A DNA stretch of 64,000 bases. It comes from Trypanosoma brucei (Eukaryota). Shown here piece after piece: positions 1 through 64,000 of the stretch (position 1 is the first letter of the stretch; each line of letters starts with the position of its first letter). Below the pieces are notes generated by a model that did no database searches, was not told where the DNA came from, and saw only the letters and a list, made by a program, of their open reading frames with translations. The translations under genes and the position numbers were made by a program. The stretch is taken from assembly GCA_000002445.1 (NCBI GenBank), contig CP000067.1, forward strand, positions 224,001-288,000. The letters are read 5' to 3'.

Positions 1-3000
1 TTGCCGTTAAGAGCCAACAGTCGAGCGCCAACAGGGACACCTGCTAGAGCTCCGGGACCGCCAGGCTCCAGGTGCGACACTACAACGTCCCCACTTACTT
101 CATCGTAGTTAATGCCGAACTTGCGCTCTTCGTTATCCCTTTCCACAACAAAAGTTAGCTTTTCCACCAAGAGTATCATTTCAGGATTTAACTTACCGCG
201 CTCCGACTCAATAAACTCAGCGAAGTCAAAAATTGCCTGCTTGATGTCGTTGGGAGAAACCTCTAGAGCACGTGTAAAGGCTTTAATTATAACCTCTTGT
301 TGTTGCGCGTTTAGTTTCCCAATAAACGCAGCAGCAGCAAAGGGAAAGAGATCGCGTGAAAGACCGGTATTGTCCGCAGCGAGCTGTGCTGTGCACCGCA
401 GCGGCTGAATGGGAGAATTTTTGAGCATCACAACGGAAGTGTTATGCAGCCAAGCCATCCACGATTGTTCACGTTTCTTCTTGTTAGCCACTGGCATCCT
501 GGATATGTTCTCGAGTAAGCTGTCATCAACCTGACAGTAACTCATGGCATTTTGGACCAGCTTTAGTATGCCCAAGTTTCGACTCAAGGTGGACTGAGAT
601 TCCTGTGCCTTGCTCGTGAACGAACGAAAGTTAAGAAGCAAATCCTCACCCTGAACGAAGCGAAAGTAGACGACGGTGTTGCCCTCCGAGTGTGTTACGG
701 ATATAACTTCAAAGTCATGATCCCCCAGTCGCAGGACCCTTTTCATCACCTGCTGGAAGTCCTCCTTTGATAGCGACGGCTGGTCGGAAACGAGTGTAAG
801 GGGAAGTTCAGGGTTGAGATTGTCGTGCCCACTGAGGGGGGCACGAGCCTTCAACAAACCATCTGCTGCAGACTTTAACAAATTAGTGAACATATCCTCC
901 GGGAGTCCACACTGCTGCACAAGACGCTGTATGGGTTTAATGAAACGCCTTGCGGGGCGCTGCACGATGCCCACAAGAAATGCAAGCGTACGGAGACCCA
1001 TCTCCATCTCATCTTGGCAATCGGATTCTTCAATGTACCAAGTAATAGTGTGAATGATTTGCGAACAAAAATCCTTCATGAGCAGAGGTTGCTTCGCCAT
1101 GATTTGGTTGAGGAACTCAAAGCAGGCCGTATTCACCTCCTTCTTCTTTAGACCGGGTACGTTCGGTGTGGCTGCGTCTGCTGGCTCAATACACCCAAGT
1201 ACATGGGGTAACAACACCTGAAAATCCCTCTCGTGCAGTATGGCTAAGAACGAGTCGAGTGACTTCACAGCGCGGACAACCAAAGCAAGATCTCTCTTAT
1301 CCTGCAGGAGCCGCTGATGGATAAACTCCACAGCCCATCGGTGGTCGCGCATTTCCTCCGGTGACAGTCCCCGACCCACTCGATCTAGCAACTCCACCAC
1401 ACCTGCATTGAGAGGTTTTTGTGAGGCCTGGGGAAGCAAACAAAAAAGCCGGACAGACTTCAAAAGTTCCAATCCTGTGCTTGCAGGGATAACGTCTTTG
1501 AACCGCTGCAAGAGAGTGGCAAGGTCAGACATTAAAAGTAAAATTACTTCGTACAGATGCACCTTCTCGGGGTCTGCAAGCCAAGCCTGCAGTTGTGGTA
1601 GGAACTGTGTGAGAAGCATCGCCTTTTGTCTTCCTGGTACCTCATGTATCATCGAATGAATGACAGAAATGACACTGGCTTGTTGTTCAACATCCGCAGA
1701 ATGCTGAAGGGTTTTCACTAACAAGTAGAGGACGATGCACGGATATCGCTCGTCCATGTGCAGATGAATACGCAGTCGTGGCTTGTAAAGGGCCAATGCA
1801 GGTGTCGCAACCTCTTCCTCCTCTGCTATCTCACCCTCTTGTAGTGCCTTCACAATGTATCTAGCCTTCGTCGGGTCGACGGCTCCAATGACACTCAGAC
1901 ACTTCATGGCAGAGTAAATCACAGCCTCACTTTCCTCCGCTTCACCACGTATAATCCGTGAGAGCGCGCGGTATACACTCACATGGGTAGATTGCTCAGT
2001 AATGGGAACAGTGGCCAAAATTGAGCAAAGTGCCTCAATTGCAGCCTTCCGCCGAGTCGACGAAGTACTCCCATTAACAATGGCAAGAACAGGCTGAATA
2101 AGTTGTTTCGCATCACAATGGTTCCGTGGACCAGAATGATCCAGAACGGCTCTCAACAGATTCAACAGTGCAACAGAAAGACTCTTTGAGACAAACGGCT
2201 GTTTTTCTAGTCTTCTTAACACTGATGTCTCAACTGTACTAGGGGACAGAAGTATCGTTCCATTTTCCGCCGCCATTTGCAGGAGAAAGGCGTGATAAAC
2301 TGTCGAGGAGATAGAGCCATCCTTTACATCAATCTCTCGCAACATGTACTCTTGAAGCTGCAACAACTGTGCATGCAAAATGTCAGGCTGTAAAGAATGG
2401 AGTCTGTACAGTAACAACATGGCCTGATCCCGCACACCACGGCAGACGTCATTACGGGACATAAATAAAGCATCTATGTTGTCCAGTTGGACGAGATATG
2501 GCTCAAACACGGGCGAGAGCCTTTTCAGAGTATAGTAGCGTATTTCCATTTGCCTGTCCGTCACCGCAACGTCAAGCAGGCTCTCTACGGCAATTTTAAC
2601 CCTACTGTTCAGTTGCGTAATAGTGGCGTCTACATGGCTCCCTTGGCAACTTCCCCCCTTGTCGGGAGACAGAAGAACCTCACAAAGACTAACGACTGTG
2701 CCGACAGCCGCACGTCTGACATCAGTGTGTTTGTGAAATACAAGACCAACCGCGCTCTCAAGTGCCTCAGTGTATCGTAGTGTTTCGAGGAAAGAGAGGG
2801 ATCGCACCAAGACATCGACGTCACTATCGGGTGAGAGATCAATATTGCACTCTTCGAGCCAATCCACATTGGATGGGGCGCGATTCCCCATGAAATGAAG
2901 AAGTGCAGCAACCTTCTCGACGCTGTTGAGCACATCGGCTCGCTCAAGCAAATCATACACCCCAAAAACACATTGCTCTCCACATTGAGTTCGCAAATAG

Positions 3001-4160
3001 TCAAGTATTTCAAAAGCTAGTTGATTAAAAGGAGATTTCGCTATGAAGTCACTCACAGCGTCGACAGTGAGCACTGCATGCGACTCGATATTATTGAGGG
3101 ATTTGATAACACTTCTAAAAGTGGTGAGTGCGCTTAAGGCAACAGCCTCGTCGCCACCAGAGATGTAGGACAAAAGATTTTTCATGACCAAATCGTACAA
3201 TTTTTCGTCCTTGACTAAAAGGGGAAGAATTTTTCCCGTTGCGCGTGCGGCCCTAACACGAACGTCCTCGGTGTATACCCTCCAGTCACGTTGCACCACG
3301 AAGGAAGCAACAGCTTCTAGCGACCACGGCACAGTCTGCAAAGTAGAAGATGCCGATATTGCGTCAATTACCGTTAAGAGTCCGGTTATGTGTTTTTCCT
3401 CAGTTGCTGACGATAAGTGAGACGTCATGGTGCTGGCCATCTGCTCCGCCATTGAGGCGGTCACCTCAATACAGTGACTTTCCGCGATGTTAACAAGGAG
3501 ACGTGTTAGTGCTTGGCGGTGCCAATTATCGTTACTTTCCATGATTTCGTGTATGAGACAAGGTGGCGAGCAGGGTGTGTTCAGCAGGTCCAAAAGAGCA
3601 GGACTCCGCTTGATCACCACAGCCCCTGCATCCACCATGGTGGCAACCGTTTGGCAACCTACAGCCTTAGCACGAGTAACCGAGCTGGACTGCATTGTGG
3701 TAATGGCTCGCCCAAAATGCTTCCCAAGAAGGTCAGATGTGGAGCGCACATTTTCCCTTAGCACCTCTCCCATTTCCTGCAAAATGGTGTTGCAATCCGC
3801 CTCGTTTGTTGTCTCACAAACCTTCCGTACGAGAAGAGTAAAACATCTACACCTCAATTCGTGTGGGTCCCCCAAATGTACATCAAACACGACACGAAGA
3901 GATTTGACCCCTTTGCTAATTGAAACACCGAAAGTGTCGCACAACAGTTGGAAAATATAGTCGATCAAACAATGTTCACTCAGCTCCAGTGCATGCGCCA
4001 CGAGGATATCGAGCAGCGCGGAAAGGCACTCCTCTACACGACGGGGGCGGTCATCAGGTGCGTTCTGAAGGTTTGAAAATACTAGTCCAAACTGGCGTGT
4101 AAGTGCAGAAGCACTGTCACCGAAAGGCCTTGATGACCTCGGACTCTCTATATTTGACAT
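1..4160 (-). CDS. ARM/HEAT-repeat protein with PDZ-like domain. Partial: N-terminus at 4160, C-terminus beyond the left window edge.
   Basis: The minus-strand frame is open from the ATG at 4158-4160 to nt 1. The other two minus frames are stop-rich, and the ORF track lists no competing long ORFs in 1-4160. The hand translation is protein-like throughout, with repeated amphipathic helical segments. Near nt 1-120 there is a PDZ-like segment, GDVVVSHLEPGGPGALAGVPVGARLLALNG. Confidence 0.6.
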   Translation of the reverse strand, partial: MSNIESPRSSRPFGDSASALTRQFGLVFSNLQNAPDDRPRRVEECLSALLDILVAHALELSEHCLIDYIFQLLCDTFGVSISKGVKSLRVVFDVHLGDPHELRCRCFTLLVRKVCETTNEADCNTILQEMGEVLRENVRSTSDLLGKHFGRAITTMQSSSVTRAKAVGCQTVATMVDAGAVVIKRSPALLDLLNTPCSPPCLIHEIMESNDNWHRQALTRLLVNIAESHCIEVTASMAEQMASTMTSHLSSATEEKHITGLLTVIDAISASSTLQTVPWSLEAVASFVVQRDWRVYTEDVRVRAARATGKILPLLVKDEKLYDLVMKNLLSYISGGDEAVALSALTTFRSVIKSLNNIESHAVLTVDAVSDFIAKSPFNQLAFEILDYLRTQCGEQCVFGVYDLLERADVLNSVEKVAALLHFMGNRAPSNVDWLEECNIDLSPDSDVDVLVRSLSFLETLRYTEALESAVGLVFHKHTDVRRAAVGTVVSLCEVLLSPDKGGSCQGSHVDATITQLNSRVKIAVESLLDVAVTDRQMEIRYYTLKRLSPVFEPYLVQLDNIDALFMSRNDVCRGVRDQAMLLLYRLHSLQPDILHAQLLQLQEYMLREIDVKDGSISSTVYHAFLLQMAAENGTILLSPSTVETSVLRRLEKQPFVSKSLSVALLNLLRAVLDHSGPRNHCDAKQLIQPVLAIVNGSTSSTRRKAAIEALCSILATVPITEQSTHVSVYRALSRIIRGEAEESEAVIYSAMKCLSVIGAVDPTKARYIVKALQEGEIAEEEEVATPALALYKPRLRIHLHMDERYPCIVLYLLVKTLQHSADVEQQASVISVIHSMIHEVPGRQKAMLLTQFLPQLQAWLADPEKVHLYEVILLLMSDLATLLQRFKDVIPASTGLELLKSVRLFCLLPQASQKPLNAGVVELLDRVGRGLSPEEMRDHRWAVEFIHQRLLQDKRDLALVVRAVKSLDSFLAILHERDFQVLLPHVLGCIEPADAATPNVPGLKKKEVNTACFEFLNQIMAKQPLLMKDFCSQIIHTITWYIEESDCQDEMEMGLRTLAFLVGIVQRPARRFIKPIQRLVQQCGLPEDMFTNLLKSAADGLLKARAPLSGHDNLNPELPLTLVSDQPSLSKEDFQQVMKRVLRLGDHDFEVISVTHSEGNTVVYFRFVQGEDLLLNFRSFTSKAQESQSTLSRNLGILKLVQNAMSYCQVDDSLLENISRMPVANKKKREQSWMAWLHNTSVVMLKNSPIQPLRCTAQLAADNTGLSRDLFPFAAAAFIGKLNAQQQEVIIKAFTRALEVSPNDIKQAIFDFAEFIESERGKLNPEMILLVEKLTFVVERDNEERKFGINYDEVSGDVVVSHLEPGGPGALAGVPVGARLLALNG

Positions 4161-4896
4161 TCGGCTCCAGCAGAAATGAGTACCCACAAGCAGAAATATG
4201 TATATGTGAGCGCTAACAAGCAAAGACAAAAGAACAGAGGGTCACTAAGACCTCTGCGTGTTCTCCCCTTCGTTCCCTACTCGAAACCTTACTTGCCAAC
4301 AACTGCCTCCCTCCCTTTATTCTTCCTCACCAACTCTTTGCTCCACTCACACCCTATGGGATGTCAGCGTCTCAGCTCCTCCGAGAGCCACAACCGCGAC
4401 CTCCCTCCTACCAGCAACGCAGAACGGGGAAGGGAGAAATTGTCACGGAACGAAACCAAGACGACAGCACCAAGCAAAGTTTAGAAAGTAATAAGTTATC
4501 CGAATAGAAACAACAACGGCATGAGTTTCATCGTAAAACCATAGAAGAAAATACGGAAGCACAAACACGCACGCATATCGGCATCCATGGTGCTGTTAGC
4601 TAACAATGCCGTTCACACTACATGAGCGCTATACACAAACCCGCACACAATCAAACACAATTAGACCAACAATCTGCTGCGTACTCTCCCTCAACGGCTG
4701 TAGCACTCCTCCGTTTACGAGGTCGCGACACATATAACAAGTAGCAAAACAGTTCATGACAAACATGAAAATTAAGAAGATGTCATAGAAGTTATCAACC
4801 GCAGGCGGCACCGGCGGCACTAAGGCAGCGGTGACGGTGATGCTTATTCAGCCGAATTGTTCGTAAAGAGCGGTGAATAAGAGAAGGTGGATTCGA

Positions 4897-6348
4897 TCAT
4901 ACGGTCGTTAATGAGGTCTCATTTGAAGAGTTTCCACGCGGCACATTCAACGCGAACGTAATCGACTCACTGGTAACGTTCAGCAACGGTTCTGTGGTGT
5001 TATCAAAAATCGTTATCGTTGAGATTTTCTCGTTGACCGCAGGGATTACCTTGTCTCTGAGCTCCCTCGAAAGTATGTCGTTCAGCGTGAGCTGATCAAT
5101 CGCTCCAATATTTGAAGTTTCTACATCAATCGCCAGGTCAAGCAAATCCATTTCCAAAGGGATGGCACCGCTGGAGTCAAAATAAAGGCTTGACAGAGAA
5201 ACTGTCGTGTTACACAGTAGTCTCATCGCGGGAATGGGATCACCTTCAGGGGGTTTCATTTCCAACGCCAGTCGGATGCCTAAAAGATGGAGAATGAGGC
5301 TATCCAAACCTACGGGTTCCAAATGCACCGCAGTCTCCGCCTTAACTGAAACCATGAAGGGGCAATCTGGACAGAGAAGGTAAGCCTCGGGGTACATGGC
5401 ACTTATCAAAGAGGTGTTAAACTCCTGGGCGAACTTTTTGGTAAATTTCACAATACTTTTATTAACGAGAGGGACCAAGACAGTGTTTACAGCAGTAAAG
5501 GAAGCAACTACACCGAAGCTTCTTTCGGGAAAGGGCACGTCAAGTAGAGGAGTCTTGGCGGACGAATTCGACCCCCCTCCCGGGGATGGAGCAACAATTG
5601 TCACCAAAACCTGCAACTCCCCATCGGTAATTTTCGGGCTTTCTGGGAAAACAAGAGGTGCTGTGGCAATAAAATCGTTCAATTTTTCTTCCAGTGGACC
5701 CATTGCCGCCCGTGGAATCTCCCCCTGCAGGTTGCCCATAATGCTTCCCTCCTGCTGTTTAATGAATTTGATTATAAAGTTATCGAACACCATGCACCAA
5801 TTGACCAACTTTGGCGTTAAGTTTAACTTGGCGAACCGAACGTTCATATCGTCAACGGTTATCTTCAGTTTTTCGTCATCATCTACGGAAAGGCCCAACA
5901 CAAGGGAAGCGCTAGAAACCGCAACTGATGCTCGGACCTTCCCTCTACATGAGGTAATCACCAAACTCTTGCTGAAGGTTGTGTCCTCCGCGTCTGCAAC
6001 GATATCAGTCACATTCAACACAAGCTTGTTCGGATGCTTTATTTCGAGGGAAATGTTTCCGATTTTTATGCCAGTAATGGGAATATCACCCAACTGAATG
6101 CCATTTACCTCCCGTGACGGAATAGTGTACTTACCGAGCATATTATTTACCATCTTAACTACGGTAGGCATGATGTTGGCAATGGCCGTGTCGTTGACTA
6201 CCAGTGCGACGTCCCCAGAGGGAAATGGTTCACCAGAGAGTTCAATGGAGCCAGCGTCGCTCCCCGTCGGAAGGGCAATGATGCGACCCAATGACTGTGA
6301 CACATGGTAGAACAGTGTCACATACAGCAAAAGGAACAACTTCGGCAT
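4897..6348 (-). CDS. Hypothetical secreted glycoprotein-like protein: N-terminal signal peptide, about 12 N-glycosylation sequons, beta-rich.
   Basis: 483-aa ORF. The N-terminus MPKLFLLLYVTLFYHVSQSLG is hydrophobic and signal-peptide-like. There are many NxT/S sequons (NDT, NIS, NVT, NLT, NSS, NTT, NET). Alternating hydrophobic beta-strand-like periodicity. No C-terminal hydrophobic tail. Confidence 0.55.
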   Translation of the reverse strand: MPKLFLLLYVTLFYHVSQSLGRIIALPTGSDAGSIELSGEPFPSGDVALVVNDTAIANIMPTVVKMVNNMLGKYTIPSREVNGIQLGDIPITGIKIGNISLEIKHPNKLVLNVTDIVADAEDTTFSKSLVITSCRGKVRASVAVSSASLVLGLSVDDDEKLKITVDDMNVRFAKLNLTPKLVNWCMVFDNFIIKFIKQQEGSIMGNLQGEIPRAAMGPLEEKLNDFIATAPLVFPESPKITDGELQVLVTIVAPSPGGGSNSSAKTPLLDVPFPERSFGVVASFTAVNTVLVPLVNKSIVKFTKKFAQEFNTSLISAMYPEAYLLCPDCPFMVSVKAETAVHLEPVGLDSLILHLLGIRLALEMKPPEGDPIPAMRLLCNTTVSLSSLYFDSSGAIPLEMDLLDLAIDVETSNIGAIDQLTLNDILSRELRDKVIPAVNEKISTITIFDNTTEPLLNVTSESITFALNVPRGNSSNETSLTTV

Positions 6349-6925
6349 GGGTGCAGTGGCAACAAAGCTTCTGTAAATTTCTTCTGTGACACACTATTCA
6401 ATGGGCAGATTGGGGGGGTGGGGGGGCACCTCAGTTACACAATCAGAGCTGCCCTATTAATCAACTGATAATAAGAAAAACAACGGAGGGCGAAGTGAAA
6501 GTACTTGCGCATAGGCCGCTAACCGCAAGAAATGCTGTCGATATATATGTGTGTACGTATGTATGAACACTTGCGTCCGCAACTTGCGTTACCATGCACT
6601 GGAGAGCGCGCCACAAAAAAAAAGACAAACCTTCACAAACATGCAAAAACCTTTATTGTACAACGTTGGTGATCCAAGTACAAACAATACAAAAAGTCGT
6701 TAGCTTTCCCCACACTAAGTCTTTCTCTTGACTTTGATAAGCTGGAAACCTCACCATACTTACTATACTTACAACCCCCCCCCCGTAGTTCTTCCACTAT
6801 CCCTCCATGTGCGTCACGGAAAACTGATATACGCACTTACAAAACGTAGAAACGAGCAAAAATCCATACCCCCAAACAACGTTCAACACACAAACGAGTG
6901 AGGGCTGAACCAGCGATAACTCTAC

Positions 6926-8071
6926 TTAACTTCCAGATGCGGGGAAAGGACGCTGGCCTCCATAGCAACGCTGCGTAAATACACTTTGAGGTGAATAACG
7001 AAGCCCCCTGCTATGTATGGAATACAAGTTGTTGACAAGAGGATCAGTCACAGAGAGTTGGGGATTTATGGGGATCACAAGCTCGACGAGTCCGGAGTCA
7101 ACAGAAAGCAGTTGGGCGACATCACCACCCCTTTCACCAGCCGACCTCAACCTGGATGCGATACGGCGCAGAACACCGGCGACGAACCGCAGTGTGTCGT
7201 CGGAATTAGCGGGTTGGACATAATCCTCAACAAGTATGCTGTGCCGCGGCTGTCGGTGTACAGAAAGCGGGTTATTTTCAAGGCACAGCACTCGATCCAA
7301 AGGCCGACCCAGTAATGAGAGGTCCTTCACGCCCCCACAGTCCTCCTTGAACCAGCGGTGGTGACGAGAAATAATATGATGGTACCAGGCACGCCTCTGC
7401 ACAACCGTCGTTATCGCTTGCACTAACTCATTAACGTGGGAAGCGGTTCCAGCTGACCAAACCACAACTTCACAACCCTCCTCATGACAGACGTCGAACA
7501 GCTCCTTCAGGTGCGGTCGCAAGTGAGCACAACCACCCCGAGCGGCAACAAGTGTCTCATCCAAGTCAACAACAAAACACAATGGCGCGCCCGGGGGACC
7601 TCCACCCTGCGGGAGTAGCACTCCTTTTCTTTTCCCTTGAGAGCGACGGGTGGAAACTCGGCGCACCGGTGGCGCCGTAACTTCTTTTCGTGAGCGCCGC
7701 CTGCGGTCCTCTACGGTGTAAAGCGAGCAAAAAAGAAAGGGCCGTAGTTCCTGCAAAATGCTCATGTTGCCGTCATCGTCATCATAGTCACTAGAGTCGG
7801 AGCTCTCCAGCAGGGCGTCTTGAATAACATCGTTAATAACATCGAAATCAGACAACTCAGAGCTTTCATCGTCATCGCTGCATGAAAATGCGCTACCTGC
7901 TATTGTAACGTAAGAGGACTGAGGCGAGCGCACAGGAGAGGTGGGTTCGTCCCCACGAAAGCTCCTACTTTGTCTTGTTTGCCGTCTAACTGCAATTCGG
8001 TTCCTCCTTTCACCACGGTAGCGCGAAGGGGAACCCGTTGTGGAGGGTCTCTTCCTACACTTCCTGCTCAT
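6926..8071 (-). CDS. FCP1/SCP-like (NIF domain) protein phosphatase, HAD superfamily.
   Basis: 381-aa ORF. The motifs VVDLDETLV (DxDxT/V catalytic motif), VVVWSAG and KDLSLLGRPLDRVLCLENNP match the CTD-phosphatase-like NIF domain. Acidic Ser/Asp-rich N-terminal region. Confidence 0.75.
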   Translation of the reverse strand: MSRKCRKRPSTTGSPSRYRGERRNRIAVRRQTRQSRSFRGDEPTSPVRSPQSSYVTIAGSAFSCSDDDESSELSDFDVINDVIQDALLESSDSSDYDDDDGNMSILQELRPFLFCSLYTVEDRRRRSRKEVTAPPVRRVSTRRSQGKRKGVLLPQGGGPPGAPLCFVVDLDETLVAARGGCAHLRPHLKELFDVCHEEGCEVVVWSAGTASHVNELVQAITTVVQRRAWYHHIISRHHRWFKEDCGGVKDLSLLGRPLDRVLCLENNPLSVHRQPRHSILVEDYVQPANSDDTLRFVAGVLRRIASRLRSAGERGGDVAQLLSVDSGLVELVIPINPQLSVTDPLVNNLYSIHSRGLRYSPQSVFTQRCYGGQRPFPASGS

Positions 8072-8653
8072 ACAGTTGTTTCAACGGCAAATACTCACAG
8101 TGACACCGGTTCCAGTCCTTCTCCGTGCCCCGCTCCCCCCCCCCTGCGGTCACTATTAGCTTTTGCTAATGCAGAGAAGTTTACTCTTTTCTCTTGTTTT
8201 GCCTCGCTTCTACGCTCCTAAGGAACAAAGTGAGGGGGGAAAAAACGCTCACTTAGTTGTGTGGCGCTGACTTAAGCCGACCTTCGACAATGTATTGCTG
8301 AACACTCCAAACAGCTCCCCACTGCCTCCATTCGACAATCGTTTTCTGTCCTTCTTTTCCTGCGAAGTAATAAATGAAGCTGAAGTACAATTAAGCAAGT
8401 ACATAACTTTATGTACCCACCCATCCGTTCACAGGAACGCGCACGCAAACACGCATATGACCAAACCGCAGGGGAGGAAAAACAAAAAAAAACAAGCTCC
8501 TTCTTTTCTTTTGTCAGTCACCGCCGCAGCCGTCAGACATAAAAACGAAAACCCAACCCTTAGTACCACACTCCTCTTTCCGGGCAAAACGTGGTAAATG
8601 AATGGACAACATGTGACGTAAGACAAAACAAAACGAGCGCATCATCGAAAGTT

Positions 8654-8695
8654 AATAATAATGATAACGATAATGATAATGATAATTACAGTGGT
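8654..8695. repeat. Imperfect (GATAAT)n minisatellite.
   Basis: aataataatgataacgataatgataatgataattac, in the intergenic region / 3' UTR downstream of the Cx9C gene. Confidence 0.8.
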
Positions 8696-8772
8696 TATTG
8701 TGGTAACCTCAGGTTGATACAGCTCTGTGTGGGAACGAAAGGAGAGAAACCTACAGCTTTTACATGTCTCGG

Positions 8773-9063
8773 TTACGACACAATGCCTTCCTCCTCCAAC
8801 TCCCTCCGCTTGATGCGTTCATTTCGGGCCTCTATTTTCTTTTGATCCTCCGTTGCAACATCGTATGGGTTGCCGCGTAAACGGTACCGCGGGTTTACGG
8901 CATTCACCTTGCATAAGGTCCAATTCCGCCGTTCCATGAAGCATTCACTAGCAGCTACACAATCCTCCACACTTTGCTTCTCTTCAAAGCATTTCGTTGA
9001 GACTATACATTCAATCAAGGCATTCTTGGGGCGCCAACAGATGCTTTTGTTCTCCTTTTCCAT
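8773..9063 (-). CDS. Small CHCH-type cysteine-motif protein with three tandem Cx9C motifs. Probable mitochondrial intermembrane-space protein.
   Basis: Start trimmed to MEKENKS (ATG at 9061-9063); the longer ORF reaching 9255 adds only a Phe/Leu-rich extension from the polypyrimidine tract. Cysteine pattern C-x9-C-x5-C-x9-C-x5-C-x9-C: CWRPKNALIEC, CFEEKQSVEDC, CFMERRNWTLC. Confidence 0.6.
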   Translation of the reverse strand: MEKENKSICWRPKNALIECIVSTKCFEEKQSVEDCVAASECFMERRNWTLCKVNAVNPRYRLRGNPYDVATEDQKKIEARNERIKRRELEEEGIVS

Positions 9064-9777
9064 GAATGAGTCACCTTGGCTCACGAAATAATTGGCGACC
9101 AGGTGCAACAAAAAAAAAGGAAGAGCAGTCAAGTAAAGGAGAAAAAAAAGTGAGTGAACGAGTAGAAAGTAATCAAATATTGACGAAAAAAGACAACCAG
9201 CTGCGAAACAAAGAAGCAGGTGCGAGGTACGAGTGAAAAAGTGGCAACAAACCATTGGATAAACGGATAAATGAGCAAGCGCTCAACCCCTTGAAGGACG
9301 GCAGAATATCACACAAACAGTTCTCCGCGAGGTCGATACGACGTTTATCAGTAGGAGGGAATGGTGTACTGAGAAAGCGGTTAAGATAGTAAACAACAAC
9401 AACACATAAAACAAAACTTTCCGGAAACATGAAACATTCCGCAGAATAATCATTCGGTTGCCGACACGAAATCTCATCCCCGCGTGCCGAGTTGCACTTG
9501 AAAAATAAAAAGTAACGAAACGCCAACAAGAATAACGCAGTGTTGACAACGGAGAAAGGGGGAAAAGAAAAAAACACCGTAGACTGAGCTGTGGAGAAGG
9601 AGGGAGTAGAGAACAACGAAAAACGCAAGCGGGAGAAGAGAAAGGAGATAAAAAGAAGGAGGAAAGCGCGTTACTAACCACAACAACAGGATTCTTTACT
9701 GCCACGGAATGGGCACGCCTTGACGCGTTTTGCCCACAACATAATTGAAGCTCCTCCTTCCTCCTCCTCTCTTTCCA

Positions 9778-11046
9778 TCACCACGGCGCACTCATCTCAG
9801 GCAAAAGCACCTCTACTGGAGCTTTTGGAAAAGTTACACGAACGGTTGTGCCGCTTCCCGGGGTGGTGTAAATGTCAATGCGCCCATTCCAGAGATCCAT
9901 ATACACTTTAGAGACGGGTAAACCAAGACCGAACCCGCTGATGAGTTGGCACAAGGAAGTATTTGTGGACCAGCCAAACTGCCAAAACTTGCCGGCGACC
10001 TCGAGGCTGACACCATCGGCAGTGTCCACCACATCAACGATAACGTGCGTGTCGTTTGTTGCAAAGTACACCTTCAACTCCATGTCTGTTGCCTTCGACA
10101 TAAGCGCCACACAGGCGTTCTTTATAATCTCTCTAAAGACATACGCAAGGTGTCCCTCAACAGAACGAACCACATCTGACGGCTGAGCTTGCGGTCCGCA
10201 GCCGGGTCGGGCCGTAGGGGAAACAGTTATGCTTGAAGTCGCTAATTGGCCTGCGGGAAGGGTGGTGAAGAGGTTAGGCCGCTCCTCAACCGTTATTGCC
10301 AGCGAACCACCGTGAGCGGCCTGCACCACACGTGTGTAAAGATCAATAACAACCATTCCCGCATGCTGCAAAAGTGAAGCAACACACGGGTCGACACGAA
10401 TAACGGGGCCAAACCGCCCCGGCCCAACGAGATGGAGCAAATGTTCATGGATCACACGCCATGAAACGCGGCGGCGGCAAAAACAATAGATCCAGTAATT
10501 GACGTCCGGCGAATTGATACACTTCTCGTTAACAGCAACGTCCAGCAAATTTTCCCGCGGACGCAGACCCTCCAGCAAGTCAATGAAGCGAGTTTGCACG
10601 GAATCTTGTGCGTCCTCTGAGAACTCCAACGCCTTGTCGACGCCTTCCCCATCACTAATTTCGCTAGACAAAGTGGAACCAACGTCGCAAACCTTGTCAC
10701 TCTCCGGTTGCTGGAGATACGGATCAACCATCTCTGTCAAGGCGACACATCGCTCAAACTCACTCTTGCAAATACTCTCCAGTGGAACCAACTGAGCGGC
10801 GGTTTCACGGTCCAAATTTCGTTTCAGGATTTGGCTCGCGAAAGCTCGGTAACTGCGTGCCGTACGAGCGGTCAGTTGCTCAACAGCGGCGCGTATATGC
10901 TGGCGGTCATTCCCTTTCATGTCGCGCAAGTCCATAGGACGGAGTGGTACCTCTAAAAACTTCTTTAGAGCTCGGTTACTGCATCTCGGTGTTGCTGAAG
11001 CGAAAAGACATCTCATACTACCTGTTCTGGTTATGTTAATGAGCAC
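9778..11046 (-). CDS. Mitochondrial PDK/BCKDK-family protein kinase (GHKL ATPase fold).
   Basis: 422-aa ORF. C-terminal GHKL boxes: N-box-like VFREIIKNA, DVVDTADGV, GFGLGLPVSKVYMDLWNGRIDIYTTPGSGTTVRV. The true start may be the internal M11 (MRCLFASATPR, presequence-like). Confidence 0.75.
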   Translation of the reverse strand: MLINITRTGSMRCLFASATPRCSNRALKKFLEVPLRPMDLRDMKGNDRQHIRAAVEQLTARTARSYRAFASQILKRNLDRETAAQLVPLESICKSEFERCVALTEMVDPYLQQPESDKVCDVGSTLSSEISDGEGVDKALEFSEDAQDSVQTRFIDLLEGLRPRENLLDVAVNEKCINSPDVNYWIYCFCRRRVSWRVIHEHLLHLVGPGRFGPVIRVDPCVASLLQHAGMVVIDLYTRVVQAAHGGSLAITVEERPNLFTTLPAGQLATSSITVSPTARPGCGPQAQPSDVVRSVEGHLAYVFREIIKNACVALMSKATDMELKVYFATNDTHVIVDVVDTADGVSLEVAGKFWQFGWSTNTSLCQLISGFGLGLPVSKVYMDLWNGRIDIYTTPGSGTTVRVTFPKAPVEVLLPEMSAPW

Positions 11047-11464
11047 GGAAGAAGAAGGATAAAAAAAAACGAAACGGAAGAAATAAATGCACGAACTTAC
11101 TCAATCCCCTCACCGACTCGACTGGTTGCTTCAGCACCCTTTGCCCTCCATGTGAAGCCGGGAGTAAACAAAATAAGTGAAAACCATATGCAAGTACATT
11201 TGATTGTCAGGCGGCTCCCCCTCCCCTACCCAACAACAAAAAAAAAACGATCATCTCCCCTTTGTAGCGCGTGGACACCATGTATTTAGCTTCCGTCACC
11301 ACCAGTTAGGTTGACTGGGATGCTAAAGTTGATCTTCCACCGTTGCCACATTTTGGTAACGGATGCACACACCTTTCTTTTGCAAGGGCAGCGGGGTGAG
11401 AGCAAGTGGAACGGGGAGGGAAAATATATACAAAAACAAACAGCCGTCGTTAAGGAGAGCCTCG

Positions 11465-12031
11465 TTACGGTTTTCCTTTAGACAATTCATATGCCTTCCT
11501 CCCTGCCTCACGTTCTCGTCCTATAACTTGCTCCAAGTCTGACCACAACCGCGCTTCATCCACCAAATGCTGCTGCACTCCGGAATCGTACCAATCGACG
11601 TACAACCTACGCCGTTCCTTACCCTTGACAACTCCGTGCTCTATCCATTGCAACTTCTCTAGTTCCTCCATGCCAAAAGCCCAATTGTCAATTATGATGT
11701 GTCTTATCTCGTCCTGCTTTTTCCCTAAAGCCTCCCTCTCCTCTCGTTGTCTCCGCTCCTCCTCAAAACGAGCTTTGCGTTCCTCCTCTGCTCGGGTTAA
11801 GTAACGAAGTGCGAGATTGGTGGCAACTATCTCTCCATCAACACGAACATGCGGAGAGGCCTCTTGTTTGGCAATGTCCCTTGCTGTTGGCGGATACTCC
11901 TCACCAAGAAGAGAAATCCGCCGCTGCACATCAGCCGCCAAACGCTCCTCCTCCGTTTTCGTCTCATGGCGACACCAAAGCAGTGTGCAGTCTGCCAAAT
12001 GTACACCTGCCGCCTCTATATTATTTCTCAT
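11465..12031 (-). CDS. Hypothetical charged coiled-coil protein.
   Basis: Start trimmed to MRNNIEAAG (ATG at 12029-12031); the longest ORF to 12184 adds a low-complexity extension. Glu/Arg-rich predicted coiled coil (EEERKARFEEERRQREEREALGKK). No recognised family. Confidence 0.45.
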   Translation of the reverse strand: MRNNIEAAGVHLADCTLLWCRHETKTEEERLAADVQRRISLLGEEYPPTARDIAKQEASPHVRVDGEIVATNLALRYLTRAEEERKARFEEERRQREEREALGKKQDEIRHIIIDNWAFGMEELEKLQWIEHGVVKGKERRRLYVDWYDSGVQQHLVDEARLWSDLEQVIGREREAGRKAYELSKGKP

Positions 12032-12535
12032 TCTTTCTTGGCGGAAAGTTATACACACACTAGTACAAAGCACGGAAAACGTGGGTAAGCGTACATAAGC
12101 ACCGCAAAGAAAGGGAATAAACCCATCATTGAAGGAGAAACCACAAGGAAATATGGAAGTAGGAGAGGAAACAAACTGCCTCAATTCGCACTATAACATC
12201 AACAAAGGGGAGTGACATCAGGCACGTTATGCGTAGCCTCTAGTGCACGTGTAAGCGCTTGCTTGGAGCATTTTGCCAATACGCGCACAGCAGCAGCAGC
12301 GACACATCTCTCTAGCTCCCCATATGGAGGACATGGACATCACCAACAAAAAAATCAGTAAGAATGGTGTTGGTAGGCAGACAAAACTACAACACACAGG
12401 CACAAAAACACAAACACAGGCACCGGCAGCCAAACAGTCACAGAAAATCGAGACAGTTACGAACTTTTTTTCTTGAAATAAAAGTTTGAGTTCTCCTCAA
12501 CACAAACACAAACATGCAAATCCTCCGCACTAACG

Positions 12536-13438
12536 TCACAAGAAGAACTCGTCGACAATGCTCGTGCCACAGCCCTCCTTGTTGCACAACGCTCCTACGC
12601 CAGCTAATGCATTTGCAACGACTTTATGAACCCTGTGGAAATTCTGCTCCGCTTGTGGACTTCGCGCTACAACAAGGATGCGCCAGATGGGAGTATGGTT
12701 GTCCACTTGCTGTATTTTCTCCACACGGAGTTCAACACTAAGGGATGTGGAGCCCCGGTAAAGCTCCGCCACAAATTCGGGCTCTATACTTAGAGATTTG
12801 GTCAGGATCATGTGCGGCGTTCCGACCTTTGAATTGAAACCAGGAAACACAGACTGGAGCTGCGAAAATGTGGTAATACGATCCTTATCCTTCGTGGCAA
12901 CATTGGTTTCGTACAAAAATAACCGCGTGTTGTCGACAGTAATCGCCTTCACGCGGTACGAAGCTTTCTCATAGTCCACGTTCGGGAGGGCCTCCATCGA
13001 TATTGTGCGCTCGGGGTCACACAGAGAATGATCAATGTACAACAATTTCCACAGTACAACTGAGGCAAGGCCCGACTGTCGCGCGAGACGAAAGCCTGCA
13101 CTCTGCAGCGTCGCTTGGGACGTGTCGAAAACATCAAGCTTTATGGCCTGATGACTTGCGGCGACTTCCACGGGTACGACTCGTACACCACTAATACCGA
13201 GAGAAGCAACAATTGTATCCAGCACGGTACTGTTATTTGAGCCGAACCGGCCGTACATGCTGTGAATTGCCATACTTGCTTGTGTCTGGCACGTTGCCAC
13301 CCTCGTTTGCATCGACGCAACCAGCACGACAAAAGCGATAGCGACGGCAGTGAAGATGAGAAGAAAACTCGTTAAGCGCTGTTGGAGCTCGACTACCTCT
13401 CGTCGGTTAAAAGCAGCACGGTGTTCGGTGTGGCCCAT
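12536..13438 (-). CDS. Hypothetical membrane protein with a single N-terminal transmembrane/signal-anchor segment.
   Basis: Start trimmed to MGHTEHRAAF (ATG at 13436-13438); the longest ORF to 13717 adds a Leu/Phe-rich extension. The hydrophobic segment LTSFLLIFTAVAIAFVVLVA is followed by a roughly 250-aa soluble domain. Confidence 0.45.
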   Translation of the reverse strand: MGHTEHRAAFNRREVVELQQRLTSFLLIFTAVAIAFVVLVASMQTRVATCQTQASMAIHSMYGRFGSNNSTVLDTIVASLGISGVRVVPVEVAASHQAIKLDVFDTSQATLQSAGFRLARQSGLASVVLWKLLYIDHSLCDPERTISMEALPNVDYEKASYRVKAITVDNTRLFLYETNVATKDKDRITTFSQLQSVFPGFNSKVGTPHMILTKSLSIEPEFVAELYRGSTSLSVELRVEKIQQVDNHTPIWRILVVARSPQAEQNFHRVHKVVANALAGVGALCNKEGCGTSIVDEFFL

Positions 13439-14337
13439 CACTACCGCTTGTTGTGGAGCTTTCGCTAAGGAAAAGAACGATAGTTGCAGTGGCGGATGTC
13501 CTTCCACAAGGAAAACGACGATGCGAGTAAGGGAGAACGGAATAGTTTCCCTCCAACAAATACGAACTAAGAAAGGGGCGGAAAGAAGGAGGAAGGGCAA
13601 GAGTTTAAGTACAAAACGGAAGACAACTGAGTAATGTATAGGGACATCTGTGCATACACATGCTGATGGCAGTAGCAGTGGTATGGGGAAAAAATTATGA
13701 AAAGGGAGAGCAGCCACGACAACGGTGTAGGTTACATGTCTTTCTACAGATTAATGGTATTTCCCTCGTCCCTTTTCGTATCCATACATATAGGAGCTGG
13801 AGGCGATGCCCAGAAACAAGTATCGTTGGAAGGGTAGAAAAGAGATGGACAGATAAATATATGTAAAAGAAGTGGTGAGGGGGGATAAAGTAAGCAAAGA
13901 CAGCATCAAAGTGAAGGAAAATACATGGTCTAAAATTATGGCGAGGATAGCGAATGATTATATACATGCAGGCTCAGTGGAACGGTGGAGAAGATCCTTC
14001 CCCGAACGTACCACTCTTTCTACCCATTCTCTATTTGTTATACGCAATGTTGCTTTTATCACATCTCTCTCGGCACTCCCACAGTTCTTGTCCCCATCAC
14101 CATCTCATTGCATTTTTTTCTATCTCTTGCCTTTACTTCGAAGGTTTTACTTCGACCCTCCCCAAAACAAAAGGACACTTAGAAATTTAGCACACGTGCC
14201 CACACAAATGCCATCAGCAAGCCTGAAAGACTAGCGCCCAACAAAACAAACGAAAAATTACACCTCTATGAGTAAGAAGGGAAATCAAAACCAGAAAAGA
14301 AAAAAAGGAGGGAGAAGAAAAAATCAAAAAAAATACA

Positions 14338-17300
14338 CTACTCATCTGAATCGAGAATGAGTGCGACCGACTCTAATGTCCACAAAGATGCGTGTGTGTC
14401 AGTTTTCAAGTCAGCCTCCAACACTAGTCCAACACCAGCCGCGTTACGCCGCTCGGAGGTGACGTACACTGGTGTTTTCAGCACCGATACAGCCTTAATC
14501 TTTGACACCTCCATCGGAATAATCTGCATGACAGGCATTTCAGCAGTCAAAACCTTCTTCACCTGTGGCGCGAGGCAGTGCCTCTCAGTGTCCCAGCGAG
14601 CCCCTTCGATGAAAAGCCCACACACGTACGCACCGTCCTTCGGTCTCTCCTTCACATCATTAGGGGAAAGATAGCGAGTCACTGACATCACCACCGAAGA
14701 ACGGTCCAGAGGCCACTTGTAGCGCCGGCATGTCACCTGCACAAGCGCAGATATATACGATTCAGGCACCATGAGGCCGGTAAGCCACATACATTTCGGT
14801 TCACCATGAGTGGCCCAATCGACATACTGCTTACAACGCTTCTGGAAATGAGCTAACCAGCGAACCAGCTTCTTCCTTGTGGCGGGTGCATACCGTCGCC
14901 ACGACGACGGAAGATGGCCATTGTGTAAAGACGTCGCCAACTCATCAAGCTCACTACTCATGCCAATAATACCAGACAGTGCCTTCTGAAGCTCCTTAAG
15001 AGACAACACAATCACCACGACCAACCGATTCCACCGTTCGATCTCCTGTAAAAGCACGACCTGCGTCGGCTGAAGGTTTTCGTGACCACTCTCCGCTGCC
15101 TTCTCCTTTTCACTCCTCATTATGCTCTTGCGATCCAGTGGTTCTGGGATCTGTGCAAGTATCTCCTCCGTCAACTTCAACAAAACCTCCTCACGAGATT
15201 CCCCTCCCCCTGTCGCTGCCCGCACTGATCGCGGCATCATTTCAATAAGACTAGCCCACATACCATCCACAGCATTTCGCAGGTAACCCGTCTCCGCATT
15301 CGGGTGCAATCCAAAGACCTCAGGTGTATTATCCTTCGGGAAGGCCTCAACATGGGCCATCATCTGCTGAAGCAGCACTCGTTTGTTCACATCGTTGCTG
15401 TCGGCGGGGAGGCAGTAGTCGACTACGTCGTTCTTGAAGAAGTGGAACGACTGGAATGTGTCAAAGAGGAAATCGCCAAAGTACTCCTCAAGGTACGTCT
15501 TAACAATGCGTCTGTCCATGCTGTCGGTCACACGCCCACCATACATGACTTCACCAACTAGGTAACGCAACGTATCCCATGGAATAGGGTCGTCGTTCTG
15601 GTGGGCCTTAGCCAAGTACGTATCCAGCAACCGCATGGAGACGGAGAAGTCCGTCTCGTTAAAGTCGTACACAACGTTCCAGCCGATCTTTCCATACTTT
15701 CGTCGCTCCTGCACAACAGCGTGAAAGAAAGCCAATGCGAAGACAAGTGGGCGGAAGGCACTATGCGGACATTCTTCCAGTTGATCCTCCGTCACCTTGG
15801 AGAGAGTGTTCTTCATATTCATCTTCAAGCCATTGGGTGGCTCGTTCACCACCTTCAGAGACCGCTGCAAAATACCCATTGGGAAGTCACGACTCGGCTC
15901 AGTGGTGAGCCACAGGCGAAACTCCTCTTGAGGAGGTGTCTGGTTCATTCTCTCAATGACCTTCTCCAGCTCCTTCATCCACGTAGTGAGTAAGTGACAG
16001 TTCTGCAGCAATACCCAATGTCCTCGTCCCACACCAACCTCTACGAGCTTCATAGCCTCTTCTCCTTGTCCCTGACCAAGTGAAATGGGTCGCAGTTTCT
16101 GAATTCCAACCTCCTTCGTGGCCAACTTGATGATTTCATCCGTGGGGTTGGCACCAGGTGAAACGATGCAGACAATTGGGGACGTGGAAGAGCTCTTGTC
16201 CAGCACGTCTTTGTAGCTCAGAATCGGGGGTATAACGTACTCCTCACCAAGTAGTTCACAGTTACTAACGAAGTTGGAAACAGCAGTGTAGATACGGTCA
16301 TGGCGGAAGCAACGGAGCAAACAGAGAAGCTGGAACTCGGTGATGCGCTCGCTGTACCCGGATGGAAGCGGATTGCTCGGGTCCTCGGGCCGATCCGCCG
16401 TCGCCCAAACACGCCATTCCTCGGAGTTATTGACAACATCGTCGCATACGTTTTCAAAAACCTCGCATGTGTGGGCCAACTTGCAAAGATCGTTCCATTG
16501 CCGCTCAGACATCCACTCAACCGTGTGTGGTGGGTAATCCTTCGACGCGAGCACACATCCGCGGAGGAAGAACTCCAACTCACTGTGGACCATCTGGTTT
16601 TCTTGAGTGAGAAGTCGGATAGCCATTTGGAAGGAAAGCATCAGTTTGTCCTTCTCGAAAATACCCATGCAAACGTAGCAGTAGAGATTGTAAGTAAGTG
16701 CGCGAATGATATTCCTCAACCGATCCTTTATTTCAAATGATGCGTCACTCTTTGTGATTGAATACCCGAACACATCGTGCAGGAAAGCAGAAAGTGAATA
16801 CTCGTACATAGAGTTAATGACCGATAGCTCCGAGATGACAAAGTAGAGAACAGCTCCTCGGCGTGCCGCGGGACGATACTCCTGACGTGAAAGTTCTGTC
16901 ACACGAGCTGTCTCCTTCGCCTGCTCGAGTTTCTGCTGCACTTCCGTGGCGCTGCTCTTAGTGTTCTCAAGTGTGGCGATAAGCTCGTCGTTGTCAAGAA
17001 TGTTTCCAGTAGCAAGCGTTAGCTCTCGAATAAGCGTATCCTCTAATTCCTTCAGTTGCGCGCGGCTCTCAGCCATGGTTTGCACTAGATCCTCACTTTG
17101 CCTCTGTAGATCGCTACGTTCACTTGCTACAACGAAGTTCAACAACTGACTCTCGAGACCATCCTCCGTAACACCGTAGTTGATAACCATGGTTTTACCG
17201 AACACCTCTGCCGGGTACTCGGGATTGGGCAGTTTGGTGCATAAATACAGCTTGAAGTTCGAGTCCCATACGACATCCTTGTCACCCAAGCGAATGACAA

Positions 17301-20300
17301 GCTGACCTGAATCGTGTCTAAACTGGGGATCCAAGACCGAGTCAATAATTGGATCAATAAACTCATCCACACCTTCAAAGAGGAACGGATTGCCGTATTG
17401 AATAGCAAACTCCAAACGTTTCAAGAAGTCAGCATCACTAAACGAAGCACACTCGAAACGTGGGTTTGACTTGTGCTGCCGTTTGATCCAATTTACCGCC
17501 TGCATCTGTGGGTCAATGCAGAGTGGGAACCGAACTCGTCCTGCCTTCTTCCCGCGTCCAGGGGGTTGTGTGCTCATCGTGGTAAGAATACCATTTTGCA
17601 CGGAGAGATCGTCAGACGGGAGACCGTCACTTGCCCACTGAGAAATGGACACCTCGTCGGTAAGGAGATGTTGGATTGTGAAACCCTCCGAAAGTGGAAT
17701 GTTTCGCTCCCTAATATCCTTCAGCCACACACTCTCTAGCGCCTCTTGCCGATAGCTGAAGGTAAAGGCGCCAAGATATGAAAGGAACGCGGCACCTGCC
17801 AAGCAATCGCCTACTAACCTGTTCCTTACGTCACCAAGCGTCTCCTTCTGTTCCGCCCACCGCACACGTTCGGAACCAAAACCATCGAGCAACTTCCTAG
17901 CTGCATTTAGTCGTCGTTCCATCAGTGCCTTTTCTTGCTGAAGTCGCCGGGCTTCGCTCATACCGGCCTCAAGTCGTTCCTCAAGCATTCGCAAACCAGC
18001 TGTTAGATCCTGAATTTCATCTTGGCACGCAGCTAACTGCCGCTCCGCCTTGGCCTTGGCATCCTGAAGCTCACGCACACGAGCCTGCTTGGGTAGCACC
18101 TCCTTGGCGGTGTTCCAATACGCTTTCATTGCCTCAACCCAAATCATCAGCCCTGAAGCGGCCAAACTTACTTTTTTAAGGTCATTGGAGTTGACGGGAA
18201 ACTCTTTGAGAATCCTATTGATTTCGTTGATTTTCCCCTGATTCAGTGTACCTGCAAGGGAATCAATATCAACCAAAGAACGGATGAAGTCATTCTGCCC
18301 CATCATTGTTCTACCCGACTCCCATGTGGCGGGAACTCCCTTCACGACGCAAACCATACGAACAACCGCCACAACACTCGCCGGTGGCTTGGCAAAGGAT
18401 TTGAGCTCTGTAATACTCTTGGGGTTGATATGCTTAACTGCCTCTGTCGCCTCCTCAAGAGCCGGCATCGCAAGGGCAAGCACCTCTTGGGCCTGCGCAC
18501 TCTCTCTCTCGATTTCTTCGTTCTGTACATTGAGCTCCTCCTCCATCACTAATGCCTCCGCCTTGCGCTTCTCATTCCGTGTCTTTTGGTCTTTAATCTC
18601 ACTCGTCATGCGTTCGTTAATGTCTTGCTTCTCGCGCAGCGTCACTTCCTTCTCTGCAAGTTCCTCCTGAAGAACCTTCACATCCTCTTGTGCGTGGTCG
18701 AGTCTCTCAAGACCAATAGCGAACTTCTTCACGAGATCGTCAATGTCTTCACGGCGTGTGGTCAACAGTTTTGAGTAATTAGCAAGAAACCCTAGGAAGT
18801 TCTTTGGCGTCACGTAGTTATACCGCTTCAATTCCATCTGATACCGTGCGGACAAATCATCAGCCGTTACATGCACGTAAACCACATGATTAACTATAGA
18901 AGCCTTCACTTCCTCAGGAAGGTCCTCAGACTGAAGAATCCTCGTACCAACGGCTTCAAGCGCCTGTGGAGGCCACTTCTGAAACCAGTCGATTGTTGTG
19001 TTATTGATAAGTGCTGGGAAGCTCCGACATCGAGTACGCAGGACCTCCCCCGACGGACTCATTGAGAGCACCACGTGCAAATTATCACGGCAACGCGAGA
19101 CAAAGGCCGTCCATTTGTTGTCCTTCGACGGTGCAAGTTTGTTCGCCTCAAGTTCCCGCAGCACACTGTTGTACAGAGGCTCCTTTTCTTCCTCTGTGAA
19201 GAGAGCTGGAACCATACCGGAGGCAAGCATGTTGTTGATAAGCTCGAGAAACCCTTCCTCCTTGACGTGGCTATCCATAAAGAGGAAAACAACTTGTTTC
19301 TGCTGAACGCCAACTCGAGTGTAGAGTCGCTTCAGGTCCTCGCGAAAACAGTCCTCGTTGTAGTTACGAGAGAGAACCACCTCGAACACCTCCATCTGGC
19401 ATATCGCGGCGGCCAATCGGGTGAGCGACTGCTTACCACTACCACCAACACCAACAAGTAGGCAGTTACCGCGCGGGAGTGATATCACACGTGTGATCCG
19501 GAGGAGGTGATCCAATGCCATGTCAAACATCACTAGATCCATTTTCTTTGTTGGAGTGTTAACCTCATCCAACATCGCCTCCACTAACTGACGCGCCTTC
19601 GAGTACTCGGCCCCAAAATCCTCATATATGTGCTTCCGGGGGTCTTCACTATCCACAACAAAGTCACCAAAGTCACCGAACATCAAGGGATCTGCAATTG
19701 CAGACTCGGCAACATCTGGGAAGTGTCTTCTAATTTCTTCCTCCACGGCACGTGACACAAACCCCTTGTCGTCCTCATCCGACATACGATCGACAAAGAC
19801 ACGGTAAATCTCATTTCGCCACAACCGCACAACGCTCTGTCGGGTAGGGAACTTCTCTGGCGTGGCACGGCAGAGACCCTCGTATACTCGTGAGAAATCT
19901 CGCAAATTGAAGATGTAGTGGAACTTCGCTGGGGTTGCAGGAAGGGATACGAACAACCGTTGGTAGAGGTTGAGCGTCATAGTGGTGAGTGGTATGGACA
20001 TATCTGCCACCTCCTTTGACATCGACTTATAAGCGTCGGTGAGAATTTGACCGTATATAGTGTTGATCGATTCATCGGAAGGAAACAAAACGTTAAACAC
20101 CGTGAAGAGTGATACGAAACGGGGATCAAGAGCATTACGACCACCTCCAGGAGGAGCCATGGCTGATACGAACTGCGTGTCACGCACATTCTTGAAAAGC
20201 AAATCTTTGCGGTCGTACCACGACTGGTGCTCAATGAGAAGTTTAAGGAAGGCAATAGGCTGCTGCGTACCATATAAGTCTACCTTGGGCATATTTATGT

Positions 20301-23300
20301 CGTCGATAAAAACAACAAGCCGCTTCTTCGCTGGAGGTCCGAGAACGGTGTTGGTGCGTTTCTCAATATTATCCTCCATAGCCCTCTGAGCATCGAGGCT
20401 GGTAGTACGAGAACTGAAGTTCATCTCGAGAATCATTTCCTCAAGGTGTACATCTCCATCAGTGTCCATCTCCAGGGACTTCTGCTTCAACTGACGAAGA
20501 TATGTTTGTATGGTTACCGTCTTAGCAGTGCCACTCTTACCGACAAGCATGACAGGAGTGCGGTTCAGTACAATTTTGTTCAGCAGCCACATATTACGCT
20601 CCGTATCGGGTGTACCGACGAGTAGTGAGCCAAACTTTGCCCCTGGTGGTCGCTCGAAGGGGCACACAAGTACGTGCCACGGCTTCCAACGGTTGTCCTC
20701 AAGATCAAAGAAGTAGTCGTACATTGTTTTACGCTCTGGAAGAGAGCCGCTTCCAACAAACCGAGTAAGGAACTTGTCACCAACGTCTTGCATGTTCCAC
20801 CCGGTAATCTTCTTCAAAAACTTATCGAATCGCAGTCGATCTTCCTCAGTGGTGATCAGGGCGCCGAAGCTCCAAACAGAGCAAAAAATGAAGACACATT
20901 GCAGCGCCTTTGGTTCGAGCGACGTCTTCTGAGATGATACAGTGTCAATTAAGGTAGTCAACTGCCGCACCATGTTTAGGTCAGAGGTAGGTATAACTGC
21001 CTTCGGAGGATCCGAAATCTCCTCTCCATCAATGCCTTCAAGCACAAAGTTGATGAGGGGTTCAATGTATTTGTCAATCAGTTCGTTGAGGGTTTCTAGC
21101 TCATCCCTCGGGCGGTTTAACTTCCAAGAGTGCATGAACGGTTTCCAACCGAGGTTTATGGGATCCAGGAAGACCATACCCACACGTGACACGGTGGCAG
21201 GGGACGCGTACTGAAGGTCACCGACTTCAAAGAGAAGTGAACTTGTTGGCAAAAGACGGATACGTTCACCGTTGGGAAGTGTAAGTAATTTGTTGTCGTC
21301 CATCACAGAATTCATGTCCTCAACCCATTTAGCGTCCACATCACCGTCGAAAACTACATACCGCCGCTCTCGCTCGCCTCCTTCCACAGGTCGGTTGATG
21401 GCACGGAAAATGTTTGAGAAAATACCATCAGCCCAGCTGCGAGTCATTGGGTCCATTACACCGTACAGAACAGTTGTAGGTTGCGCCTTAGGATTCACGA
21501 CAAAAAGTTTTGTCGGGAGACCGAGTTGTGTCTGAGACTTACACAAACAGTCAATAACAGTCGACTTACCGCCACCGGTGGGTCCTACGACCATCGAAGT
21601 GTGTCGAGTTTGCATTGTTTCATATAACTGGACAACCTTATCAACCTGTTTGGCATCGATGTAGAACCCCTTGTCCTTGAATACCTTTGTCGCAGCCCGA
21701 GAAAGATTTTCCTGAGGCGCACGTGTAGGATCAAGACCGGGGAATAAATCGCCGATAAGACCCTTGAAGAGGGGCTCATCTTCCGCAACGAACTTGGGAG
21801 TGTTCATGTCACGTAGCGCCCGCATCAGCACAGCTTCCTCCGACAAATCGGGTGCGCCTCGTTTCAGTTGCCCTGCCATCGCCAGCACCGCCTTTAGTGC
21901 CCTAAGACCCCAATCGTAGTGGTGCTGCTTCGAAAGTTGTCCGCGAGCGAGTTGATAGAGCGTCACCATCTTCTTTGCAAGTTCACGAGCGGTGGCAAAG
22001 CCCTCTGAGAAGAGCATATTCTCGGCAATAAGCTCCATATCGGGAACCACCATCACCACAGGACGGAAAAGAGCCTTCAGGTTATCTGGAAGCTCCACGC
22101 GACCAGCGTAACCCGGGTTCATGGTGATGAAAACACCAACGGTCGGCACAAGTCGTATCATTGTATCTCCGAAAAGAAATTCCTTTTCCCTCGTCTTCAG
22201 TGCACTCTGGATACTACGCAACTGCTCGGACACCACGGAAAGTACCGGTAACTCAATACGGTTGAACTCGTCGAAGCAACCCCACGAACCGGACTGCGAT
22301 AAGCCAGAAAAGATTGTTCCCATAGCTTTGTAGTCAAGACCCTCTCCACAGTTGAAAACAACACAATGAATGGACATCGCCTTCGCCAGATCCTTCACAG
22401 ATTCAGTCTTTCCCGTCCCTGCAGGGCCACCAGGAGCTCCGCCAAGGTAGAATGATAACGCCTGCGTAAGTGTCATGAAGCACCGATCAGTTAACGGTGT
22501 GATCACGAGGCGGCCGTTGAGTCCCATGTATTCATAACCATACTTAAAGTGACCTGTGCACTGCCGAATAGCACATGTGTCGCCATCCCGCTCCCAGTAG
22601 AATCGTAGCTGCGACTCCCAGTCGAATTCACGCACATCCGTTATGGAATCCCTTACAAACCGATCCACAATGTCGCGACCGTGGACATCCACAATAATCA
22701 GTGTGTTTATCTTCTTGGCGTACTGCTTATCTATGTCTTTATCCATCTCCCCCACCAAATCAATCAGTTGACGTGTTAGCTTACCCGAGAGATCCTTGAC
22801 TGCATTTTTCTTCCCCTTCTTCACTGCGTTGAAGGAATCCTCAACCTCAAACGTCCACCAGATCTTCGCACCCGTGAGGGTCACCATGCCATGATTCTTC
22901 TTCACCCAGTCCAAACGGGGCATCCGTGGGTAATAGTAAACACCTCCTTTAAGAAGATCATGCAGTGAGGCGTGTGTCTCGTCCAGTACAGCCTGCAGCC
23001 ACTCTTCCACAGGTGTATCTTCGGTTCGCACCTGTCTATCGAAGTTTAGTCGTTCACCCTCCTGTGACTCCACGCCACACACCGTATCATCATCCTCATT
23101 CTTGAATATAATCCGCGCAGAGTTGTCAAACATCTTCAGCATATGGTCCTGCACCGCTCTCGCCCTATTGGCAGCCAGAATGGATAACAATTCGTCATCC
23201 GAAATGAAGTAAAACCTTGGAAACATGCGTCGCTTCGTCTCGAGGAAGTTTGACAGATCCTTCTGGCACTCTTCAAGTTTCTCCTCAAGGTAACGGAACT

Positions 23301-26300
23301 CATCCAAGCGCCCACCGACGTTGCAGCACACGTCCACGTTAGGGGCTGCTGCCGTTTCATTCATAATGCGAACAAACCTCTTATCTAGTTCATTGAACTT
23401 CGCTGACTCCTTCGGTAGTTGTTGGGCTATGTCGTCACTACCCCTAAAGATAGACTCCAAATACTGCCACTTCATTTGCACTACAATCCAGACGGCCATC
23501 ACATCGTTAATCGTGGCCAGTTTCTTTTCCCATAACTTCACCTCATCCATGAACGGTTGCGCCCACTTCACGTTGGCGATGGACTGCATCTTGAGAATGT
23601 TATCATCAACTGCCTCTTGTATCTCGCTCGTGTCGCTGAGGACATGGCACCGCACTTCCCCTTTGCGCGGCTCGTAGGGAACAGATACGAACTCCGCTTT
23701 GAACCAAAACTCCTTCACAGATGTAATATCCTTTTCAACAGCTTGCTCTCTCGCGGCAGATAACACAATACCATCAATTTCATCAGAAAATCGGTACAAC
23801 TCCATTGCAATGAAATCATCCAGAGTAATCTGCTCGACAGCAAACTGCTTCGATGTAACGCGCATTAACTCAACCCAGTGTCGCTGCTTCAGTGCGGGGC
23901 TTTTAAGCTTTGCCAAGAGGGGTAGCGAAGAGTAAAAATTTGCAATAACCTGCTGTACATCCGCAAACGGCTCCACATCACCATGCGTTCTTCCCAAAAC
24001 ACGAGCTTGCTTCACCTTTTCTTCCGTCGTGCTCTGCAAGTCTTCTAGAAGAAGATCCTTCCAACTGCTTCGATTCCAACGCTTCAGAACCGCAACCCAT
24101 TGAACGTACAAGTCATACACAGTTTCAACCTTAGTCAACTCTTCATTGAGCTGTTGCAAATGAGTATGACCTGTGAGAGGTAAATCAAATAACTTTTCTG
24201 CCTTCGTCAGCTGTTCTCTCCTAGCTTGGAGCTGCACAAGATGCTCACGCCACTCCTTCCTGAGGCGGTTACCCTCTTGCAGGTCGATACCAGCACGACC
24301 TGGACCCTTCTTACGGAACTCCTTAAGCACAGCCTTACCTTTTACAAGAAAATTCTCCACCTCGTTGCGCGTGTGCTCTCTAAACTGCATTTTCTTTGGC
24401 TCTAACGCCTTCTCTGTTTCGTGCACTCTCGCCAACGTACACTCCCACAAGTCGTGAAGGTCCATTGCTTGCTTTAACTCACGGGGATCCACAGAAACAC
24501 CGAAGTGCATGATGGACTCGTATATGTACTTGATGTCAATAATGTCCTGTTCTACATCCAAAGAGAAGGCGCGCGCATCGTGCATGACCTCCAAAACAAA
24601 TTTCAAATCCTCAATCTTCTCGCACTGCCTTTCCAAATCCTGGTTGACGCGGATAATGCTGGAGTACCGCTTTTGCATGCGAGCACGAACAGTTTCATTC
24701 AACTGCGCACCTTCCATAGCAATCCACTGATGCACATGCTCTACCAAATCGGAATAGAAGGTACTTTCGTCGCAGCGCATAAAACCAAAGTCGTGAATGT
24801 GCTTCTCAGCATCGAAATCAGCAATCATGTTGAAGTACAGCTGGAACTTCGCATCGTAGTCAATCCAGTGGAACTGGTTCTTTGCCTGCTGTTCCACAGA
24901 AAGTTTCTTGTCGGAAAGATAAACAAATCGATACCTTTGCAACAGTTTGATGTTTGTTGCGAGTGCGGAGAGATGGGTTTGAATTGTTCGGTTGATGATG
25001 GCCTGCAGCCGGTACACCTGAGACAAGTTGTTAATGTCCTGGTAGTATGTGAAGAGTGTTTCGTGCTCTCCCTCAGGGGGCCGCGGTACCAGCTCTCCCT
25101 GTGTAAACTCAATACATGTACCCCGCATCCATCGCCGGAACCGTTGAGTGGATGCAATTATTCCCGCCTGCACCTTGTGAAATGCACTCGTGATTTCCTG
25201 CTGGGGTGGAGAGTAGGTCGGTTCTGTCGTCAAGAATATCATTACCTTAAACAATGGTGGTCGCTTTGCTGATGAAGAACTCACACGGTAACCGAGCATC
25301 TTGGCAAAGGCCACAAGCGAACTAAGCACCATCTTCGTCACGGCCTTCCATATGCGGTGTTCCCAGTGATGGTAGTAACTCTCCAGTAGGAGGCATTTCC
25401 CCGTGTGGGTGCCGACGAGTTGACTCTCCACCTTTGTCAACAGTGGCTTCGCTGTGCTATACGCACGGAGACATCCATCAACTAGGTCTGCACGGCGCCG
25501 CTCTATTGTCTCAACAAGGACCTGCAGTTCCGGCAATTCGCCCCCTGCCTGCAGCAACCGTTCGTACTCGGGCATGAGTCTTGTTGAGCCGATTTTATTT
25601 ACAACCTGTGTCTGGATATGATCGGCTCGCTTGCGCACCTCGCGACTTAGGTTCCGAAATTTGGTGATTGCACGTTCACAATTCAACACGAAGTCAGGAA
25701 TACCCAAACTGGTCCAGTTGATGTCGTGTAGCCCGGGCTCCAGCGCCTGTCGAAGCTCACGGATGTTCCTCGCCAAAATAACACGCTCTGGGCCCTCAAG
25801 TGCATTCTGCAACTCATAGTTGAAGTTCAGTAGCATTGCCTTCAAGGCATCCACATTTGCATGGTACGATTCATCCTGCAGAGTCACATTGAGCGCCTCT
25901 TGTGGTACCTCAAAACCCAGTCGATCCAAATACTTCGCCTCCCTTATCAGGTTGAACAACTCAATATCAAAATTTGTCACATACGTGTTATCACTCTCCT
26001 TCACGATGATATTCATCTTGAGAGAAGCCGTTGTGCCCTGTCGTACACGCTCACCCCACTGCATGAAACGAGAGGTGGCATAATCTTTCATCTGCTGAGC
26101 CACTTCAGCGTACTTTGCTCTCACCTGCTTCCCCATGTGGGTGTTAAGCATCCCCTCCTGTTGGAAGCGGATAATAGGTTTCTTGAGGCGTTGGAACAGT
26201 GAAGTACTCCAGTGAATGGCACCTGCAACGGGAGGTTGATTCTTCGTCAGCGGTGGATTATCTTTCAGTTGCACAAATATATTCCGAACACGATTTACTT

Positions 26301-28137
26301 CGTTGAAAAACTGGGCGAGAATACGGTCAGCCTTCTCCAGAAGGAGCGAAGCAGTGTCAAATGCCTCCCCCACGCGCTGCGGCCGCGAACCAATGCATTT
26401 AAACGAGAGCAGCAGCTCAAAGGCGGACTCGGCGCTGCGCAAATCGTCGTCGAATATCTTGTTTATAAAGTCAGATACCTCACGATCAAGATTGGCCACC
26501 ATATTGACGAAGTTAGAGAACACTAGTTGCCAGTTATGTGTTGCCTTCCTTTCGAAGGGGTCAAAAGTAAGAGACTCGAAAGGTCGCTTGACTCTTTCCA
26601 CATCCTTCAGGATACGCTCGATTCCACTCGTGTCCGTCAGTACTGTTTTTAACTGGGCGCCAAGAACCATTGTGTAGTATTCCACAGTCTCTATTACCTC
26701 TAGTAAGTCTGTGCACCGATCGGACATGTAATCTGTGGTTTCAAACAAACGTTTTTGGTTGAAGTTCCACGGCTGCTCGCGCTCACTGGAGTTAATTTCC
26801 TCCTGGGTGCCAAGGTATGCCGCCTTCCACTTCAGAAGGCATTGCTGTCCCTCGGTAACTACGGCCTTGGCCTCTGCGAATGGTAGACTCAGTATTCTGT
26901 GAAAGTCAATGTGCTGCGAGACCTTCTGGGATATTAATTTCGCAACCTTCTCTAGAAGTCCAACCATGCGCTCCTCCGTGCAGTAGTAACGAGAAATAAT
27001 CCACACCATCCGCACGCCAGTCATCATAGATGAAAGCGTGTCAATAATGGGTTGTAACGAGCCAGTCACAGGCGTCACACCGTGTAGCGTTCGAAAGTGG
27101 CGATCTAGGGTACCAAGGAACTTCACGTTATCTTTAGCCTCCGCGTAGTAGCGGAAAAACTGTTGAATCGTCGAAGATATAAGGTGGTAAGAGTTACACT
27201 CAGCCTCCTTGGCTACTTTCATAATTAATTTCGCTTCTGGGGAGTTGATCTGCTCATAAAGAGCACTGATAGTGCTGTACTTCTCACGCCAATATTCAAT
27301 CTCTCCCAATGGCCCCTCCTTCTGTGGATCAAGGGACATAGCCAAGCTGATTTCTGCTTGCCACTGCCCGACCGTAATATCCACCTGTCGAATGATATCT
27401 TCGTTTGCAAGAACAGAACTGATGCCTGCATCAGAGTTATCCATTGACAACAACATCTGTGGAATCATGAGGCGGCGCTCAGCACAAACCTGGCTTCGGA
27501 ACCCCGTCATTTGCATTTCAATTCGTTGCACCCAATTTAGCACTTCTGTATACAGATACTTGTTTACAGCCTTCTTTGTGGCGATGAACCTAGTTTTTCC
27601 CGATTCAGCTTCCACATCCTCCACGAGGGGTTTGTAGACGTGTTTCAGTAGTTTCAAGAATGTAACCAACGACGGTACGATCATGCCTGAGACTTCAAAT
27701 GCCTTATGGATAGGACACTGTGGATCTGTTTTCCAGTCCTTTACCACCTCCCGTGGCAATTTTACATACTCCATACGAACAAAAAATACACATCTAGTGC
27801 GGTCTTGCGGAAAATTGGCAGAGTCGGTGATGTTCGTGTTTACAACTGCGTCAGTTGTAACTGCAAGCTTTACTCGGTTGCCACCGGTACCCTCTTGTCG
27901 CCCCATAGTAAGCGTCTCCTGCCGATTTTCCGTTGGTAAGGCCTCGGTAGCTGTGACAGCAATGAATGACTCACGTTCGGTGTCGAACACAGTGAGGATT
28001 TGTTGTAATGCTACCTCGTCATTGAATAAAGTTTGGATAGCAGCGTCACTTACGCCCCAGAGGCAGCCCTTCACGCGCGAAGCGAACCACTCCAGGCGGG
28101 GGTCGTCCCCGTAATCCATCTCTTCATTCCCGTTCAT
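14338..28137 (-). CDS. Dynein heavy chain, about 4600 aa. The AAA1 signature is cytoplasmic-dynein-like; the subtype is not resolved.
   Basis: Single 13.8-kb ORF. AAA1 P-loop GPAGTGKTESVKDL with FNCGEGLDYKAMG and WGCFDEFNRI. Further P-loops: GPTGGGKST (AAA2), GKSGTAKT (AAA3), GVGGSGKQS (AAA4). Coiled-coil stalk and MTBD region. Start trimmed to MNGNEEMDYGDD (ATG at 28135-28137); the longest ORF extends to 28425 through the upstream polypyrimidine tract, which would leave only 21 nt to the upstream gene's stop. Confidence 0.9.
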   Translation of the reverse strand: MNGNEEMDYGDDPRLEWFASRVKGCLWGVSDAAIQTLFNDEVALQQILTVFDTERESFIAVTATEALPTENRQETLTMGRQEGTGGNRVKLAVTTDAVVNTNITDSANFPQDRTRCVFFVRMEYVKLPREVVKDWKTDPQCPIHKAFEVSGMIVPSLVTFLKLLKHVYKPLVEDVEAESGKTRFIATKKAVNKYLYTEVLNWVQRIEMQMTGFRSQVCAERRLMIPQMLLSMDNSDAGISSVLANEDIIRQVDITVGQWQAEISLAMSLDPQKEGPLGEIEYWREKYSTISALYEQINSPEAKLIMKVAKEAECNSYHLISSTIQQFFRYYAEAKDNVKFLGTLDRHFRTLHGVTPVTGSLQPIIDTLSSMMTGVRMVWIISRYYCTEERMVGLLEKVAKLISQKVSQHIDFHRILSLPFAEAKAVVTEGQQCLLKWKAAYLGTQEEINSSEREQPWNFNQKRLFETTDYMSDRCTDLLEVIETVEYYTMVLGAQLKTVLTDTSGIERILKDVERVKRPFESLTFDPFERKATHNWQLVFSNFVNMVANLDREVSDFINKIFDDDLRSAESAFELLLSFKCIGSRPQRVGEAFDTASLLLEKADRILAQFFNEVNRVRNIFVQLKDNPPLTKNQPPVAGAIHWSTSLFQRLKKPIIRFQQEGMLNTHMGKQVRAKYAEVAQQMKDYATSRFMQWGERVRQGTTASLKMNIIVKESDNTYVTNFDIELFNLIREAKYLDRLGFEVPQEALNVTLQDESYHANVDALKAMLLNFNYELQNALEGPERVILARNIRELRQALEPGLHDINWTSLGIPDFVLNCERAITKFRNLSREVRKRADHIQTQVVNKIGSTRLMPEYERLLQAGGELPELQVLVETIERRRADLVDGCLRAYSTAKPLLTKVESQLVGTHTGKCLLLESYYHHWEHRIWKAVTKMVLSSLVAFAKMLGYRVSSSSAKRPPLFKVMIFLTTEPTYSPPQQEITSAFHKVQAGIIASTQRFRRWMRGTCIEFTQGELVPRPPEGEHETLFTYYQDINNLSQVYRLQAIINRTIQTHLSALATNIKLLQRYRFVYLSDKKLSVEQQAKNQFHWIDYDAKFQLYFNMIADFDAEKHIHDFGFMRCDESTFYSDLVEHVHQWIAMEGAQLNETVRARMQKRYSSIIRVNQDLERQCEKIEDLKFVLEVMHDARAFSLDVEQDIIDIKYIYESIMHFGVSVDPRELKQAMDLHDLWECTLARVHETEKALEPKKMQFREHTRNEVENFLVKGKAVLKEFRKKGPGRAGIDLQEGNRLRKEWREHLVQLQARREQLTKAEKLFDLPLTGHTHLQQLNEELTKVETVYDLYVQWVAVLKRWNRSSWKDLLLEDLQSTTEEKVKQARVLGRTHGDVEPFADVQQVIANFYSSLPLLAKLKSPALKQRHWVELMRVTSKQFAVEQITLDDFIAMELYRFSDEIDGIVLSAAREQAVEKDITSVKEFWFKAEFVSVPYEPRKGEVRCHVLSDTSEIQEAVDDNILKMQSIANVKWAQPFMDEVKLWEKKLATINDVMAVWIVVQMKWQYLESIFRGSDDIAQQLPKESAKFNELDKRFVRIMNETAAAPNVDVCCNVGGRLDEFRYLEEKLEECQKDLSNFLETKRRMFPRFYFISDDELLSILAANRARAVQDHMLKMFDNSARIIFKNEDDDTVCGVESQEGERLNFDRQVRTEDTPVEEWLQAVLDETHASLHDLLKGGVYYYPRMPRLDWVKKNHGMVTLTGAKIWWTFEVEDSFNAVKKGKKNAVKDLSGKLTRQLIDLVGEMDKDIDKQYAKKINTLIIVDVHGRDIVDRFVRDSITDVREFDWESQLRFYWERDGDTCAIRQCTGHFKYGYEYMGLNGRLVITPLTDRCFMTLTQALSFYLGGAPGGPAGTGKTESVKDLAKAMSIHCVVFNCGEGLDYKAMGTIFSGLSQSGSWGCFDEFNRIELPVLSVVSEQLRSIQSALKTREKEFLFGDTMIRLVPTVGVFITMNPGYAGRVELPDNLKALFRPVVMVVPDMELIAENMLFSEGFATARELAKKMVTLYQLARGQLSKQHHYDWGLRALKAVLAMAGQLKRGAPDLSEEAVLMRALRDMNTPKFVAEDEPLFKGLIGDLFPGLDPTRAPQENLSRAATKVFKDKGFYIDAKQVDKVVQLYETMQTRHTSMVVGPTGGGKSTVIDCLCKSQTQLGLPTKLFVVNPKAQPTTVLYGVMDPMTRSWADGIFSNIFRAINRPVEGGERERRYVVFDGDVDAKWVEDMNSVMDDNKLLTLPNGERIRLLPTSSLLFEVGDLQYASPATVSRVGMVFLDPINLGWKPFMHSWKLNRPRDELETLNELIDKYIEPLINFVLEGIDGEEISDPPKAVIPTSDLNMVRQLTTLIDTVSSQKTSLEPKALQCVFIFCSVWSFGALITTEEDRLRFDKFLKKITGWNMQDVGDKFLTRFVGSGSLPERKTMYDYFFDLEDNRWKPWHVLVCPFERPPGAKFGSLLVGTPDTERNMWLLNKIVLNRTPVMLVGKSGTAKTVTIQTYLRQLKQKSLEMDTDGDVHLEEMILEMNFSSRTTSLDAQRAMEDNIEKRTNTVLGPPAKKRLVVFIDDINMPKVDLYGTQQPIAFLKLLIEHQSWYDRKDLLFKNVRDTQFVSAMAPPGGGRNALDPRFVSLFTVFNVLFPSDESINTIYGQILTDAYKSMSKEVADMSIPLTTMTLNLYQRLFVSLPATPAKFHYIFNLRDFSRVYEGLCRATPEKFPTRQSVVRLWRNEIYRVFVDRMSDEDDKGFVSRAVEEEIRRHFPDVAESAIADPLMFGDFGDFVVDSEDPRKHIYEDFGAEYSKARQLVEAMLDEVNTPTKKMDLVMFDMALDHLLRITRVISLPRGNCLLVGVGGSGKQSLTRLAAAICQMEVFEVVLSRNYNEDCFREDLKRLYTRVGVQQKQVVFLFMDSHVKEEGFLELINNMLASGMVPALFTEEEKEPLYNSVLRELEANKLAPSKDNKWTAFVSRCRDNLHVVLSMSPSGEVLRTRCRSFPALINNTTIDWFQKWPPQALEAVGTRILQSEDLPEEVKASIVNHVVYVHVTADDLSARYQMELKRYNYVTPKNFLGFLANYSKLLTTRREDIDDLVKKFAIGLERLDHAQEDVKVLQEELAEKEVTLREKQDINERMTSEIKDQKTRNEKRKAEALVMEEELNVQNEEIERESAQAQEVLALAMPALEEATEAVKHINPKSITELKSFAKPPASVVAVVRMVCVVKGVPATWESGRTMMGQNDFIRSLVDIDSLAGTLNQGKINEINRILKEFPVNSNDLKKVSLAASGLMIWVEAMKAYWNTAKEVLPKQARVRELQDAKAKAERQLAACQDEIQDLTAGLRMLEERLEAGMSEARRLQQEKALMERRLNAARKLLDGFGSERVRWAEQKETLGDVRNRLVGDCLAGAAFLSYLGAFTFSYRQEALESVWLKDIRERNIPLSEGFTIQHLLTDEVSISQWASDGLPSDDLSVQNGILTTMSTQPPGRGKKAGRVRFPLCIDPQMQAVNWIKRQHKSNPRFECASFSDADFLKRLEFAIQYGNPFLFEGVDEFIDPIIDSVLDPQFRHDSGQLVIRLGDKDVVWDSNFKLYLCTKLPNPEYPAEVFGKTMVINYGVTEDGLESQLLNFVVASERSDLQRQSEDLVQTMAESRAQLKELEDTLIRELTLATGNILDNDELIATLENTKSSATEVQQKLEQAKETARVTELSRQEYRPAARRGAVLYFVISELSVINSMYEYSLSAFLHDVFGYSITKSDASFEIKDRLRNIIRALTYNLYCYVCMGIFEKDKLMLSFQMAIRLLTQENQMVHSELEFFLRGCVLASKDYPPHTVEWMSERQWNDLCKLAHTCEVFENVCDDVVNNSEEWRVWATADRPEDPSNPLPSGYSERITEFQLLCLLRCFRHDRIYTAVSNFVSNCELLGEEYVIPPILSYKDVLDKSSSTSPIVCIVSPGANPTDEIIKLATKEVGIQKLRPISLGQGQGEEAMKLVEVGVGRGHWVLLQNCHLLTTWMKELEKVIERMNQTPPQEEFRLWLTTEPSRDFPMGILQRSLKVVNEPPNGLKMNMKNTLSKVTEDQLEECPHSAFRPLVFALAFFHAVVQERRKYGKIGWNVVYDFNETDFSVSMRLLDTYLAKAHQNDDPIPWDTLRYLVGEVMYGGRVTDSMDRRIVKTYLEEYFGDFLFDTFQSFHFFKNDVVDYCLPADSNDVNKRVLLQQMMAHVEAFPKDNTPEVFGLHPNAETGYLRNAVDGMWASLIEMMPRSVRAATGGGESREEVLLKLTEEILAQIPEPLDRKSIMRSEKEKAAESGHENLQPTQVVLLQEIERWNRLVVVIVLSLKELQKALSGIIGMSSELDELATSLHNGHLPSSWRRYAPATRKKLVRWLAHFQKRCKQYVDWATHGEPKCMWLTGLMVPESYISALVQVTCRRYKWPLDRSSVVMSVTRYLSPNDVKERPKDGAYVCGLFIEGARWDTERHCLAPQVKKVLTAEMPVMQIIPMEVSKIKAVSVLKTPVYVTSERRNAAGVGLVLEADLKTDTHASLWTLESVALILDSDE

Positions 28138-28446
28138 ATGAATAATATAACTTCTGAAGTATGAGAGGAAAACCAAAAAAAAAAGCAACAAAACCAACGC
28201 GATTGTTTCACGTGGCAGCGGAGGTCGGCGGAGCAAACGTGTGCGCACTGAGAAGCAGTGAGGAAGAAATAAAGTAGTACAGACACACACTAAACAAAAA
28301 GCGAAAGGGAAATAAACAAAGCCATTATGGGGGCGTGAACAAAGGGAATCATAATCTACACATCTCAACGGTTCCATCTCCTCTTTTTTGCGCCACACCG
28401 CTGTAGTTAATGACCCATGCTCCACCAGGACTAATGTATTGTTCCA
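28138..28446 (-). promoter_or_regulatory. Predicted trans-splice-acceptor/polypyrimidine region upstream of the dynein gene, combined with the polyadenylation region of the upstream J-domain gene.
   Basis: The minus strand carries a T10 run (plus-strand A10 at 28175-28184) inside a pyrimidine-rich stretch 40-60 nt upstream of the trimmed dynein ATG. Confidence 0.4.
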
Positions 28447-30378
28447 TCATGTAGCCGCTGAAAAAGTCATTCCAAGGGAAACATCGTAGAGTAGCTTTTC
28501 CTCGGGATTAGAAAGAACTTCATGTGCCCTGCTAACACGCTTAAATTTTTCCAGTGCAGCCTCTTGCATACCTGGTGACTCGCCAATAACCCGATCCGGG
28601 TGATACTTCAGGGTGAGTTTTTTATACTGAGACCGGACATCATCAATGGTAGCTCCAAAGGGAAGCTCTAAGGCGTCATACAAGGTCATCGAATTCATCG
28701 TCCGAACTACTGGCGTCGAGTTTTCCTTCTCTGTCTTCTCAAAAGGATCGGTTGCGAAATCATCCTTTCTCAAAAAGGCATCATACCACCGGGGTATGCA
28801 CCTTTTTTGCCCATTTCGTGGCTGTGAGGAGCCATTTGCTTCCATCTTAGGAAGCGACTGCTCCTCATCACCACGCAAGATGTGGCTCAACTCTGGATCA
28901 AACTTTACGGCAGTCAGTCTATCCAGAGCAGCTTCGGCTCGGCAACCCAACTGGTAGTGCGCCTCTGCACGGCATGCGTAGGCCTTCGCACAACTGGGGT
29001 CCATATCAATGGCGGAGGTGCAGTCATCAACAGCATTGTTATACCTGCCACAATGGCTATGCACCTCTGCACGCATGCAATACAAGTGTGCGCACATCAA
29101 ACGGTTGGATTTGTCCAACCCTAAACCCTCATTAATGTGAGGAATGGCGTCTACGTACCTTTTCTTACCGAATAAATCCGCCACCCGAACAAGAACCTCC
29201 TCGAGTGATACGAGATAATACCCGAGCACAAGGGCTGGGCCGAAACCAGGGCTGAGTGTCAGGCACGTTTGCACGAGAGCAGCGGCGAACTCTAGATATT
29301 TGCTTCCACAATATACATTTGCTTGTGCCAACACAACCGATGCCTGAACGTAGTGCTCATTTACACTCCGCCAAACTGCTTGTTCTTCCAATGATACGTC
29401 CATACGGAGCGACGTTGGGCGAGGTATGGTCGGCACATATTCCATCAGAAGTGTTCGTGCTGCAGTTGGGGACACGTACAGCAGTGCTCTCGCTTCCAAA
29501 AGTATCAGCGGCGTATCGTCGATAAGGGGCCGCGCGGCATCCGAGGAACATAACGCCTCCTTCCACTTCTTTTCTTCAATACAGGAGCGGAACTTCTGCA
29601 ACACCGGCAGGGCGGTACACTCCGCCGTCCATTTGACATTGTGTGGATCATCCGCTGACGGAGCGAGCTCTTTCAGCCCATAGTCATACCAGCGCCATGC
29701 GTCCCGATATCTCTCACGGACGACTAACGAACGACAGAGGAGACTCAACATATCTTTGTCTGTATCGATGCCCCTGCGAGCGTCTTCAATACATTCGTCA
29801 AAGAGCAACAGGTGCCAGTCGCATATCGCGCGCCGGCAGTGGGCCGTTTTTGAATTTGGATGTTGTCTGATGATACGGCTGAAGCAAACGTGGGCACCAG
29901 CGTAGTCCTTAGAGGCAAGCAGCCGCATCCCACGGCTCTCCAACTCCATGGATGGGAGCACCTTTTCGGCAGAACCCCCTCCCATAGCTCGAAGAATACA
30001 TCTCCACTGGATGTTCTCATTAGCAACTATCAAACGACGACATGACCCTTCCTCATTGGCTGTTTGCCAAAGGGCCGCCGTCAAGTCCTTCAGTGTTCCT
30101 CCAGGAGAGCGAGAAAGTACTGACTTTTGCGTCTCTTGGTTTCCCTTCATGCGATGTTTAAATTCCCACTGCGGGTACTCACTAGGGGCCACTCTACTCA
30201 TTGGTTTATTTCGCTTCTTCTGTGTCCTCACCGGCCGCTGAGGATGCCGGACAGAGTTCATTTCAGGTTTTTTCTGTGGTTTCCCTCCGCTGATATTTGG
30301 GAACAGAGTGCCACTAGATGTTATTGTCTCCGCAAAGCAAGGCAGTTGGATATGGTGACTCATGGCGCCCACGTGCAA
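28447..30378 (-). CDS. TPR-repeat protein with C-terminal DnaJ (J) domain. DNAJC7/DNAJC3-like architecture.
   Basis: 643-aa ORF. C-terminal J domain LYDALELPFGATIDDVRSQYKKLTLKYHPDRV (HPD motif). Upstream TPR-like repeats (AKAYACRAEAHYQLG, YLEFAAALVQ and others). Basic N-terminal tail. Confidence 0.75.
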   Translation of the reverse strand: MHVGAMSHHIQLPCFAETITSSGTLFPNISGGKPQKKPEMNSVRHPQRPVRTQKKRNKPMSRVAPSEYPQWEFKHRMKGNQETQKSVLSRSPGGTLKDLTAALWQTANEEGSCRRLIVANENIQWRCILRAMGGGSAEKVLPSMELESRGMRLLASKDYAGAHVCFSRIIRQHPNSKTAHCRRAICDWHLLLFDECIEDARRGIDTDKDMLSLLCRSLVVRERYRDAWRWYDYGLKELAPSADDPHNVKWTAECTALPVLQKFRSCIEEKKWKEALCSSDAARPLIDDTPLILLEARALLYVSPTAARTLLMEYVPTIPRPTSLRMDVSLEEQAVWRSVNEHYVQASVVLAQANVYCGSKYLEFAAALVQTCLTLSPGFGPALVLGYYLVSLEEVLVRVADLFGKKRYVDAIPHINEGLGLDKSNRLMCAHLYCMRAEVHSHCGRYNNAVDDCTSAIDMDPSCAKAYACRAEAHYQLGCRAEAALDRLTAVKFDPELSHILRGDEEQSLPKMEANGSSQPRNGQKRCIPRWYDAFLRKDDFATDPFEKTEKENSTPVVRTMNSMTLYDALELPFGATIDDVRSQYKKLTLKYHPDRVIGESPGMQEAALEKFKRVSRAHEVLSNPEEKLLYDVSLGMTFSAAT

Positions 30379-31302
30379 GCTCCTCCGATGGCTGAAAGAA
30401 CCGCAGTGCGGGAGGGCCTTTCTATTTCCTGTCAGGGTAAGGAAACAAAGTATTTAGAAAAAAAAAGAATTAGTAAAACAGCAATGAAAACTGATAAATC
30501 CAACATAACCCAAGTGAATTAAGTGAGTTAGCTAAGCCACAAAAAGCGCCTAAGACCATGTAAGGAGAGTAGTGAACGACCTATTTCCACCAGAAGTCGC
30601 GCGCCGCTCACGAGGGGGGGGACCCACCCACTAACGTCCTGTCGGGTGAATGGAGTTTAAAAAAAAAAAAGCGAAGACCAGCGTTGATAAAACGAAAGAT
30701 TTTTTTTTAACGAAAGAAAAAGTGTGAGAACAAAAGATCTCTGTCAAAAAAAAATCCCACTTTAGGCTATAACATCTACGCCGAAACCCGTAGTCCCTCA
30801 TCCAAAGCACAAAAATGGAGAACGGCCCTTAGCGTTCCCGAGTTAGAATTGAAGTTCAGAAATGTGCAAGAGAACCATACACCCTCCGCAACCATTCTCC
30901 GCTTCGACGCTTGACCTGTACTCATTAACAACAAAAGTGACAGCACACAACACCGGGCCCCTTGCCGATGTCACAACCAAAAGTACCGCCGCCATCTTAT
31001 GCTCTTTTTGCCCCTCAGTATGGCAGCTCATTACCATCCGTAAATCGACGTAAACCCACACACACAAATGCACCACCTTTTCTCTGTCGTTTACTCCTTC
31101 ATCTTATTTGTCTCAAGCAGCCAGTTTTTCTCCTCCTCCATTTTCTCAGCCCACAGTCTTTCAACCCCTTGCCGTCCCAACCAGAACCACACAGGTTGCA
31201 ACAACGTGAAGCAAACATCCTCCCGCCCAGACGTGCACGCACACCTTCCAGCAGCGCGCGAATTCCTCAGCGTGTTGTCATTAGAAGAAAAAAAGAGAAT
31301 AT

Positions 31303-31650
31303 TTACTTCTTTGGCTTCTTACGGGAACGGTGCGCACCAAATCCCTTTCCGTCGCCCCTACCGTCCAGATCGCTGGGAAGCAGCTTGCCCATTTTCATCA
31401 ACGGCGGACAGCAGCGCAGCGCGTCGGGAAGTTGGAAAAAAACAATGTTTGTTCCACACACCAACACCTTCGGCATATCCACCTCCCGTCCCGCCATCGT
31501 CGTCTTGCGGGCGGAGGTCAGTAACACGCCCATATTGTCCACCACCTCGCTAAGCGTACCGGTGTAAAGCTCCCCATTTTTTAACTCCAACGACACGGTG
31601 GTGCCGACAGCATCGGACAGCACCTTCAGCGGGAGCCCCTCCGTGTTCAT
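31303..31650 (-). CDS. Sm-fold snRNP core protein, Sm D3-like.
   Basis: 115 aa. Sm1-like segment LKVLSDAVGTTVSLELKNGELYTGTLSEVVDNMGVLL. Sm2-like segment KVLVCGTNIVFFQLPD. Gly/Arg/Lys-rich tail GRGDGKGFGAHRSRKKPKK. Confidence 0.65.
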   Translation of the reverse strand: MNTEGLPLKVLSDAVGTTVSLELKNGELYTGTLSEVVDNMGVLLTSARKTTMAGREVDMPKVLVCGTNIVFFQLPDALRCCPPLMKMGKLLPSDLDGRGDGKGFGAHRSRKKPKK

Positions 31651-32505
31651 AGTCTACTCCAAGTGAGAAACAGATGGGAGAAGTTACACGCGTGGGGGCA
31701 CGAGGTGCTTTCAGTGTCCGGCTTCTTTTCTTTTCTTCCTTTTTTCCCTATCTTGCCGTTGAAACGAGTAAGAGTGAAGTCATAATAATTTTTTTTATAG
31801 CGATAAGGAGAGGAAAGCTAGCAGCACTAATATCTGCAACGGGGAAGGGAATTGAAGGCCAAGTACGGAACATTTGCATGCACTCAAGGTTTAACACACG
31901 TAAAAACGGAAGGAACAGCAGCGGCAATTGAACGACATCGCATGATAGATGGTAACGTATGTTACCTCAACAAACGCACAGCACATGACAACACGATGGT
32001 CATATGCATCCGAAACCAACACGCCAACTTGTCCACAGCGATGCGCTAGTGACCCACCTCCCACCCTGCAGAATATACACATGTGCATGCGAAAGTGACA
32101 CAAGTCATGCCAACAGCCCGCATGGAACAAAACGAAGAAAACAAGCACTCGTTGTCTCAGTCGGTACGCAAATGCTCCACCACACGTATTAGAGTTACGT
32201 TGAGCTCCATAAAGGGTGAGCACACCGTTTGACCCCGCCGCTGAAATGAGTAAACATACAGGACTTCCACAACGCCAGTGTTCTTTTGAGAGTGCATGCC
32301 GTGGTCTGGAACACAGAAAGTGCATCTCCACTACTGTTTTCTATATTCTCTTCCCTCCCCCCCTTGGGCACATACACACACGCACACACATACATGGGCA
32401 AAGGGTTTCTCCAAGGCACCACCGCCGTGTGGGAGGGATGGTGGAAGAGAAGAGTTTTGATTGGAATCACCTCACTTCGTTTCGGGTTAATGTGAATTTT
32501 CGGTA

Positions 32506-33240
32506 TTAACTGTGTACTAAATCAGGACTCCGCGTCCCCTCGCCGGATATATCCTCCTCGTCCACAGAGCAGCAAAGCATGGCGAATGTACGCCAATCAC
32601 ATTGACGTGCGTCTCCACCACCCGACAGCAAAAGCATGCGCACGCATTCCGGGTACTCCCGCATCGTACACTCGTGCCAAAACATTCCAGAAAATTCGGG
32701 AATGAAGAGCCACTCCCGCCACCCCTTACAAACGTTCTCGGCGACACTTAATGTGAATTCAAGCGGAAGGTACGACAACACATGAAGTACGAGGGTAGAG
32801 TGTTGGTGCCAGCGTAAGTCCACGCAATGGGAATTCAGGACTGAGGTTGGCTCCGCATCACTACTAATGTTTGGCGCACCTCCCTCAGAAAGGTACACTG
32901 CTACCTCCTCAGCAAACCGCTTAATCATCATTTCCTCTGTCACATCAAGTTCGTTTTGTTCCTTGGGTGTTATACGTAGAGCGGTTGGGAGCCCATGTTC
33001 CCTCGTAACGTCATCAACGGCACAACACGCCTCCCTCGCCTGTCGCTGAGCATCCAGCAGTAGAGCATAAGCGCCATTAAGCTCCTCGACAACATCAGGT
33101 GTGAAAATGTCCGGATAGGCAGCAGCAGTGACCAATCGCTCCTCCGGTTGCCCCTTTATGTACTGTGCAAGCAAACATGCAATGTCCGCACTTGTACGCA
33201 TTTCCGCCTCCAGTTCGTATACAGACACACCCACACACAC
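32506..33240 (-). CDS. Hypothetical protein with F-box-like motif.
   Basis: 244-aa ORF. LVLHVLSYLPLEFTLSVAENVCKGWREWL resembles an F-box (L..IL.YL...L....VCK.W). Acidic N-terminal half. The start could be the internal Met (MRTSADIA). Confidence 0.4.
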   Translation of the reverse strand: MCVGVSVYELEAEMRTSADIACLLAQYIKGQPEERLVTAAAYPDIFTPDVVEELNGAYALLLDAQRQAREACCAVDDVTREHGLPTALRITPKEQNELDVTEEMMIKRFAEEVAVYLSEGGAPNISSDAEPTSVLNSHCVDLRWHQHSTLVLHVLSYLPLEFTLSVAENVCKGWREWLFIPEFSGMFWHECTMREYPECVRMLLLSGGGDARQCDWRTFAMLCCSVDEEDISGEGTRSPDLVHS

Positions 33241-33665
33241 TGCGGTGCCCTAACAGTACTTCCTATGGGGGACCGCAGCTAATGTGATTAAACAAATGCG
33301 AAATGAAGACATACATGATGAATGGAGATGGGCAATAGAAAAGGGGGTAAGGAAGCAGTGAAGAAGAGTAGAGAAGAAGAGTGGACACATTGGTGAAGAC
33401 TGCAAGTAACACATTCACCTGGGGAATGTGTTGAGAGGAATAAAAGGAGCCCGGAAGTGAGCATGATGTCGCGGAGGGGAGGCAAAAACAAATGCGTGCA
33501 CATTCATGTGCTCCCATGCCCTTCTTTCGCTTTCCAATTAAGTCAGTCATAACTAACCAATCAAGCAGGCTTGACAAAGGGGGGAAAAAAATCATTAAAA
33601 GAAGAGGAAAATACAACGATAGAAATAAACGGGGTATGGCAGAACAAATGCTTAATTGATGAATG

Positions 33666-34442
33666 CTAATGGGGTGAAGCGCTGACGCTGGTTGCTTCCA
33701 TAAAACTGCCGATCAGTTCCTCGAGCGCCACCCTATACTCCAATCTATCTTTATTGACGCTATTGCTACAACCACTACTTTTGCGTGTGCTTGATGACGA
33801 CGTCGCCGTCTCCTCTGCTGAGATGTCATCCAACGCCATTTGCAGTTTTCTGTTCTCCTCACAAAGTTTCCGGTATTTGGTACGTACGCTATAAAGCTTT
33901 TGCTGTAGTCCAGCTTGCTCCTTCTCCCCGCACGTAGAGCACGCGGTTGCAACACGAACCGCTTCATCCGAAGGACCCACAGAAGGTGGCACTATTGGAA
34001 GAGCTTGCGAGCTGAGCTTTTCTGGCGATGCCCCCATCCCTACCCCACATGGTTGGGTACATCTACTCTTCAACTGCATGAGCGCCGTATCCGCCTCCTT
34101 CAGGGCCACCCGGAGTTGCTCCTGTCGCTTCCTTGCCGCAACATCCAGTCGCAACAGGCGCCTCTTACGACATTGTGCCTCCTCTATCTTGTGGTCAAGG
34201 GCCTGTAGTTCGCTCATCATCCTCGCTGTCTCCGTTGTCTGAACTCGCAGTCTGTTTTCCAAGGTCTTATGTAGCCGGGACTTTTCCTCCACTAGACGGC
34301 GGAGCTCTTTGACCCTTGACTTGACGCCCAAAATTAGCGGATCTCCGCCCACCTGAGCAGACGGCGGTCGCTTCGTCAACGATAAGTGACCGGAGCACTC
34401 AAGTGCAGAATGCCCCCCATGCTGTTGATCCACCTCTGACAT
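33666..34442 (-). CDS. Hypothetical coiled-coil protein.
   Basis: Start trimmed to MSEVDQQHGG (ATG at 34440-34442); the longest ORF to 34604 adds a low-complexity extension. Long heptad-like region RLVEEKSRLHKTLENRLRVQTTETARMMSELQALDHKIEEAQ. Confidence 0.45.
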   Translation of the reverse strand: MSEVDQQHGGHSALECSGHLSLTKRPPSAQVGGDPLILGVKSRVKELRRLVEEKSRLHKTLENRLRVQTTETARMMSELQALDHKIEEAQCRKRRLLRLDVAARKRQEQLRVALKEADTALMQLKSRCTQPCGVGMGASPEKLSSQALPIVPPSVGPSDEAVRVATACSTCGEKEQAGLQQKLYSVRTKYRKLCEENRKLQMALDDISAEETATSSSSTRKSSGCSNSVNKDRLEYRVALEELIGSFMEATSVSASPH

Positions 34443-35312
34443 ATTTTCCTGTCGCGCTCGTGAGAGAGTGAGCCACTTTACTAACAAATTGCTTCCCGCC
34501 ACTGTGAACAAGAGCGATCGAAGAAAGCAAAGGAAGGGAGACGAAAGACAAGATGCGGGGCTGACCAAAAAGGGAGCGAGCATGCATCTGGAAAAATAGA
34601 GCAAAAACCAGAACGCAACAAAGTAAGCTAAGCCGAAATAAGTGTGATACGCTTACTGCCAACTAAACTTCGCCTGCGAATGCAGCACTTGGCACGCATG
34701 CAGGTCAGGGAACACGTAAAGTAGCCCTTCAACCCACAGGGTGAAACAACACAAAGTAGAAGTATATAAACAATTGGAACGAGGGTCACCCCAACTACTA
34801 TTTTACTTGCGCAGTGTCACCCTGTGGCCCACTACCAGTTATTTATCTTCCACCGACAGCACTTCCGAACTTAGACAAGAAACGGTCGTAACGGTTGTTA
34901 TACGAGTTCTACAACACACTCACTACCACCCCTCCTCCTCCCCACGCATTCTCCAACTACTGGCTTTTCAGTTTACCGTCATCCTCAAGTGGGGACCAAC
35001 TTTTTGACTATTAAATTGCGTAGAGTGGTGAGGGGATCAGGTGGAGAACAAGCAAGAACCCATCACCCACATCTGACGGCTATGTTTTATCGGTAAGCAA
35101 CAAAGTTGGAAATAGGGGGAAAATGAGGAAGGATGAGATAGTAAGCGCAGTGAAACAGCAATCGCTCAGAGATCCGCGCATTATTTGCTTTTAAGTATGC
35201 ATACAAATACTTTTTAGTCACAGCGAGGAGGATGTTGATTGGGTGCACTATCCTCACAGAAGAAGCAGGGTGATTGCAGCCAGACGCCGCGTGTCCTCGG
35301 CATAAACCAAAA

Positions 35313-36074
35313 TCACTGCTCAAAGCGTACAGAATAGCCGCCTGTGTTAGGGTCTTTGTCGAACTTGAAATTGTCTGTAGACAATCCAAAATAGTTTAAA
35401 AAACGGTTTCCCATATTTTTCAGTTCCCCGAGCATCTTCTGCATCTCTTCATCTACTTTCGCCTTTGCCTGCCTTTTGCGGTCCTGGCTGCCAGCATCCA
35501 GCGTGCCACCTAGCTTTTCGTATTCCTCATAATCCCCGTACGCATTGGACCACTTCCCCAACACATAATAGCACTCAGCACGTCGATAATACGCCTTACT
35601 GTACTGCTTATTGTGTCGAATCGCCTCGCTGAGGTGAGTGATAGCGTCTTCGGGCATCCCCTGCTTTGATAAACACAGGCCGGCATTGCAGTACACCTGT
35701 GATGTAAGTGTGTAATCAATACCATCATCGTCACCGTCCTGAGCCGCGTCATCGGCCCCCACTTTGGAGGACTTTTCGGTACCGGGTGCTGAACTTTTCT
35801 CTGACACCACACTGGACTCCCCAATGGAGTTCTGAGCTGTACCTTCTGAACCACACGGCGGTACCTCGTCCTGTCGGTGCTGCGTTGGCTTCTTCACCGG
35901 CTTCAATGGTGCGTGCTTAATTGCCTCGCGATACAACTCCAGCGCTTCAGCCACTCGGTCCGCAGCGAATAAATCGTTTCCCGCCTTCTTCAACCTTTCG
36001 CACTCCACCACATCAGGTATCCTCTCGGGCTGGTCCAGTTCGCCATTAGCAGGTAATTCGTCGCTTGTGGTCAT
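35313..36074 (-). CDS. TPR-repeat protein, TTC1 (TPR1)-like.
   Basis: Start trimmed to MTTSDELPANG (ATG at 36072-36074). TPR motifs (ERLKKAGNDLF, YCNAGLCLSKQGMPEDAITHLSEAIRHNKQYSKAYYRRAECYYVLGKW). The C-terminus NRFLNYFGLSTDNFKFDKDPNTGGYSVRFEQ resembles the conserved TTC1 C-terminal tail. Confidence 0.65.
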   Translation of the reverse strand: MTTSDELPANGELDQPERIPDVVECERLKKAGNDLFAADRVAEALELYREAIKHAPLKPVKKPTQHRQDEVPPCGSEGTAQNSIGESSVVSEKSSAPGTEKSSKVGADDAAQDGDDDGIDYTLTSQVYCNAGLCLSKQGMPEDAITHLSEAIRHNKQYSKAYYRRAECYYVLGKWSNAYGDYEEYEKLGGTLDAGSQDRKRQAKAKVDEEMQKMLGELKNMGNRFLNYFGLSTDNFKFDKDPNTGGYSVRFEQ

Positions 36075-36387
36075 TGGTTTTGAAGTTTTCTCACGCCCGT
36101 TGTGTTGTAATGAGGAAGTCCGAAACACAAACAAATCAACCCTATGACAAAGTAAGCAACTAACGCAGCGAGAAGTAGAGATGTAAGAAGCGAAAAGTGA
36201 GAAAAGTTGAGCGCACTACAAGACTAAGAAAAAATAAACCATTTGATGACATGCGAGAAGGGTTATGGGGCCTACGTACGTGCACAGTACCCAAAAAAAA
36301 AAAAAAGTAAAACGCTTCATCAAAAACACTTTCAGCATCGAAGGTGTGGCGGGATGCCACTATACGCTACCAGATAGTACAGCGATG

Positions 36388-36957
36388 TCAGACAAAAAAA
36401 TTTGCGAGCACAACCGCCTTTAAGTGGTATTTATGATTCACGTGCCGCCCCGCACAATACATGACGCGGGTGCCTAATGGTACACGCTGATCGTTCATCA
36501 GAATGCACGTGTTCCTATCGAAATTTGTCCGAAGTCCGCTCATCCTCGTATTCGTCTGCCTGCGGGAAAGTAGACACACCCAATAGATATTTCCAGGTTT
36601 TACACGATGGCGACTTACTTCACCCCGCCCAGACTTGAAACGCTGAACTGACACGCGATGAGCTACCGCAGGGAAGACGCGGCAGTGGGCAAAGCGCTCC
36701 GCTGTTGCTTTCGATATAAGTCGCACATGTTTACAGTTTGTGTTGTCAACACAGTGGAGTTTCACCTGGTCACTAAACGGCACGCCTGTGCCATACCCCT
36801 CAGCACCGGTTCCCCATCGTGACCGGTATGATGCTTTTCGCCGGATTATTAAATTGTGCCGAAACCACGACTTGTTCGCAGGTTTTCCTGCTGGGAGCTT
36901 AGCCGCCGCATCAGCTGACGGTGCCGGCGCCAGGCGCAGCGAGAAGAAACGAAACAT
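36388..36957 (-). CDS. Mitochondrial ribosomal protein uL14m (bacterial-type L14).
   Basis: Start trimmed to MFRFFSLRLAPAPSAD (ATG at 36955-36957; presequence-like). The longest ORF to 37113 runs through the (TA)n tract and encodes IYIYIY. The core KLHCVDNTNCKHVRLIS and GNIYWVCLLSRRQTNTRMSGLRTNFDRNTCILMNDQRVPLGTRVMYCAGRHV aligns by eye with bacterial L14. Confidence 0.7.
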   Translation of the reverse strand: MFRFFSLRLAPAPSADAAAKLPAGKPANKSWFRHNLIIRRKASYRSRWGTGAEGYGTGVPFSDQVKLHCVDNTNCKHVRLISKATAERFAHCRVFPAVAHRVSVQRFKSGRGEVSRHRVKPGNIYWVCLLSRRQTNTRMSGLRTNFDRNTCILMNDQRVPLGTRVMYCAGRHVNHKYHLKAVVLANFFV

Positions 36958-37001
36958 TAAATGCCTGGGTTGAAGCAGGCACCTTCTGATAAATATGTAT
37001 G

Positions 37002-37022
37002 TATATATATATATATATATAT
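37002..37022. repeat. (TA)10 microsatellite.
   Basis: tatatatatatatatatatat, lying between the uL14m start and the upstream gene's stop. Confidence 0.9.
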
Positions 37023-37221
37023 AACAAATGATTAAGTACATTTTTTTTTTCGTTTTAAATGGCAGGGGCAAACAGTGGGCCGTAGAGAGTTCCAGCACAC
37101 AGTACAATTCCACTATAAGAGTAGATTAACTTTACAAAAGGGAAATCACCAAAGAATGTGAGGGAAAATTGACTCGCCGGGATTGGGGGGGGGGAAGAAA
37201 ACCAGACATCAGTTTGTAGTG

Positions 37222-37854
37222 CTATGTCATATCTGTCCCAATCTTTCGTTCCTGGTGAAACACAAGGTTCGACGGCTCCTCCGATACGGCGTGTCTCTGC
37301 CGCTTAAACTCCTTATGAAGCCCCTCACGAAGGGCCAAAAGTTTTGTCACGGAGTCATTTACGTCACCTCCAACCTCCTTGCGCAACTCCTCCTTCGCTC
37401 GCTGAAAGTTGAGGACTGCCTGGTGCTCCCACGACGCGCTAAGGGGAACTTCCTCTTCCGTCTGCGTAGCAGGGGCAACATTACCAAACACGTAATCCTT
37501 GTGCCTCATGTATGGGTAGGGATCAATACCCTTCTGCAGACACAACCGGACACGCTCCTCCTCCTTCATATACCGCGGATCATCCATCAGATAAGGCTTC
37601 AATACGGGATAGAACACGAGAGGGAAAACAGTGATACCAGAAGACACGAAGAGTACAACTACCCACGGAGACTCTTCCCCGATGCGGCGACCCAACCGGC
37701 GCACAGGGTCTGACATTCTTGCCATTGCTCTGTTGCAACCGTCACAGAAGGCTCGCATTATGTCGACTGAACGCGTCGTGAGGCGCATCTTCATTCGCGT
37801 CCAAGCAAAGGACATAATATGTGCGCAACTAACTTGTATCCCCTCCTGTTCCAA
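37222..37854 (-). CDS. Hypothetical small single-pass membrane protein.
   Basis: 210-aa longest ORF. Hydrophobic segment WVVVLFVSSGITVFPLVFYPVL. Several in-frame Met start candidates (MSFAWTR, MRAFCDG, MARMSDP). No recognised family. Confidence 0.4.
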   Translation of the reverse strand: MEQEGIQVSCAHIMSFAWTRMKMRLTTRSVDIMRAFCDGCNRAMARMSDPVRRLGRRIGEESPWVVVLFVSSGITVFPLVFYPVLKPYLMDDPRYMKEEERVRLCLQKGIDPYPYMRHKDYVFGNVAPATQTEEEVPLSASWEHQAVLNFQRAKEELRKEVGGDVNDSVTKLLALREGLHKEFKRQRHAVSEEPSNLVFHQERKIGTDMT

Positions 37855-38117
37855 AGGCCAGTCAGGCTGTTGTAACCACCTCTTTTATGTGGCCTCCTCT
37901 GTTTCACTGCACGTTGTTCCCCTTGACGGAAGTTAACTACAATGCGCTGGTGGCACAAAAAAAGAATATATGCACAGACATCCCCCCAGAATAGACCCAT
38001 TGAGGATAGCACACAAGCGAAGGTGAATTAATCGCCGCACTACCTTATGGCAACACGTTACGAACGCGTAACAAGTACAACTCATAGTTCTCTCGCTACA
38101 GCGTGTTTCGTTTACTC

Positions 38118-39092
38118 TCAAAAACGGTACCTCAGTAACCTCCCCAAAAGTAGATCATCTTCATGACTCAGGGCGCCTGTGACCCACGGTACCAACTCGT
38201 ACTCCATTATAACCTCCTCGGATGCTGTCAGGTCGCGTTCCAGCGCCACCAGGGCAAAAAAGTGCTCCTCCAGGAGTCGCCGGAGTGCCTCCTCTCCGTT
38301 AACGTGGCGCCGCTCTGACTCTTGCAGAAACTCGTCGCGGTACCAGCGCGGAAGCTCCTCAACCTCAAATGCAACCTCCACTCGTGCGTTTCGTCTCCGC
38401 TCACCGCCATCGTCACCGTTTACGAGATCAACAAAAGGTATTATGCCCAGTTCGACACTACTTCCCTCCCCGTTGGTCCAGCAAGCAGGAAGTCGATGAG
38501 ACCTTGTCAATATGACATCAACAGCCCAGCGAAAGTGGTTGGGGGACGGCATCAAGTTTTTTTCGGAAAGAACCTCGTATGCTGAGCAAATTTCCTCCTG
38601 CATGCTACCTTGTACCTCTATGAAGTAGGGAAGCAGTTGGACACGGTGAAGCCGACATTGTCGGCCGCTTTCGTCTTCCATCGTCCGGAAGTCCTGCATT
38701 CGGGGAAGAACGTTTAACCAGCCCCACCACGGCGACAAACTGCGCTGATGCTCAATGGCAAGCCGCCACGCCAAACTGATCCACTCCCCTGCTGTGCAGC
38801 CCAATAGCCGCGACAGCACACCGCGGTTCAGGATCTCCAACTGCGGTGATTGCATTAAGTCCTCCTGCCGCACCCTCGCGCCCAATTTCTGAACCGTTGA
38901 AAGAGAAAATGCATGCCGTGAGGGTACAACCAGCAAAGGTGTACCACTATCGCAGGCGTCCCGTACGTAAACACCATACCCAACGGACGCGTCGCGCTTC
39001 TCAATTAAAACAGTTTGGTGAAGTCCAATCCGCTTGAGAATGGCATATGTTGCGGTGTATTCCGCGAACTTACCGCTCCGTTGCCCCCGCAT
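38118..39092 (-). CDS. SET-domain protein, probable protein-lysine methyltransferase (SETD6/RBCMT-like).
   Basis: Start trimmed to MRGQRSGKFAEY (ATG at 39090-39092). N-SET-like VGYGVYVRDACDSGTPLLVVPSRHAF, and C-terminal IPFVDLVNGDDG ... NARVEVAFEVEE, resemble the SET fold of the rubisco-LSMT family. Confidence 0.55.
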   Translation of the reverse strand: MRGQRSGKFAEYTATYAILKRIGLHQTVLIEKRDASVGYGVYVRDACDSGTPLLVVPSRHAFSLSTVQKLGARVRQEDLMQSPQLEILNRGVLSRLLGCTAGEWISLAWRLAIEHQRSLSPWWGWLNVLPRMQDFRTMEDESGRQCRLHRVQLLPYFIEVQGSMQEEICSAYEVLSEKNLMPSPNHFRWAVDVILTRSHRLPACWTNGEGSSVELGIIPFVDLVNGDDGGERRRNARVEVAFEVEELPRWYRDEFLQESERRHVNGEEALRRLLEEHFFALVALERDLTASEEVIMEYELVPWVTGALSHEDDLLLGRLLRYRF

Positions 39093-39440
39093 GCCCCATG
39101 ACGCACTCCAGGCTCGAGGACAGGCGCACACACACAACTGTTAAGACGTCTACAGACTAAAAAGCGGAGGGACAAAAAAAGAAGTGCTGGGGCAGAAAAG
39201 ACAACAAGGCAAACAAGGGAGTAGTGAAAAGGTGTGCATCCTGATTCTTTTCGGCCATGAGGACCGGGCTTTTAAAAAGGAAGCAGCCGGACAAACGGTG
39301 GAGTTGATCGTAACGCCGTTAGTAGACGGCCACAGCAAAACAGAGGAGGGTATTAAAAAAAAGGGGAGAAGCAAATGAGAATAAGGGACGCAACATCCTC
39401 TCATTCTATACCTATTGAAAACAGAAACGGCTCCACCTAC

Positions 39441-42400
39441 TTAGGTGGAGGTGGAAGTTATCCCCCGGTTCCTGCCTTTCAAAGAGGTAACGTATTCCAA
39501 CACCGCTTTGGCAGAAACAACGTTCCCGACGGTGTTCAGCATGTTTGCGTAATCAACCAGGACGTTCAGTAATACTTCTCCCAGTGTTAAGGCATCAGAG
39601 GAGTCATCTTCCGCCACTGGAAGTACAATCGGTTCCTGCAAGGATTCTCGTGTGTTGAAGGAGGGATCCTCCAACAATACCATAGCCAGCAAACCGGCAA
39701 TGTCTTCAAACTGGGAAGACTCACTAAGCAAAACGAGCACCTGAAACGGAAGGGCCTGCGAAGCCAACATTACTGCCGCTTCCATTACCTGACCGTGCCT
39801 GACCAAGTGCGAACACCATCGGCAGATAAGATCTCGTTGCTGCTTGACTGGAAGGGGAGAAAGTTTTGCAAGCACAGCACCCTCACCCCACTTGCCCGAA
39901 AGCTGCAAAGCTTTCACTGCTTCATAGAAGTGGCCCGACAGCATGTACTTATCGACGGCACTGTCTAAGTCACCCCGAGCTCGCAGAAGAGAAGCCACCC
40001 GGCTTGTTGTAAGTGTCAAAAGCTCCGAAGCTGGTCCACTGAGGGCAGCAACCGATGCAGAGATAGCCACAGCAAAATCTGACAGGTGAGGAAACCGGTT
40101 GTCTTCATGACTGACGTCCATGAGGACATCTATAGCTTTTTGTGGCTGCTGAAGCTTCAACAACTCGCGCGCAGTGAGAAACCGTTGTGAAAACACGTCA
40201 ATCTCCTTCCCTTTAGACGCTTCAAGCGCCTCAGCACGGCGTTCGTTCATGTAGACATGGTTGTTGTAAACTACCTCGGATGCCGCGGAAACTTCAGAAA
40301 AGCGATCCGCGCAGTAATAAGGTACTGGGGGTCCAACTTCTGGACCTCCCTTCCATCGTTCAACAGACTTGGACTGCTGACCACCATCGCCACCAGCCTC
40401 AGCGCCGCTACAGTTAAGACCGCGCCTCAAGCAGAACTGCATCCACAGACGCTGTCTCTCCTGTTGACCAAAAAAACGAGCTACCCAAAGGGCAATCTCA
40501 TCAGTACGACTCTGTGTAAACGCATGTTGTATCCCCTCGTAAATATACCTCGGTACCATCGTCTTCCTGTAAAGATCCAGTTCACGTGTCAAAGAGGAAA
40601 TGGCGGCGGTGATCACCTGTCCAAAAGGACCGCGACACGGAAACCGCTCAGGATTAATGCCCCGAATTAGGCAACTTGGACAGATATCACTTGAGGGTCG
40701 AACTTCAGAGGGTACCGCTGAGCATGCGACTTGGGTCTCCAGCACTGTTTGAATGTACATCCGATGCTCCGGAACAAAAAAGGCACTGTTCTGGAGTGGC
40801 CGTCTCAATGCCTTACTGAACACACTACTATTGATACTGGTGAGTAACTTGTCAACCACTACAATGTTACCGGTTAGGGTTAGAAGGAGAAGTGCATCTC
40901 CCAACCACGTTGCCCCACGCGCCTTCAGGTTGATGTCTGTGTTCTTGGAATATCCCATGCGTTCTTGACTGGATATACTCCAGACGCCGAAGGAGCCATC
41001 CGAAAAAACGACCGCAAGATACTCCTCTGACCAATTTCCTGCGTCGGAGGGTTCCCCTTTGTTATCGGATCCACCTCCGCCCTTTGATACGGCCAATGCA
41101 ATTGCAGTCTTCGCCGCGGGGATATCCTTCAGTGATCGCACATGCAACCCAGACGTTCCCACGCCAACAACAGTCACCGCACCAGAGCCGTCAACAACGA
41201 CGGAAGCATCCCTTGTTGGAGTACATAACACCCGGGTAGACGACCCGTTGGGAAACCTCGGGACCGCGTCGCGGTTTGGAACCACTTGATCCCACGACAC
41301 TGTCCAGAAACTCATGGAACCATCTGAAAAAACAATCAAAAGGAGCTCTGGAGCCCCCTTCAAACCCGCTAGGACGGGTGTAAAGATTTGGGGAGCCCAG
41401 GAGGCACTCGCCACCCCTGTCCCTTCATAGGAGTAAATGATGCGGCTTTCTGTAATGTTCCAAACCTCGAACGTGCCGCCAAAGAAAGTTAAAAGCAGGA
41501 ACGTCCCAGTCGCGTCTTGCGTGATATTCTTCATGCGTGTAGCATCAGAGTACTTGGGCTCACGCAGCACTTGGAGCACCACACCGCTGTGACAGTCAAA
41601 CAATGTCACCTGGTGATGTTGTTTAGACTGCTCAGCCTTATTCGTCACCACCCACACACATTCCTTAGAACTGTGCGGCGCGAGAAGTATGATATGAGTG
41701 TTGCTTGTATTAACAAAATTTATTCGTCTCAGGGCGTTGCTGTGTGCCACATCAACCAGGGCCAAGTAACCTGCCTCCAGGGCACAGCACAGCGTGTTGT
41801 CGCCAAGTACGCAAAACCCGGTGGGCTTCTTTAGAGCGGCGGAAAAATAACTGTCGATCACCCACCGTCGGCAATCCACCCTGTACCGCCACCGTGCCAC
41901 AGATCCATCAGAAAATATGACGGCAAAAACATTTGGTGCTGACAGAGACTGGATAACATTTGTTGCCACCTTTGACGCAATACGCGCACCCCTGACATCA
42001 GTAGACACACTCGTTGCCTTGCCCACACGTAGCAGGTACCACGCAGTGAGTCGCTGGTTTGATCCATACGAATACAAAAGTGGAAGCTGCTGCGTATCTT
42101 CAGTCAGTGTGCTCGGTGCAGAAGAGAAAATGCGTCTGAATTCACCATCACCCGCGCTGTATCGTAACACGTTCTCATCGAGAAGCAAGTTTGCCCTGCA
42201 GTCATAGACGCCCACTGAGTTTCTCGTAGCAAAGTACAGGAGCCCCTCCTGAGACTCGCTAAACACAGCGTCCACGACAGTTTCAAAACCGTCCGTGCTT
42301 TCGAATACCAAATTCTTCACACATGCACGGGGGCTTTTCCCATTCCGGTCCTGATCCTGAGAGTAAATCATACCAATTCGGTCACCAAGAACAACACAGG

Positions 42401-43007
42401 AGGTCCAAAATTCACTAAGTTTCGATGTGCGCACGCAAAGTGGGATGAACTTCTCGTTAGTTCCGAGTGCAAAAGTTAGTTGAGGGTCATCGCATGGGTC
42501 ATTGCTCGAAAGATGCGAGTCGTATACAAAACAGGAAGAGTCTTGCGTCACCACAAGGATACGCTTCTTCGTCACAAGGGATATTGCGCAAATGGGACGG
42601 TTGCTAGGAAGCTGGACACTGTTGACAGTCGTACCTTCCGTGACGTTCCATACCTTCAAAACACCCGTTCGGTCGCCCGTAAAAAGTAACAACCCCTGAT
42701 GTGAGCACGAAGGCGACGTCGGATTCCACTGAACAGATGTTACCGGTGAAGCATGGCCATGTAATGTTTGCACCAACTGCATGCTGTTTATATCAATTAT
42801 AATCACTTCGCCAGAGCCCTCGCAATAGGAGCTCGTTGCCAACAAATCATGGCAACTTATCTGAGCTGCTTGATACGGCCATTTCTTTATGTCCTCAATA
42901 AGAGCGGCGGAAGCGCCACCCGAAGCCAACTTTCCAGGAATTAGTCTGGGACACAAAATGGCAGTCAACTGGCTCATATTTTGCTCTGCTTTCGGTGAGT
43001 TATACAA
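39441..43007 (-). CDS. WD40 beta-propeller plus helical C-terminal protein, WDR11-like.
   Basis: 1188 aa. N-terminal WD-repeat signatures (LHGHASPVTSVQWNP, LLFTGDRTGVLKVWNV and others). The C-terminal helical region SGKWGEGAVLAKLSPLPVKQQRDLICRWCSHLVRHGQV...VLVLLSES resembles the WDR11 C-terminus (GEWNRAAWLAKVRL...VLRRWVDHL...ALLVLLSLG). The similarity is recalled from memory, not searched. Confidence 0.5.
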   Translation of the reverse strand: MYNSPKAEQNMSQLTAILCPRLIPGKLASGGASAALIEDIKKWPYQAAQISCHDLLATSSYCEGSGEVIIIDINSMQLVQTLHGHASPVTSVQWNPTSPSCSHQGLLLFTGDRTGVLKVWNVTEGTTVNSVQLPSNRPICAISLVTKKRILVVTQDSSCFVYDSHLSSNDPCDDPQLTFALGTNEKFIPLCVRTSKLSEFWTSCVVLGDRIGMIYSQDQDRNGKSPRACVKNLVFESTDGFETVVDAVFSESQEGLLYFATRNSVGVYDCRANLLLDENVLRYSAGDGEFRRIFSSAPSTLTEDTQQLPLLYSYGSNQRLTAWYLLRVGKATSVSTDVRGARIASKVATNVIQSLSAPNVFAVIFSDGSVARWRYRVDCRRWVIDSYFSAALKKPTGFCVLGDNTLCCALEAGYLALVDVAHSNALRRINFVNTSNTHIILLAPHSSKECVWVVTNKAEQSKQHHQVTLFDCHSGVVLQVLREPKYSDATRMKNITQDATGTFLLLTFFGGTFEVWNITESRIIYSYEGTGVASASWAPQIFTPVLAGLKGAPELLLIVFSDGSMSFWTVSWDQVVPNRDAVPRFPNGSSTRVLCTPTRDASVVVDGSGAVTVVGVGTSGLHVRSLKDIPAAKTAIALAVSKGGGGSDNKGEPSDAGNWSEEYLAVVFSDGSFGVWSISSQERMGYSKNTDINLKARGATWLGDALLLLTLTGNIVVVDKLLTSINSSVFSKALRRPLQNSAFFVPEHRMYIQTVLETQVACSAVPSEVRPSSDICPSCLIRGINPERFPCRGPFGQVITAAISSLTRELDLYRKTMVPRYIYEGIQHAFTQSRTDEIALWVARFFGQQERQRLWMQFCLRRGLNCSGAEAGGDGGQQSKSVERWKGGPEVGPPVPYYCADRFSEVSAASEVVYNNHVYMNERRAEALEASKGKEIDVFSQRFLTARELLKLQQPQKAIDVLMDVSHEDNRFPHLSDFAVAISASVAALSGPASELLTLTTSRVASLLRARGDLDSAVDKYMLSGHFYEAVKALQLSGKWGEGAVLAKLSPLPVKQQRDLICRWCSHLVRHGQVMEAAVMLASQALPFQVLVLLSESSQFEDIAGLLAMVLLEDPSFNTRESLQEPIVLPVAEDDSSDALTLGEVLLNVLVDYANMLNTVGNVVSAKAVLEYVTSLKGRNRGITSTST

Positions 43008-43243
43008 AAATGTGTGTACAGGGGTGTATTACACGGGGGACCAGCCTTCTCTACCCTATACAACATTAAGTGAATTAGCGGATTGCAAAAAAAAGGACCA
43101 AAACCAAAAACCGAGGACAGAGAAAAAAAGTTAGCGGGACAACTAAGGAAAGGTAAGAAGCAAAATAAAATGGCAGTGGAACACCTCCAGTTATTGGTAT
43201 TCAACCAGATCGCCAAATAACGCGTGTTACCTTTACTCGCTTA

Positions 43244-43912
43244 TTAGAGGGGATTTAGTCCTCGAATCCGGTCCAGTAGCACGGCTGCAGAATGAGCACC
43301 TTCCGATAGCGTCACTACGCCGCAAAGGGCCGTCGCTGCGGCCATGCACACCTCCTCTGGGGGCTCCCCTCGCTCCTTCCAACCGGCTCCCTCAAACATC
43401 GTCCCATCGAACAAAACCAAATCGATCACACCAAGTTTTCGAGGAACGTTTGCAATCTCTTCTGACCCCAAATAACCCTTCAAGTTGTGTGCATCAGCCA
43501 CCTGCTTTAGTAAGCGAAGTGTGGATGAGCCAGTTAAGGTGAGTTCAATAGGCATGGCCACGGCAGCACGCACCGAACGTGAACGGACGTAACTGGGATG
43601 TATAAGTGCACAGCGGAAAAGGTCGTTTTCAACTATTTTCTCCCTTGGAACAACCCCCTCCAGTGACTTTTGCAGGCTCGTCGTTGAACTTTCGACCCAC
43701 CCCTCGGGAAGGCTCAAGTTGGCCTCAAGGAATTTGGCCCTTGGAGTGGCAAGCAACTTACTTCCCTCTTCCACCCTCGTAACGGTTGCACCCTCGGACG
43801 TGGACATCCGCGCCTGGGGAAGCTCCCGCGCGCAATCCCTAAGAAGTTTCAAATAGTGCTGCCGATTCCTCGTAGCACCCGCTGCCACGTTGACGACACG
43901 GCGGCTTGTCAT
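43244..43912 (-). CDS. Hypothetical protein, possibly mitochondrial.
   Basis: Start trimmed to MTSRRVVNVAAGATRNRQHY (ATG at 43910-43912; basic presequence-like). The longest ORF to 44203 adds a Phe-rich low-complexity extension. Very weak RNase III-like hints (ALIHPSY, IELTLTG); not enough for a call. Confidence 0.4.
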   Translation of the reverse strand: MTSRRVVNVAAGATRNRQHYLKLLRDCARELPQARMSTSEGATVTRVEEGSKLLATPRAKFLEANLSLPEGWVESSTTSLQKSLEGVVPREKIVENDLFRCALIHPSYVRSRSVRAAVAMPIELTLTGSSTLRLLKQVADAHNLKGYLGSEEIANVPRKLGVIDLVLFDGTMFEGAGWKERGEPPEEVCMAAATALCGVVTLSEGAHSAAVLLDRIRGLNPL

Positions 43913-44583
43913 AAATAGCCACGCGTAGGGCAGCGCCCCCGTACTCCCTCGTGGTCGAAATGAAAGAGGAGGCGCAGTGCCTCTCGGGTGACGCAGGCGA
44001 ACGAAAAAGAAAAACAAGACGGAAGAGTGACGAAAGGAGCGTACATAAACACATATTTCCCGAGAGGGAAAAGGCCAAATGAAGCAACACCACATATGGG
44101 TATGTGATGAAAGAGCGACAAGACATATGGCGGAGTGCGGTATGCTGCCACACAAAGGAACGTGGAAAAGGAAAACGATGAAAAAAAAAATCCCACGAAG
44201 CATTCAAATCAGCTCAGTAGAGAGGGGGGCACCACCAATGCAGAAGGAGTGAAAGAAAAAACAACGACCCCACCCACATATATGCATCCCCGTATTTCCC
44301 ACAGCATATACACCTGCAATGCCACTCCCTCTCTTCAACCCTGAGATATGGAAATAAACAAAACCCCGTGACGCAGCAGCGACGTACCCGCGCAGCGTCA
44401 GGGCCCAGAAAGAGGAGAGAGTAGTGGCACGCCTTTATATCGAGAAACGATGGGACTAAAACAGAGAATTAAAGTATGAAGAGAAAACGTTAGGTGCCGG
44501 CTACACGGTGGAGAAATTGAGGACAAAAAAATGTCTGAGTAGCGGGAAAAAAAAAAAACGTACCAGAACCACCAACGCCGCCA

Positions 44584-45702
44584 TCAGTAAAATAACTTGC
44601 GGTACAACACCGAATCTCCCTCCTCCTCCATATCGGCACGTGTAATCCAAAGGGATGCAAAGGAGGAGCTATCTGTCGCCAAAGATGCGCCCACCCAGGC
44701 TCCGTCTACGGCACGAGACAAGTGGAAACCGCCCTCTTTTTCGTAACGAAAGTAACACGAATCCCTTTGCTGAACCTCTGTTAGCAACCGCTCACGGAAA
44801 CCGGGGGCCTGCGCCGTTCCACCACAAAGTGTGTGCGAAACGAACTGCAGTTGCCACTCGGGATCTAAACGCTGCTTGCAGCCCACAACAAGGTCCCCCA
44901 GTGAGCTCCCGAAACCACCAACCGAACGAAACAAAACCTCATATGCCTCCACTCGCGCCCGTCCTTCAACGGTAATGGCGCTCCCATCCGGGGCTCGTAA
45001 CACTAATGACCCTTCTTCCTTGTTACTTTCAGAAGCATCGGTACGAACGGTACATGCCAGTCGTTTAATGTCCCCAACCAAATCATCCATTGCTAATGCC
45101 CGCACGGTAGGAGTCTTGAATCGCGCCACACCTTCTAGTGCTTGTAACTGCTCACTGTCCAACATACCCTTGAGCACCTCCGTGACAACTTTGCCGGCAA
45201 CATCACTCGAAGCCACCGTTCCCCGCAGGGCGTAGCCGTCCAACACCGCAGCGGCGGTGGCGTGACTGTGCCCGACGTCCAACACGACGGTGGAACACTT
45301 CCCCGAGCTCAGTGCCCATGCAACACTTGGTCGTAGGCAATACAGAGCCGTTGCCACACCTGACTCCAATACGGAATGAAATAGCGCCCGCATCACGTCG
45401 AACCGCTCGTGCCACACCTCCGGGACCACGAGGGTGAGGGTTTCCTCCTTTAGGCAATGCAGCTCATCCCCAATAATGCGTGACAGGTAATCCATATTAG
45501 AGTCCCGCTGAGCATCCAAAGACTGTAATGTCCACATGGATGACACGCTCTCTGATCCTGCCCCATCCGCTGCCATTAGCACAGAGGGAAAACTTGTTTC
45601 AGCAGGCGGTTCCAACAAGTGAAGAGACGGAAACTGGCGCGCGCATCTTGTGTCACCAACATAACCAGCCCGCACATTCCATCCAATCTCCACTACTGCC
45701 AT
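44584..45702 (-). CDS. Actin-related protein (divergent ARP).
   Basis: Start trimmed to MAVVEIGWNVRAGYVGD (ATG at 45700-45702). Actin-fold motifs: VVEIGWNVRAGYVGD (phosphate-1 region), LDVGHSHATAAAVLDGYAL, LCGGTAQAPGFRERL. The longest ORF to 45765 runs through the (CA)n tract and encodes CVCVFVC. Confidence 0.65.
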   Translation of the reverse strand: MAVVEIGWNVRAGYVGDTRCARQFPSLHLLEPPAETSFPSVLMAADGAGSESVSSMWTLQSLDAQRDSNMDYLSRIIGDELHCLKEETLTLVVPEVWHERFDVMRALFHSVLESGVATALYCLRPSVAWALSSGKCSTVVLDVGHSHATAAAVLDGYALRGTVASSDVAGKVVTEVLKGMLDSEQLQALEGVARFKTPTVRALAMDDLVGDIKRLACTVRTDASESNKEEGSLVLRAPDGSAITVEGRARVEAYEVLFRSVGGFGSSLGDLVVGCKQRLDPEWQLQFVSHTLCGGTAQAPGFRERLLTEVQQRDSCYFRYEKEGGFHLSRAVDGAWVGASLATDSSSFASLWITRADMEEEGDSVLYRKLFY

Positions 45703-45712
45703 ACCAACACTG

Positions 45713-45737
45713 CACACAAACACACACACACACACAC
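45713..45737. repeat. (CA)n microsatellite.
   Basis: cacacaaacacacacacacacacac, immediately upstream of the ARP start codon. Confidence 0.85.
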
Positions 45738-46245
45738 GAACAGACGTGACTGACGCCCCTGCCACTAACTCTTACTTTAGTATCTGTTATTATCCCCTTT
45801 AGATTATTAACCACCACCCCCACCCCCCCCCACCAGCTGCTTTGAGTAATATTTCTCGTGAATTCGTATGGCACGGTGACTCGTCACCGTGGAGTTGCTG
45901 CTTTCGTGTTTCACAACATTTCCAGTGTTAGTAAACGGCGTCAGTAAGTGGGACAACACCACAAAGGTCGTGTGAAGTTTTGATGCGAACAAGCAGCGAC
46001 AAAAAAAAAAAGAAAAATGAAAAACAGTGAGAAGAACGGTTATAAGCATCCAAAGAAAGAAAACGATCCATAACTAACAGAACGAAGTACCGTGTCAAAC
46101 GTGAGCGGTAACAAAGCTACCGCCATAATTAAAAAAAACACCAAAAATTGTGCGGGACTTCCATGTGAGGCACCTTAGGAAAACCACCGACAGCGCGTCA
46201 TTCCCCCTTTTCTCACCTCGCACCGCCCAGAAATAAACGTTGCGG

Positions 46246-47298
46246 TCAAACAAACGATTTTCGAACGGCTGCGCACAACCCGGCGTCTCTTCCTCTCCGT
46301 GCCAACTCCTCTGCTGCCAGTCTCGTTGGCATTCGGAAAGTTAATTGCTTTACTGTGTCCGGCACGTATGTCTCCTTCACGAAAAGTGTGGTGGCGAGGG
46401 CGCGGGCCCGCACCTCCTCCTCTGCGTTTTTAGCTGCCACACAAACCTCCCACACATCACTAGGCAGCAGCTGCGTTGTAATCGACTGCTCCCGACCAAC
46501 AGAAACACCACAGGAACCCGTAGAGTCCATTTGTATAGAAGAGGACACACAACCGCTAGTAGATGTAGGGGACTTGTGGAGTACTGATGGCGATACACGG
46601 GTACGTTTCACTTGGCAACGATGTAACATGCCGTCAGTATCGTGCATGAATAACTTACACTGCACACACTGCATGCAGGGAACGTGATAGCGTTCGTCTT
46701 GGTACACTTCACTTGCGCAGTGTGCGCAAAGATCCATACCGCATTCGCTACAGTTATAAAGGTAAGTTTCATCCACCGGTTCCGCCTCCGCAGGCAGAAG
46801 GCCCTCCGGGGGGAGTTTCTTTAACCTATGAGGCTTGGCGCGCACCTCCTTGTTTTTACACCAATGGGTCACCCCACAGAAATCGCACGTCACCTCCTCT
46901 GCACCACTGTAATCAGAGATTCTCTTGATGCATAATTCATGGCCATTCCAACAACGCCACAACTTCTCCACTGGATCATACAGTGGACTACCGCTCTGCA
47001 AGAGGTACGCCATAGTCGCCACGGTATTTGTTGTCATTTCCATCTTAACGGATGAATTCATGTCCTTCCCGATGCTTTCAGTTCGCTTCCGTTTTGCGGG
47101 TGCGCGTCGCAGTGGAGACTTCACATCCGAAATATCCCATACTGCGGAATGATCCTGCAATGCCATCGCCACGAAGGGCGAAATATCACTCGGAGCGAAG
47201 GGACATTTTCTTCCCAGGGTGGTTTCCGCCATATCTCCATCATTCTTATTTGCTTGACTCTTTTCCCTCATTGCGTACATTTCAGCAGCGGTGTCCAT
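46246..47298 (-). CDS. Cys-rich protein with ZZ-type zinc finger.
   Basis: 350 aa. CWNGHEL...CDFCGVTHWC...YNCSECGMDLCAHCASEVY matches the ZZ-finger arrangement. A further CMQCVQC cluster. Basic C-terminus. Confidence 0.5.
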   Translation of the reverse strand: MDTAAEMYAMREKSQANKNDGDMAETTLGRKCPFAPSDISPFVAMALQDHSAVWDISDVKSPLRRAPAKRKRTESIGKDMNSSVKMEMTTNTVATMAYLLQSGSPLYDPVEKLWRCWNGHELCIKRISDYSGAEEVTCDFCGVTHWCKNKEVRAKPHRLKKLPPEGLLPAEAEPVDETYLYNCSECGMDLCAHCASEVYQDERYHVPCMQCVQCKLFMHDTDGMLHRCQVKRTRVSPSVLHKSPTSTSGCVSSSIQMDSTGSCGVSVGREQSITTQLLPSDVWEVCVAAKNAEEEVRARALATTLFVKETYVPDTVKQLTFRMPTRLAAEELARRGRDAGLCAAVRKSFV

Positions 47299-47420
47299 CC
47301 CCTTAAATATTCAAGTGCCCCTTTTCCTCGCCTCGCGTCCACCACGCCTCAGGGAGCACTTAAAGAGAAAATTAAAACGAAAGAAAAAAAAAAAGGGAAA
47401 ACGGTGCGCCAATATAATTG
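47299..47420 (-). promoter_or_regulatory. Predicted polypyrimidine tract / splice-acceptor region for the ZZ-finger gene.
   Basis: The plus strand is purine-rich (aaagagaaaattaaaacgaaagaaaaaaaaaaagggaaaa), so the minus strand carries a long U/C tract immediately upstream of the ATG at 47298. Confidence 0.35.
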
Positions 47421-47967
47421 GTACTCAAAAAAAAAAAGAAATGTGGTGTACAGACATATGTTTATATACACACATACATGCATTTATTTTGAAATAAAAA
47501 GAATGAAAAGATTAGAAAGGATTAGAAAAGAGAAAGGAGTAAGGTAAAGAAAAATAAAAATAAAAATAGAGAAGAGAAGACAGAAAAGACAGAAAAAAAC
47601 CCTGTGACTTATAACAAAGTACGTTCGTTAACCTCAGTAATGCACTAGGGTTCCATTTCTAGTAGTTTTTTTTTCCTTTTTTTTTTTGCTTTCCTCCTAA
47701 TTTCATTTTACTCTGACATGTAGTCGTTTCACTGTCCTCCCCCCTCCCCTCCCACATACCTTTTCCTTTCTTTCTTTTTTTTTTCCTCCCTCCCCCCTTT
47801 CCCTTCAGTTGCTCAGCGCATCTAAACAATACCACACACAGACACATAGCTTTAGTTTCTCCACACATTTACACAATTGTTTGCGCCATTGAAGGCTCTT
47901 TCATGCATCTGCATTAATGTTGCGAACACCCCCACAACGTGGGAACAAAATAACGGATGGAAGTGGT

Positions 47968-48002
47968 AATAATAATAATTATTATTATTATTATTATTAT
48001 TT
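47968..48002. repeat. (AAT)4 followed by (ATT)8: an AT-only inverted microsatellite palindrome.
   Basis: taataataataattattattattattattattatt is read directly. The left half is the reverse complement of the right half. Confidence 0.85.
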
Positions 48003-48544
48003 AAAAAGAAAAGAAAGCAGTGAGGGAAGTGACAGCCGAGTGAGTGGCAATGGCGTGGCCGGTAGGCAAAACAATTTTGAGTTTCGGAATCTCCACCACT
48101 CGATTGTGTTGTCACCATTTCCTTCCAAAGTAAAAATTAAACAAAAAAGTGTTGTTGTTTTTTTTTTCTTCCATCATTCCGCCATTTCGATAGGGGGAGT
48201 CACAGACACACAAGAGCCGGCAATATGGCATTTGTTTTGTGGTGGTTATTGTGGTTGTTGTTTACTGCCTCCACATGTGTGGCAGTAAAGGAAAAAAAAG
48301 GGAAAAAGAAGAAGAAAGAAGAAGGAAGAAGGAATAAGGAATAAGGAAGGAAAAGAAAAAAGAAAAAAGAAAAAAAAACATCCTCACTTTTCCTCCACAC
48401 GAAAGCAAAACTGGCAATCCACGAGAAAACATGAGCCTCACATCTGAAAGATGTGAGTTCAAATAAAACAATTGCGCTTGCAACAAAACCCCGAACCAGC
48501 GGGGTTTCGTTACAAATGCGCATTGAAAAGGTATGGCAAAACGA

Positions 48545-48580
48545 AAAAAGAAAAGAAAAGAAAAGAAAAGAAAAGAGAAA
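48545..48580. repeat. (GAAAA)n microsatellite.
   Basis: gaaaaaagaaaagaaaagaaaagaaaagaaaagagaaaag. Confidence 0.85.
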
Positions 48581-50999
48581 AGATATGGACTGAAATGAGT
48601 TGACACACGGATGACTAGGGATGATAAATAAACAACTGCAACGGTTTTGATAAAACGACACGTGTTCTTTATGGACTTTTTTTTCTTTTCTTGCTTTTTT
48701 TGAAAGTTTGCCACTTATCGTTGGTTGTTGTTTCTTCATTTATTTATTCTTTTTTTTTTCCTCTCTTGGTTGTCCCGTCTTTCCGCACATCACATCTTGT
48801 TGTTCATTCCGCCACATCTCCACACACTCCTTTTGTTTTCCCTGAGTTATTGTTGTTGCTGTTGTTGTTGCTATATTATTATTGTTGTTATTACTATTAT
48901 TTCACATTTTTTTTCTTTTTAAACTACTTCCGTTTTCTTACGATTTCTTGGCTTTTTATTTTATTACATTTTATTTCATTTCATTTTTACCTCTTTTGTA
49001 CACTCTACCACACCTTTTCTTTTCTTTCCTTTTGTACTCTCACAATATCACCTCTACTTATTCCTTTCTTCAAACCACGGCAGAGGAAAACATGACACGA
49101 CAAATAATGAAATAAAATTAAGTTAACGATATAATTATATGAAGAAAAAAAAAAGAAAAAAAATGACGAGTTGACGCTGTGAAAAATCTACGAGGGAATG
49201 TCAAACAGCCGCTAAACTCAGTCCTCTCATTTGCCTGACGGGGAAACAAAAATGTGACGTGCATGAAAAAAAAAAAACAAAAAAAAAAGAAAATGAAAAT
49301 GAAAATGAAAAAGTGAAAACAAATGTTGGTAAAATAAATCATCGGACCCCGTCTTCATTTTAATTATCTTTATTATTATTATTGTTTTTTTTTACCGCTG
49401 CTGTTATTGTTATCAATAAGAAAAAGCACGCCGTGGTGATAAAAAAGAAAAAAAAGTGAGAGTAGAAGTAGAAAAAAAAAAAAATAAAACAACAACAACG
49501 TCAACAACAACAACAAAAAGAGGGAGAGGAGGTTTGATCAGCTGGCGGAAGAAAAAGTTGGGATCAAATTAAGATAACTTTCAAAAAAGAAAAAAAAAGA
49601 GAGAGGGGGAAAGGAAGGAAGGGAAATAAATAAATAAATGAGGGAGAGAAAGGGGGAAAAAAAAAAGAGAGAAAAGAGAAAAGGGAAGGAGAAGGAGAAG
49701 GGAAGGAAAAAGAAAAGAAAAGAAACTCCCATTCCCATTTACTTCACTTCATCACTGGCTTACTCACTTTACATGTGCGGTAATGTAAATATAAATACAT
49801 GTATAGACACATAAAGGAGTGCGGATACCCATACGGATATTCATACAGAAATAATATAAAGATAAACAAGATCGGTACATTGGTCTCATTCATCCACTTA
49901 CTCAATTTATTTATTTATTTGACTTTTGGTGACAACTGCGCGTTCATGGAGAAGAGGAAATCATGCAGTTTGAAGTGATGGAATTTTTTAAAAAAAAAAG
50001 CGGAGGTGCGTCCCATTTGACAAAAACATAACTCCTCACATTTTTTTTTTAAAAATGCTATTATTCTGTGGAGTTTTCTCCACCGAGGCCGAAGGATTAT
50101 TGATCATGGAAGAATTTGAAGAAATGGTGCACAATAATAATAATAAGTGATGGAAATGATGAAAAGGTGGGAAAACTTTAGAAAGAGGGCAGACAAATCC
50201 ACCACAAAGTGCAGCACCCTTCCGTAAACAATTTTTTTAAAAAGAAAACGTTCATGATTTCTCCTCCACTCGATCACTCACTCTTTCCTTCATTCTTTCA
50301 TTCATTCATTAACTGACAGAAGGGGAAAAGAAGAAAGAAGGTTAATAAATAAATAAATAAAAAGATGAATGGCCCGAGAGAAACACGCACATACGCGCGT
50401 CACGCAATCCACTGCGCAAACACATTCTGTTTTATATTAGCCAGGAGGAGATAAACAAAGGGGGAAAAGGGAGGGGCAAACAAACAAATAAAAACATAAA
50501 ATAGCATTAAAAGGGAAAAGCCGCAAAAAAAAAAAAAGCAAACGAAAACAAGGAGAAAAGAAAAAAGCCAGTTGCTTGAAGCATATCAAGAAAAACAGAG
50601 GCACGGGGAAGAAAAATAAGTGAATTTTGAAAAGTAATTATTTTTTTTTTGAAGGGAAATTTGCCTCACTGAAGTGCGGCAACAAACGCAGGCACGACAT
50701 GCGCATGTAAATATATATATTAAAATATGCGCCCCCGTGCCTGTTAAGGGGAGAGGAGGAAACACTCAAGGGAAAAAAGAGAAAGGGAAAATATGTGCCG
50801 CACTGACGTATATACTTCTGAAACATCACATACACAGGGACACATACACAGACACAAACACACACAAAAAAAAAAAAAACTGCCTCAAGGTTAATAAAAC
50901 TGGCTGAAAGGGAAAGAGAAGGGGAGGGGAAAAAAAAAAAATGGCGGCGGCCGCGGTTACGGCAAGGGGGAAAAAAATAGTAAATAAAAATGGGGTGCC

Positions 51000-51689
51000 C
51001 TACAGCTCCTGAGATCTTTCAGATGATTTTTTCAGCGACCTCACGGGCGGAAGAAACCCCTCGTCATCGCAAACAGCCCCACGGCGAGCTTCCAGCGGTG
51101 GTCGGACACCACTTCGCAGGCTCGCGTTGGATAACCGCTTCCCCGGCAGATCCACCAGAGACGAGGACATTTGCAGAGACTCGCAGCTTTCCTTTGATGA
51201 GTGGTATGTGCAATCGGAGCCGATGGATGAGCTCCGTGGGGATGGCGAAGACGCTTGATCCTGCCGCATGGCTTCGAATATGTAATTGAAATGTGGATGC
51301 GCATGACCCATCAACTGTTTCGTGGAATCCCCCTGTGGTGTTACAGGCGAATGGGGTTGCTCAGTAGGAGAAGGTATATGCTTCAATTTGTATTGACGAA
51401 ATGACAATTCCCCAAGTCGCATGAACACCAAGTGATTAAGCGCTCCCTCCTTCACAGCAGACTCATGAACCCGAAGCCGCTTATCCTTATACCCTTCCAG
51501 CGGGGCAAAAAACCAATTAACATAACCCTCAGGCTGCAACTCACCCACAAAACAATACCTTCTGTAGGAAAATGTACCCCCGAAATCCAACATGGGTGAG
51601 TAGCTGACCTTCGACAGAACCATGGGGACGCCGTCAACATTCATTTCCATAGGGAGCTCCATCATGACCGGACTGATGCGTAAAAGCAC
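51000..51689 (-). CDS. Hypothetical protein.
   Basis: 229-aa ORF with good coding-like composition. Ser-rich C-terminal half. No family recognised. The start could be a downstream Met (MMELPMEM). Confidence 0.4.
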   Translation of the reverse strand: MLLRISPVMMELPMEMNVDGVPMVLSKVSYSPMLDFGGTFSYRRYCFVGELQPEGYVNWFFAPLEGYKDKRLRVHESAVKEGALNHLVFMRLGELSFRQYKLKHIPSPTEQPHSPVTPQGDSTKQLMGHAHPHFNYIFEAMRQDQASSPSPRSSSIGSDCTYHSSKESCESLQMSSSLVDLPGKRLSNASLRSGVRPPLEARRGAVCDDEGFLPPVRSLKKSSERSQEL

Positions 51690-52491
51690 TACGCAACACC
51701 TGTGGTTATGATGTTAATTTTACCAACGAATGGAAGGTACAAAAGGGAATGCCAAAAACGACGGCAAGGGAAAAGATATAAATAGGTAAACGGGTATATA
51801 TAAAAAAGAATGATCAGAAATATATAAACCTTACCTTAGCCTATCCGATTGTTGTGAACAGCGAACAGACTTTGCCGAAATGAAACAGATGGTGCGCGCA
51901 CTGATGCAAAGGTAAAAACTTCGCGGGCGCAACACGTTAAAAATTTTTTTTTGGTTAAAATGTTTTCAAGAAGAAGGAAAAGAGAAGAGATGTCAAGATA
52001 TTGAGGGTCGAAACGACATGGGAAAGGCAAGGAGCAGAAACAAACAGCAGCAGCACGTAGCAATAAGGGAAAGGAGGAAACAAAATTATAAAAAGTAGTT
52101 GTGGGGGGGGGGTCGACAACATGTGAACTTGTTCGCATGTTGAAGGAGGAAGTACTGGAAACTGGCACACGGTTTCAGGAATGTGGAAAAGAAAAAAACT
52201 TTTAAGGTAGAAAAGATCGGATGAGCGCATACGCCTCGGCAGCAATATCCCACACGCACAAAAACATATGCCCAAAGCGACATTCACTTCGCTGCAAACC
52301 TCCAGCGCATCCTCGCGGTAACCCCACCATCTGTTCGCATTTCCTCTCACTGTCCCCCTTCTCCTTTTCCACCCGACCGTCACATACGCTTCATACTCTT
52401 GTCGGTTACTCCCAGACGCGTTAACACTTGGTAGAGATTTTCAAAATGCCATCCGTCCCTTGCAATCCCCCTTCGCCACACGCACGCACAC

Positions 52492-52507
52492 ATATATATA
52501 TATATAT
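52492..52507. repeat. (AT)8 microsatellite.
   Basis: atatatatatatatat in intergenic sequence. Confidence 0.85.
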
Positions 52508-52639
52508 CTACGCAGAGGCATGATGGGCCCCTCGTCACTGCAAGTAATAGTAAATAAGATAAAACAAAATAAACCAAATCCACTGAGCAATTTGTGATGT
52601 CCACAAATGTTTCTCCGATTTGATCGAGACGTCCATGGC

Positions 52640-54112
52640 TCAAACAAAAACACTCTTCACCGCTTCAGTGATAACTTTAGCGGCCCGCAGCAACTCATCC
52701 TCTGTGGCTGTTCCCTTTACAAGAATGCGCAGCGCCGAAAAGTTGCTGCATGCCTCCTCCTTAGAGAAGAGATGGCGAGTAAGAAGAACACCTTTTCGCC
52801 TTGCCGCTTCCACGACCTGCTGTAACTCCTCCTCTACCTTTTGATGGTGGCACTTCACATAAGCGTCGGTTGGGCGCAGGATCACAATTGGGGACACATC
52901 ACCAGCGCACTCCACCAAAGTAATCTTTTCGGGATTCATTCCAGCGCTCCGGATGGCACCACGAAAGAGACCAGCATTTCTTTGAAGTTTTTCGGGGAAT
53001 GAATGGTCCTCATCCAGAAGTTTCAACACGGCCGAAACACCGGCTGTAATGTAAGGGGCAAGAGAAGCAGAAAAGACGTAAGCGGCAGCTGTAAGTCGCT
53101 GGTATTCGATAATAGCGTGCTCTCCAGCACAGAAACCGCCGACTCCACCCATGGCCTGACTTAAGCTTCCAACATATAAATCAATCCGCGTGGTGGGAAT
53201 ACCATAGTGTTCATGCGTACCGCGCCCCGTGGGGCCCATGCAACCGAAACCACAACTGTCATCGAGAATAATACGAAATTTGTACTTCTCACAGAGCTCC
53301 AAAACCTGTGGGAGTTTGCACACATCGCCCAGGTTCTTGAAGACGCCCTCGGTCACCACAAACCTTCTTGAGAGCTTTTTCTCCTTCATTTCTTTTATCT
53401 GCACCTCTCGCAGAATCTCCTCAAGATGCGCCATGTCATTGTGTCGGTACTTGAGCAGGTTCGCACGGGACAACGTGCAGCCTTCGTGTACGGGAAGACT
53501 AACACCATCATCAACGATTAGATAGTCCCCCCTCGATGCGTGACATGGAATAAGCGTTGAAATCGTAGCAAAGGAGAAACTAAAGATGAGGGAATCTTCA
53601 ACACCAAGAAACTTGGCAATGTCTTCCTCCAGCACCATGTGGGGCTTAATCGTACCATAAAACCCACGGGGGCCACAGCTGCCAACGCCGTACGCCACCA
53701 CAATCTTCTTGGCCACATCCACCACCGTGGGATGCGTTGAAAAGGAGTGAAAATCCTCCGTCACGAGGTCAAGGTACTCTCTGCTGCTTGAATCCGATTC
53801 GTCCCGCAGCGTGATGTAGCAGCTATTACGTGCCTCCACCTCTGACATTCCGGTGCGGTTGGGCAGTTGTGTGTTGGCGTTTGGTTTCGCGTCGGCTCTA
53901 AACATCTGCGACCGGAACGCGGCAATTCGGCGCTGTTGCTCCTCCAGCGGTGGCAATTCCGGCTCAACTATTTTTGAAGTGTTGCGCCTACGGATGAAAT
54001 GCAGGGCCAATGCAACTGCGAGGGCCGCCGCCAGAAGGGCCTCGAGTAATAGATGAGAAAACTCTGAGAACGCCAGCGGTGCAGTGGATGAAAGAGTCTT
54101 AAATCCCACCAT
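52640..54112 (-). CDS. LCB1: Serine palmitoyltransferase subunit 1 (LCB1/SPTLC1-like; non-catalytic aminotransferase-fold subunit).
   Basis: 490 aa. N-terminal TM segment. YGVGSCGPRGFYGT, KYRHNDMAHLEEIL, RRFVVTEGVF, GTHEHYGIP and GGFCAG align with SPTLC1. The SPT2-type GTFTKSFG PLP-lysine motif is absent, which fits LCB1 rather than LCB2. Confidence 0.8.
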   Translation of the reverse strand: MVGFKTLSSTAPLAFSEFSHLLLEALLAAALAVALALHFIRRRNTSKIVEPELPPLEEQQRRIAAFRSQMFRADAKPNANTQLPNRTGMSEVEARNSCYITLRDESDSSSREYLDLVTEDFHSFSTHPTVVDVAKKIVVAYGVGSCGPRGFYGTIKPHMVLEEDIAKFLGVEDSLIFSFSFATISTLIPCHASRGDYLIVDDGVSLPVHEGCTLSRANLLKYRHNDMAHLEEILREVQIKEMKEKKLSRRFVVTEGVFKNLGDVCKLPQVLELCEKYKFRIILDDSCGFGCMGPTGRGTHEHYGIPTTRIDLYVGSLSQAMGGVGGFCAGEHAIIEYQRLTAAAYVFSASLAPYITAGVSAVLKLLDEDHSFPEKLQRNAGLFRGAIRSAGMNPEKITLVECAGDVSPIVILRPTDAYVKCHHQKVEEELQQVVEAARRKGVLLTRHLFSKEEACSNFSALRILVKGTATEDELLRAAKVITEAVKSVFV

Positions 54113-54751
54113 TGTTTTCTTTTTTCCTTCTTGTTCCGATATGCCCGAATGCGTTATTCTTCCTTTTTACACTTATTATACCCTACCCACCTGTGTCTCG
54201 GTGTTGTTGCTGCTGAAAAGAATCAAGAACTGTCAAGATAACTTCTTGATCACACCACCAAGAAAAAAAAAATTCCACACAGTGAGTAATGCTAAACAAA
54301 GAAAATAAGCCCAAAAGAGACCGGCAAAGTGCGACGATGCTCGGAACTAATACAACACTCGTGTGTAGGGATAGTTAAAACAAACTCATGATCCTGAGAA
54401 AGCAGAGGGAAATTCGCACAGAATGCATCCAACGAAACGCAACCACATCTGCAGACATGCGGCTCCGCAACTGTAGCCCGCACTAAACATAAGCGGCAAC
54501 AACCCCGCAACCCAACCTGCCGGCCGCGCTGTGGAATTGCCTCAGCGCCCATCGCCGACTTGAGAGGACTCTTCAACACACAACACAACACAACACAACA
54601 CACTTCACTCCAGTCCAATCCCAAACTTCTCCCGCCTACGACAGGGTACACAATTCCACCACTTCACGCAGGGAAACCTCTTTTTTCCTCCCTACACTCT
54701 TGGCAACACAACCTATGGAGTGTGTCGAAGAAACGTGATCCATCACGAACC

Positions 54752-55579
54752 TCAGTTAATCCGATGCTTCTTCCGCGACCTCGGCGGTCGGCCATCGAGA
54801 AAAGTCAGCACCTCACACGCCGAAGAGCAGAGTTTGTCAGCGTCGTGTACACTCCGCAAATCACTACGGTCACCCCTTATGTCATCCGTTAGCCGCTGCT
54901 TCACAAATTCCACTAACAAAGAAACTTCATCCAGTGCCAGACTCTCAGCAGCAAAACTGTTCTCTCCGCCACACACCTCTGCAGTCGAACAGTCACCAGA
55001 GCTCCCTTTCTCCGAGCTAAGGGGCGCTGAGGCATTTTTAATTGTCTTCACCTTCTCTGCAAGCAGTAATATATAGTGAATCACAGCATCTCCAATCGGG
55101 TTGGAAGCGCCACACAACGATTGCGCCACAAGGGCATGCAGACACTTGAGGTCCGTCGCATGGCTCACCGCCGCATTGCCATATTTTCGACCCCCCGCTG
55201 ACTCTGCGGCGCCAGTGACGAAATGCGCATCGAAGAAGGCCCATCGCTCAGAACTTAGAAGCTCCTTCGCCCGTTCTTCATAACGTGCGTGCGAGGCCAC
55301 ATGAGCCTCTGACACCTTCCGGTCGTTATCAAGAAGCCTCTGTAGAGCGCTGATGGCACTATGGCGCTCAAAGCGTGCAACTATAGTGTTCAAGTACGGA
55401 CAAGTTAACCAAAAAAGGGTTGCGCCCACAGCCGCAGTGCGGCCGTTGCGTCCAACCTTCCCTGCAGTCGCACACAACACAGCAGCCCCACCATGTTTAG
55501 TGCATGTTGCGAGTTGTGCGTCGGGAACCCGGTAGTTTGATTGGTCAGCCGCCGCCACGAACGCACTCGGGCTCTGCAT
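54752..55579 (-). CDS. Hypothetical protein.
   Basis: 275-aa ORF. Ala-rich. No confident family assignment. Confidence 0.4.
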   Translation of the reverse strand: MQSPSAFVAAADQSNYRVPDAQLATCTKHGGAAVLCATAGKVGRNGRTAAVGATLFWLTCPYLNTIVARFERHSAISALQRLLDNDRKVSEAHVASHARYEERAKELLSSERWAFFDAHFVTGAAESAGGRKYGNAAVSHATDLKCLHALVAQSLCGASNPIGDAVIHYILLLAEKVKTIKNASAPLSSEKGSSGDCSTAEVCGGENSFAAESLALDEVSLLVEFVKQRLTDDIRGDRSDLRSVHDADKLCSSACEVLTFLDGRPPRSRKKHRIN

Positions 55580-56173
55580 TGTGGCTTCCGCCCAACAAGT
55601 TGGAGGTTTTACACTGATAAGATTAACTTACTATACAAAAGCCTCCACTGTGAGCCCCTGCTAGCCATTTTATATGGTGTGTATTAGCATCAATGAATGG
55701 AAGGGATTGAAGAGACGGTAGTAAAATCGTTTGGCCAAAAAAACACAATGGGAAAAACAAGTGTAGACACAGAAATACATATAGTCACACATACGAAGGT
55801 GTACATGGGTGACAACGCAACAAAGAAACAAGCATCATCAGGGGTGGAAGAATGAAAAAAAAAAGAAAGAAGGATTGCTCACAAGGAGTAAAATTCATCT
55901 ACAAAGAGGAGAATTATTTATACAGAAAGGGACACAGGAATCGAGCGGGTGAGTGACTACCGAAAGCAGGAAAAGGAAACATTAATATGTACAAAAAAAA
56001 AGAGGTGAAGAAAAAGAAGCCCCCTTGTACCCGATAGTTCTCCTCGCCCCTTCCCTCCCTCCACACGGCGTAACAACAACATTCCGCAGGTGGACCATCC
56101 ACACCATATACATAGGAGCATCAAAGCACCTATTATTCCTAAGAAGATTACGCACTGGGGTATACACATGCGC

Positions 56174-56191
56174 ATATATATATATATATAT
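56174..56191. repeat. (AT)9 microsatellite.
   Basis: atatatatatatatatat in intergenic sequence. Confidence 0.85.
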
Positions 56192-56220
56192 GCGTGCGTT
56201 GCCGCCCGCTGCCATTGCCA

Positions 56221-56721
56221 TTAGACAAGGTCGTATACCTTGTTCACTTCCTCGATTGTAAACTCTTTCTTTTTAGGCACTGCAAGACGTCCCACGTATT
56301 CCTGTATCTCCTTTGCGTTTTTCTTCACCATGTCAGGTCCCGCATAGAGGTATCGTTTTCTGCTCTCCTCCATATTGGCTTTTTTGCGTGCGAGCGTTTC
56401 TGTATAAAGCCTCTCCACACTACTCTCGACATCGGCGGAGGATATTTTTTTGGATAAAGTTTTCCTTTCCTCTTGAATCTCCAAATTTTCACGAGCTGCA
56501 CGTCGTCTGTTCATTTCATGATCGACCTGCCGCACGACGCTACTCTCAATTGCTTCTTTTGGTAGCCGTTTTGGTGGGGCTGTTGGATAAAAACGGGCGT
56601 CCAGTTGTCGAAGGGTCTCCGCTTTGTGTTCAACCGATTTGTCATGAAGGCGTGTGACAAGCGCCTCGAACTGCCCCTCCGTCAACATGAGTCCAATCCT
56701 GGGATGTGAATCTTGTTCCAT
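56221..56721 (-). CDS. Hypothetical charged protein.
   Basis: 166-aa ORF. Lys/Glu/Arg-rich, coiled-coil-like. No family recognised. Confidence 0.4.
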   Translation of the reverse strand: MEQDSHPRIGLMLTEGQFEALVTRLHDKSVEHKAETLRQLDARFYPTAPPKRLPKEAIESSVVRQVDHEMNRRRAARENLEIQEERKTLSKKISSADVESSVERLYTETLARKKANMEESRKRYLYAGPDMVKKNAKEIQEYVGRLAVPKKKEFTIEEVNKVYDLV

Positions 56722-57013
56722 ATCTAGTTTATGTTGTTTTAATCGTTAGCACTTTCCTCACACACCAGAAAAATTCTAAGAAGTGAGCAAGGATTCAAAA
56801 TGGCACCCCTTTACAGGGGAACGGCACATAGTAAAGATCGTAAAATTTAAAGGAAATGGGGTGGAAAAAGAGCAGTGAAGCAAACACTGTTTTGCTCCCC
56901 ATGTACACACCGGGTACAAGCACACGGATACACACAAACAAACAAACGAACGTTTACGCAACTTCGTCTCACATGGACTAAACCTAAAGAGGTGATCACA
57001 CCCCCACAAAAAG

Positions 57014-58399
57014 CTAACAATGAAACTCAGGTGCGCTTACAACTTTATAATCCTCCCACGCTGCGAGGACTTCACGGTCAAGCTCAAAATAGCGGCTCAG
57101 GGGTTTGTGCCACTTCGCGTCCAAATCCACAACGCCAACACGACATATGGCTGCTTGAGGATGCTCCAAGTTAATCGTCACACCATTAGGTGTATCTCCG
57201 CATTCGATGAACCTGACACGCGGGTTGCTACATAAATTTGCTGACTTTTCCTCAGCTGCCGAACCATCCATGCCCAACTTTGGTGGTGACGACAGTGATG
57301 GTGGCAACTCCACCTTCTCTGATATCGTTAAAGCAACAAGCACGGACACATCCTTCGCTGTGACGGAAGCGTAGAAACGCTCAACGCATTCCTCAAAACC
57401 CATTGGAGGGGCAATAAAATGTGTCAAATGAATACCGCTACATGTCTCCATGCATAACGAAAGGGGAAGCTCACTCTGACAAGCACAGCTTTCAGCCGCA
57501 AACTGTCCCTCGCAAGTGCTGCAAACAATCCAACGAACGCTTGACATGTTTCGTGCCTCACTCCACCGAAAAAGCAACTCAATGTCGAGCACAGGCCACT
57601 CACAACTGGAACTGCTGCCAAAGAGTTGCAGATTTGCTAATATGGAGAGGATCCCCGATCGCCGCAGAACAGAGGAAACAATGTCAATAGAGTTCTCATT
57701 CAGCCCTTGACCTGCATCTGTTGCATGAAGAATCGCAAGGTTATTTCCGGGGTGTTCGCTGAGGTGTTGCAGTGCGTCTACGATAGAAGACCCATCACCC
57801 AGCAACAGCTGATTTGGGCAATAGGTGCAGCGACGCTCCATGGACACCGGGGTGCTATGGTTGTGCCTTTTGCGTTTCAGCAGTTGCATGAGCGAGAATC
57901 GGCACTGACGCAGCTTGATTGGATGCAAATAATATTCTACACCGTCCACGACCACACCCACAACAGCGGGCCGCCTCCATACACCCTTTGGCTTGATTTC
58001 CATGGCCAAAGTTGAGTAATGTGGCCAACTGTCTGTCATAGCTTCTGTCCCTACACCGTCAGAAGTGCTTCTCCCGCCATGGAGCTGAATATGTCGTGGG
58101 TCAGCTGCGAAGTTGGAGACAAGCTCAGCGTAAAGAGCTTCTTGGCAACGAGCCGCAAATAGCGGATAGGCAGCGGCGCATCGCTCCCTCAACTTATCGT
58201 CCAACCCGATACCTAATCTGAAACCAATAAAGTCGTTCAGTGCATCACAGCAGGTGGGGCATCTAAGCAGCTTCCGCGCGCTCAGTCGCAATGCAAGTTG
58301 CCACAGCAGATGAGACGGCAGCAGATGGCCCCATTCACGTGCCTCCTCTTCCGACAATGCAAAAACGATGCTACACGCTCCTGCACCGAGGAAGCGCAT
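57014..58399 (-). CDS. IPK1: Inositol-pentakisphosphate 2-kinase (IPK1/IPPK).
   Basis: 461 aa. EIKPKGVW, TYCPNQ, SVTAKDVSVLVAL and VVDLDAKWHKP correspond to conserved IPPK blocks (EIKPKCGF, RYCMHQ, AMTAKDCSIMIAL, LDLDLKP), recalled from memory. Confidence 0.7.
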   Translation of the reverse strand: MRFLGAGACSIVFALSEEEAREWGHLLPSHLLWQLALRLSARKLLRCPTCCDALNDFIGFRLGIGLDDKLRERCAAAYPLFAARCQEALYAELVSNFAADPRHIQLHGGRSTSDGVGTEAMTDSWPHYSTLAMEIKPKGVWRRPAVVGVVVDGVEYYLHPIKLRQCRFSLMQLLKRKRHNHSTPVSMERRCTYCPNQLLLGDGSSIVDALQHLSEHPGNNLAILHATDAGQGLNENSIDIVSSVLRRSGILSILANLQLFGSSSSCEWPVLDIELLFRWSEARNMSSVRWIVCSTCEGQFAAESCACQSELPLSLCMETCSGIHLTHFIAPPMGFEECVERFYASVTAKDVSVLVALTISEKVELPPSLSSPPKLGMDGSAAEEKSANLCSNPRVRFIECGDTPNGVTINLEHPQAAICRVGVVDLDAKWHKPLSRYFELDREVLAAWEDYKVVSAPEFHC

Positions 58400-58674
58400 C
58401 GTCGCTAACCGGGAGTGGGGAGGAGGAATCCCCCGCTATGCATATCGGTCGAGGAGAAGGTTAACACAAAGGAAAACAGGTGCACATCAGAAGGCGGAAT
58501 GGAAAAAAAAAACGGACGGGCAAAAGCAGCTGGTACCATTAAAACGAAAGCAGTGATGGTCCACAGAGACTTCCGAATGTGTGGCAACAAAAAAGTATCA
58601 CGACACGATATAAGGGAAAGAGCGGTGGAACATAGCGTTGTGTGTGAATACGTTTCCCCGGACCACTAAATTCA

Positions 58675-61600
58675 TTATTCTCCTTCACCGTTGGTAGGGA
58701 TGGGACTAATGACGACGTTTGCTGCACCTCCCAGATGACACTCACGCACCAGTTCAGCATACATCTTAGCTTCCGGAGAGGTCCCCATAATTCGCCGCAA
58801 CAATTCCATGACTCGCAGTGCTTCCGCCCATGTCCAACCTCGGCAAAGATTCAGCAGTTTCCCCCGAGGTGGTGGAGACTGTGACAGTAATTCGATAGAT
58901 AACAACCACCTGTCACTGCCGCGCCTCGAGTCACTCCACAAAAGCGCTTGTTCCGGTCTGTCGTGTACAAAGCGCCCCGCTCTCAGTAACAACGTCATGG
59001 CATCATCAACATCGCGCAGCGCAAAGACAAGAAGCGACCGCTCGTAAATGTTCGGATGCTTTAAACTCTTGAAAAAGTAGAGTGCAGCATTGTAGTCATT
59101 TGTTCCGTATGCGGCACTCCGTAACAGATGCGAGGTGATGTTCGCCGGTATTGGCATTTGCATCACCCGGCTCAGGTGATGGTAGAGAAGTCCAATAATC
59201 AGCAGCGCATGGAGAGGTTTATCCTCGCGGAGTGCAACAGGAACACCCCGCCGGCCCTCCCTCCCCAACTGTGTCATTCCGAAACCTTCCACGATATGGT
59301 TGAACAGCCGGCGCACCAACGGCCACACCGTGGTATCACTCCACCTTTCGCCGTCATAATGGAGTAATAGACCCTTCAGTAACGTCACAAGGGGTCGGAG
59401 GTATGTTGCATCCGCCCTGTATTCCTTCATCACCAACATTTGGTACCGATAGACGGCCTTGACTGCAGTGACAAGAGATTTCTCCTCCACTGCCTGGTAG
59501 TAAACGCGCACGGTATTCAGCAGGAAAGAGTAAGGAAATAATGATACCCCTTTACTTACAGCGTCAAACGGGATATGTGGCTTCATGCAAGCGATAAGCA
59601 ACCAGTGCTCATCGATCACCTCATTATTTTCACTCAAATCGCCGATTGCTGTTAGTGCTTGTTCCCATGATAAAACACGAAGTAGTCGCTGAAGCCCATG
59701 TTCGTCCACGTCCAGCGCGCAAAGAGTAGAAAGTTTAGCTGTCTGCATGACATCGTGCATTGATTGCGAAGACTGAAGCAAAGCGCAGCATGCCCCAAGT
59801 ACACGCCTCCTCCACTGCACATCCTTCCTTCCATTGCTGAACTTCGTCCGAAAGGCAGAAATCACAAGCTCATCCGTCGCAAATCTGGTATCGCCATGAA
59901 GCAGATCCTGCAGAACAAGAGTCCAACGGTCCTGCGGATTGCCCCTCCAGAGCAATTTGACAACATTTAAGGCTAAATGGCGAGGCGCCACATAAGCCAG
60001 AGCGGCAGACGACTCCGGATAGGGAGGTTTCGTTCGCTGCATAATTACAATAGCACGCTCCCACTGCCCGGTAAGAGCTAAGGCACTCATACAACTCTCC
60101 AAAGCTACCGCATGCGCAGTAAGATAATGTAGAGGGGTGGTTAATGCAATGCGGGACGACAGGGTAGCATCTAAACGGCCAAAATGAGGAGTTGCGCGAA
60201 GTACCGCTAATGAAAACTCGTGACGAAGACCGGCGGTAAGTTGAACTTTCCCGCTTGCAAGGCAGCGCGAAACCTCCCGCAGGAATGCCTCGCCGGACAA
60301 CTTATTGGTGAGACGGAGATGTTCCACCACGATGGCACAGAGAGCATTGCATCCCTCACCATCTGTGACAATTTCATTACCCGATAGAAACTTGGCATAT
60401 CGGTCGGGAGACACTGGTTTCAGCCCACCCCTTCTCCGCAAGCCAAAATGATGTTTGCGCAGCTCCTGAGGGATAACCTGCACAAAATATTGCTGGACTT
60501 TGCTGCTGGCGGAAAGGCACACAAGTCTAGAAAGTTCCTCGCTCTGGAACGTGAAGCACTGTATCTCACTACTTTCCTCCAATATCGGGGACTTCGGTGA
60601 AAGTTTCGGCTCACTTCGTGCCAGCATCAATGACTTGAGCCTAGCATTATCATGAACATTTTTTAGTTGTCTCCAGTCCCCATGCAGAGCAACGGCTAAC
60701 TGCTCCTCAAAGGAAACAGGCGCTTGCAGCCCACCGGGAAGATTCACACGGCACAGAGCCCCTTCGTAGGCAAGCAGTTCATGGGGCAAAGCAGCGCCTC
60801 TTGATGCATACGGTGCGAGGGGGAGTGCTACGTCATAGTAACGACACCCACAAAGCAAACCAATGGCCTCAGCCCATTCGCCCCTCTGGGCCAGCTTAAA
60901 AGCCCTACGTGACAATGTTCCGGCGTACATGGACTCCCCCGTCGCTCGAGTGGCGTCCGTTAGTATTTGCATTCGTTGCGGGTGGTCGCCAGGTACCATA
61001 CTGAGGATGGGACGCAATATGCCATATGAGTCGACGCCGTTCTGACTACAAAAATGGAGAGAAGCCTCCCATCCCACAGCGGAAATGCAGTCCTTTCGAA
61101 TAAGTAGCGCTTGAGCTGCGTCACGCGACCTCCACCGCTCGTATGTTCTCAATGCACACAGCCAGTTCGGGGCGTATTCGATAGACGAAGCAACAAAGGA
61201 GGGCTCTACAGGGTGAAGACACTCTATAGCTTTAATCCATTGAACCATACGCGAAGTGTGTAACCAAAGAAGCCGTTTGGCCGAAGGCCGGACTTCGTGC
61301 GCGGCATTGACAACGGACAGAGCGACGCTCCACTGGCCTTGGGTTGCATATAACATGGCATATCTAAAAGCCAATACCTCTCTTTCTGACCTTGGCAATT
61401 TCTCAGCCCCAACCAGCGCCAGGAGACGGCAACAACTCAGTGCCGTGTCCGGTTGTTTCCCTCCCAGCTCATAGCAGTGCAGTAGTACACAAGACACAAC
61501 TGGAAGCACACCTCCCAGCTGAGGGCGTTCTCGAATCGCTGCCAGCACTATGGACGCAAATTGAACAATTGTTTCTGAAGCCAGAAGACGGTTGAAAACG

Positions 61601-61980
61601 GCAAGCATGTCATCTTCAGTTTGCCAGGCGCCCACGATAACATGTGGTAGTTGCATCCACAGCCTGGACGTAGGTCCCAGTCTGCTGCACACAAATTCCC
61701 TCCGAGAAGGCGAAAATGCAGCCAACTGGGCGTCCATCAATGTCAAAGAGTTCCTCCAAGTAATGTTATGTCGGGCGAGGGCCTTCCAAACGGTTGTCGA
61801 GTTGCCTTTTGAGGCTAAGAACGACAAACGTTGCTGTTGCTCCGCACGCTGTGTCTCATTCAGCGTCCTCCGCATGAGCCTGAAAGCATCCCCCTTTGTC
61901 AAGGGTTGACCCTCAGTAAGGTGTTTCTTCCATTGCCGTAAAAGGGTGTCATCGCAAAAAATGCGCGCGGAACACCGCAT
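58675..61980 (-). CDS. Large alpha-helical repeat protein (PPR/TPR-like?), possibly mitochondrial.
   Basis: 1101-aa ORF. Leu/Ala-rich helical content throughout. The N-terminus MRCSARIF is presequence-like. No specific motif recognised. Confidence 0.45.
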   Translation of the reverse strand: MRCSARIFCDDTLLRQWKKHLTEGQPLTKGDAFRLMRRTLNETQRAEQQQRLSFLASKGNSTTVWKALARHNITWRNSLTLMDAQLAAFSPSRREFVCSRLGPTSRLWMQLPHVIVGAWQTEDDMLAVFNRLLASETIVQFASIVLAAIRERPQLGGVLPVVSCVLLHCYELGGKQPDTALSCCRLLALVGAEKLPRSEREVLAFRYAMLYATQGQWSVALSVVNAAHEVRPSAKRLLWLHTSRMVQWIKAIECLHPVEPSFVASSIEYAPNWLCALRTYERWRSRDAAQALLIRKDCISAVGWEASLHFCSQNGVDSYGILRPILSMVPGDHPQRMQILTDATRATGESMYAGTLSRRAFKLAQRGEWAEAIGLLCGCRYYDVALPLAPYASRGAALPHELLAYEGALCRVNLPGGLQAPVSFEEQLAVALHGDWRQLKNVHDNARLKSLMLARSEPKLSPKSPILEESSEIQCFTFQSEELSRLVCLSASSKVQQYFVQVIPQELRKHHFGLRRRGGLKPVSPDRYAKFLSGNEIVTDGEGCNALCAIVVEHLRLTNKLSGEAFLREVSRCLASGKVQLTAGLRHEFSLAVLRATPHFGRLDATLSSRIALTTPLHYLTAHAVALESCMSALALTGQWERAIVIMQRTKPPYPESSAALAYVAPRHLALNVVKLLWRGNPQDRWTLVLQDLLHGDTRFATDELVISAFRTKFSNGRKDVQWRRRVLGACCALLQSSQSMHDVMQTAKLSTLCALDVDEHGLQRLLRVLSWEQALTAIGDLSENNEVIDEHWLLIACMKPHIPFDAVSKGVSLFPYSFLLNTVRVYYQAVEEKSLVTAVKAVYRYQMLVMKEYRADATYLRPLVTLLKGLLLHYDGERWSDTTVWPLVRRLFNHIVEGFGMTQLGREGRRGVPVALREDKPLHALLIIGLLYHHLSRVMQMPIPANITSHLLRSAAYGTNDYNAALYFFKSLKHPNIYERSLLVFALRDVDDAMTLLLRAGRFVHDRPEQALLWSDSRRGSDRWLLSIELLSQSPPPRGKLLNLCRGWTWAEALRVMELLRRIMGTSPEAKMYAELVRECHLGGAANVVISPIPTNGEGE

Positions 61981-62379
61981 CCCGCATTTCTACGGGGTAT
62001 AAGTAACCCGCACAAATCTGCTACCGCTAGCACACTACACACACAAACACACGGCCATACAATGTTAACGAAGCGAAAAGAAAAAAAGAAAGAAAGGAAA
62101 GAAAGAAAGAAACACCATTACGCTTTATCAACGAAGATCGAAACACAAAATGTGAGTGAACAAAGCAGCAAAGGGACAGACGAAGATGTTGGTCGGAAAA
62201 CGTAAACAGGACTGTTCAAGAAGAATGAATGCTACATCTCCCTAAGAGAGTCCTAGGTGAATAGCATGTACCCCAATCACTCCCAAACACGCGGCGTACA
62301 GCCCCCCAAAAAAAAAAAAGAAAAAATAATGATAATAGAAAAGACGCACCATCATCAGCACTGCCTGAATCACGATACT

Positions 62380-62988
62380 TCAATGCATAAACTCGTTAGG
62401 CTTCCACCGGCGGATAAACTGCGGATCCCTATACTTCCACCCCTTCACCTCGGGATCAGTCCAGCAGAGTGGACGTGGATTCTTGTCTGCATGCGGGTGA
62501 ATACTATCCTCATACAACCAGGCCTTTTCCAACGGGGCAATGCGCGTCTTTAGTTTACGGACAAAGTGGCGGTTAACTTCATCCTTCAAAAACCACCACA
62601 TGAGCATGCAAGGATCACGCTCATACATATCCGTAAGCCTAATACGGTACTTCCCACCCGGGTATGCCGTCTGCCACGTGATGGGCACACGAATCCATTG
62701 ATCACCAACCATCACAACATCTTTAATATTGACAATAACAACATGATCACCCGTTATCATCCCTGGCGTAAAATCAGGTCGATGCTGTCCAGTAATGTAT
62801 TGAGCCGCTACGGCTGCCACACGCGGCAGCTGCTCACCGCGGGCATCGAGTAACCACCACCTCTCCCCCTCGCGGCAGAGCCATTGCTTCGACATATCAT
62901 TATACAGCGGCAGTCCCTCTGGATGGTGCTTGTGGCGCCGTAACACACTCTTGAAGGGAGCCATAACTATCCTGGTTGATCGCTGCAT
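62380..62988 (-). CDS. Mitochondrial ribosomal protein uL13m (bacterial-type L13).
   Basis: 202 aa. WWLLDARGEQLPRVAAVAAQYITGQHRPDFTPGMITGDHVVIVNIKDVVMVG aligns by eye with bacterial L13 (W.V.DA.G..LGRLA...A..L.GKHK..YTP..D.GD.V.V.NA.KV.). Confidence 0.7.
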   Translation of the reverse strand: MQRSTRIVMAPFKSVLRRHKHHPEGLPLYNDMSKQWLCREGERWWLLDARGEQLPRVAAVAAQYITGQHRPDFTPGMITGDHVVIVNIKDVVMVGDQWIRVPITWQTAYPGGKYRIRLTDMYERDPCMLMWWFLKDEVNRHFVRKLKTRIAPLEKAWLYEDSIHPHADKNPRPLCWTDPEVKGWKYRDPQFIRRWKPNEFMH

Positions 62989-63033
62989 CAGTAAATAGCT
63001 ACGCCAGTAACAAAAATATTACGTCAAGAATAT

Positions 63034-63068
63034 TATATATATTTATATATATATTTATATATATATAC
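63034..63068. repeat. TA-rich repeat with an 11-nt period.
   Basis: tatatatatttatatatatatttatatatatata, upstream of uL13m. Confidence 0.7.
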
Positions 63069-64000
63069 TTCCTCCTTCCTACCGTTTATAGCACCCGCCT
63101 TGTCGGTTGGGACCGCAGTGCCTCGCAGGAAGGGAGTTTTACCTTCCGCGTTTTCGTTAACTTTAGGCGATTTCATTGCGCACGATAATAATAAAAAGTG
63201 GAAACAAGCAAGAAGTTTGTAGTACGAACCCCTGTGTGTGAAGGGGGGGGAAGCATTCATTTAGAAAAACTTACGAGTGGTGTGGAGAGGAAATTGCTGG
63301 CGCATGTAAAAAAAAACAAAAAACAGATGGGACGCACATTCAACACAAAGCTGTATACAGCGCTCTCGAGGGTTCTCACACAACCTAAGTTTAGAAAACA
63401 AGCAAGCATTTCTCCCCTCCTCCCTCCAATTCGCGTTCCCCCGATTGTTTATTCGACAGCACCTGACGCCTTGCCCTCAAGTGTTCTCCTCTTCAACTCA
63501 TCTCCCCCAACCATTCACCTCCTTCACAGTTATAAGTAAAATGTGTAGGGGAAAAAGTAAAAACCATACAAGTAGTTACCTTCCATTACCTTTAGCTATC
63601 CCTAGTACGTAGCAATTCTCTTTCGTTGTCTCCTTCCTGTTCCCTTCGCTTGTGACCTTCAGCAGACCCTTGGGTTCCCACAAAACAGTCACAAAGGTTG
63701 AAGGTGGAAAGCAAGTGTAAACATCAACATGACAACTCACGCCAAATAAATAAAAAAAACATTTTCCCTCTCTCTTCCCTTCACGTGCGGACCCCCTGAA
63801 AATCAGTCCCCTTCCACACGGCTACTGTGAGAAGCAAACCTCACCGCATATGCCCTCCCCCATTCAAACACATAACTCGGGGGGAAAGGGATATAAGCAG
63901 AAAAGAAAAAAAGAAAAAGGAAGAAATACTCGCGTTAAGGGAAATTTTTGGGGGAAAAAAAAAAGAATAGCAAGGCAACGCCCTCTTCCCTCCTTTTGCC

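What the first reader, a model, noticed from the sequence alone, without database searches (positions are those of the whole stretch)
8773..9063. Small protein with three, not two or four, tandem Cx9C motifs.
The 96-aa product has the spacing C-x9-C-x5-C-x9-C-x5-C-x9-C. Classical CHCH proteins imported by the Mia40 pathway have twin Cx9C (two helices); NDUFA8-type proteins have four. Three consecutive Cx9C helices separated by 5-residue loops is an odd count for pairwise helix-helix disulfides. Either one motif pairs in trans, or one is unpaired and redox-active. The gene is easy to miss because the longest ORF (to 9255) starts with a 64-residue Phe/Leu junk extension.
Basis: partly seen in the sequence, partly recalled or inferred. 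Interest (0 to 1): 0.5.

Follow-up and report, generated by a model that had tools for sequence, protein, structure and literature searches.

The report
Trypanosome PET191/COA5 oxidase assembly factor
This small six-cysteine protein is the Trypanosoma brucei copy of PET191/COA5, a known mitochondrial helper for building cytochrome c oxidase, and its three Cx9C motifs are the normal hallmark of that family, so the finding is real but ordinary.

Summary
Window 8773-9063 (minus strand) encodes a 96-aa protein with Cys at 9, 19, 25, 35, 41 and 51 (C-x9-C-x5-C-x9-C-x5-C-x9-C). The 64-residue N-terminal extension of the longest ORF is read-through of a pyrimidine-rich splice-acceptor region.

It is not an unusual CHCH protein. 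[quoted passage not shown] It matches Pfam PF10203 (Pet191_N) at 37.3 bits against a cut-off of 24.4.

All six cysteines align one-to-one with human COA5 (C14/24/30/41/47/57) and yeast Pet191p (C5/15/21/32/46/56). The family-wide pattern is C-x9-C-x5-C-x(9-11)-C-x(5-16)-C-x9-C.

Peikert et al. 2017 already list this gene with three Cx9C motifs at 9-19, 25-35 and 41-51, inside the ATOM40-dependent mitochondrial importome. Diplonema Coa5/Pet191 is published with the same x5 linkers.

An AlphaFold2 model (pLDDT 87.9) gives the same helix layout here.

Verdict: already known, low interest. Which cysteines actually pair remains unproven for the whole family.

The parts
8773..9063 (-). Coding sequence of the 96-aa PET191/COA5 orthologue (Tb927.4.830), stop codon included
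   Evidence: Translation. It is 100% identical to the C-terminal 96 aa of XP_844233.1 (T. b. brucei TREU927) and to the 96-aa T. b. equiperdum protein named PET191. Peikert 2017 list an 11.34-kDa model for it.
8869..9042 (-). Pet191_N domain (residues 8-65)
   Evidence: Pfam PF10203: E=3.4e-9, 37.3 bits against a gathering cut-off of 24.4; profile positions 3-67 of 67 are matched.
8911..9039 (-). Six-cysteine core C9-x9-C19-x5-C25-x9-C35-x5-C41-x9-C51
   Evidence: The six Cys are invariant or nearly so in alignments A1, A2 and A3. They align with human C14/24/30/41/47/57 and yeast C5/15/21/32/46/56.
8791..8850 (-). Conserved charged C-terminal helix (residues 72-91). Present in euglenozoan orthologues, absent from human COA5.
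   Evidence: The AlphaFold2 model has helix H72-91. D73, E78, R80, R83, I84, R87 and G93 are invariant among 27 kinetoplastid-type sequences. Human COA5 ends right after the RGxxxY motif.
9064..9255 (-). Non-coding 5' flank wrongly included in the 160-aa ORF. It holds a pyrimidine-rich tract (about 9105-9169) followed by AG dinucleotides at 9081-9080 and 9076-9075, read here as the spliced-leader acceptor region (inferred).
   Evidence: Sequence. The richest 30-nt stretch is 87% pyrimidine. There is no ATG between 9252 and 9063 on this strand. Angomonas has an in-frame stop 15 codons upstream of its ATG and a similar polyY-AG; L004/L005 have a stop 8 codons upstream. Most orthologues start at the equivalent Met or within a few residues of it.

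Best explanation
The feature is the Trypanosoma brucei orthologue of the cytochrome c oxidase (complex IV) assembly factor PET191/COA5, gene Tb927.4.830.

Shown: it is a 96-aa, presequence-less, six-cysteine protein of the Pet191_N family. All six cysteines correspond to those of the human and yeast proteins, and the protein is imported into the T. brucei mitochondrion.

Inferred by homology: it is oxidatively folded in the intermembrane space. In trypanosomes this would go through the Mia40-less ERV1 pathway. There it would support early complex IV biogenesis by stabilising the copper-chaperone modules (SCO1, COX11), as described for human PET191.

Inferred from the AlphaFold2 secondary structure, from the published description of the human model, and from yeast mutant phenotypes: the first and third Cx9C motifs lie on the two long helices (10-21 and 39-55) and form the structural disulfides C9-C51 and C19-C41. 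The middle pair C25/C35 sits in a broken linker. It would be the 'extra' pair, available for a third disulfide, redox transfer or copper handling.

Three motifs are therefore the family norm and not an anomaly.
For: Identity. The protein is 100% identical to XP_844233.1/Q580B1 of T. b. brucei TREU927, on a 1,590,432-bp contig. The 96-aa T. b. equiperdum entry is named PET191.

Family. Pfam PF10203 scores 37.3 bits against a cut-off of 24.4 and is the only family hit for the 96-aa product. A profile of the kinetoplastid sequences retrieves distant proteins, and 10 of 10 tested are Pet191_N. Human COA5 and yeast Pet191p, verified by exact look-up, align with all six Cys in register. The family pattern is C-x9-C-x5-C-x(9-11)-C-x(5-16)-C-x9-C.

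Prior publication. Peikert 2017 Suppl. Data 9 list Tb927.4.830 as 'PET191, putative', 11.34 kDa, with three Cx9C at (9-19), (25-35), (41-51), in the ATOM40-dependent importome. The gene is also in that paper's mitochondrial reference set. Diplonema Coa5/Pet191 is published with three Cx9C and [5] linkers.

Mechanism. Human PET191 has four structural Cys plus C30/C41 in the linker. The C30A,C41A mutant is stable and partly functional but loses suppression of the COX11 knockout. PET191 interacts with SCO1, SCO2, COX11, COX19 and COX10. In yeast, C5 and C56 mutants are null and C15, C32 and C46 mutants are partial. That fits outer C1-C6 and inner C2-C5 disulfides.

Structure. The AlphaFold2 model has pLDDT 87.9 and pTM 0.69. 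Its helices are 10-21, 24-29, 39-55, 58-63 and 72-91, so the middle motif is not one continuous helix.

Synteny. The order HATPase_c gene, then Pet191, then a downstream gene, is conserved in Angomonas.
Against: No functional experiment on the T. brucei protein was found; the gene ID appears in no paper's main text.

The structure tool returns no coordinates, so no Cys-Cys distances were measured. The disulfide assignment is therefore inferred.

A review treats the Cx10C plus Cx9C motifs (motifs 2 and 3) as the CHCH pair. This conflicts with the motif 1 plus motif 3 assignment.

ERV1-dependence of this protein could not be read, because the held copy of that supplementary table is truncated.

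Sequence identity to human and yeast proteins is only 21-25%.
Confidence: 0.9

Rival explanations
1. Same protein family, different wiring. The CHCH hairpin is formed by motifs 2 and 3 (C25-C51 and C35-C41). The first motif (C9, C19) is then the non-structural pair, either free, metal-binding or disulfide-linked in trans within a homo-oligomer.
For: The review PMC7909247 describes COA5/Pet191p as a CX10C-CX9C protein and draws the CHCH domain over those motifs. Yeast Pet191p self-associates. The yeast C5 mutant is null, so motif 1 is functionally critical.
Against: The AlphaFold2 model puts motif 1 on a well-defined long helix (10-21; the 11-20 block has mean pLDDT 94) and breaks motif 2 into a short helix plus a turn. 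Nyvltova 2022 describe the same layout for human PET191, and their C30A,C41A mutant is stable. In yeast, C5 and C56 share a null phenotype while C15 and C46 share a partial one, which suggests C1-C6 and C2-C5 pairs.
Confidence: 0.2
2. The real product is the 160-aa ORF (8773-9255). Its hydrophobic Phe/Leu-rich N-terminus would act as a membrane anchor for a PET191 domain.
For: The frame is open to 9255, and GenBank records for T. b. brucei and T. b. gambiense annotate 160 aa. Pet191p is reported on the IMS side of the inner membrane in yeast.
Against: The extension is not conserved. Most orthologues start at or near the equivalent Met, and the few with N-terminal extensions carry unrelated sequence. 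In-frame stops lie 15 and 8 codons upstream of the ATG in other species. The extension is the translation of a pyrimidine tract followed by AG, typical of a trans-splice acceptor. TriTrypDB and T. b. equiperdum models are 96 aa / 11.34 kDa.
Confidence: 0.03
3. It is a new or different CHCH-type family (Cmc1, COX17 or NDUFA8-like) with an atypical motif count.
For: There are three exact Cx9C motifs, whereas human and yeast members have Cx10C in the middle.
Against: Only PF10203 is hit by the 96-aa product. CHCH, Cmc1, COX17 and NDUFA8 families do not appear even at E<=10. Middle spacings of x9, x10 and x11 all occur within Pet191_N proteins. The post-cysteine R-x-R-G motif is shared.
Confidence: 0.02

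Closest known systems
Human COA5 (PET191, C2orf64; NP_001008216.1)
   Same: A small IMS-type protein with six Cys in register (C14/24/30/41/47/57 against Tb C9/19/25/35/41/51). It has x5 linkers on both sides of the middle motif and an R-x-R-G motif after the last Cys. It is described as a helical hairpin with two extra linker cysteines, and the Tb model has the matching helix layout.
   Different: The middle motif is Cx10C in human and Cx9C in T. brucei. Human COA5 is 74 aa and lacks the conserved charged C-terminal helix (Tb residues 72-91). Identity is only about 25%. Human cells have MIA40/CHCHD4, whereas trypanosomes lack it.
Saccharomyces cerevisiae Pet191p
   Same: Six aligned Cys (C5/15/21/32/46/56) and the Pet191_N domain. 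It is required for cytochrome c oxidase assembly, and cysteine mutants impair respiratory growth.
   Different: The middle motif is Cx10C, with a 13-residue rather than 5-residue spacer before the third motif. Its C-terminal tail is unrelated.
Diplonema papillatum Coa5/Pet191 (DIPPA_17221) and other euglenozoan orthologues
   Same: The published arrangement is identical: Cx9C-[5]-Cx9C-[5]-Cx9C. A close relative, P0039, is retrieved by the profile search.
   Different: It is longer (157 aa) and has an N-terminal extension.
Classical twin-Cx9C CHCH proteins (COX17, COX19, CMC1, Mdm35)
   Different: They have two motifs, not three. There is no Pfam CHCH, Cmc1 or COX17 hit for this protein.

Membership tests
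Pet191/COA5 (Pfam PF10203, Pet191_N) | Match to the family profile above the curated gathering score | tested here: met
   37.3 bits against a cut-off of 24.4, E=3.4e-9. Profile positions 3-67 of 67 are matched, and it is the only family hit for the 96-aa product.
Pet191/COA5 (Pfam PF10203, Pet191_N) | Six conserved cysteines, C-x9-C-x5-C-x(9-11)-C-x(n)-C-x9-C, in register with characterised members | tested here: met
   Alignment A2 aligns Tb C9/19/25/35/41/51 with human C14/24/30/41/47/57 and yeast C5/15/21/32/46/56. Spacing table.
Pet191/COA5 (Pfam PF10203, Pet191_N) | Conserved basic R-x-R-G motif about 10 residues after the last cysteine | tested here: met
   R61, R63 and G64 are invariant or nearly so across kinetoplastid, distant, human and yeast sequences.
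Pet191/COA5 (Pfam PF10203, Pet191_N) | Searching outward from this protein's clade retrieves Pet191 proteins and not other Cx9C families | tested here: met
   All 10 distant profile hits that were tested are PF10203. Sources name the close homologues COA5/PET191.
Pet191/COA5 (Pfam PF10203, Pet191_N) | Mitochondrial localisation | tested here: met
Pet191/COA5 (Pfam PF10203, Pet191_N) | Intermembrane-space location and import that depends on the disulfide relay (ERV1) | tested here: inconclusive
   The ERV1-RNAi table is held only in truncated form and the gene was not found in it. Even for yeast Pet191 the literature is reported as contradictory on localisation.
Pet191/COA5 (Pfam PF10203, Pet191_N) | Required for cytochrome c oxidase assembly | not testable with these tools
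   No functional study of the T. brucei gene was found. This needs RNAi or knockout with a complex IV readout.
Classical twin-Cx9C CHCH domain (Pfam PF06747) | Exactly two Cx9C helices forming a hairpin with two disulfides, and a match to the CHCH profile | tested here: not met
NDUFA8-type quadruple Cx9C | Four Cx9C motifs (two CHCH domains) | tested here: not met
   Only six Cys, making three motifs.

The most novel reading that the evidence does not exclude
Euglenozoa lack Mia40. In that setting PET191 may have acquired a lineage-specific role. The middle C25/C35 pair could act as a redox or copper relay. The euglenozoan-conserved charged C-terminal helix (residues 72-91), absent from human COA5, could be a docking module for a trypanosome-specific partner in complex IV metallation or oxidative folding.
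Probability: 0.08. Interest if true: 0.35.

Novelty: already known. Interest (0 to 1): 0.08.

Why it matters
There is little new here. The gene, its name, its three Cx9C motifs and its mitochondrial import are already in public databases and in a published supplementary table.

Two points have some use. First, the GenBank TREU927 and gambiense records still carry an over-extended 160-aa 'hypothetical protein' model that hides the family assignment. Second, no structure or disulfide map exists for any PET191/COA5 protein, and two published assignments of the structural cysteines disagree. It is already being pursued in human cells and is not specific to this locus.

Tried and rejected
- PDB sequence search: no relative.
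- Foldseek against PDB: nothing significant.
- The afdb50 library was unavailable.
- NCBIfam gave no hit, as expected for a prokaryote-oriented library.
- Khalimonchuk 2008 (the primary yeast Pet191 paper) is not held, so the yeast mutant data are cited through the review.
- A main-text search for 'Tb927.4.830' found no papers.
- The ERV1-knockdown table is truncated in the held copy, so ERV1-dependence is undetermined.
- The structure tool returns no coordinates, so cysteine-cysteine distances could not be measured.
- The first AlphaFold2 run used only kinetoplastid sequences and gave pLDDT 74. It was superseded by the deeper alignment, pLDDT 87.9.
- Rejected readings: a chance ORF, a 160-aa membrane-anchored form, and membership of the CHCH, Cmc1, COX17 or NDUFA8 families (see rival explanations).

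Full report
**Observation.** The minus strand of window 8773-9063 translates to a 96-aa protein followed by a stop codon. Cysteines sit at 9, 19, 25, 35, 41 and 51, which is exactly C-x9-C-x5-C-x9-C-x5-C-x9-C. The longest ORF in this frame extends to 9255 (160 aa) with a Phe/Leu-rich N-terminus. A three-motif pattern occurs once in the six-frame translation of the whole 64-kb window. It occurs in none of 200 shuffled versions.

**Origin and gene model.** The 160-aa ORF is 100% identical to XP_844233.1/Q580B1 of Trypanosoma brucei brucei TREU927, annotated 'hypothetical protein, conserved', on a 1,590,432-bp contig. [quoted passage not shown]

Several lines support the 96-aa model:
- Most of the 26 kinetoplastid-type homologues start at the equivalent Met or within a few residues of it. 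The few with N-terminal extensions carry unrelated sequence.
- In Angomonas deanei an in-frame stop lies 15 codons upstream of the ATG. In two metagenomic relatives it lies 8 codons upstream.
- In T. brucei the upstream frame stays open only because it runs through a pyrimidine-rich tract, 87% pyrimidine over the richest 30 nt. AG dinucleotides follow at 9081-9080 and 9076-9075.
- That layout is what is expected of a trypanosomatid trans-splice acceptor. This step rests on established knowledge and was not measured here.
- No other ATG lies between 9252 and 9063 on this strand.

[quoted passage not shown] The score is 37.3 bits against a gathering cut-off of 24.4, covering profile positions 3-67 of 67. 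CHCH, Cmc1, COX17 and NDUFA8-type families do not appear even at E<=10.

A word-indexed search found 27 homologues, nearly all carrying precomputed PF10203. Several are named COA5/PET191 by their sources. A full HMMER profile search with the kinetoplastid alignment reached distant proteins, and all 10 that I tested are Pet191_N.

I recalled the human COA5 and yeast Pet191p sequences from memory and then verified them by exact look-up. They match NP_001008216.1/COA5_HUMAN and Pet191p of S288C. In the joint alignment all six T. brucei cysteines align with human C14/24/30/41/47/57 and yeast C5/15/21/32/46/56. The R-x-R-G motif after the last cysteine is also shared.

Across all sequences collected, the family pattern is C-x9-C-x5-C-x(9-11)-C-x(5-16)-C-x9-C. 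Three consecutive motifs are the hallmark of this family.

**Already published.**
- Peikert et al. [quoted passage not shown] They give match locations (9-19), (25-35), (41-51), three Cx9C motifs, and flag the protein as part of the ATOM40-dependent mitochondrial importome.
- The gene is also in that paper's mitochondrial reference set.
- A 2025 diplonemid mitoproteome paper tabulates Coa5/Pet191 with three Cx9C motifs separated by [5] and [5] residues.

**How it most likely works.** By homology, the protein is a soluble or peripherally attached intermembrane-space factor for early complex IV biogenesis. In yeast, PET191 mutants lose cytochrome oxidase activity. C5 and C56 mutants are null, and C15, C32 and C46 mutants are partial.

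In human cells the PET191 knockout abolishes complex IV. PET191 interacts with SCO1, SCO2, COX11, COX19, COX10, COA3 and COX16. Its overexpression partly suppresses a COX11 knockout.

Nyvltova et al. state that, by AlphaFold, human PET191 is a helical hairpin in which four cysteines form two structural disulfides. C30 and C41, the middle motif, lie in the linker and 'could play a role in Cu or redox transfer'. The C30A,C41A mutant is stable and partly functional but no longer suppresses the COX11 knockout.

My AlphaFold2 model of the T. brucei protein used a 45-sequence alignment and has pLDDT 87.9 and pTM 0.69. Helices are at 10-21, 24-29, 39-55, 58-63 and 72-91. Motifs 1 and 3 therefore sit on the two long helices, and motif 2 is split between a short helix and a turn. 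This is the layout described for the human protein.

I infer structural disulfides C9-C51 and C19-C41, with C25/C35 as the extra pair. The matched yeast phenotypes fit this: C1 and C6 are both null, and C2 and C5 are both partial.

This assignment is inferred, not shown:
- The tool returns no coordinates.
- No family member has a solved structure.
- A review assigns the CHCH domain to motifs 2 and 3 instead.

Trypanosomes lack Mia40, so oxidative folding presumably depends on ERV1 and an unidentified partner. The ERV1-dependence of this particular protein could not be read from the truncated table.

**Context.** The gene lies in a same-strand (minus) array. A 422-aa HATPase_c protein is upstream (9778-11046) and a 381-aa NIF-type phosphatase is downstream (6926-8071). 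The HATPase_c-then-Pet191 order is conserved in Angomonas deanei. This is consistent with a conserved trypanosomatid polycistronic unit.

**Verdict.** The feature is real and was correctly described, and the gene-model remark is right. But it is the known PET191/COA5 orthologue, and its three motifs are family-typical and already tabulated for this gene. Novelty: already known. Interest: low.

The residual open question is which cysteines pair and what the third pair does. It belongs to the whole family and is already under study in human cells. The only lineage-specific feature I saw is the conserved charged C-terminal helix in euglenozoan orthologues.

Noticed in passing
window 8773-9255 (minus strand): The GenBank/RefSeq records for T. 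b. brucei TREU927 (XP_844233.1) and T. b. gambiense (XP_011772648.1) annotate the over-extended 160-aa ORF as 'hypothetical protein, conserved'. The T. b. equiperdum and TriTrypDB models are 96 aa and are named PET191.
   Followed up: yes
window 8791-8850 (minus strand; residues 72-91): A highly conserved charged C-terminal helix (invariant D73, E78, R80, R83, I84, R87, G93). It is present in kinetoplastid-type orthologues but absent from human COA5 and unrelated to the yeast tail. It may be a lineage-specific interaction module.
   Followed up: partly
window 8653-8686: A short hexanucleotide tandem repeat, (TAATGA) x 5.7, lies in the 3' flank of the PET191 gene, about 90 nt past the stop codon on the gene's strand.
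   Followed up: partly
window 6926-8071 and 9778-11046 (both minus strand); L001 2291-5918: The neighbours on the same strand are a 381-aa NIF/FCP-type phosphatase (DxDxT motif; Pfam NIF, 81 bits) and a 422-aa HATPase_c protein that resembles a mitochondrial kinase. The order HATPase_c then Pet191 is conserved in Angomonas deanei.
   Followed up: partly
window 28942-29052 (minus strand, inside a 668-aa ORF); also 60053-60148 and 9404-9496: These are other pairs of Cx9C spacings found by the motif scan. The one at 28942-29052 lies in a large ORF with TPR-like sequence. The others lie in short, probably non-coding ORFs. They are likely coincidental.
   Followed up: no
protein P0047: A 1008-aa protein with about 30 cysteines at a strict 16-residue period matched the PET191 profile in 13 stretches (E=5e-5). 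It looks like a repeat-driven false positive and not a relative.
   Followed up: no
literature: Two publications assign the structural CHCH cysteines of COA5/PET191 differently. The 2021 review uses motifs 2 and 3 (CX10C-CX9C). Nyvltova 2022 use motifs 1 and 3, with C30/C41 as extra cysteines. No experimental structure exists to settle it.
   Followed up: partly

What the first reader, a model, noticed from the sequence alone, without database searches (positions are those of the whole stretch)
47299..50999. A 3.7-kb gene desert with switching strand asymmetry inside the co-directional array.
Typical spacers in this window are 0.3-0.9 kb. This tract has no coding-like ORF. It alternates between blocks that are GA-rich on the plus strand (47300-47640, 48280-48370, 48540-48580, 49130-49330, 49440-49730) and blocks that are CT-rich on the plus strand (47640-47830, 48670-49080). 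It is packed with microsatellites. Trypanosomatid genomes also contain internal (head-to-tail) transcription-unit boundaries marked by chromatin features rather than sequence motifs. This tract could be an unusually long 3' UTR of the 51000-51689 gene, an internal termination/re-initiation site, or the home of an unannotated non-coding transcript. The plus-strand pyrimidine blocks would be splice-acceptor-like only for a plus-strand transcript, which nothing else in the window supports.
Basis: partly seen in the sequence, partly recalled or inferred. Interest (0 to 1): 0.6.

Follow-up and report, generated by a model that had tools for sequence, protein, structure and literature searches.

The report
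Long 3' UTR of Tb927.4.1000
The 3.7-kb "gene desert" is real, but it is almost entirely the already-mapped 3.5-kb 3' untranslated region of a highly expressed Trypanosoma brucei gene (Tb927.4.1000), so it is an ordinary, known feature and not a hidden transcription boundary.

Summary
The window is T. brucei TREU927 chromosome 4 (window coordinate = chromosome coordinate minus 224,000).

**Observation: confirmed.**
- 47299-50999 is the only spacer longer than 1 kb among about 26 (median about 0.5 kb).
- Its GC content is 36%, and 17% of it is simple repeats.
- It has no coding-like ORF.
- Its purine-rich and pyrimidine-rich blocks far exceed what shuffled sequence gives.

**Interpretation: resolved by published end-mapping (Kolev 2010).**
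- The predominant poly(A) site of Tb927.4.1000 (CDS 51000-51665, minus strand) gives a 3,509-nt 3' UTR ending at window 47491.
- That site is 133 nt upstream of the single tight spliced-leader acceptor of Tb927.4.990 (47358, 60-nt 5' UTR). A polypyrimidine tract and an AG lie between them.
- The same paper lists no novel transcript here and no internal Pol II start site. The unit runs from Tb927.4.1190 to Tb927.4.300.
- An annotated "lncRNA" (KS17gene_5275a) overlaps the Tb927.4.1000 gene model. On DRBD3 depletion it falls in step with Tb927.4.1000, while Tb927.4.990 does not change.
- The plus-strand GA-rich blocks are polypyrimidine tracts on the mRNA strand.

**Comparison with other species.** Orthologous spacers in T. 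cruzi, T. vivax and T. theileri are 1.3-1.7 kb and are long for their surroundings. The T. brucei tract is therefore a low-complexity expansion of an ancestrally long UTR.

**Verdict:** already known, low interest.

The parts
51000..51665 (-). CDS of Tb927.4.1000 (221 aa, conserved hypothetical, AAZ10691/Q580C8). This is the gene that owns the long 3' UTR.
   Evidence: Exact-sequence look-up. Its syntenic orthologues align at 41/29/27% identity. [quoted passage not shown] Its abundance in procyclics is 18.7 RNAs per cell. The mRNA is listed as bound by RBP3.
51666..51918 (-). 5' UTR of Tb927.4.1000 (253 nt). The spliced-leader acceptor is at 51918.
   Evidence: Kolev 2010 Table S12 gives the predominant acceptor at chr4 275918 with dispersion 1.2. 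An AG immediately precedes it on the minus strand.
47491..50999 (-). 3' UTR of Tb927.4.1000 (3,509 nt to the predominant poly(A) site). This is 95% of the 'gene desert'.
   Evidence: Kolev 2010 Table S13 gives the predominant poly(A) site at chr4 271491 with a 3' UTR of 3509 nt. The averaged site is 271777 (3222.6 nt) and the dispersion is 288.7. The 224,000 offset was verified on four acceptor sites and on the Tb927.4.1010 ORF. The mRNA ends ...TTTTTATTTC, followed by genomic AAAA.
47359..47490 (-). Inter-transcript processing region (132 nt). It holds the polypyrimidine tract (about 47361-47440 on the minus strand) and the AG at 47359-47360. Together these direct trans-splicing of Tb927.4.990 and the coupled polyadenylation of Tb927.4.1000.
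   Evidence: Sequence read. The poly(A)-to-acceptor distance is 133 nt, against a published median of 142 nt with an interquartile range of 123-178.
47299..47358 (-). 5' UTR of Tb927.4.990 (60 nt).
   Evidence: Kolev Table S12 gives the predominant acceptor at chr4 271358, a 5' UTR of 60 nt and dispersion 0.64. The AG was confirmed.
46246..47298 (-). CDS of Tb927.4.990 (350 aa, conserved hypothetical, AAZ10690/Q580C7), the downstream gene.
49583..49725 (-). Largest UTR-internal polypyrimidine tract on the mRNA strand (143 nt; an AG follows within 5 nt). Others lie at 48273-48380 (108 nt), 49237-49325 (89 nt) and 48525-48589 (65 nt). They are potential cryptic trans-splice signals.
   Evidence: Tract scan using the Kolev definition.
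48670..49080 (-). Purine-rich block on the mRNA strand (CT-rich on the plus strand). A second one lies at 47640-47830. Both are low-complexity sequence with (GTT)n, (TAT)n and (TTTTA)n microsatellites. No function is shown.
   Evidence: Complementarity to the pyrimidine tracts reaches only 46 nt at 74-80% or 33 nt at 85%, which fits low-complexity sequence. Orthologous UTRs show almost no such blocks.
48200..48739 (-). Spurious 179-aa ORF inside the 3' UTR.

Best explanation
The tract is the 3' untranslated region of Tb927.4.1000, plus the short processing region and 5' UTR of Tb927.4.990.

**How it works.**
- RNA polymerase II reads through the whole region as part of one long minus-strand polycistron.
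- The polypyrimidine tract and AG at 47359-47440 direct spliced-leader addition to Tb927.4.990 at 47358.
- As is general in trypanosomes, that splicing event sets the poly(A) site of the upstream mRNA about 130 nt further up, at 47491.
- The result is an mRNA of about 4.5 kb: 39-nt spliced leader + 253 + 666 + 3,509 nt + poly(A).

**What the composition means.**
- The plus-strand GA-rich blocks are U/C-rich tracts in the mRNA.
- Inference: these tracts are binding platforms for pyrimidine-tract RNA-binding proteins such as DRBD3/PTB1, on which the mRNA level depends. Inference: they must also be kept from acting as cryptic splice sites.
- The purine-rich blocks and the microsatellites are low-complexity expansions specific to the T. 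brucei lineage.

**Shown:** the transcript ends, the lack of coding potential, the lack of a mapped start site, and the co-regulation.

**Inferred:** that coverage is continuous across all 3.5 kb, and that the UTR is what confers the high and DRBD3-dependent expression.
For: **Identity of the locus.** Exact protein matches to TREU927 chr4.

**Published end-mapping (Kolev 2010).**
- The predominant poly(A) site gives a 3,509-nt 3' UTR.
- The next gene's acceptor lies 133 nt downstream, with dispersion 0.64.
- I confirmed the coordinate transfer: all four mapped acceptors fall right after an AG, and the Tb927.4.1010 coordinates give an ATG..TAA ORF.

**No separate transcript or boundary in that data set.**
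- No novel transcript is listed on chr4 between 137 and 313 kb.
- The gene is absent from the table of UTR-internal alternative processing (file 19).
- No internal Pol II unit boundary is listed.

**Independent RNA-seq, both life stages (DRBD3 depletion).**
- The lncRNA annotation in the tract is flagged as overlapping Tb927.4.1000.
- It changes by -1.5 (bloodstream) and -1.1 (procyclic).
- Tb927.4.1000 changes by -1.41 and Tb927.4.990 by +0.13.
- The authors state that such down-regulated lncRNAs are mostly segments of longer mRNAs.

**No other kind of gene.** No coding potential, no Rfam family and no tRNA.

**Within the known range.** 3' UTRs of up to about 6 kb and 8.5 kb (RBP10) are documented.

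**Conserved property of the gene.** The orthologous spacer is the longest or second-longest locally in T. cruzi (1,302 nt), T. vivax (1,437 nt) and T. theileri (1,666 nt).
Against: - A poly(A) site just upstream of the next acceptor is expected whatever RNA ends there. Assigning it to Tb927.4.1000 does not by itself prove one continuous 3.5-kb UTR.
- The averaged UTR is 286 nt shorter than the predominant one (dispersion 289). Some molecules therefore end further upstream.
- The Kolev data come from procyclic forms of another strain.
- An lncRNA model was called in the tract by a transcript assembler. I could not see its coordinates or any coverage track.
- The tract carries many strong internal polypyrimidine-AG signals.
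Confidence: 0.9

Rival explanations
1. Part of the tract is also released as an independent, trans-spliced and polyadenylated non-coding RNA (the annotated KS17gene_5275a). This would use one of the internal polypyrimidine-AG signals and would leave a truncated Tb927.4.1000 mRNA. It would be a UTR-internal transcript of the kind seen for about 400 T. brucei genes. This can coexist with the main explanation.
For: - An lncRNA model exists between the two genes.
- Poly(A)-site dispersion of 289 nt points to minor upstream ends.
- Strong internal pyrimidine tracts of 143, 108 and 89 nt are each followed closely by an AG.
- The phenomenon is documented elsewhere.
Against: - No internal acceptor or novel transcript was reported in procyclics.
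- The gene is not in the published table of alternative UTR processing.
- The lncRNA falls together with the mRNA on DRBD3 loss. Use of a cryptic site would make it rise instead.
Confidence: 0.15
2. The tract is an internal head-to-tail boundary of Pol II transcription units. Transcription would terminate and re-initiate there, marked by chromatin and not by sequence.
For: Only circumstantial. The spacer is long, AT-rich and low-complexity, and such boundaries do exist elsewhere on the chromosome (the 'Internal' unit Tb927.4.5080-4670).
Against: - The published unit list, which combines 5'-triphosphate reads with histone marks, runs uninterrupted from Tb927.4.1190 to Tb927.4.300.
- No tRNA or snRNA gene is nearby.
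- The downstream genes have normal, tight acceptor sites.
- A mapped poly(A) site sits at the far end of the tract.
Confidence: 0.02
3. The plus-strand pyrimidine blocks (47640-47830, 48670-49080) serve an antisense plus-strand transcript as splice-acceptor signals.
For: The plus strand has pyrimidine tracts of up to 92 nt. Such blocks are rare in the other spacers.
Against: No plus-strand transcript is listed in the region. There is no start site. The plus-strand ORFs there are low-complexity with non-coding codon usage.
Confidence: 0.02
4. The tract hides a small protein-coding gene, such as the 179-aa ORF or the two 141-aa CDS annotated in T. b. gambiense.
For: The ORF at 48200-48739 lies on the gene strand. 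The DAL972 annotation has two CDS in the orthologous tract.
Against: - Frame-breaking indels occur between subspecies.
- GC3 and codon scores are at non-coding levels.
- There are no Pfam hits.
- The first gambiense ORF has no intact equivalent in TREU927.
- The ORFs are not in the TREU927, T. equiperdum OVI or IVM-t1 annotations.
Confidence: 0.01

Closest known systems
Long regulatory 3' UTRs of T. brucei mRNAs with internal polypyrimidine tracts (for example RBP10 at 8.5 kb, and the targets of DRBD18 and DRBD3/PTB1)
   Same: - It is a multi-kb, AT-rich UTR full of pyrimidine tracts.
- Its poly(A) site is set by the next gene's trans-splicing signal.
- Its mRNA level depends on a pyrimidine-tract-binding protein (DRBD3).
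- An lncRNA annotation is embedded in the UTR.
   Different: - No regulatory element has been mapped in this UTR.
- The protein is an uncharacterised 25-kDa conserved hypothetical, not a known regulator.
- DRBD3 loss lowers the whole transcript and does not reveal cryptic processing.
UTR-embedded 'lncRNAs' such as KS17gene_6446a (in the Tb927.8.1300 3' UTR), and UTR-internal transcripts (Kolev 2010, Table S3)
   Same: An assembler-called non-coding transcript lies inside the spacer downstream of a coding gene and overlaps its UTR.
   Different: Here there is no evidence of separate processing. It is absent from Table S3 and from the novel-transcript list, and it is co-regulated with the host mRNA.
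Internal (head-to-tail) Pol II transcription-unit boundaries of T. brucei
   Same: Both are a long non-coding gap inside a run of co-directional genes.
   Different: There is no mapped start site, no adjacent tRNA or snRNA gene, and a mapped mRNA 3' end spans the gap.

Membership tests
Trypanosome mRNA 3' UTR (polyadenylation coupled to downstream trans-splicing) | It starts at the stop codon of an expressed gene, on the transcribed strand. | tested here: met
   The tract abuts the stop codon of Tb927.4.1000 at 51000 on the minus strand. The gene is highly expressed.
Trypanosome mRNA 3' UTR (polyadenylation coupled to downstream trans-splicing) | An experimentally mapped poly(A) site lies at its distal end and is assigned to that gene. 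| tested here: met
   Kolev 2010 Table S13 gives the predominant site at chr4 271491, which is window 47491, for a UTR of 3,509 nt. The coordinate offset was verified.
Trypanosome mRNA 3' UTR (polyadenylation coupled to downstream trans-splicing) | The poly(A) site lies about 100-200 nt upstream of the next gene's acceptor, with a pyrimidine tract and an AG between. | tested here: met
   The distance is 133 nt, against a published median of 142. A T-rich tract and an AG are read directly in the sequence.
Trypanosome mRNA 3' UTR (polyadenylation coupled to downstream trans-splicing) | Continuous sense-strand RNA coverage runs from the CDS to the poly(A) site. | not testable with these tools
   Support is only indirect. 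The lncRNA model overlaps the gene model and is co-regulated with it. No internal acceptor or novel transcript is listed.
Trypanosome mRNA 3' UTR (polyadenylation coupled to downstream trans-splicing) | It has no conserved reading frame. | tested here: met
   There are 34 indel blocks among three subspecies, and many are not multiples of three. Codon usage is non-coding.
Internal Pol II transcription-unit boundary | Start-site marks are present (5'-triphosphate reads on both strands, H4K10ac/H2A.Z). | tested here: not met
   The site is not in the published genome-wide list. A single unit runs from Tb927.4.1190 to Tb927.4.300.
Internal Pol II transcription-unit boundary | Termination marks are present (H3.V, H4.V, base J). 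| not testable with these tools
   No ChIP data were accessible.
Independent long non-coding RNA gene | It has its own spliced-leader acceptor and poly(A) site, distinct from the neighbours. | tested here: inconclusive
   None was reported in procyclics. A model, KS17gene_5275a, does exist, but I could not obtain its coordinates.
Independent long non-coding RNA gene | Its abundance is uncoupled from the flanking mRNA. | tested here: not met
   In bloodstream forms the log fold change is -1.5 for the lncRNA and -1.41 for Tb927.4.1000. The downstream gene changes by +0.13.
Structured small RNA locus (snoRNA cluster, tRNA, other Rfam families) | It matches a covariance model or a tRNA model. | tested here: not met
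   No Rfam hit reached the gathering score. In E-value mode only chance-level hits appeared, all with E of 1.7 or more. No tRNA was found.

The most novel reading that the evidence does not exclude
The many strong internal polypyrimidine-AG signals of this UTR might be used in a stage- or stress-specific way. That would yield a truncated Tb927.4.1000 mRNA plus a UTR-derived non-coding RNA (KS17gene_5275a). The unusual purine-rich blocks on the mRNA strand might pair with pyrimidine tracts to mask them. One such pairing involves the functional tract of Tb927.4.990: arms 47369-47401 and 47671-47703 are 85% complementary.
Probability: 0.08. Interest if true: 0.35.

Novelty: already known. Interest (0 to 1): 0.08.

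Why it matters
It matters little beyond annotation hygiene.
- In trypanosomes, a long AT-rich, microsatellite-laden, ORF-free gap inside a gene array is most simply a long 3' UTR. The 'switching strand asymmetry' is largely the pyrimidine-tract content of that UTR.
- ORFs annotated inside such tracts (two in T. b. gambiense) are probably spurious, and an lncRNA model inside one may be only a segment of the UTR.
- The one mildly useful biological point concerns Tb927.4.1000, an uncharacterised gene. It is highly expressed, dependent on DRBD3 and bound by RBP3. Its UTR is long in every trypanosome examined and has expanded more than two-fold in the T. brucei lineage. That makes it a reasonable candidate for studying UTR-mediated control.

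Tried and rejected
**Sequence and homology searches that found nothing useful**
- Rfam at gathering score on the whole window, and in E-value mode on 46900-51400, gave nothing meaningful. The tRNA scan found none.
- Pfam on the desert ORFs, the gambiense ORFs and Tb927.4.1010 gave no hits.
- Sensitive blastn of the tract against the orthologous spacers of T. cruzi, T. vivax, T. theileri, T. grayi and T. rangeli gave only low-complexity matches. No covariation or conservation analysis was therefore possible.
- The inverted-repeat search found only purine/pyrimidine low-complexity complementarity and no large inverted duplication.
- The homologue search with the Tb927.4.1000 protein returned only Trypanozoon sequences, so no T. 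congolense locus was obtained. Orthology with more distant species was shown by synteny and alignment instead.
- The T. equiperdum OVI assembly has N-gaps exactly at the pyrimidine microsatellites, so it was uninformative for the ORF test. DAL972 and IVM-t1 replaced it.
- A tblastn search for a phosphoglucomutase remnant in the T. vivax 1.9-kb spacer and in the T. brucei spacer found none.

**Literature supplements**
- Supplements of Siegel 2010, Guegan 2022 and the DRBD18 paper are not held.
- Nilsson 2010 and the nanopore lncRNA paper have no entry for these genes.
- Supplement look-ups are now exhausted, so the coordinates of KS17gene_5275a could not be retrieved.

**Considered and dropped**
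- Centromere or replication-origin readings were considered. There are no tandem arrays beyond microsatellites, and no data bear on either.
Full report
**Where the window comes from.** All long ORFs lie on the minus strand at about 50% GC. The 350-aa ORF at 46246-47298 and the aminotransferase at 52640-54112 are exact matches to T. brucei brucei TREU927 proteins AAZ10690 and AAZ10693 on the 1.59-Mb chromosome 4. The 221-aa ORF at 51000-51665 is AAZ10691. Published coordinates show that window coordinate = chr4 coordinate minus 224,000. With this offset the genes are:
- Tb927.4.980: actin-like, 44584-45702.
- Tb927.4.990: 46246-47298.
- Tb927.4.1000: 51000-51665.
- Tb927.4.1010: 51955-52230.
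- Tb927.4.1020: serine palmitoyltransferase-like, 52640-54112.

I verified the offset in two ways. All four published spliced-leader acceptor sites fall immediately after an AG on the minus strand. The Tb927.4.1010 coordinates also give an ATG..TAA ORF.

**Checking the observation.** The gap 47299-50999 is 3,701 nt, against a median of 504 nt for the window's 25 spacers. The only other spacer over 1 kb (30364-32505) contains an LSm-domain gene. The tract is therefore the sole outlier.
- GC is 0.357, against 0.41-0.49 for the other spacers. Simple repeats cover 17% of it.
They are far beyond chance: 27 purine-rich and 11 pyrimidine-rich 60-nt windows, against 1.4 and 0.0 in dinucleotide shuffles.
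It has non-coding codon usage and GC3 and no Pfam match. Indels of 1, 5 and 7 nt between T. brucei subspecies break its frame.
- The two 141-aa CDS annotated in this tract in T. b. gambiense DAL972 are equally low-complexity. The first has no intact equivalent in TREU927.

**What the tract is.** Kolev et al. 2010 (PMC2936537) mapped transcript ends genome-wide in procyclic cells.
- Their Table S13 gives Tb927.4.1000 a predominant poly(A) site at chr4 271,491, for a 3' UTR of 3,509 nt. The averaged site is 271,777 (3,223 nt) and the dispersion is 289.
- Table S12 gives Tb927.4.990 a single tight acceptor at 271,358, with a 60-nt 5' UTR and dispersion 0.64. It gives Tb927.4.1000 an acceptor at 275,918, with a 253-nt 5' UTR.
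- In window coordinates the mRNA of Tb927.4.1000 runs from 51918 to 47491, and the next mRNA starts at 47358.
- The 133 nt between them contain a T-rich pyrimidine tract and the AG. This matches the published median poly(A)-to-acceptor distance of 142 nt, with an interquartile range of 123-178.

The 'desert' therefore divides into 3,509 nt of 3' UTR, 132 nt of processing signal and 60 nt of 5' UTR. A 3.5-kb UTR is long against the median of 388 nt. It is still inside the reported range of up to about 6 kb, and RBP10 has 8.5 kb.

**The other readings.**
- The same paper's list of novel transcripts has nothing on chr4 between 137 kb and 313 kb, on either strand.
- Its table of genes with UTR-internal alternative processing does not contain Tb927.4.1000.
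- Its list of Pol II transcription units combines 5'-triphosphate reads with the histone-mark sites. It has one uninterrupted minus-strand unit from Tb927.4.1190 to Tb927.4.300.
- There is no tRNA, snoRNA or other Rfam family in the tract.

An internal termination/re-initiation site is therefore not supported.

**The annotated lncRNA.** A later lncRNA annotation does place a model, KS17gene_5275a, between Tb927.4.1000 and Tb927.4.990. The DRBD3 study (PMC12592628) lists it as overlapping Tb927.4.1000.
- On DRBD3 depletion it falls by log2 -1.5 in bloodstream forms and -1.1 in procyclic forms.
- Tb927.4.1000 falls by -1.41, while Tb927.4.990 is unchanged at +0.13.
- The authors state that 50-60% of such down-regulated lncRNAs are embedded in UTRs and are segments of longer mRNAs.

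This is independent evidence, from both life stages, that RNA from the tract belongs to the Tb927.4.1000 transcript.

**Meaning of the strand asymmetry.** Genes here are on the minus strand. The plus-strand GA-rich blocks are therefore U/C-rich tracts in the mRNA.
- The window's other spacers show the same bias: 35 purine-rich and 4 pyrimidine-rich plus-strand windows.
- The UTR contains 34 pyrimidine tracts of at least 18 nt. They include tracts of 143, 108 and 89 nt, each followed closely by an AG.
- It is established that 3' UTRs in T. brucei carry many such tracts. It is also established that proteins such as DRBD18 and DRBD3/PTB1 keep them from being used as splice signals.
- The two blocks of opposite polarity (47640-47830, 48670-49080) are the only mildly unusual element. 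They are microsatellite-rich and are almost absent from orthologous UTRs. Their complementarity to the pyrimidine tracts is what low-complexity sequence gives.

I regard these two blocks as neutral expansions. A masking role by RNA pairing is an untested idea.

**The gene that owns the UTR.** Tb927.4.1000 encodes a 25-kDa conserved hypothetical protein with no Pfam domain.
- Jensen et al. [quoted passage not shown] It is not a row of their Table 2, which ranks genes by maximum signal in any stage.
- Kolev's estimate is 18.7 RNAs per cell in procyclics.
- Its mRNA is listed among the few bound by RBP3.

A long, protein-binding UTR fits such individually controlled abundance inside a polycistron. 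That link is inference.

**Comparative view.**
- Synteny is conserved across trypanosomes: inositol-pentakisphosphate 2-kinase, DUF501, aminotransferase, the Tb927.4.1000 orthologue, the Tb927.4.990 orthologue, then actin-like. The orthologues of Tb927.4.1000 align at 27-41% identity.
- Within Trypanozoon the spacer is 3,650-3,701 nt. It shows 98.4% substitution identity, against 98.7-99.5% for flanking CDS, and has 34 microsatellite or homopolymer indels.
- It is 1,302 nt in T. cruzi, 1,437 nt in T. vivax and 1,666 nt in T. theileri. In each case it is the longest or second-longest local spacer, and no sequence similarity to T. brucei survives.

A long UTR is therefore an old property of this gene. 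The T. brucei lineage more than doubled it with low-complexity sequence.

**Caveats.**
- A poly(A) site upstream of the next acceptor would exist whatever RNA ended there. End-mapping alone therefore does not prove one continuous 3.5-kb UTR.
- The 289-nt dispersion shows that some molecules end earlier.
- I could not view coverage tracks or the lncRNA's coordinates.
- A minor UTR-internal transcript therefore remains possible (about 15%). It would still be a known kind of thing.

**Verdict.** It is an already mapped long 3' UTR and is of low interest.

Noticed in passing
window 30364-32505 (ORF 31303-31650, minus strand): The window's second-longest 'spacer' (2.1 kb) contains a 115-aa ORF with an LSM domain (Pfam E=1.8e-9). 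This is a small Sm/LSm gene that falls below a 150-aa ORF cut-off.
   Followed up: partly
window 28378-28446: Only 69 nt separate the stop codon of a TPR-DnaJ gene (28447-30363) from the first ATG of the 4,679-aa dynein heavy chain ORF (14338-28377). That is too short for a poly(A) site, a pyrimidine tract and an acceptor. The dynein N-terminal domain starts at about residue 331, so the true start codon is probably a downstream ATG.
   Followed up: partly
window 51955-52230 (Tb927.4.1010): This annotated 91-aa 'hypothetical protein' lies just upstream of the Tb927.4.1000 splice acceptor. It is low-complexity, has non-coding codon usage and no Pfam hit, and Kolev 2010 lists it as producing no detectable transcript. 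It is probably a spurious gene model.
   Followed up: partly
L009 2523-2948 (+) and 4184-4609 (-), T. b. gambiense DAL972: Two 141-aa CDS are annotated inside the orthologous 3' UTR. Both are F/L/S-rich translations of low-complexity DNA, and the first is not intact in TREU927. They are likely annotation artefacts.
   Followed up: yes
L007 1-915 (T. grayi) and L008 1-589 (T. rangeli): In both draft assemblies the contig ends inside the spacer upstream of the Tb927.4.990 orthologue. This suggests that the orthologous UTR is also repetitive and hard to assemble in these species.
   Followed up: no
window 42978-43243, compared with L003 14102-15859, L006 14265-16025, L007 4876-6372 and L008 4728-6482: A phosphoglucomutase gene lies between the orthologue of the 43244-44203 gene and the WD40 gene in T. 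cruzi, T. theileri, T. grayi and T. rangeli. It is absent at this position in T. brucei (266-nt spacer) and in T. vivax (1,890-nt spacer). tblastn found no remnant in either.
   Followed up: partly
window 47369-47401 and 47671-47703: The functional pyrimidine tract of the Tb927.4.990 splice acceptor is 85% complementary over 33 nt to a purine-rich (mRNA-sense) block 269 nt upstream, in the Tb927.4.1000 3' UTR. This may be chance, given the low-complexity composition.
   Followed up: no
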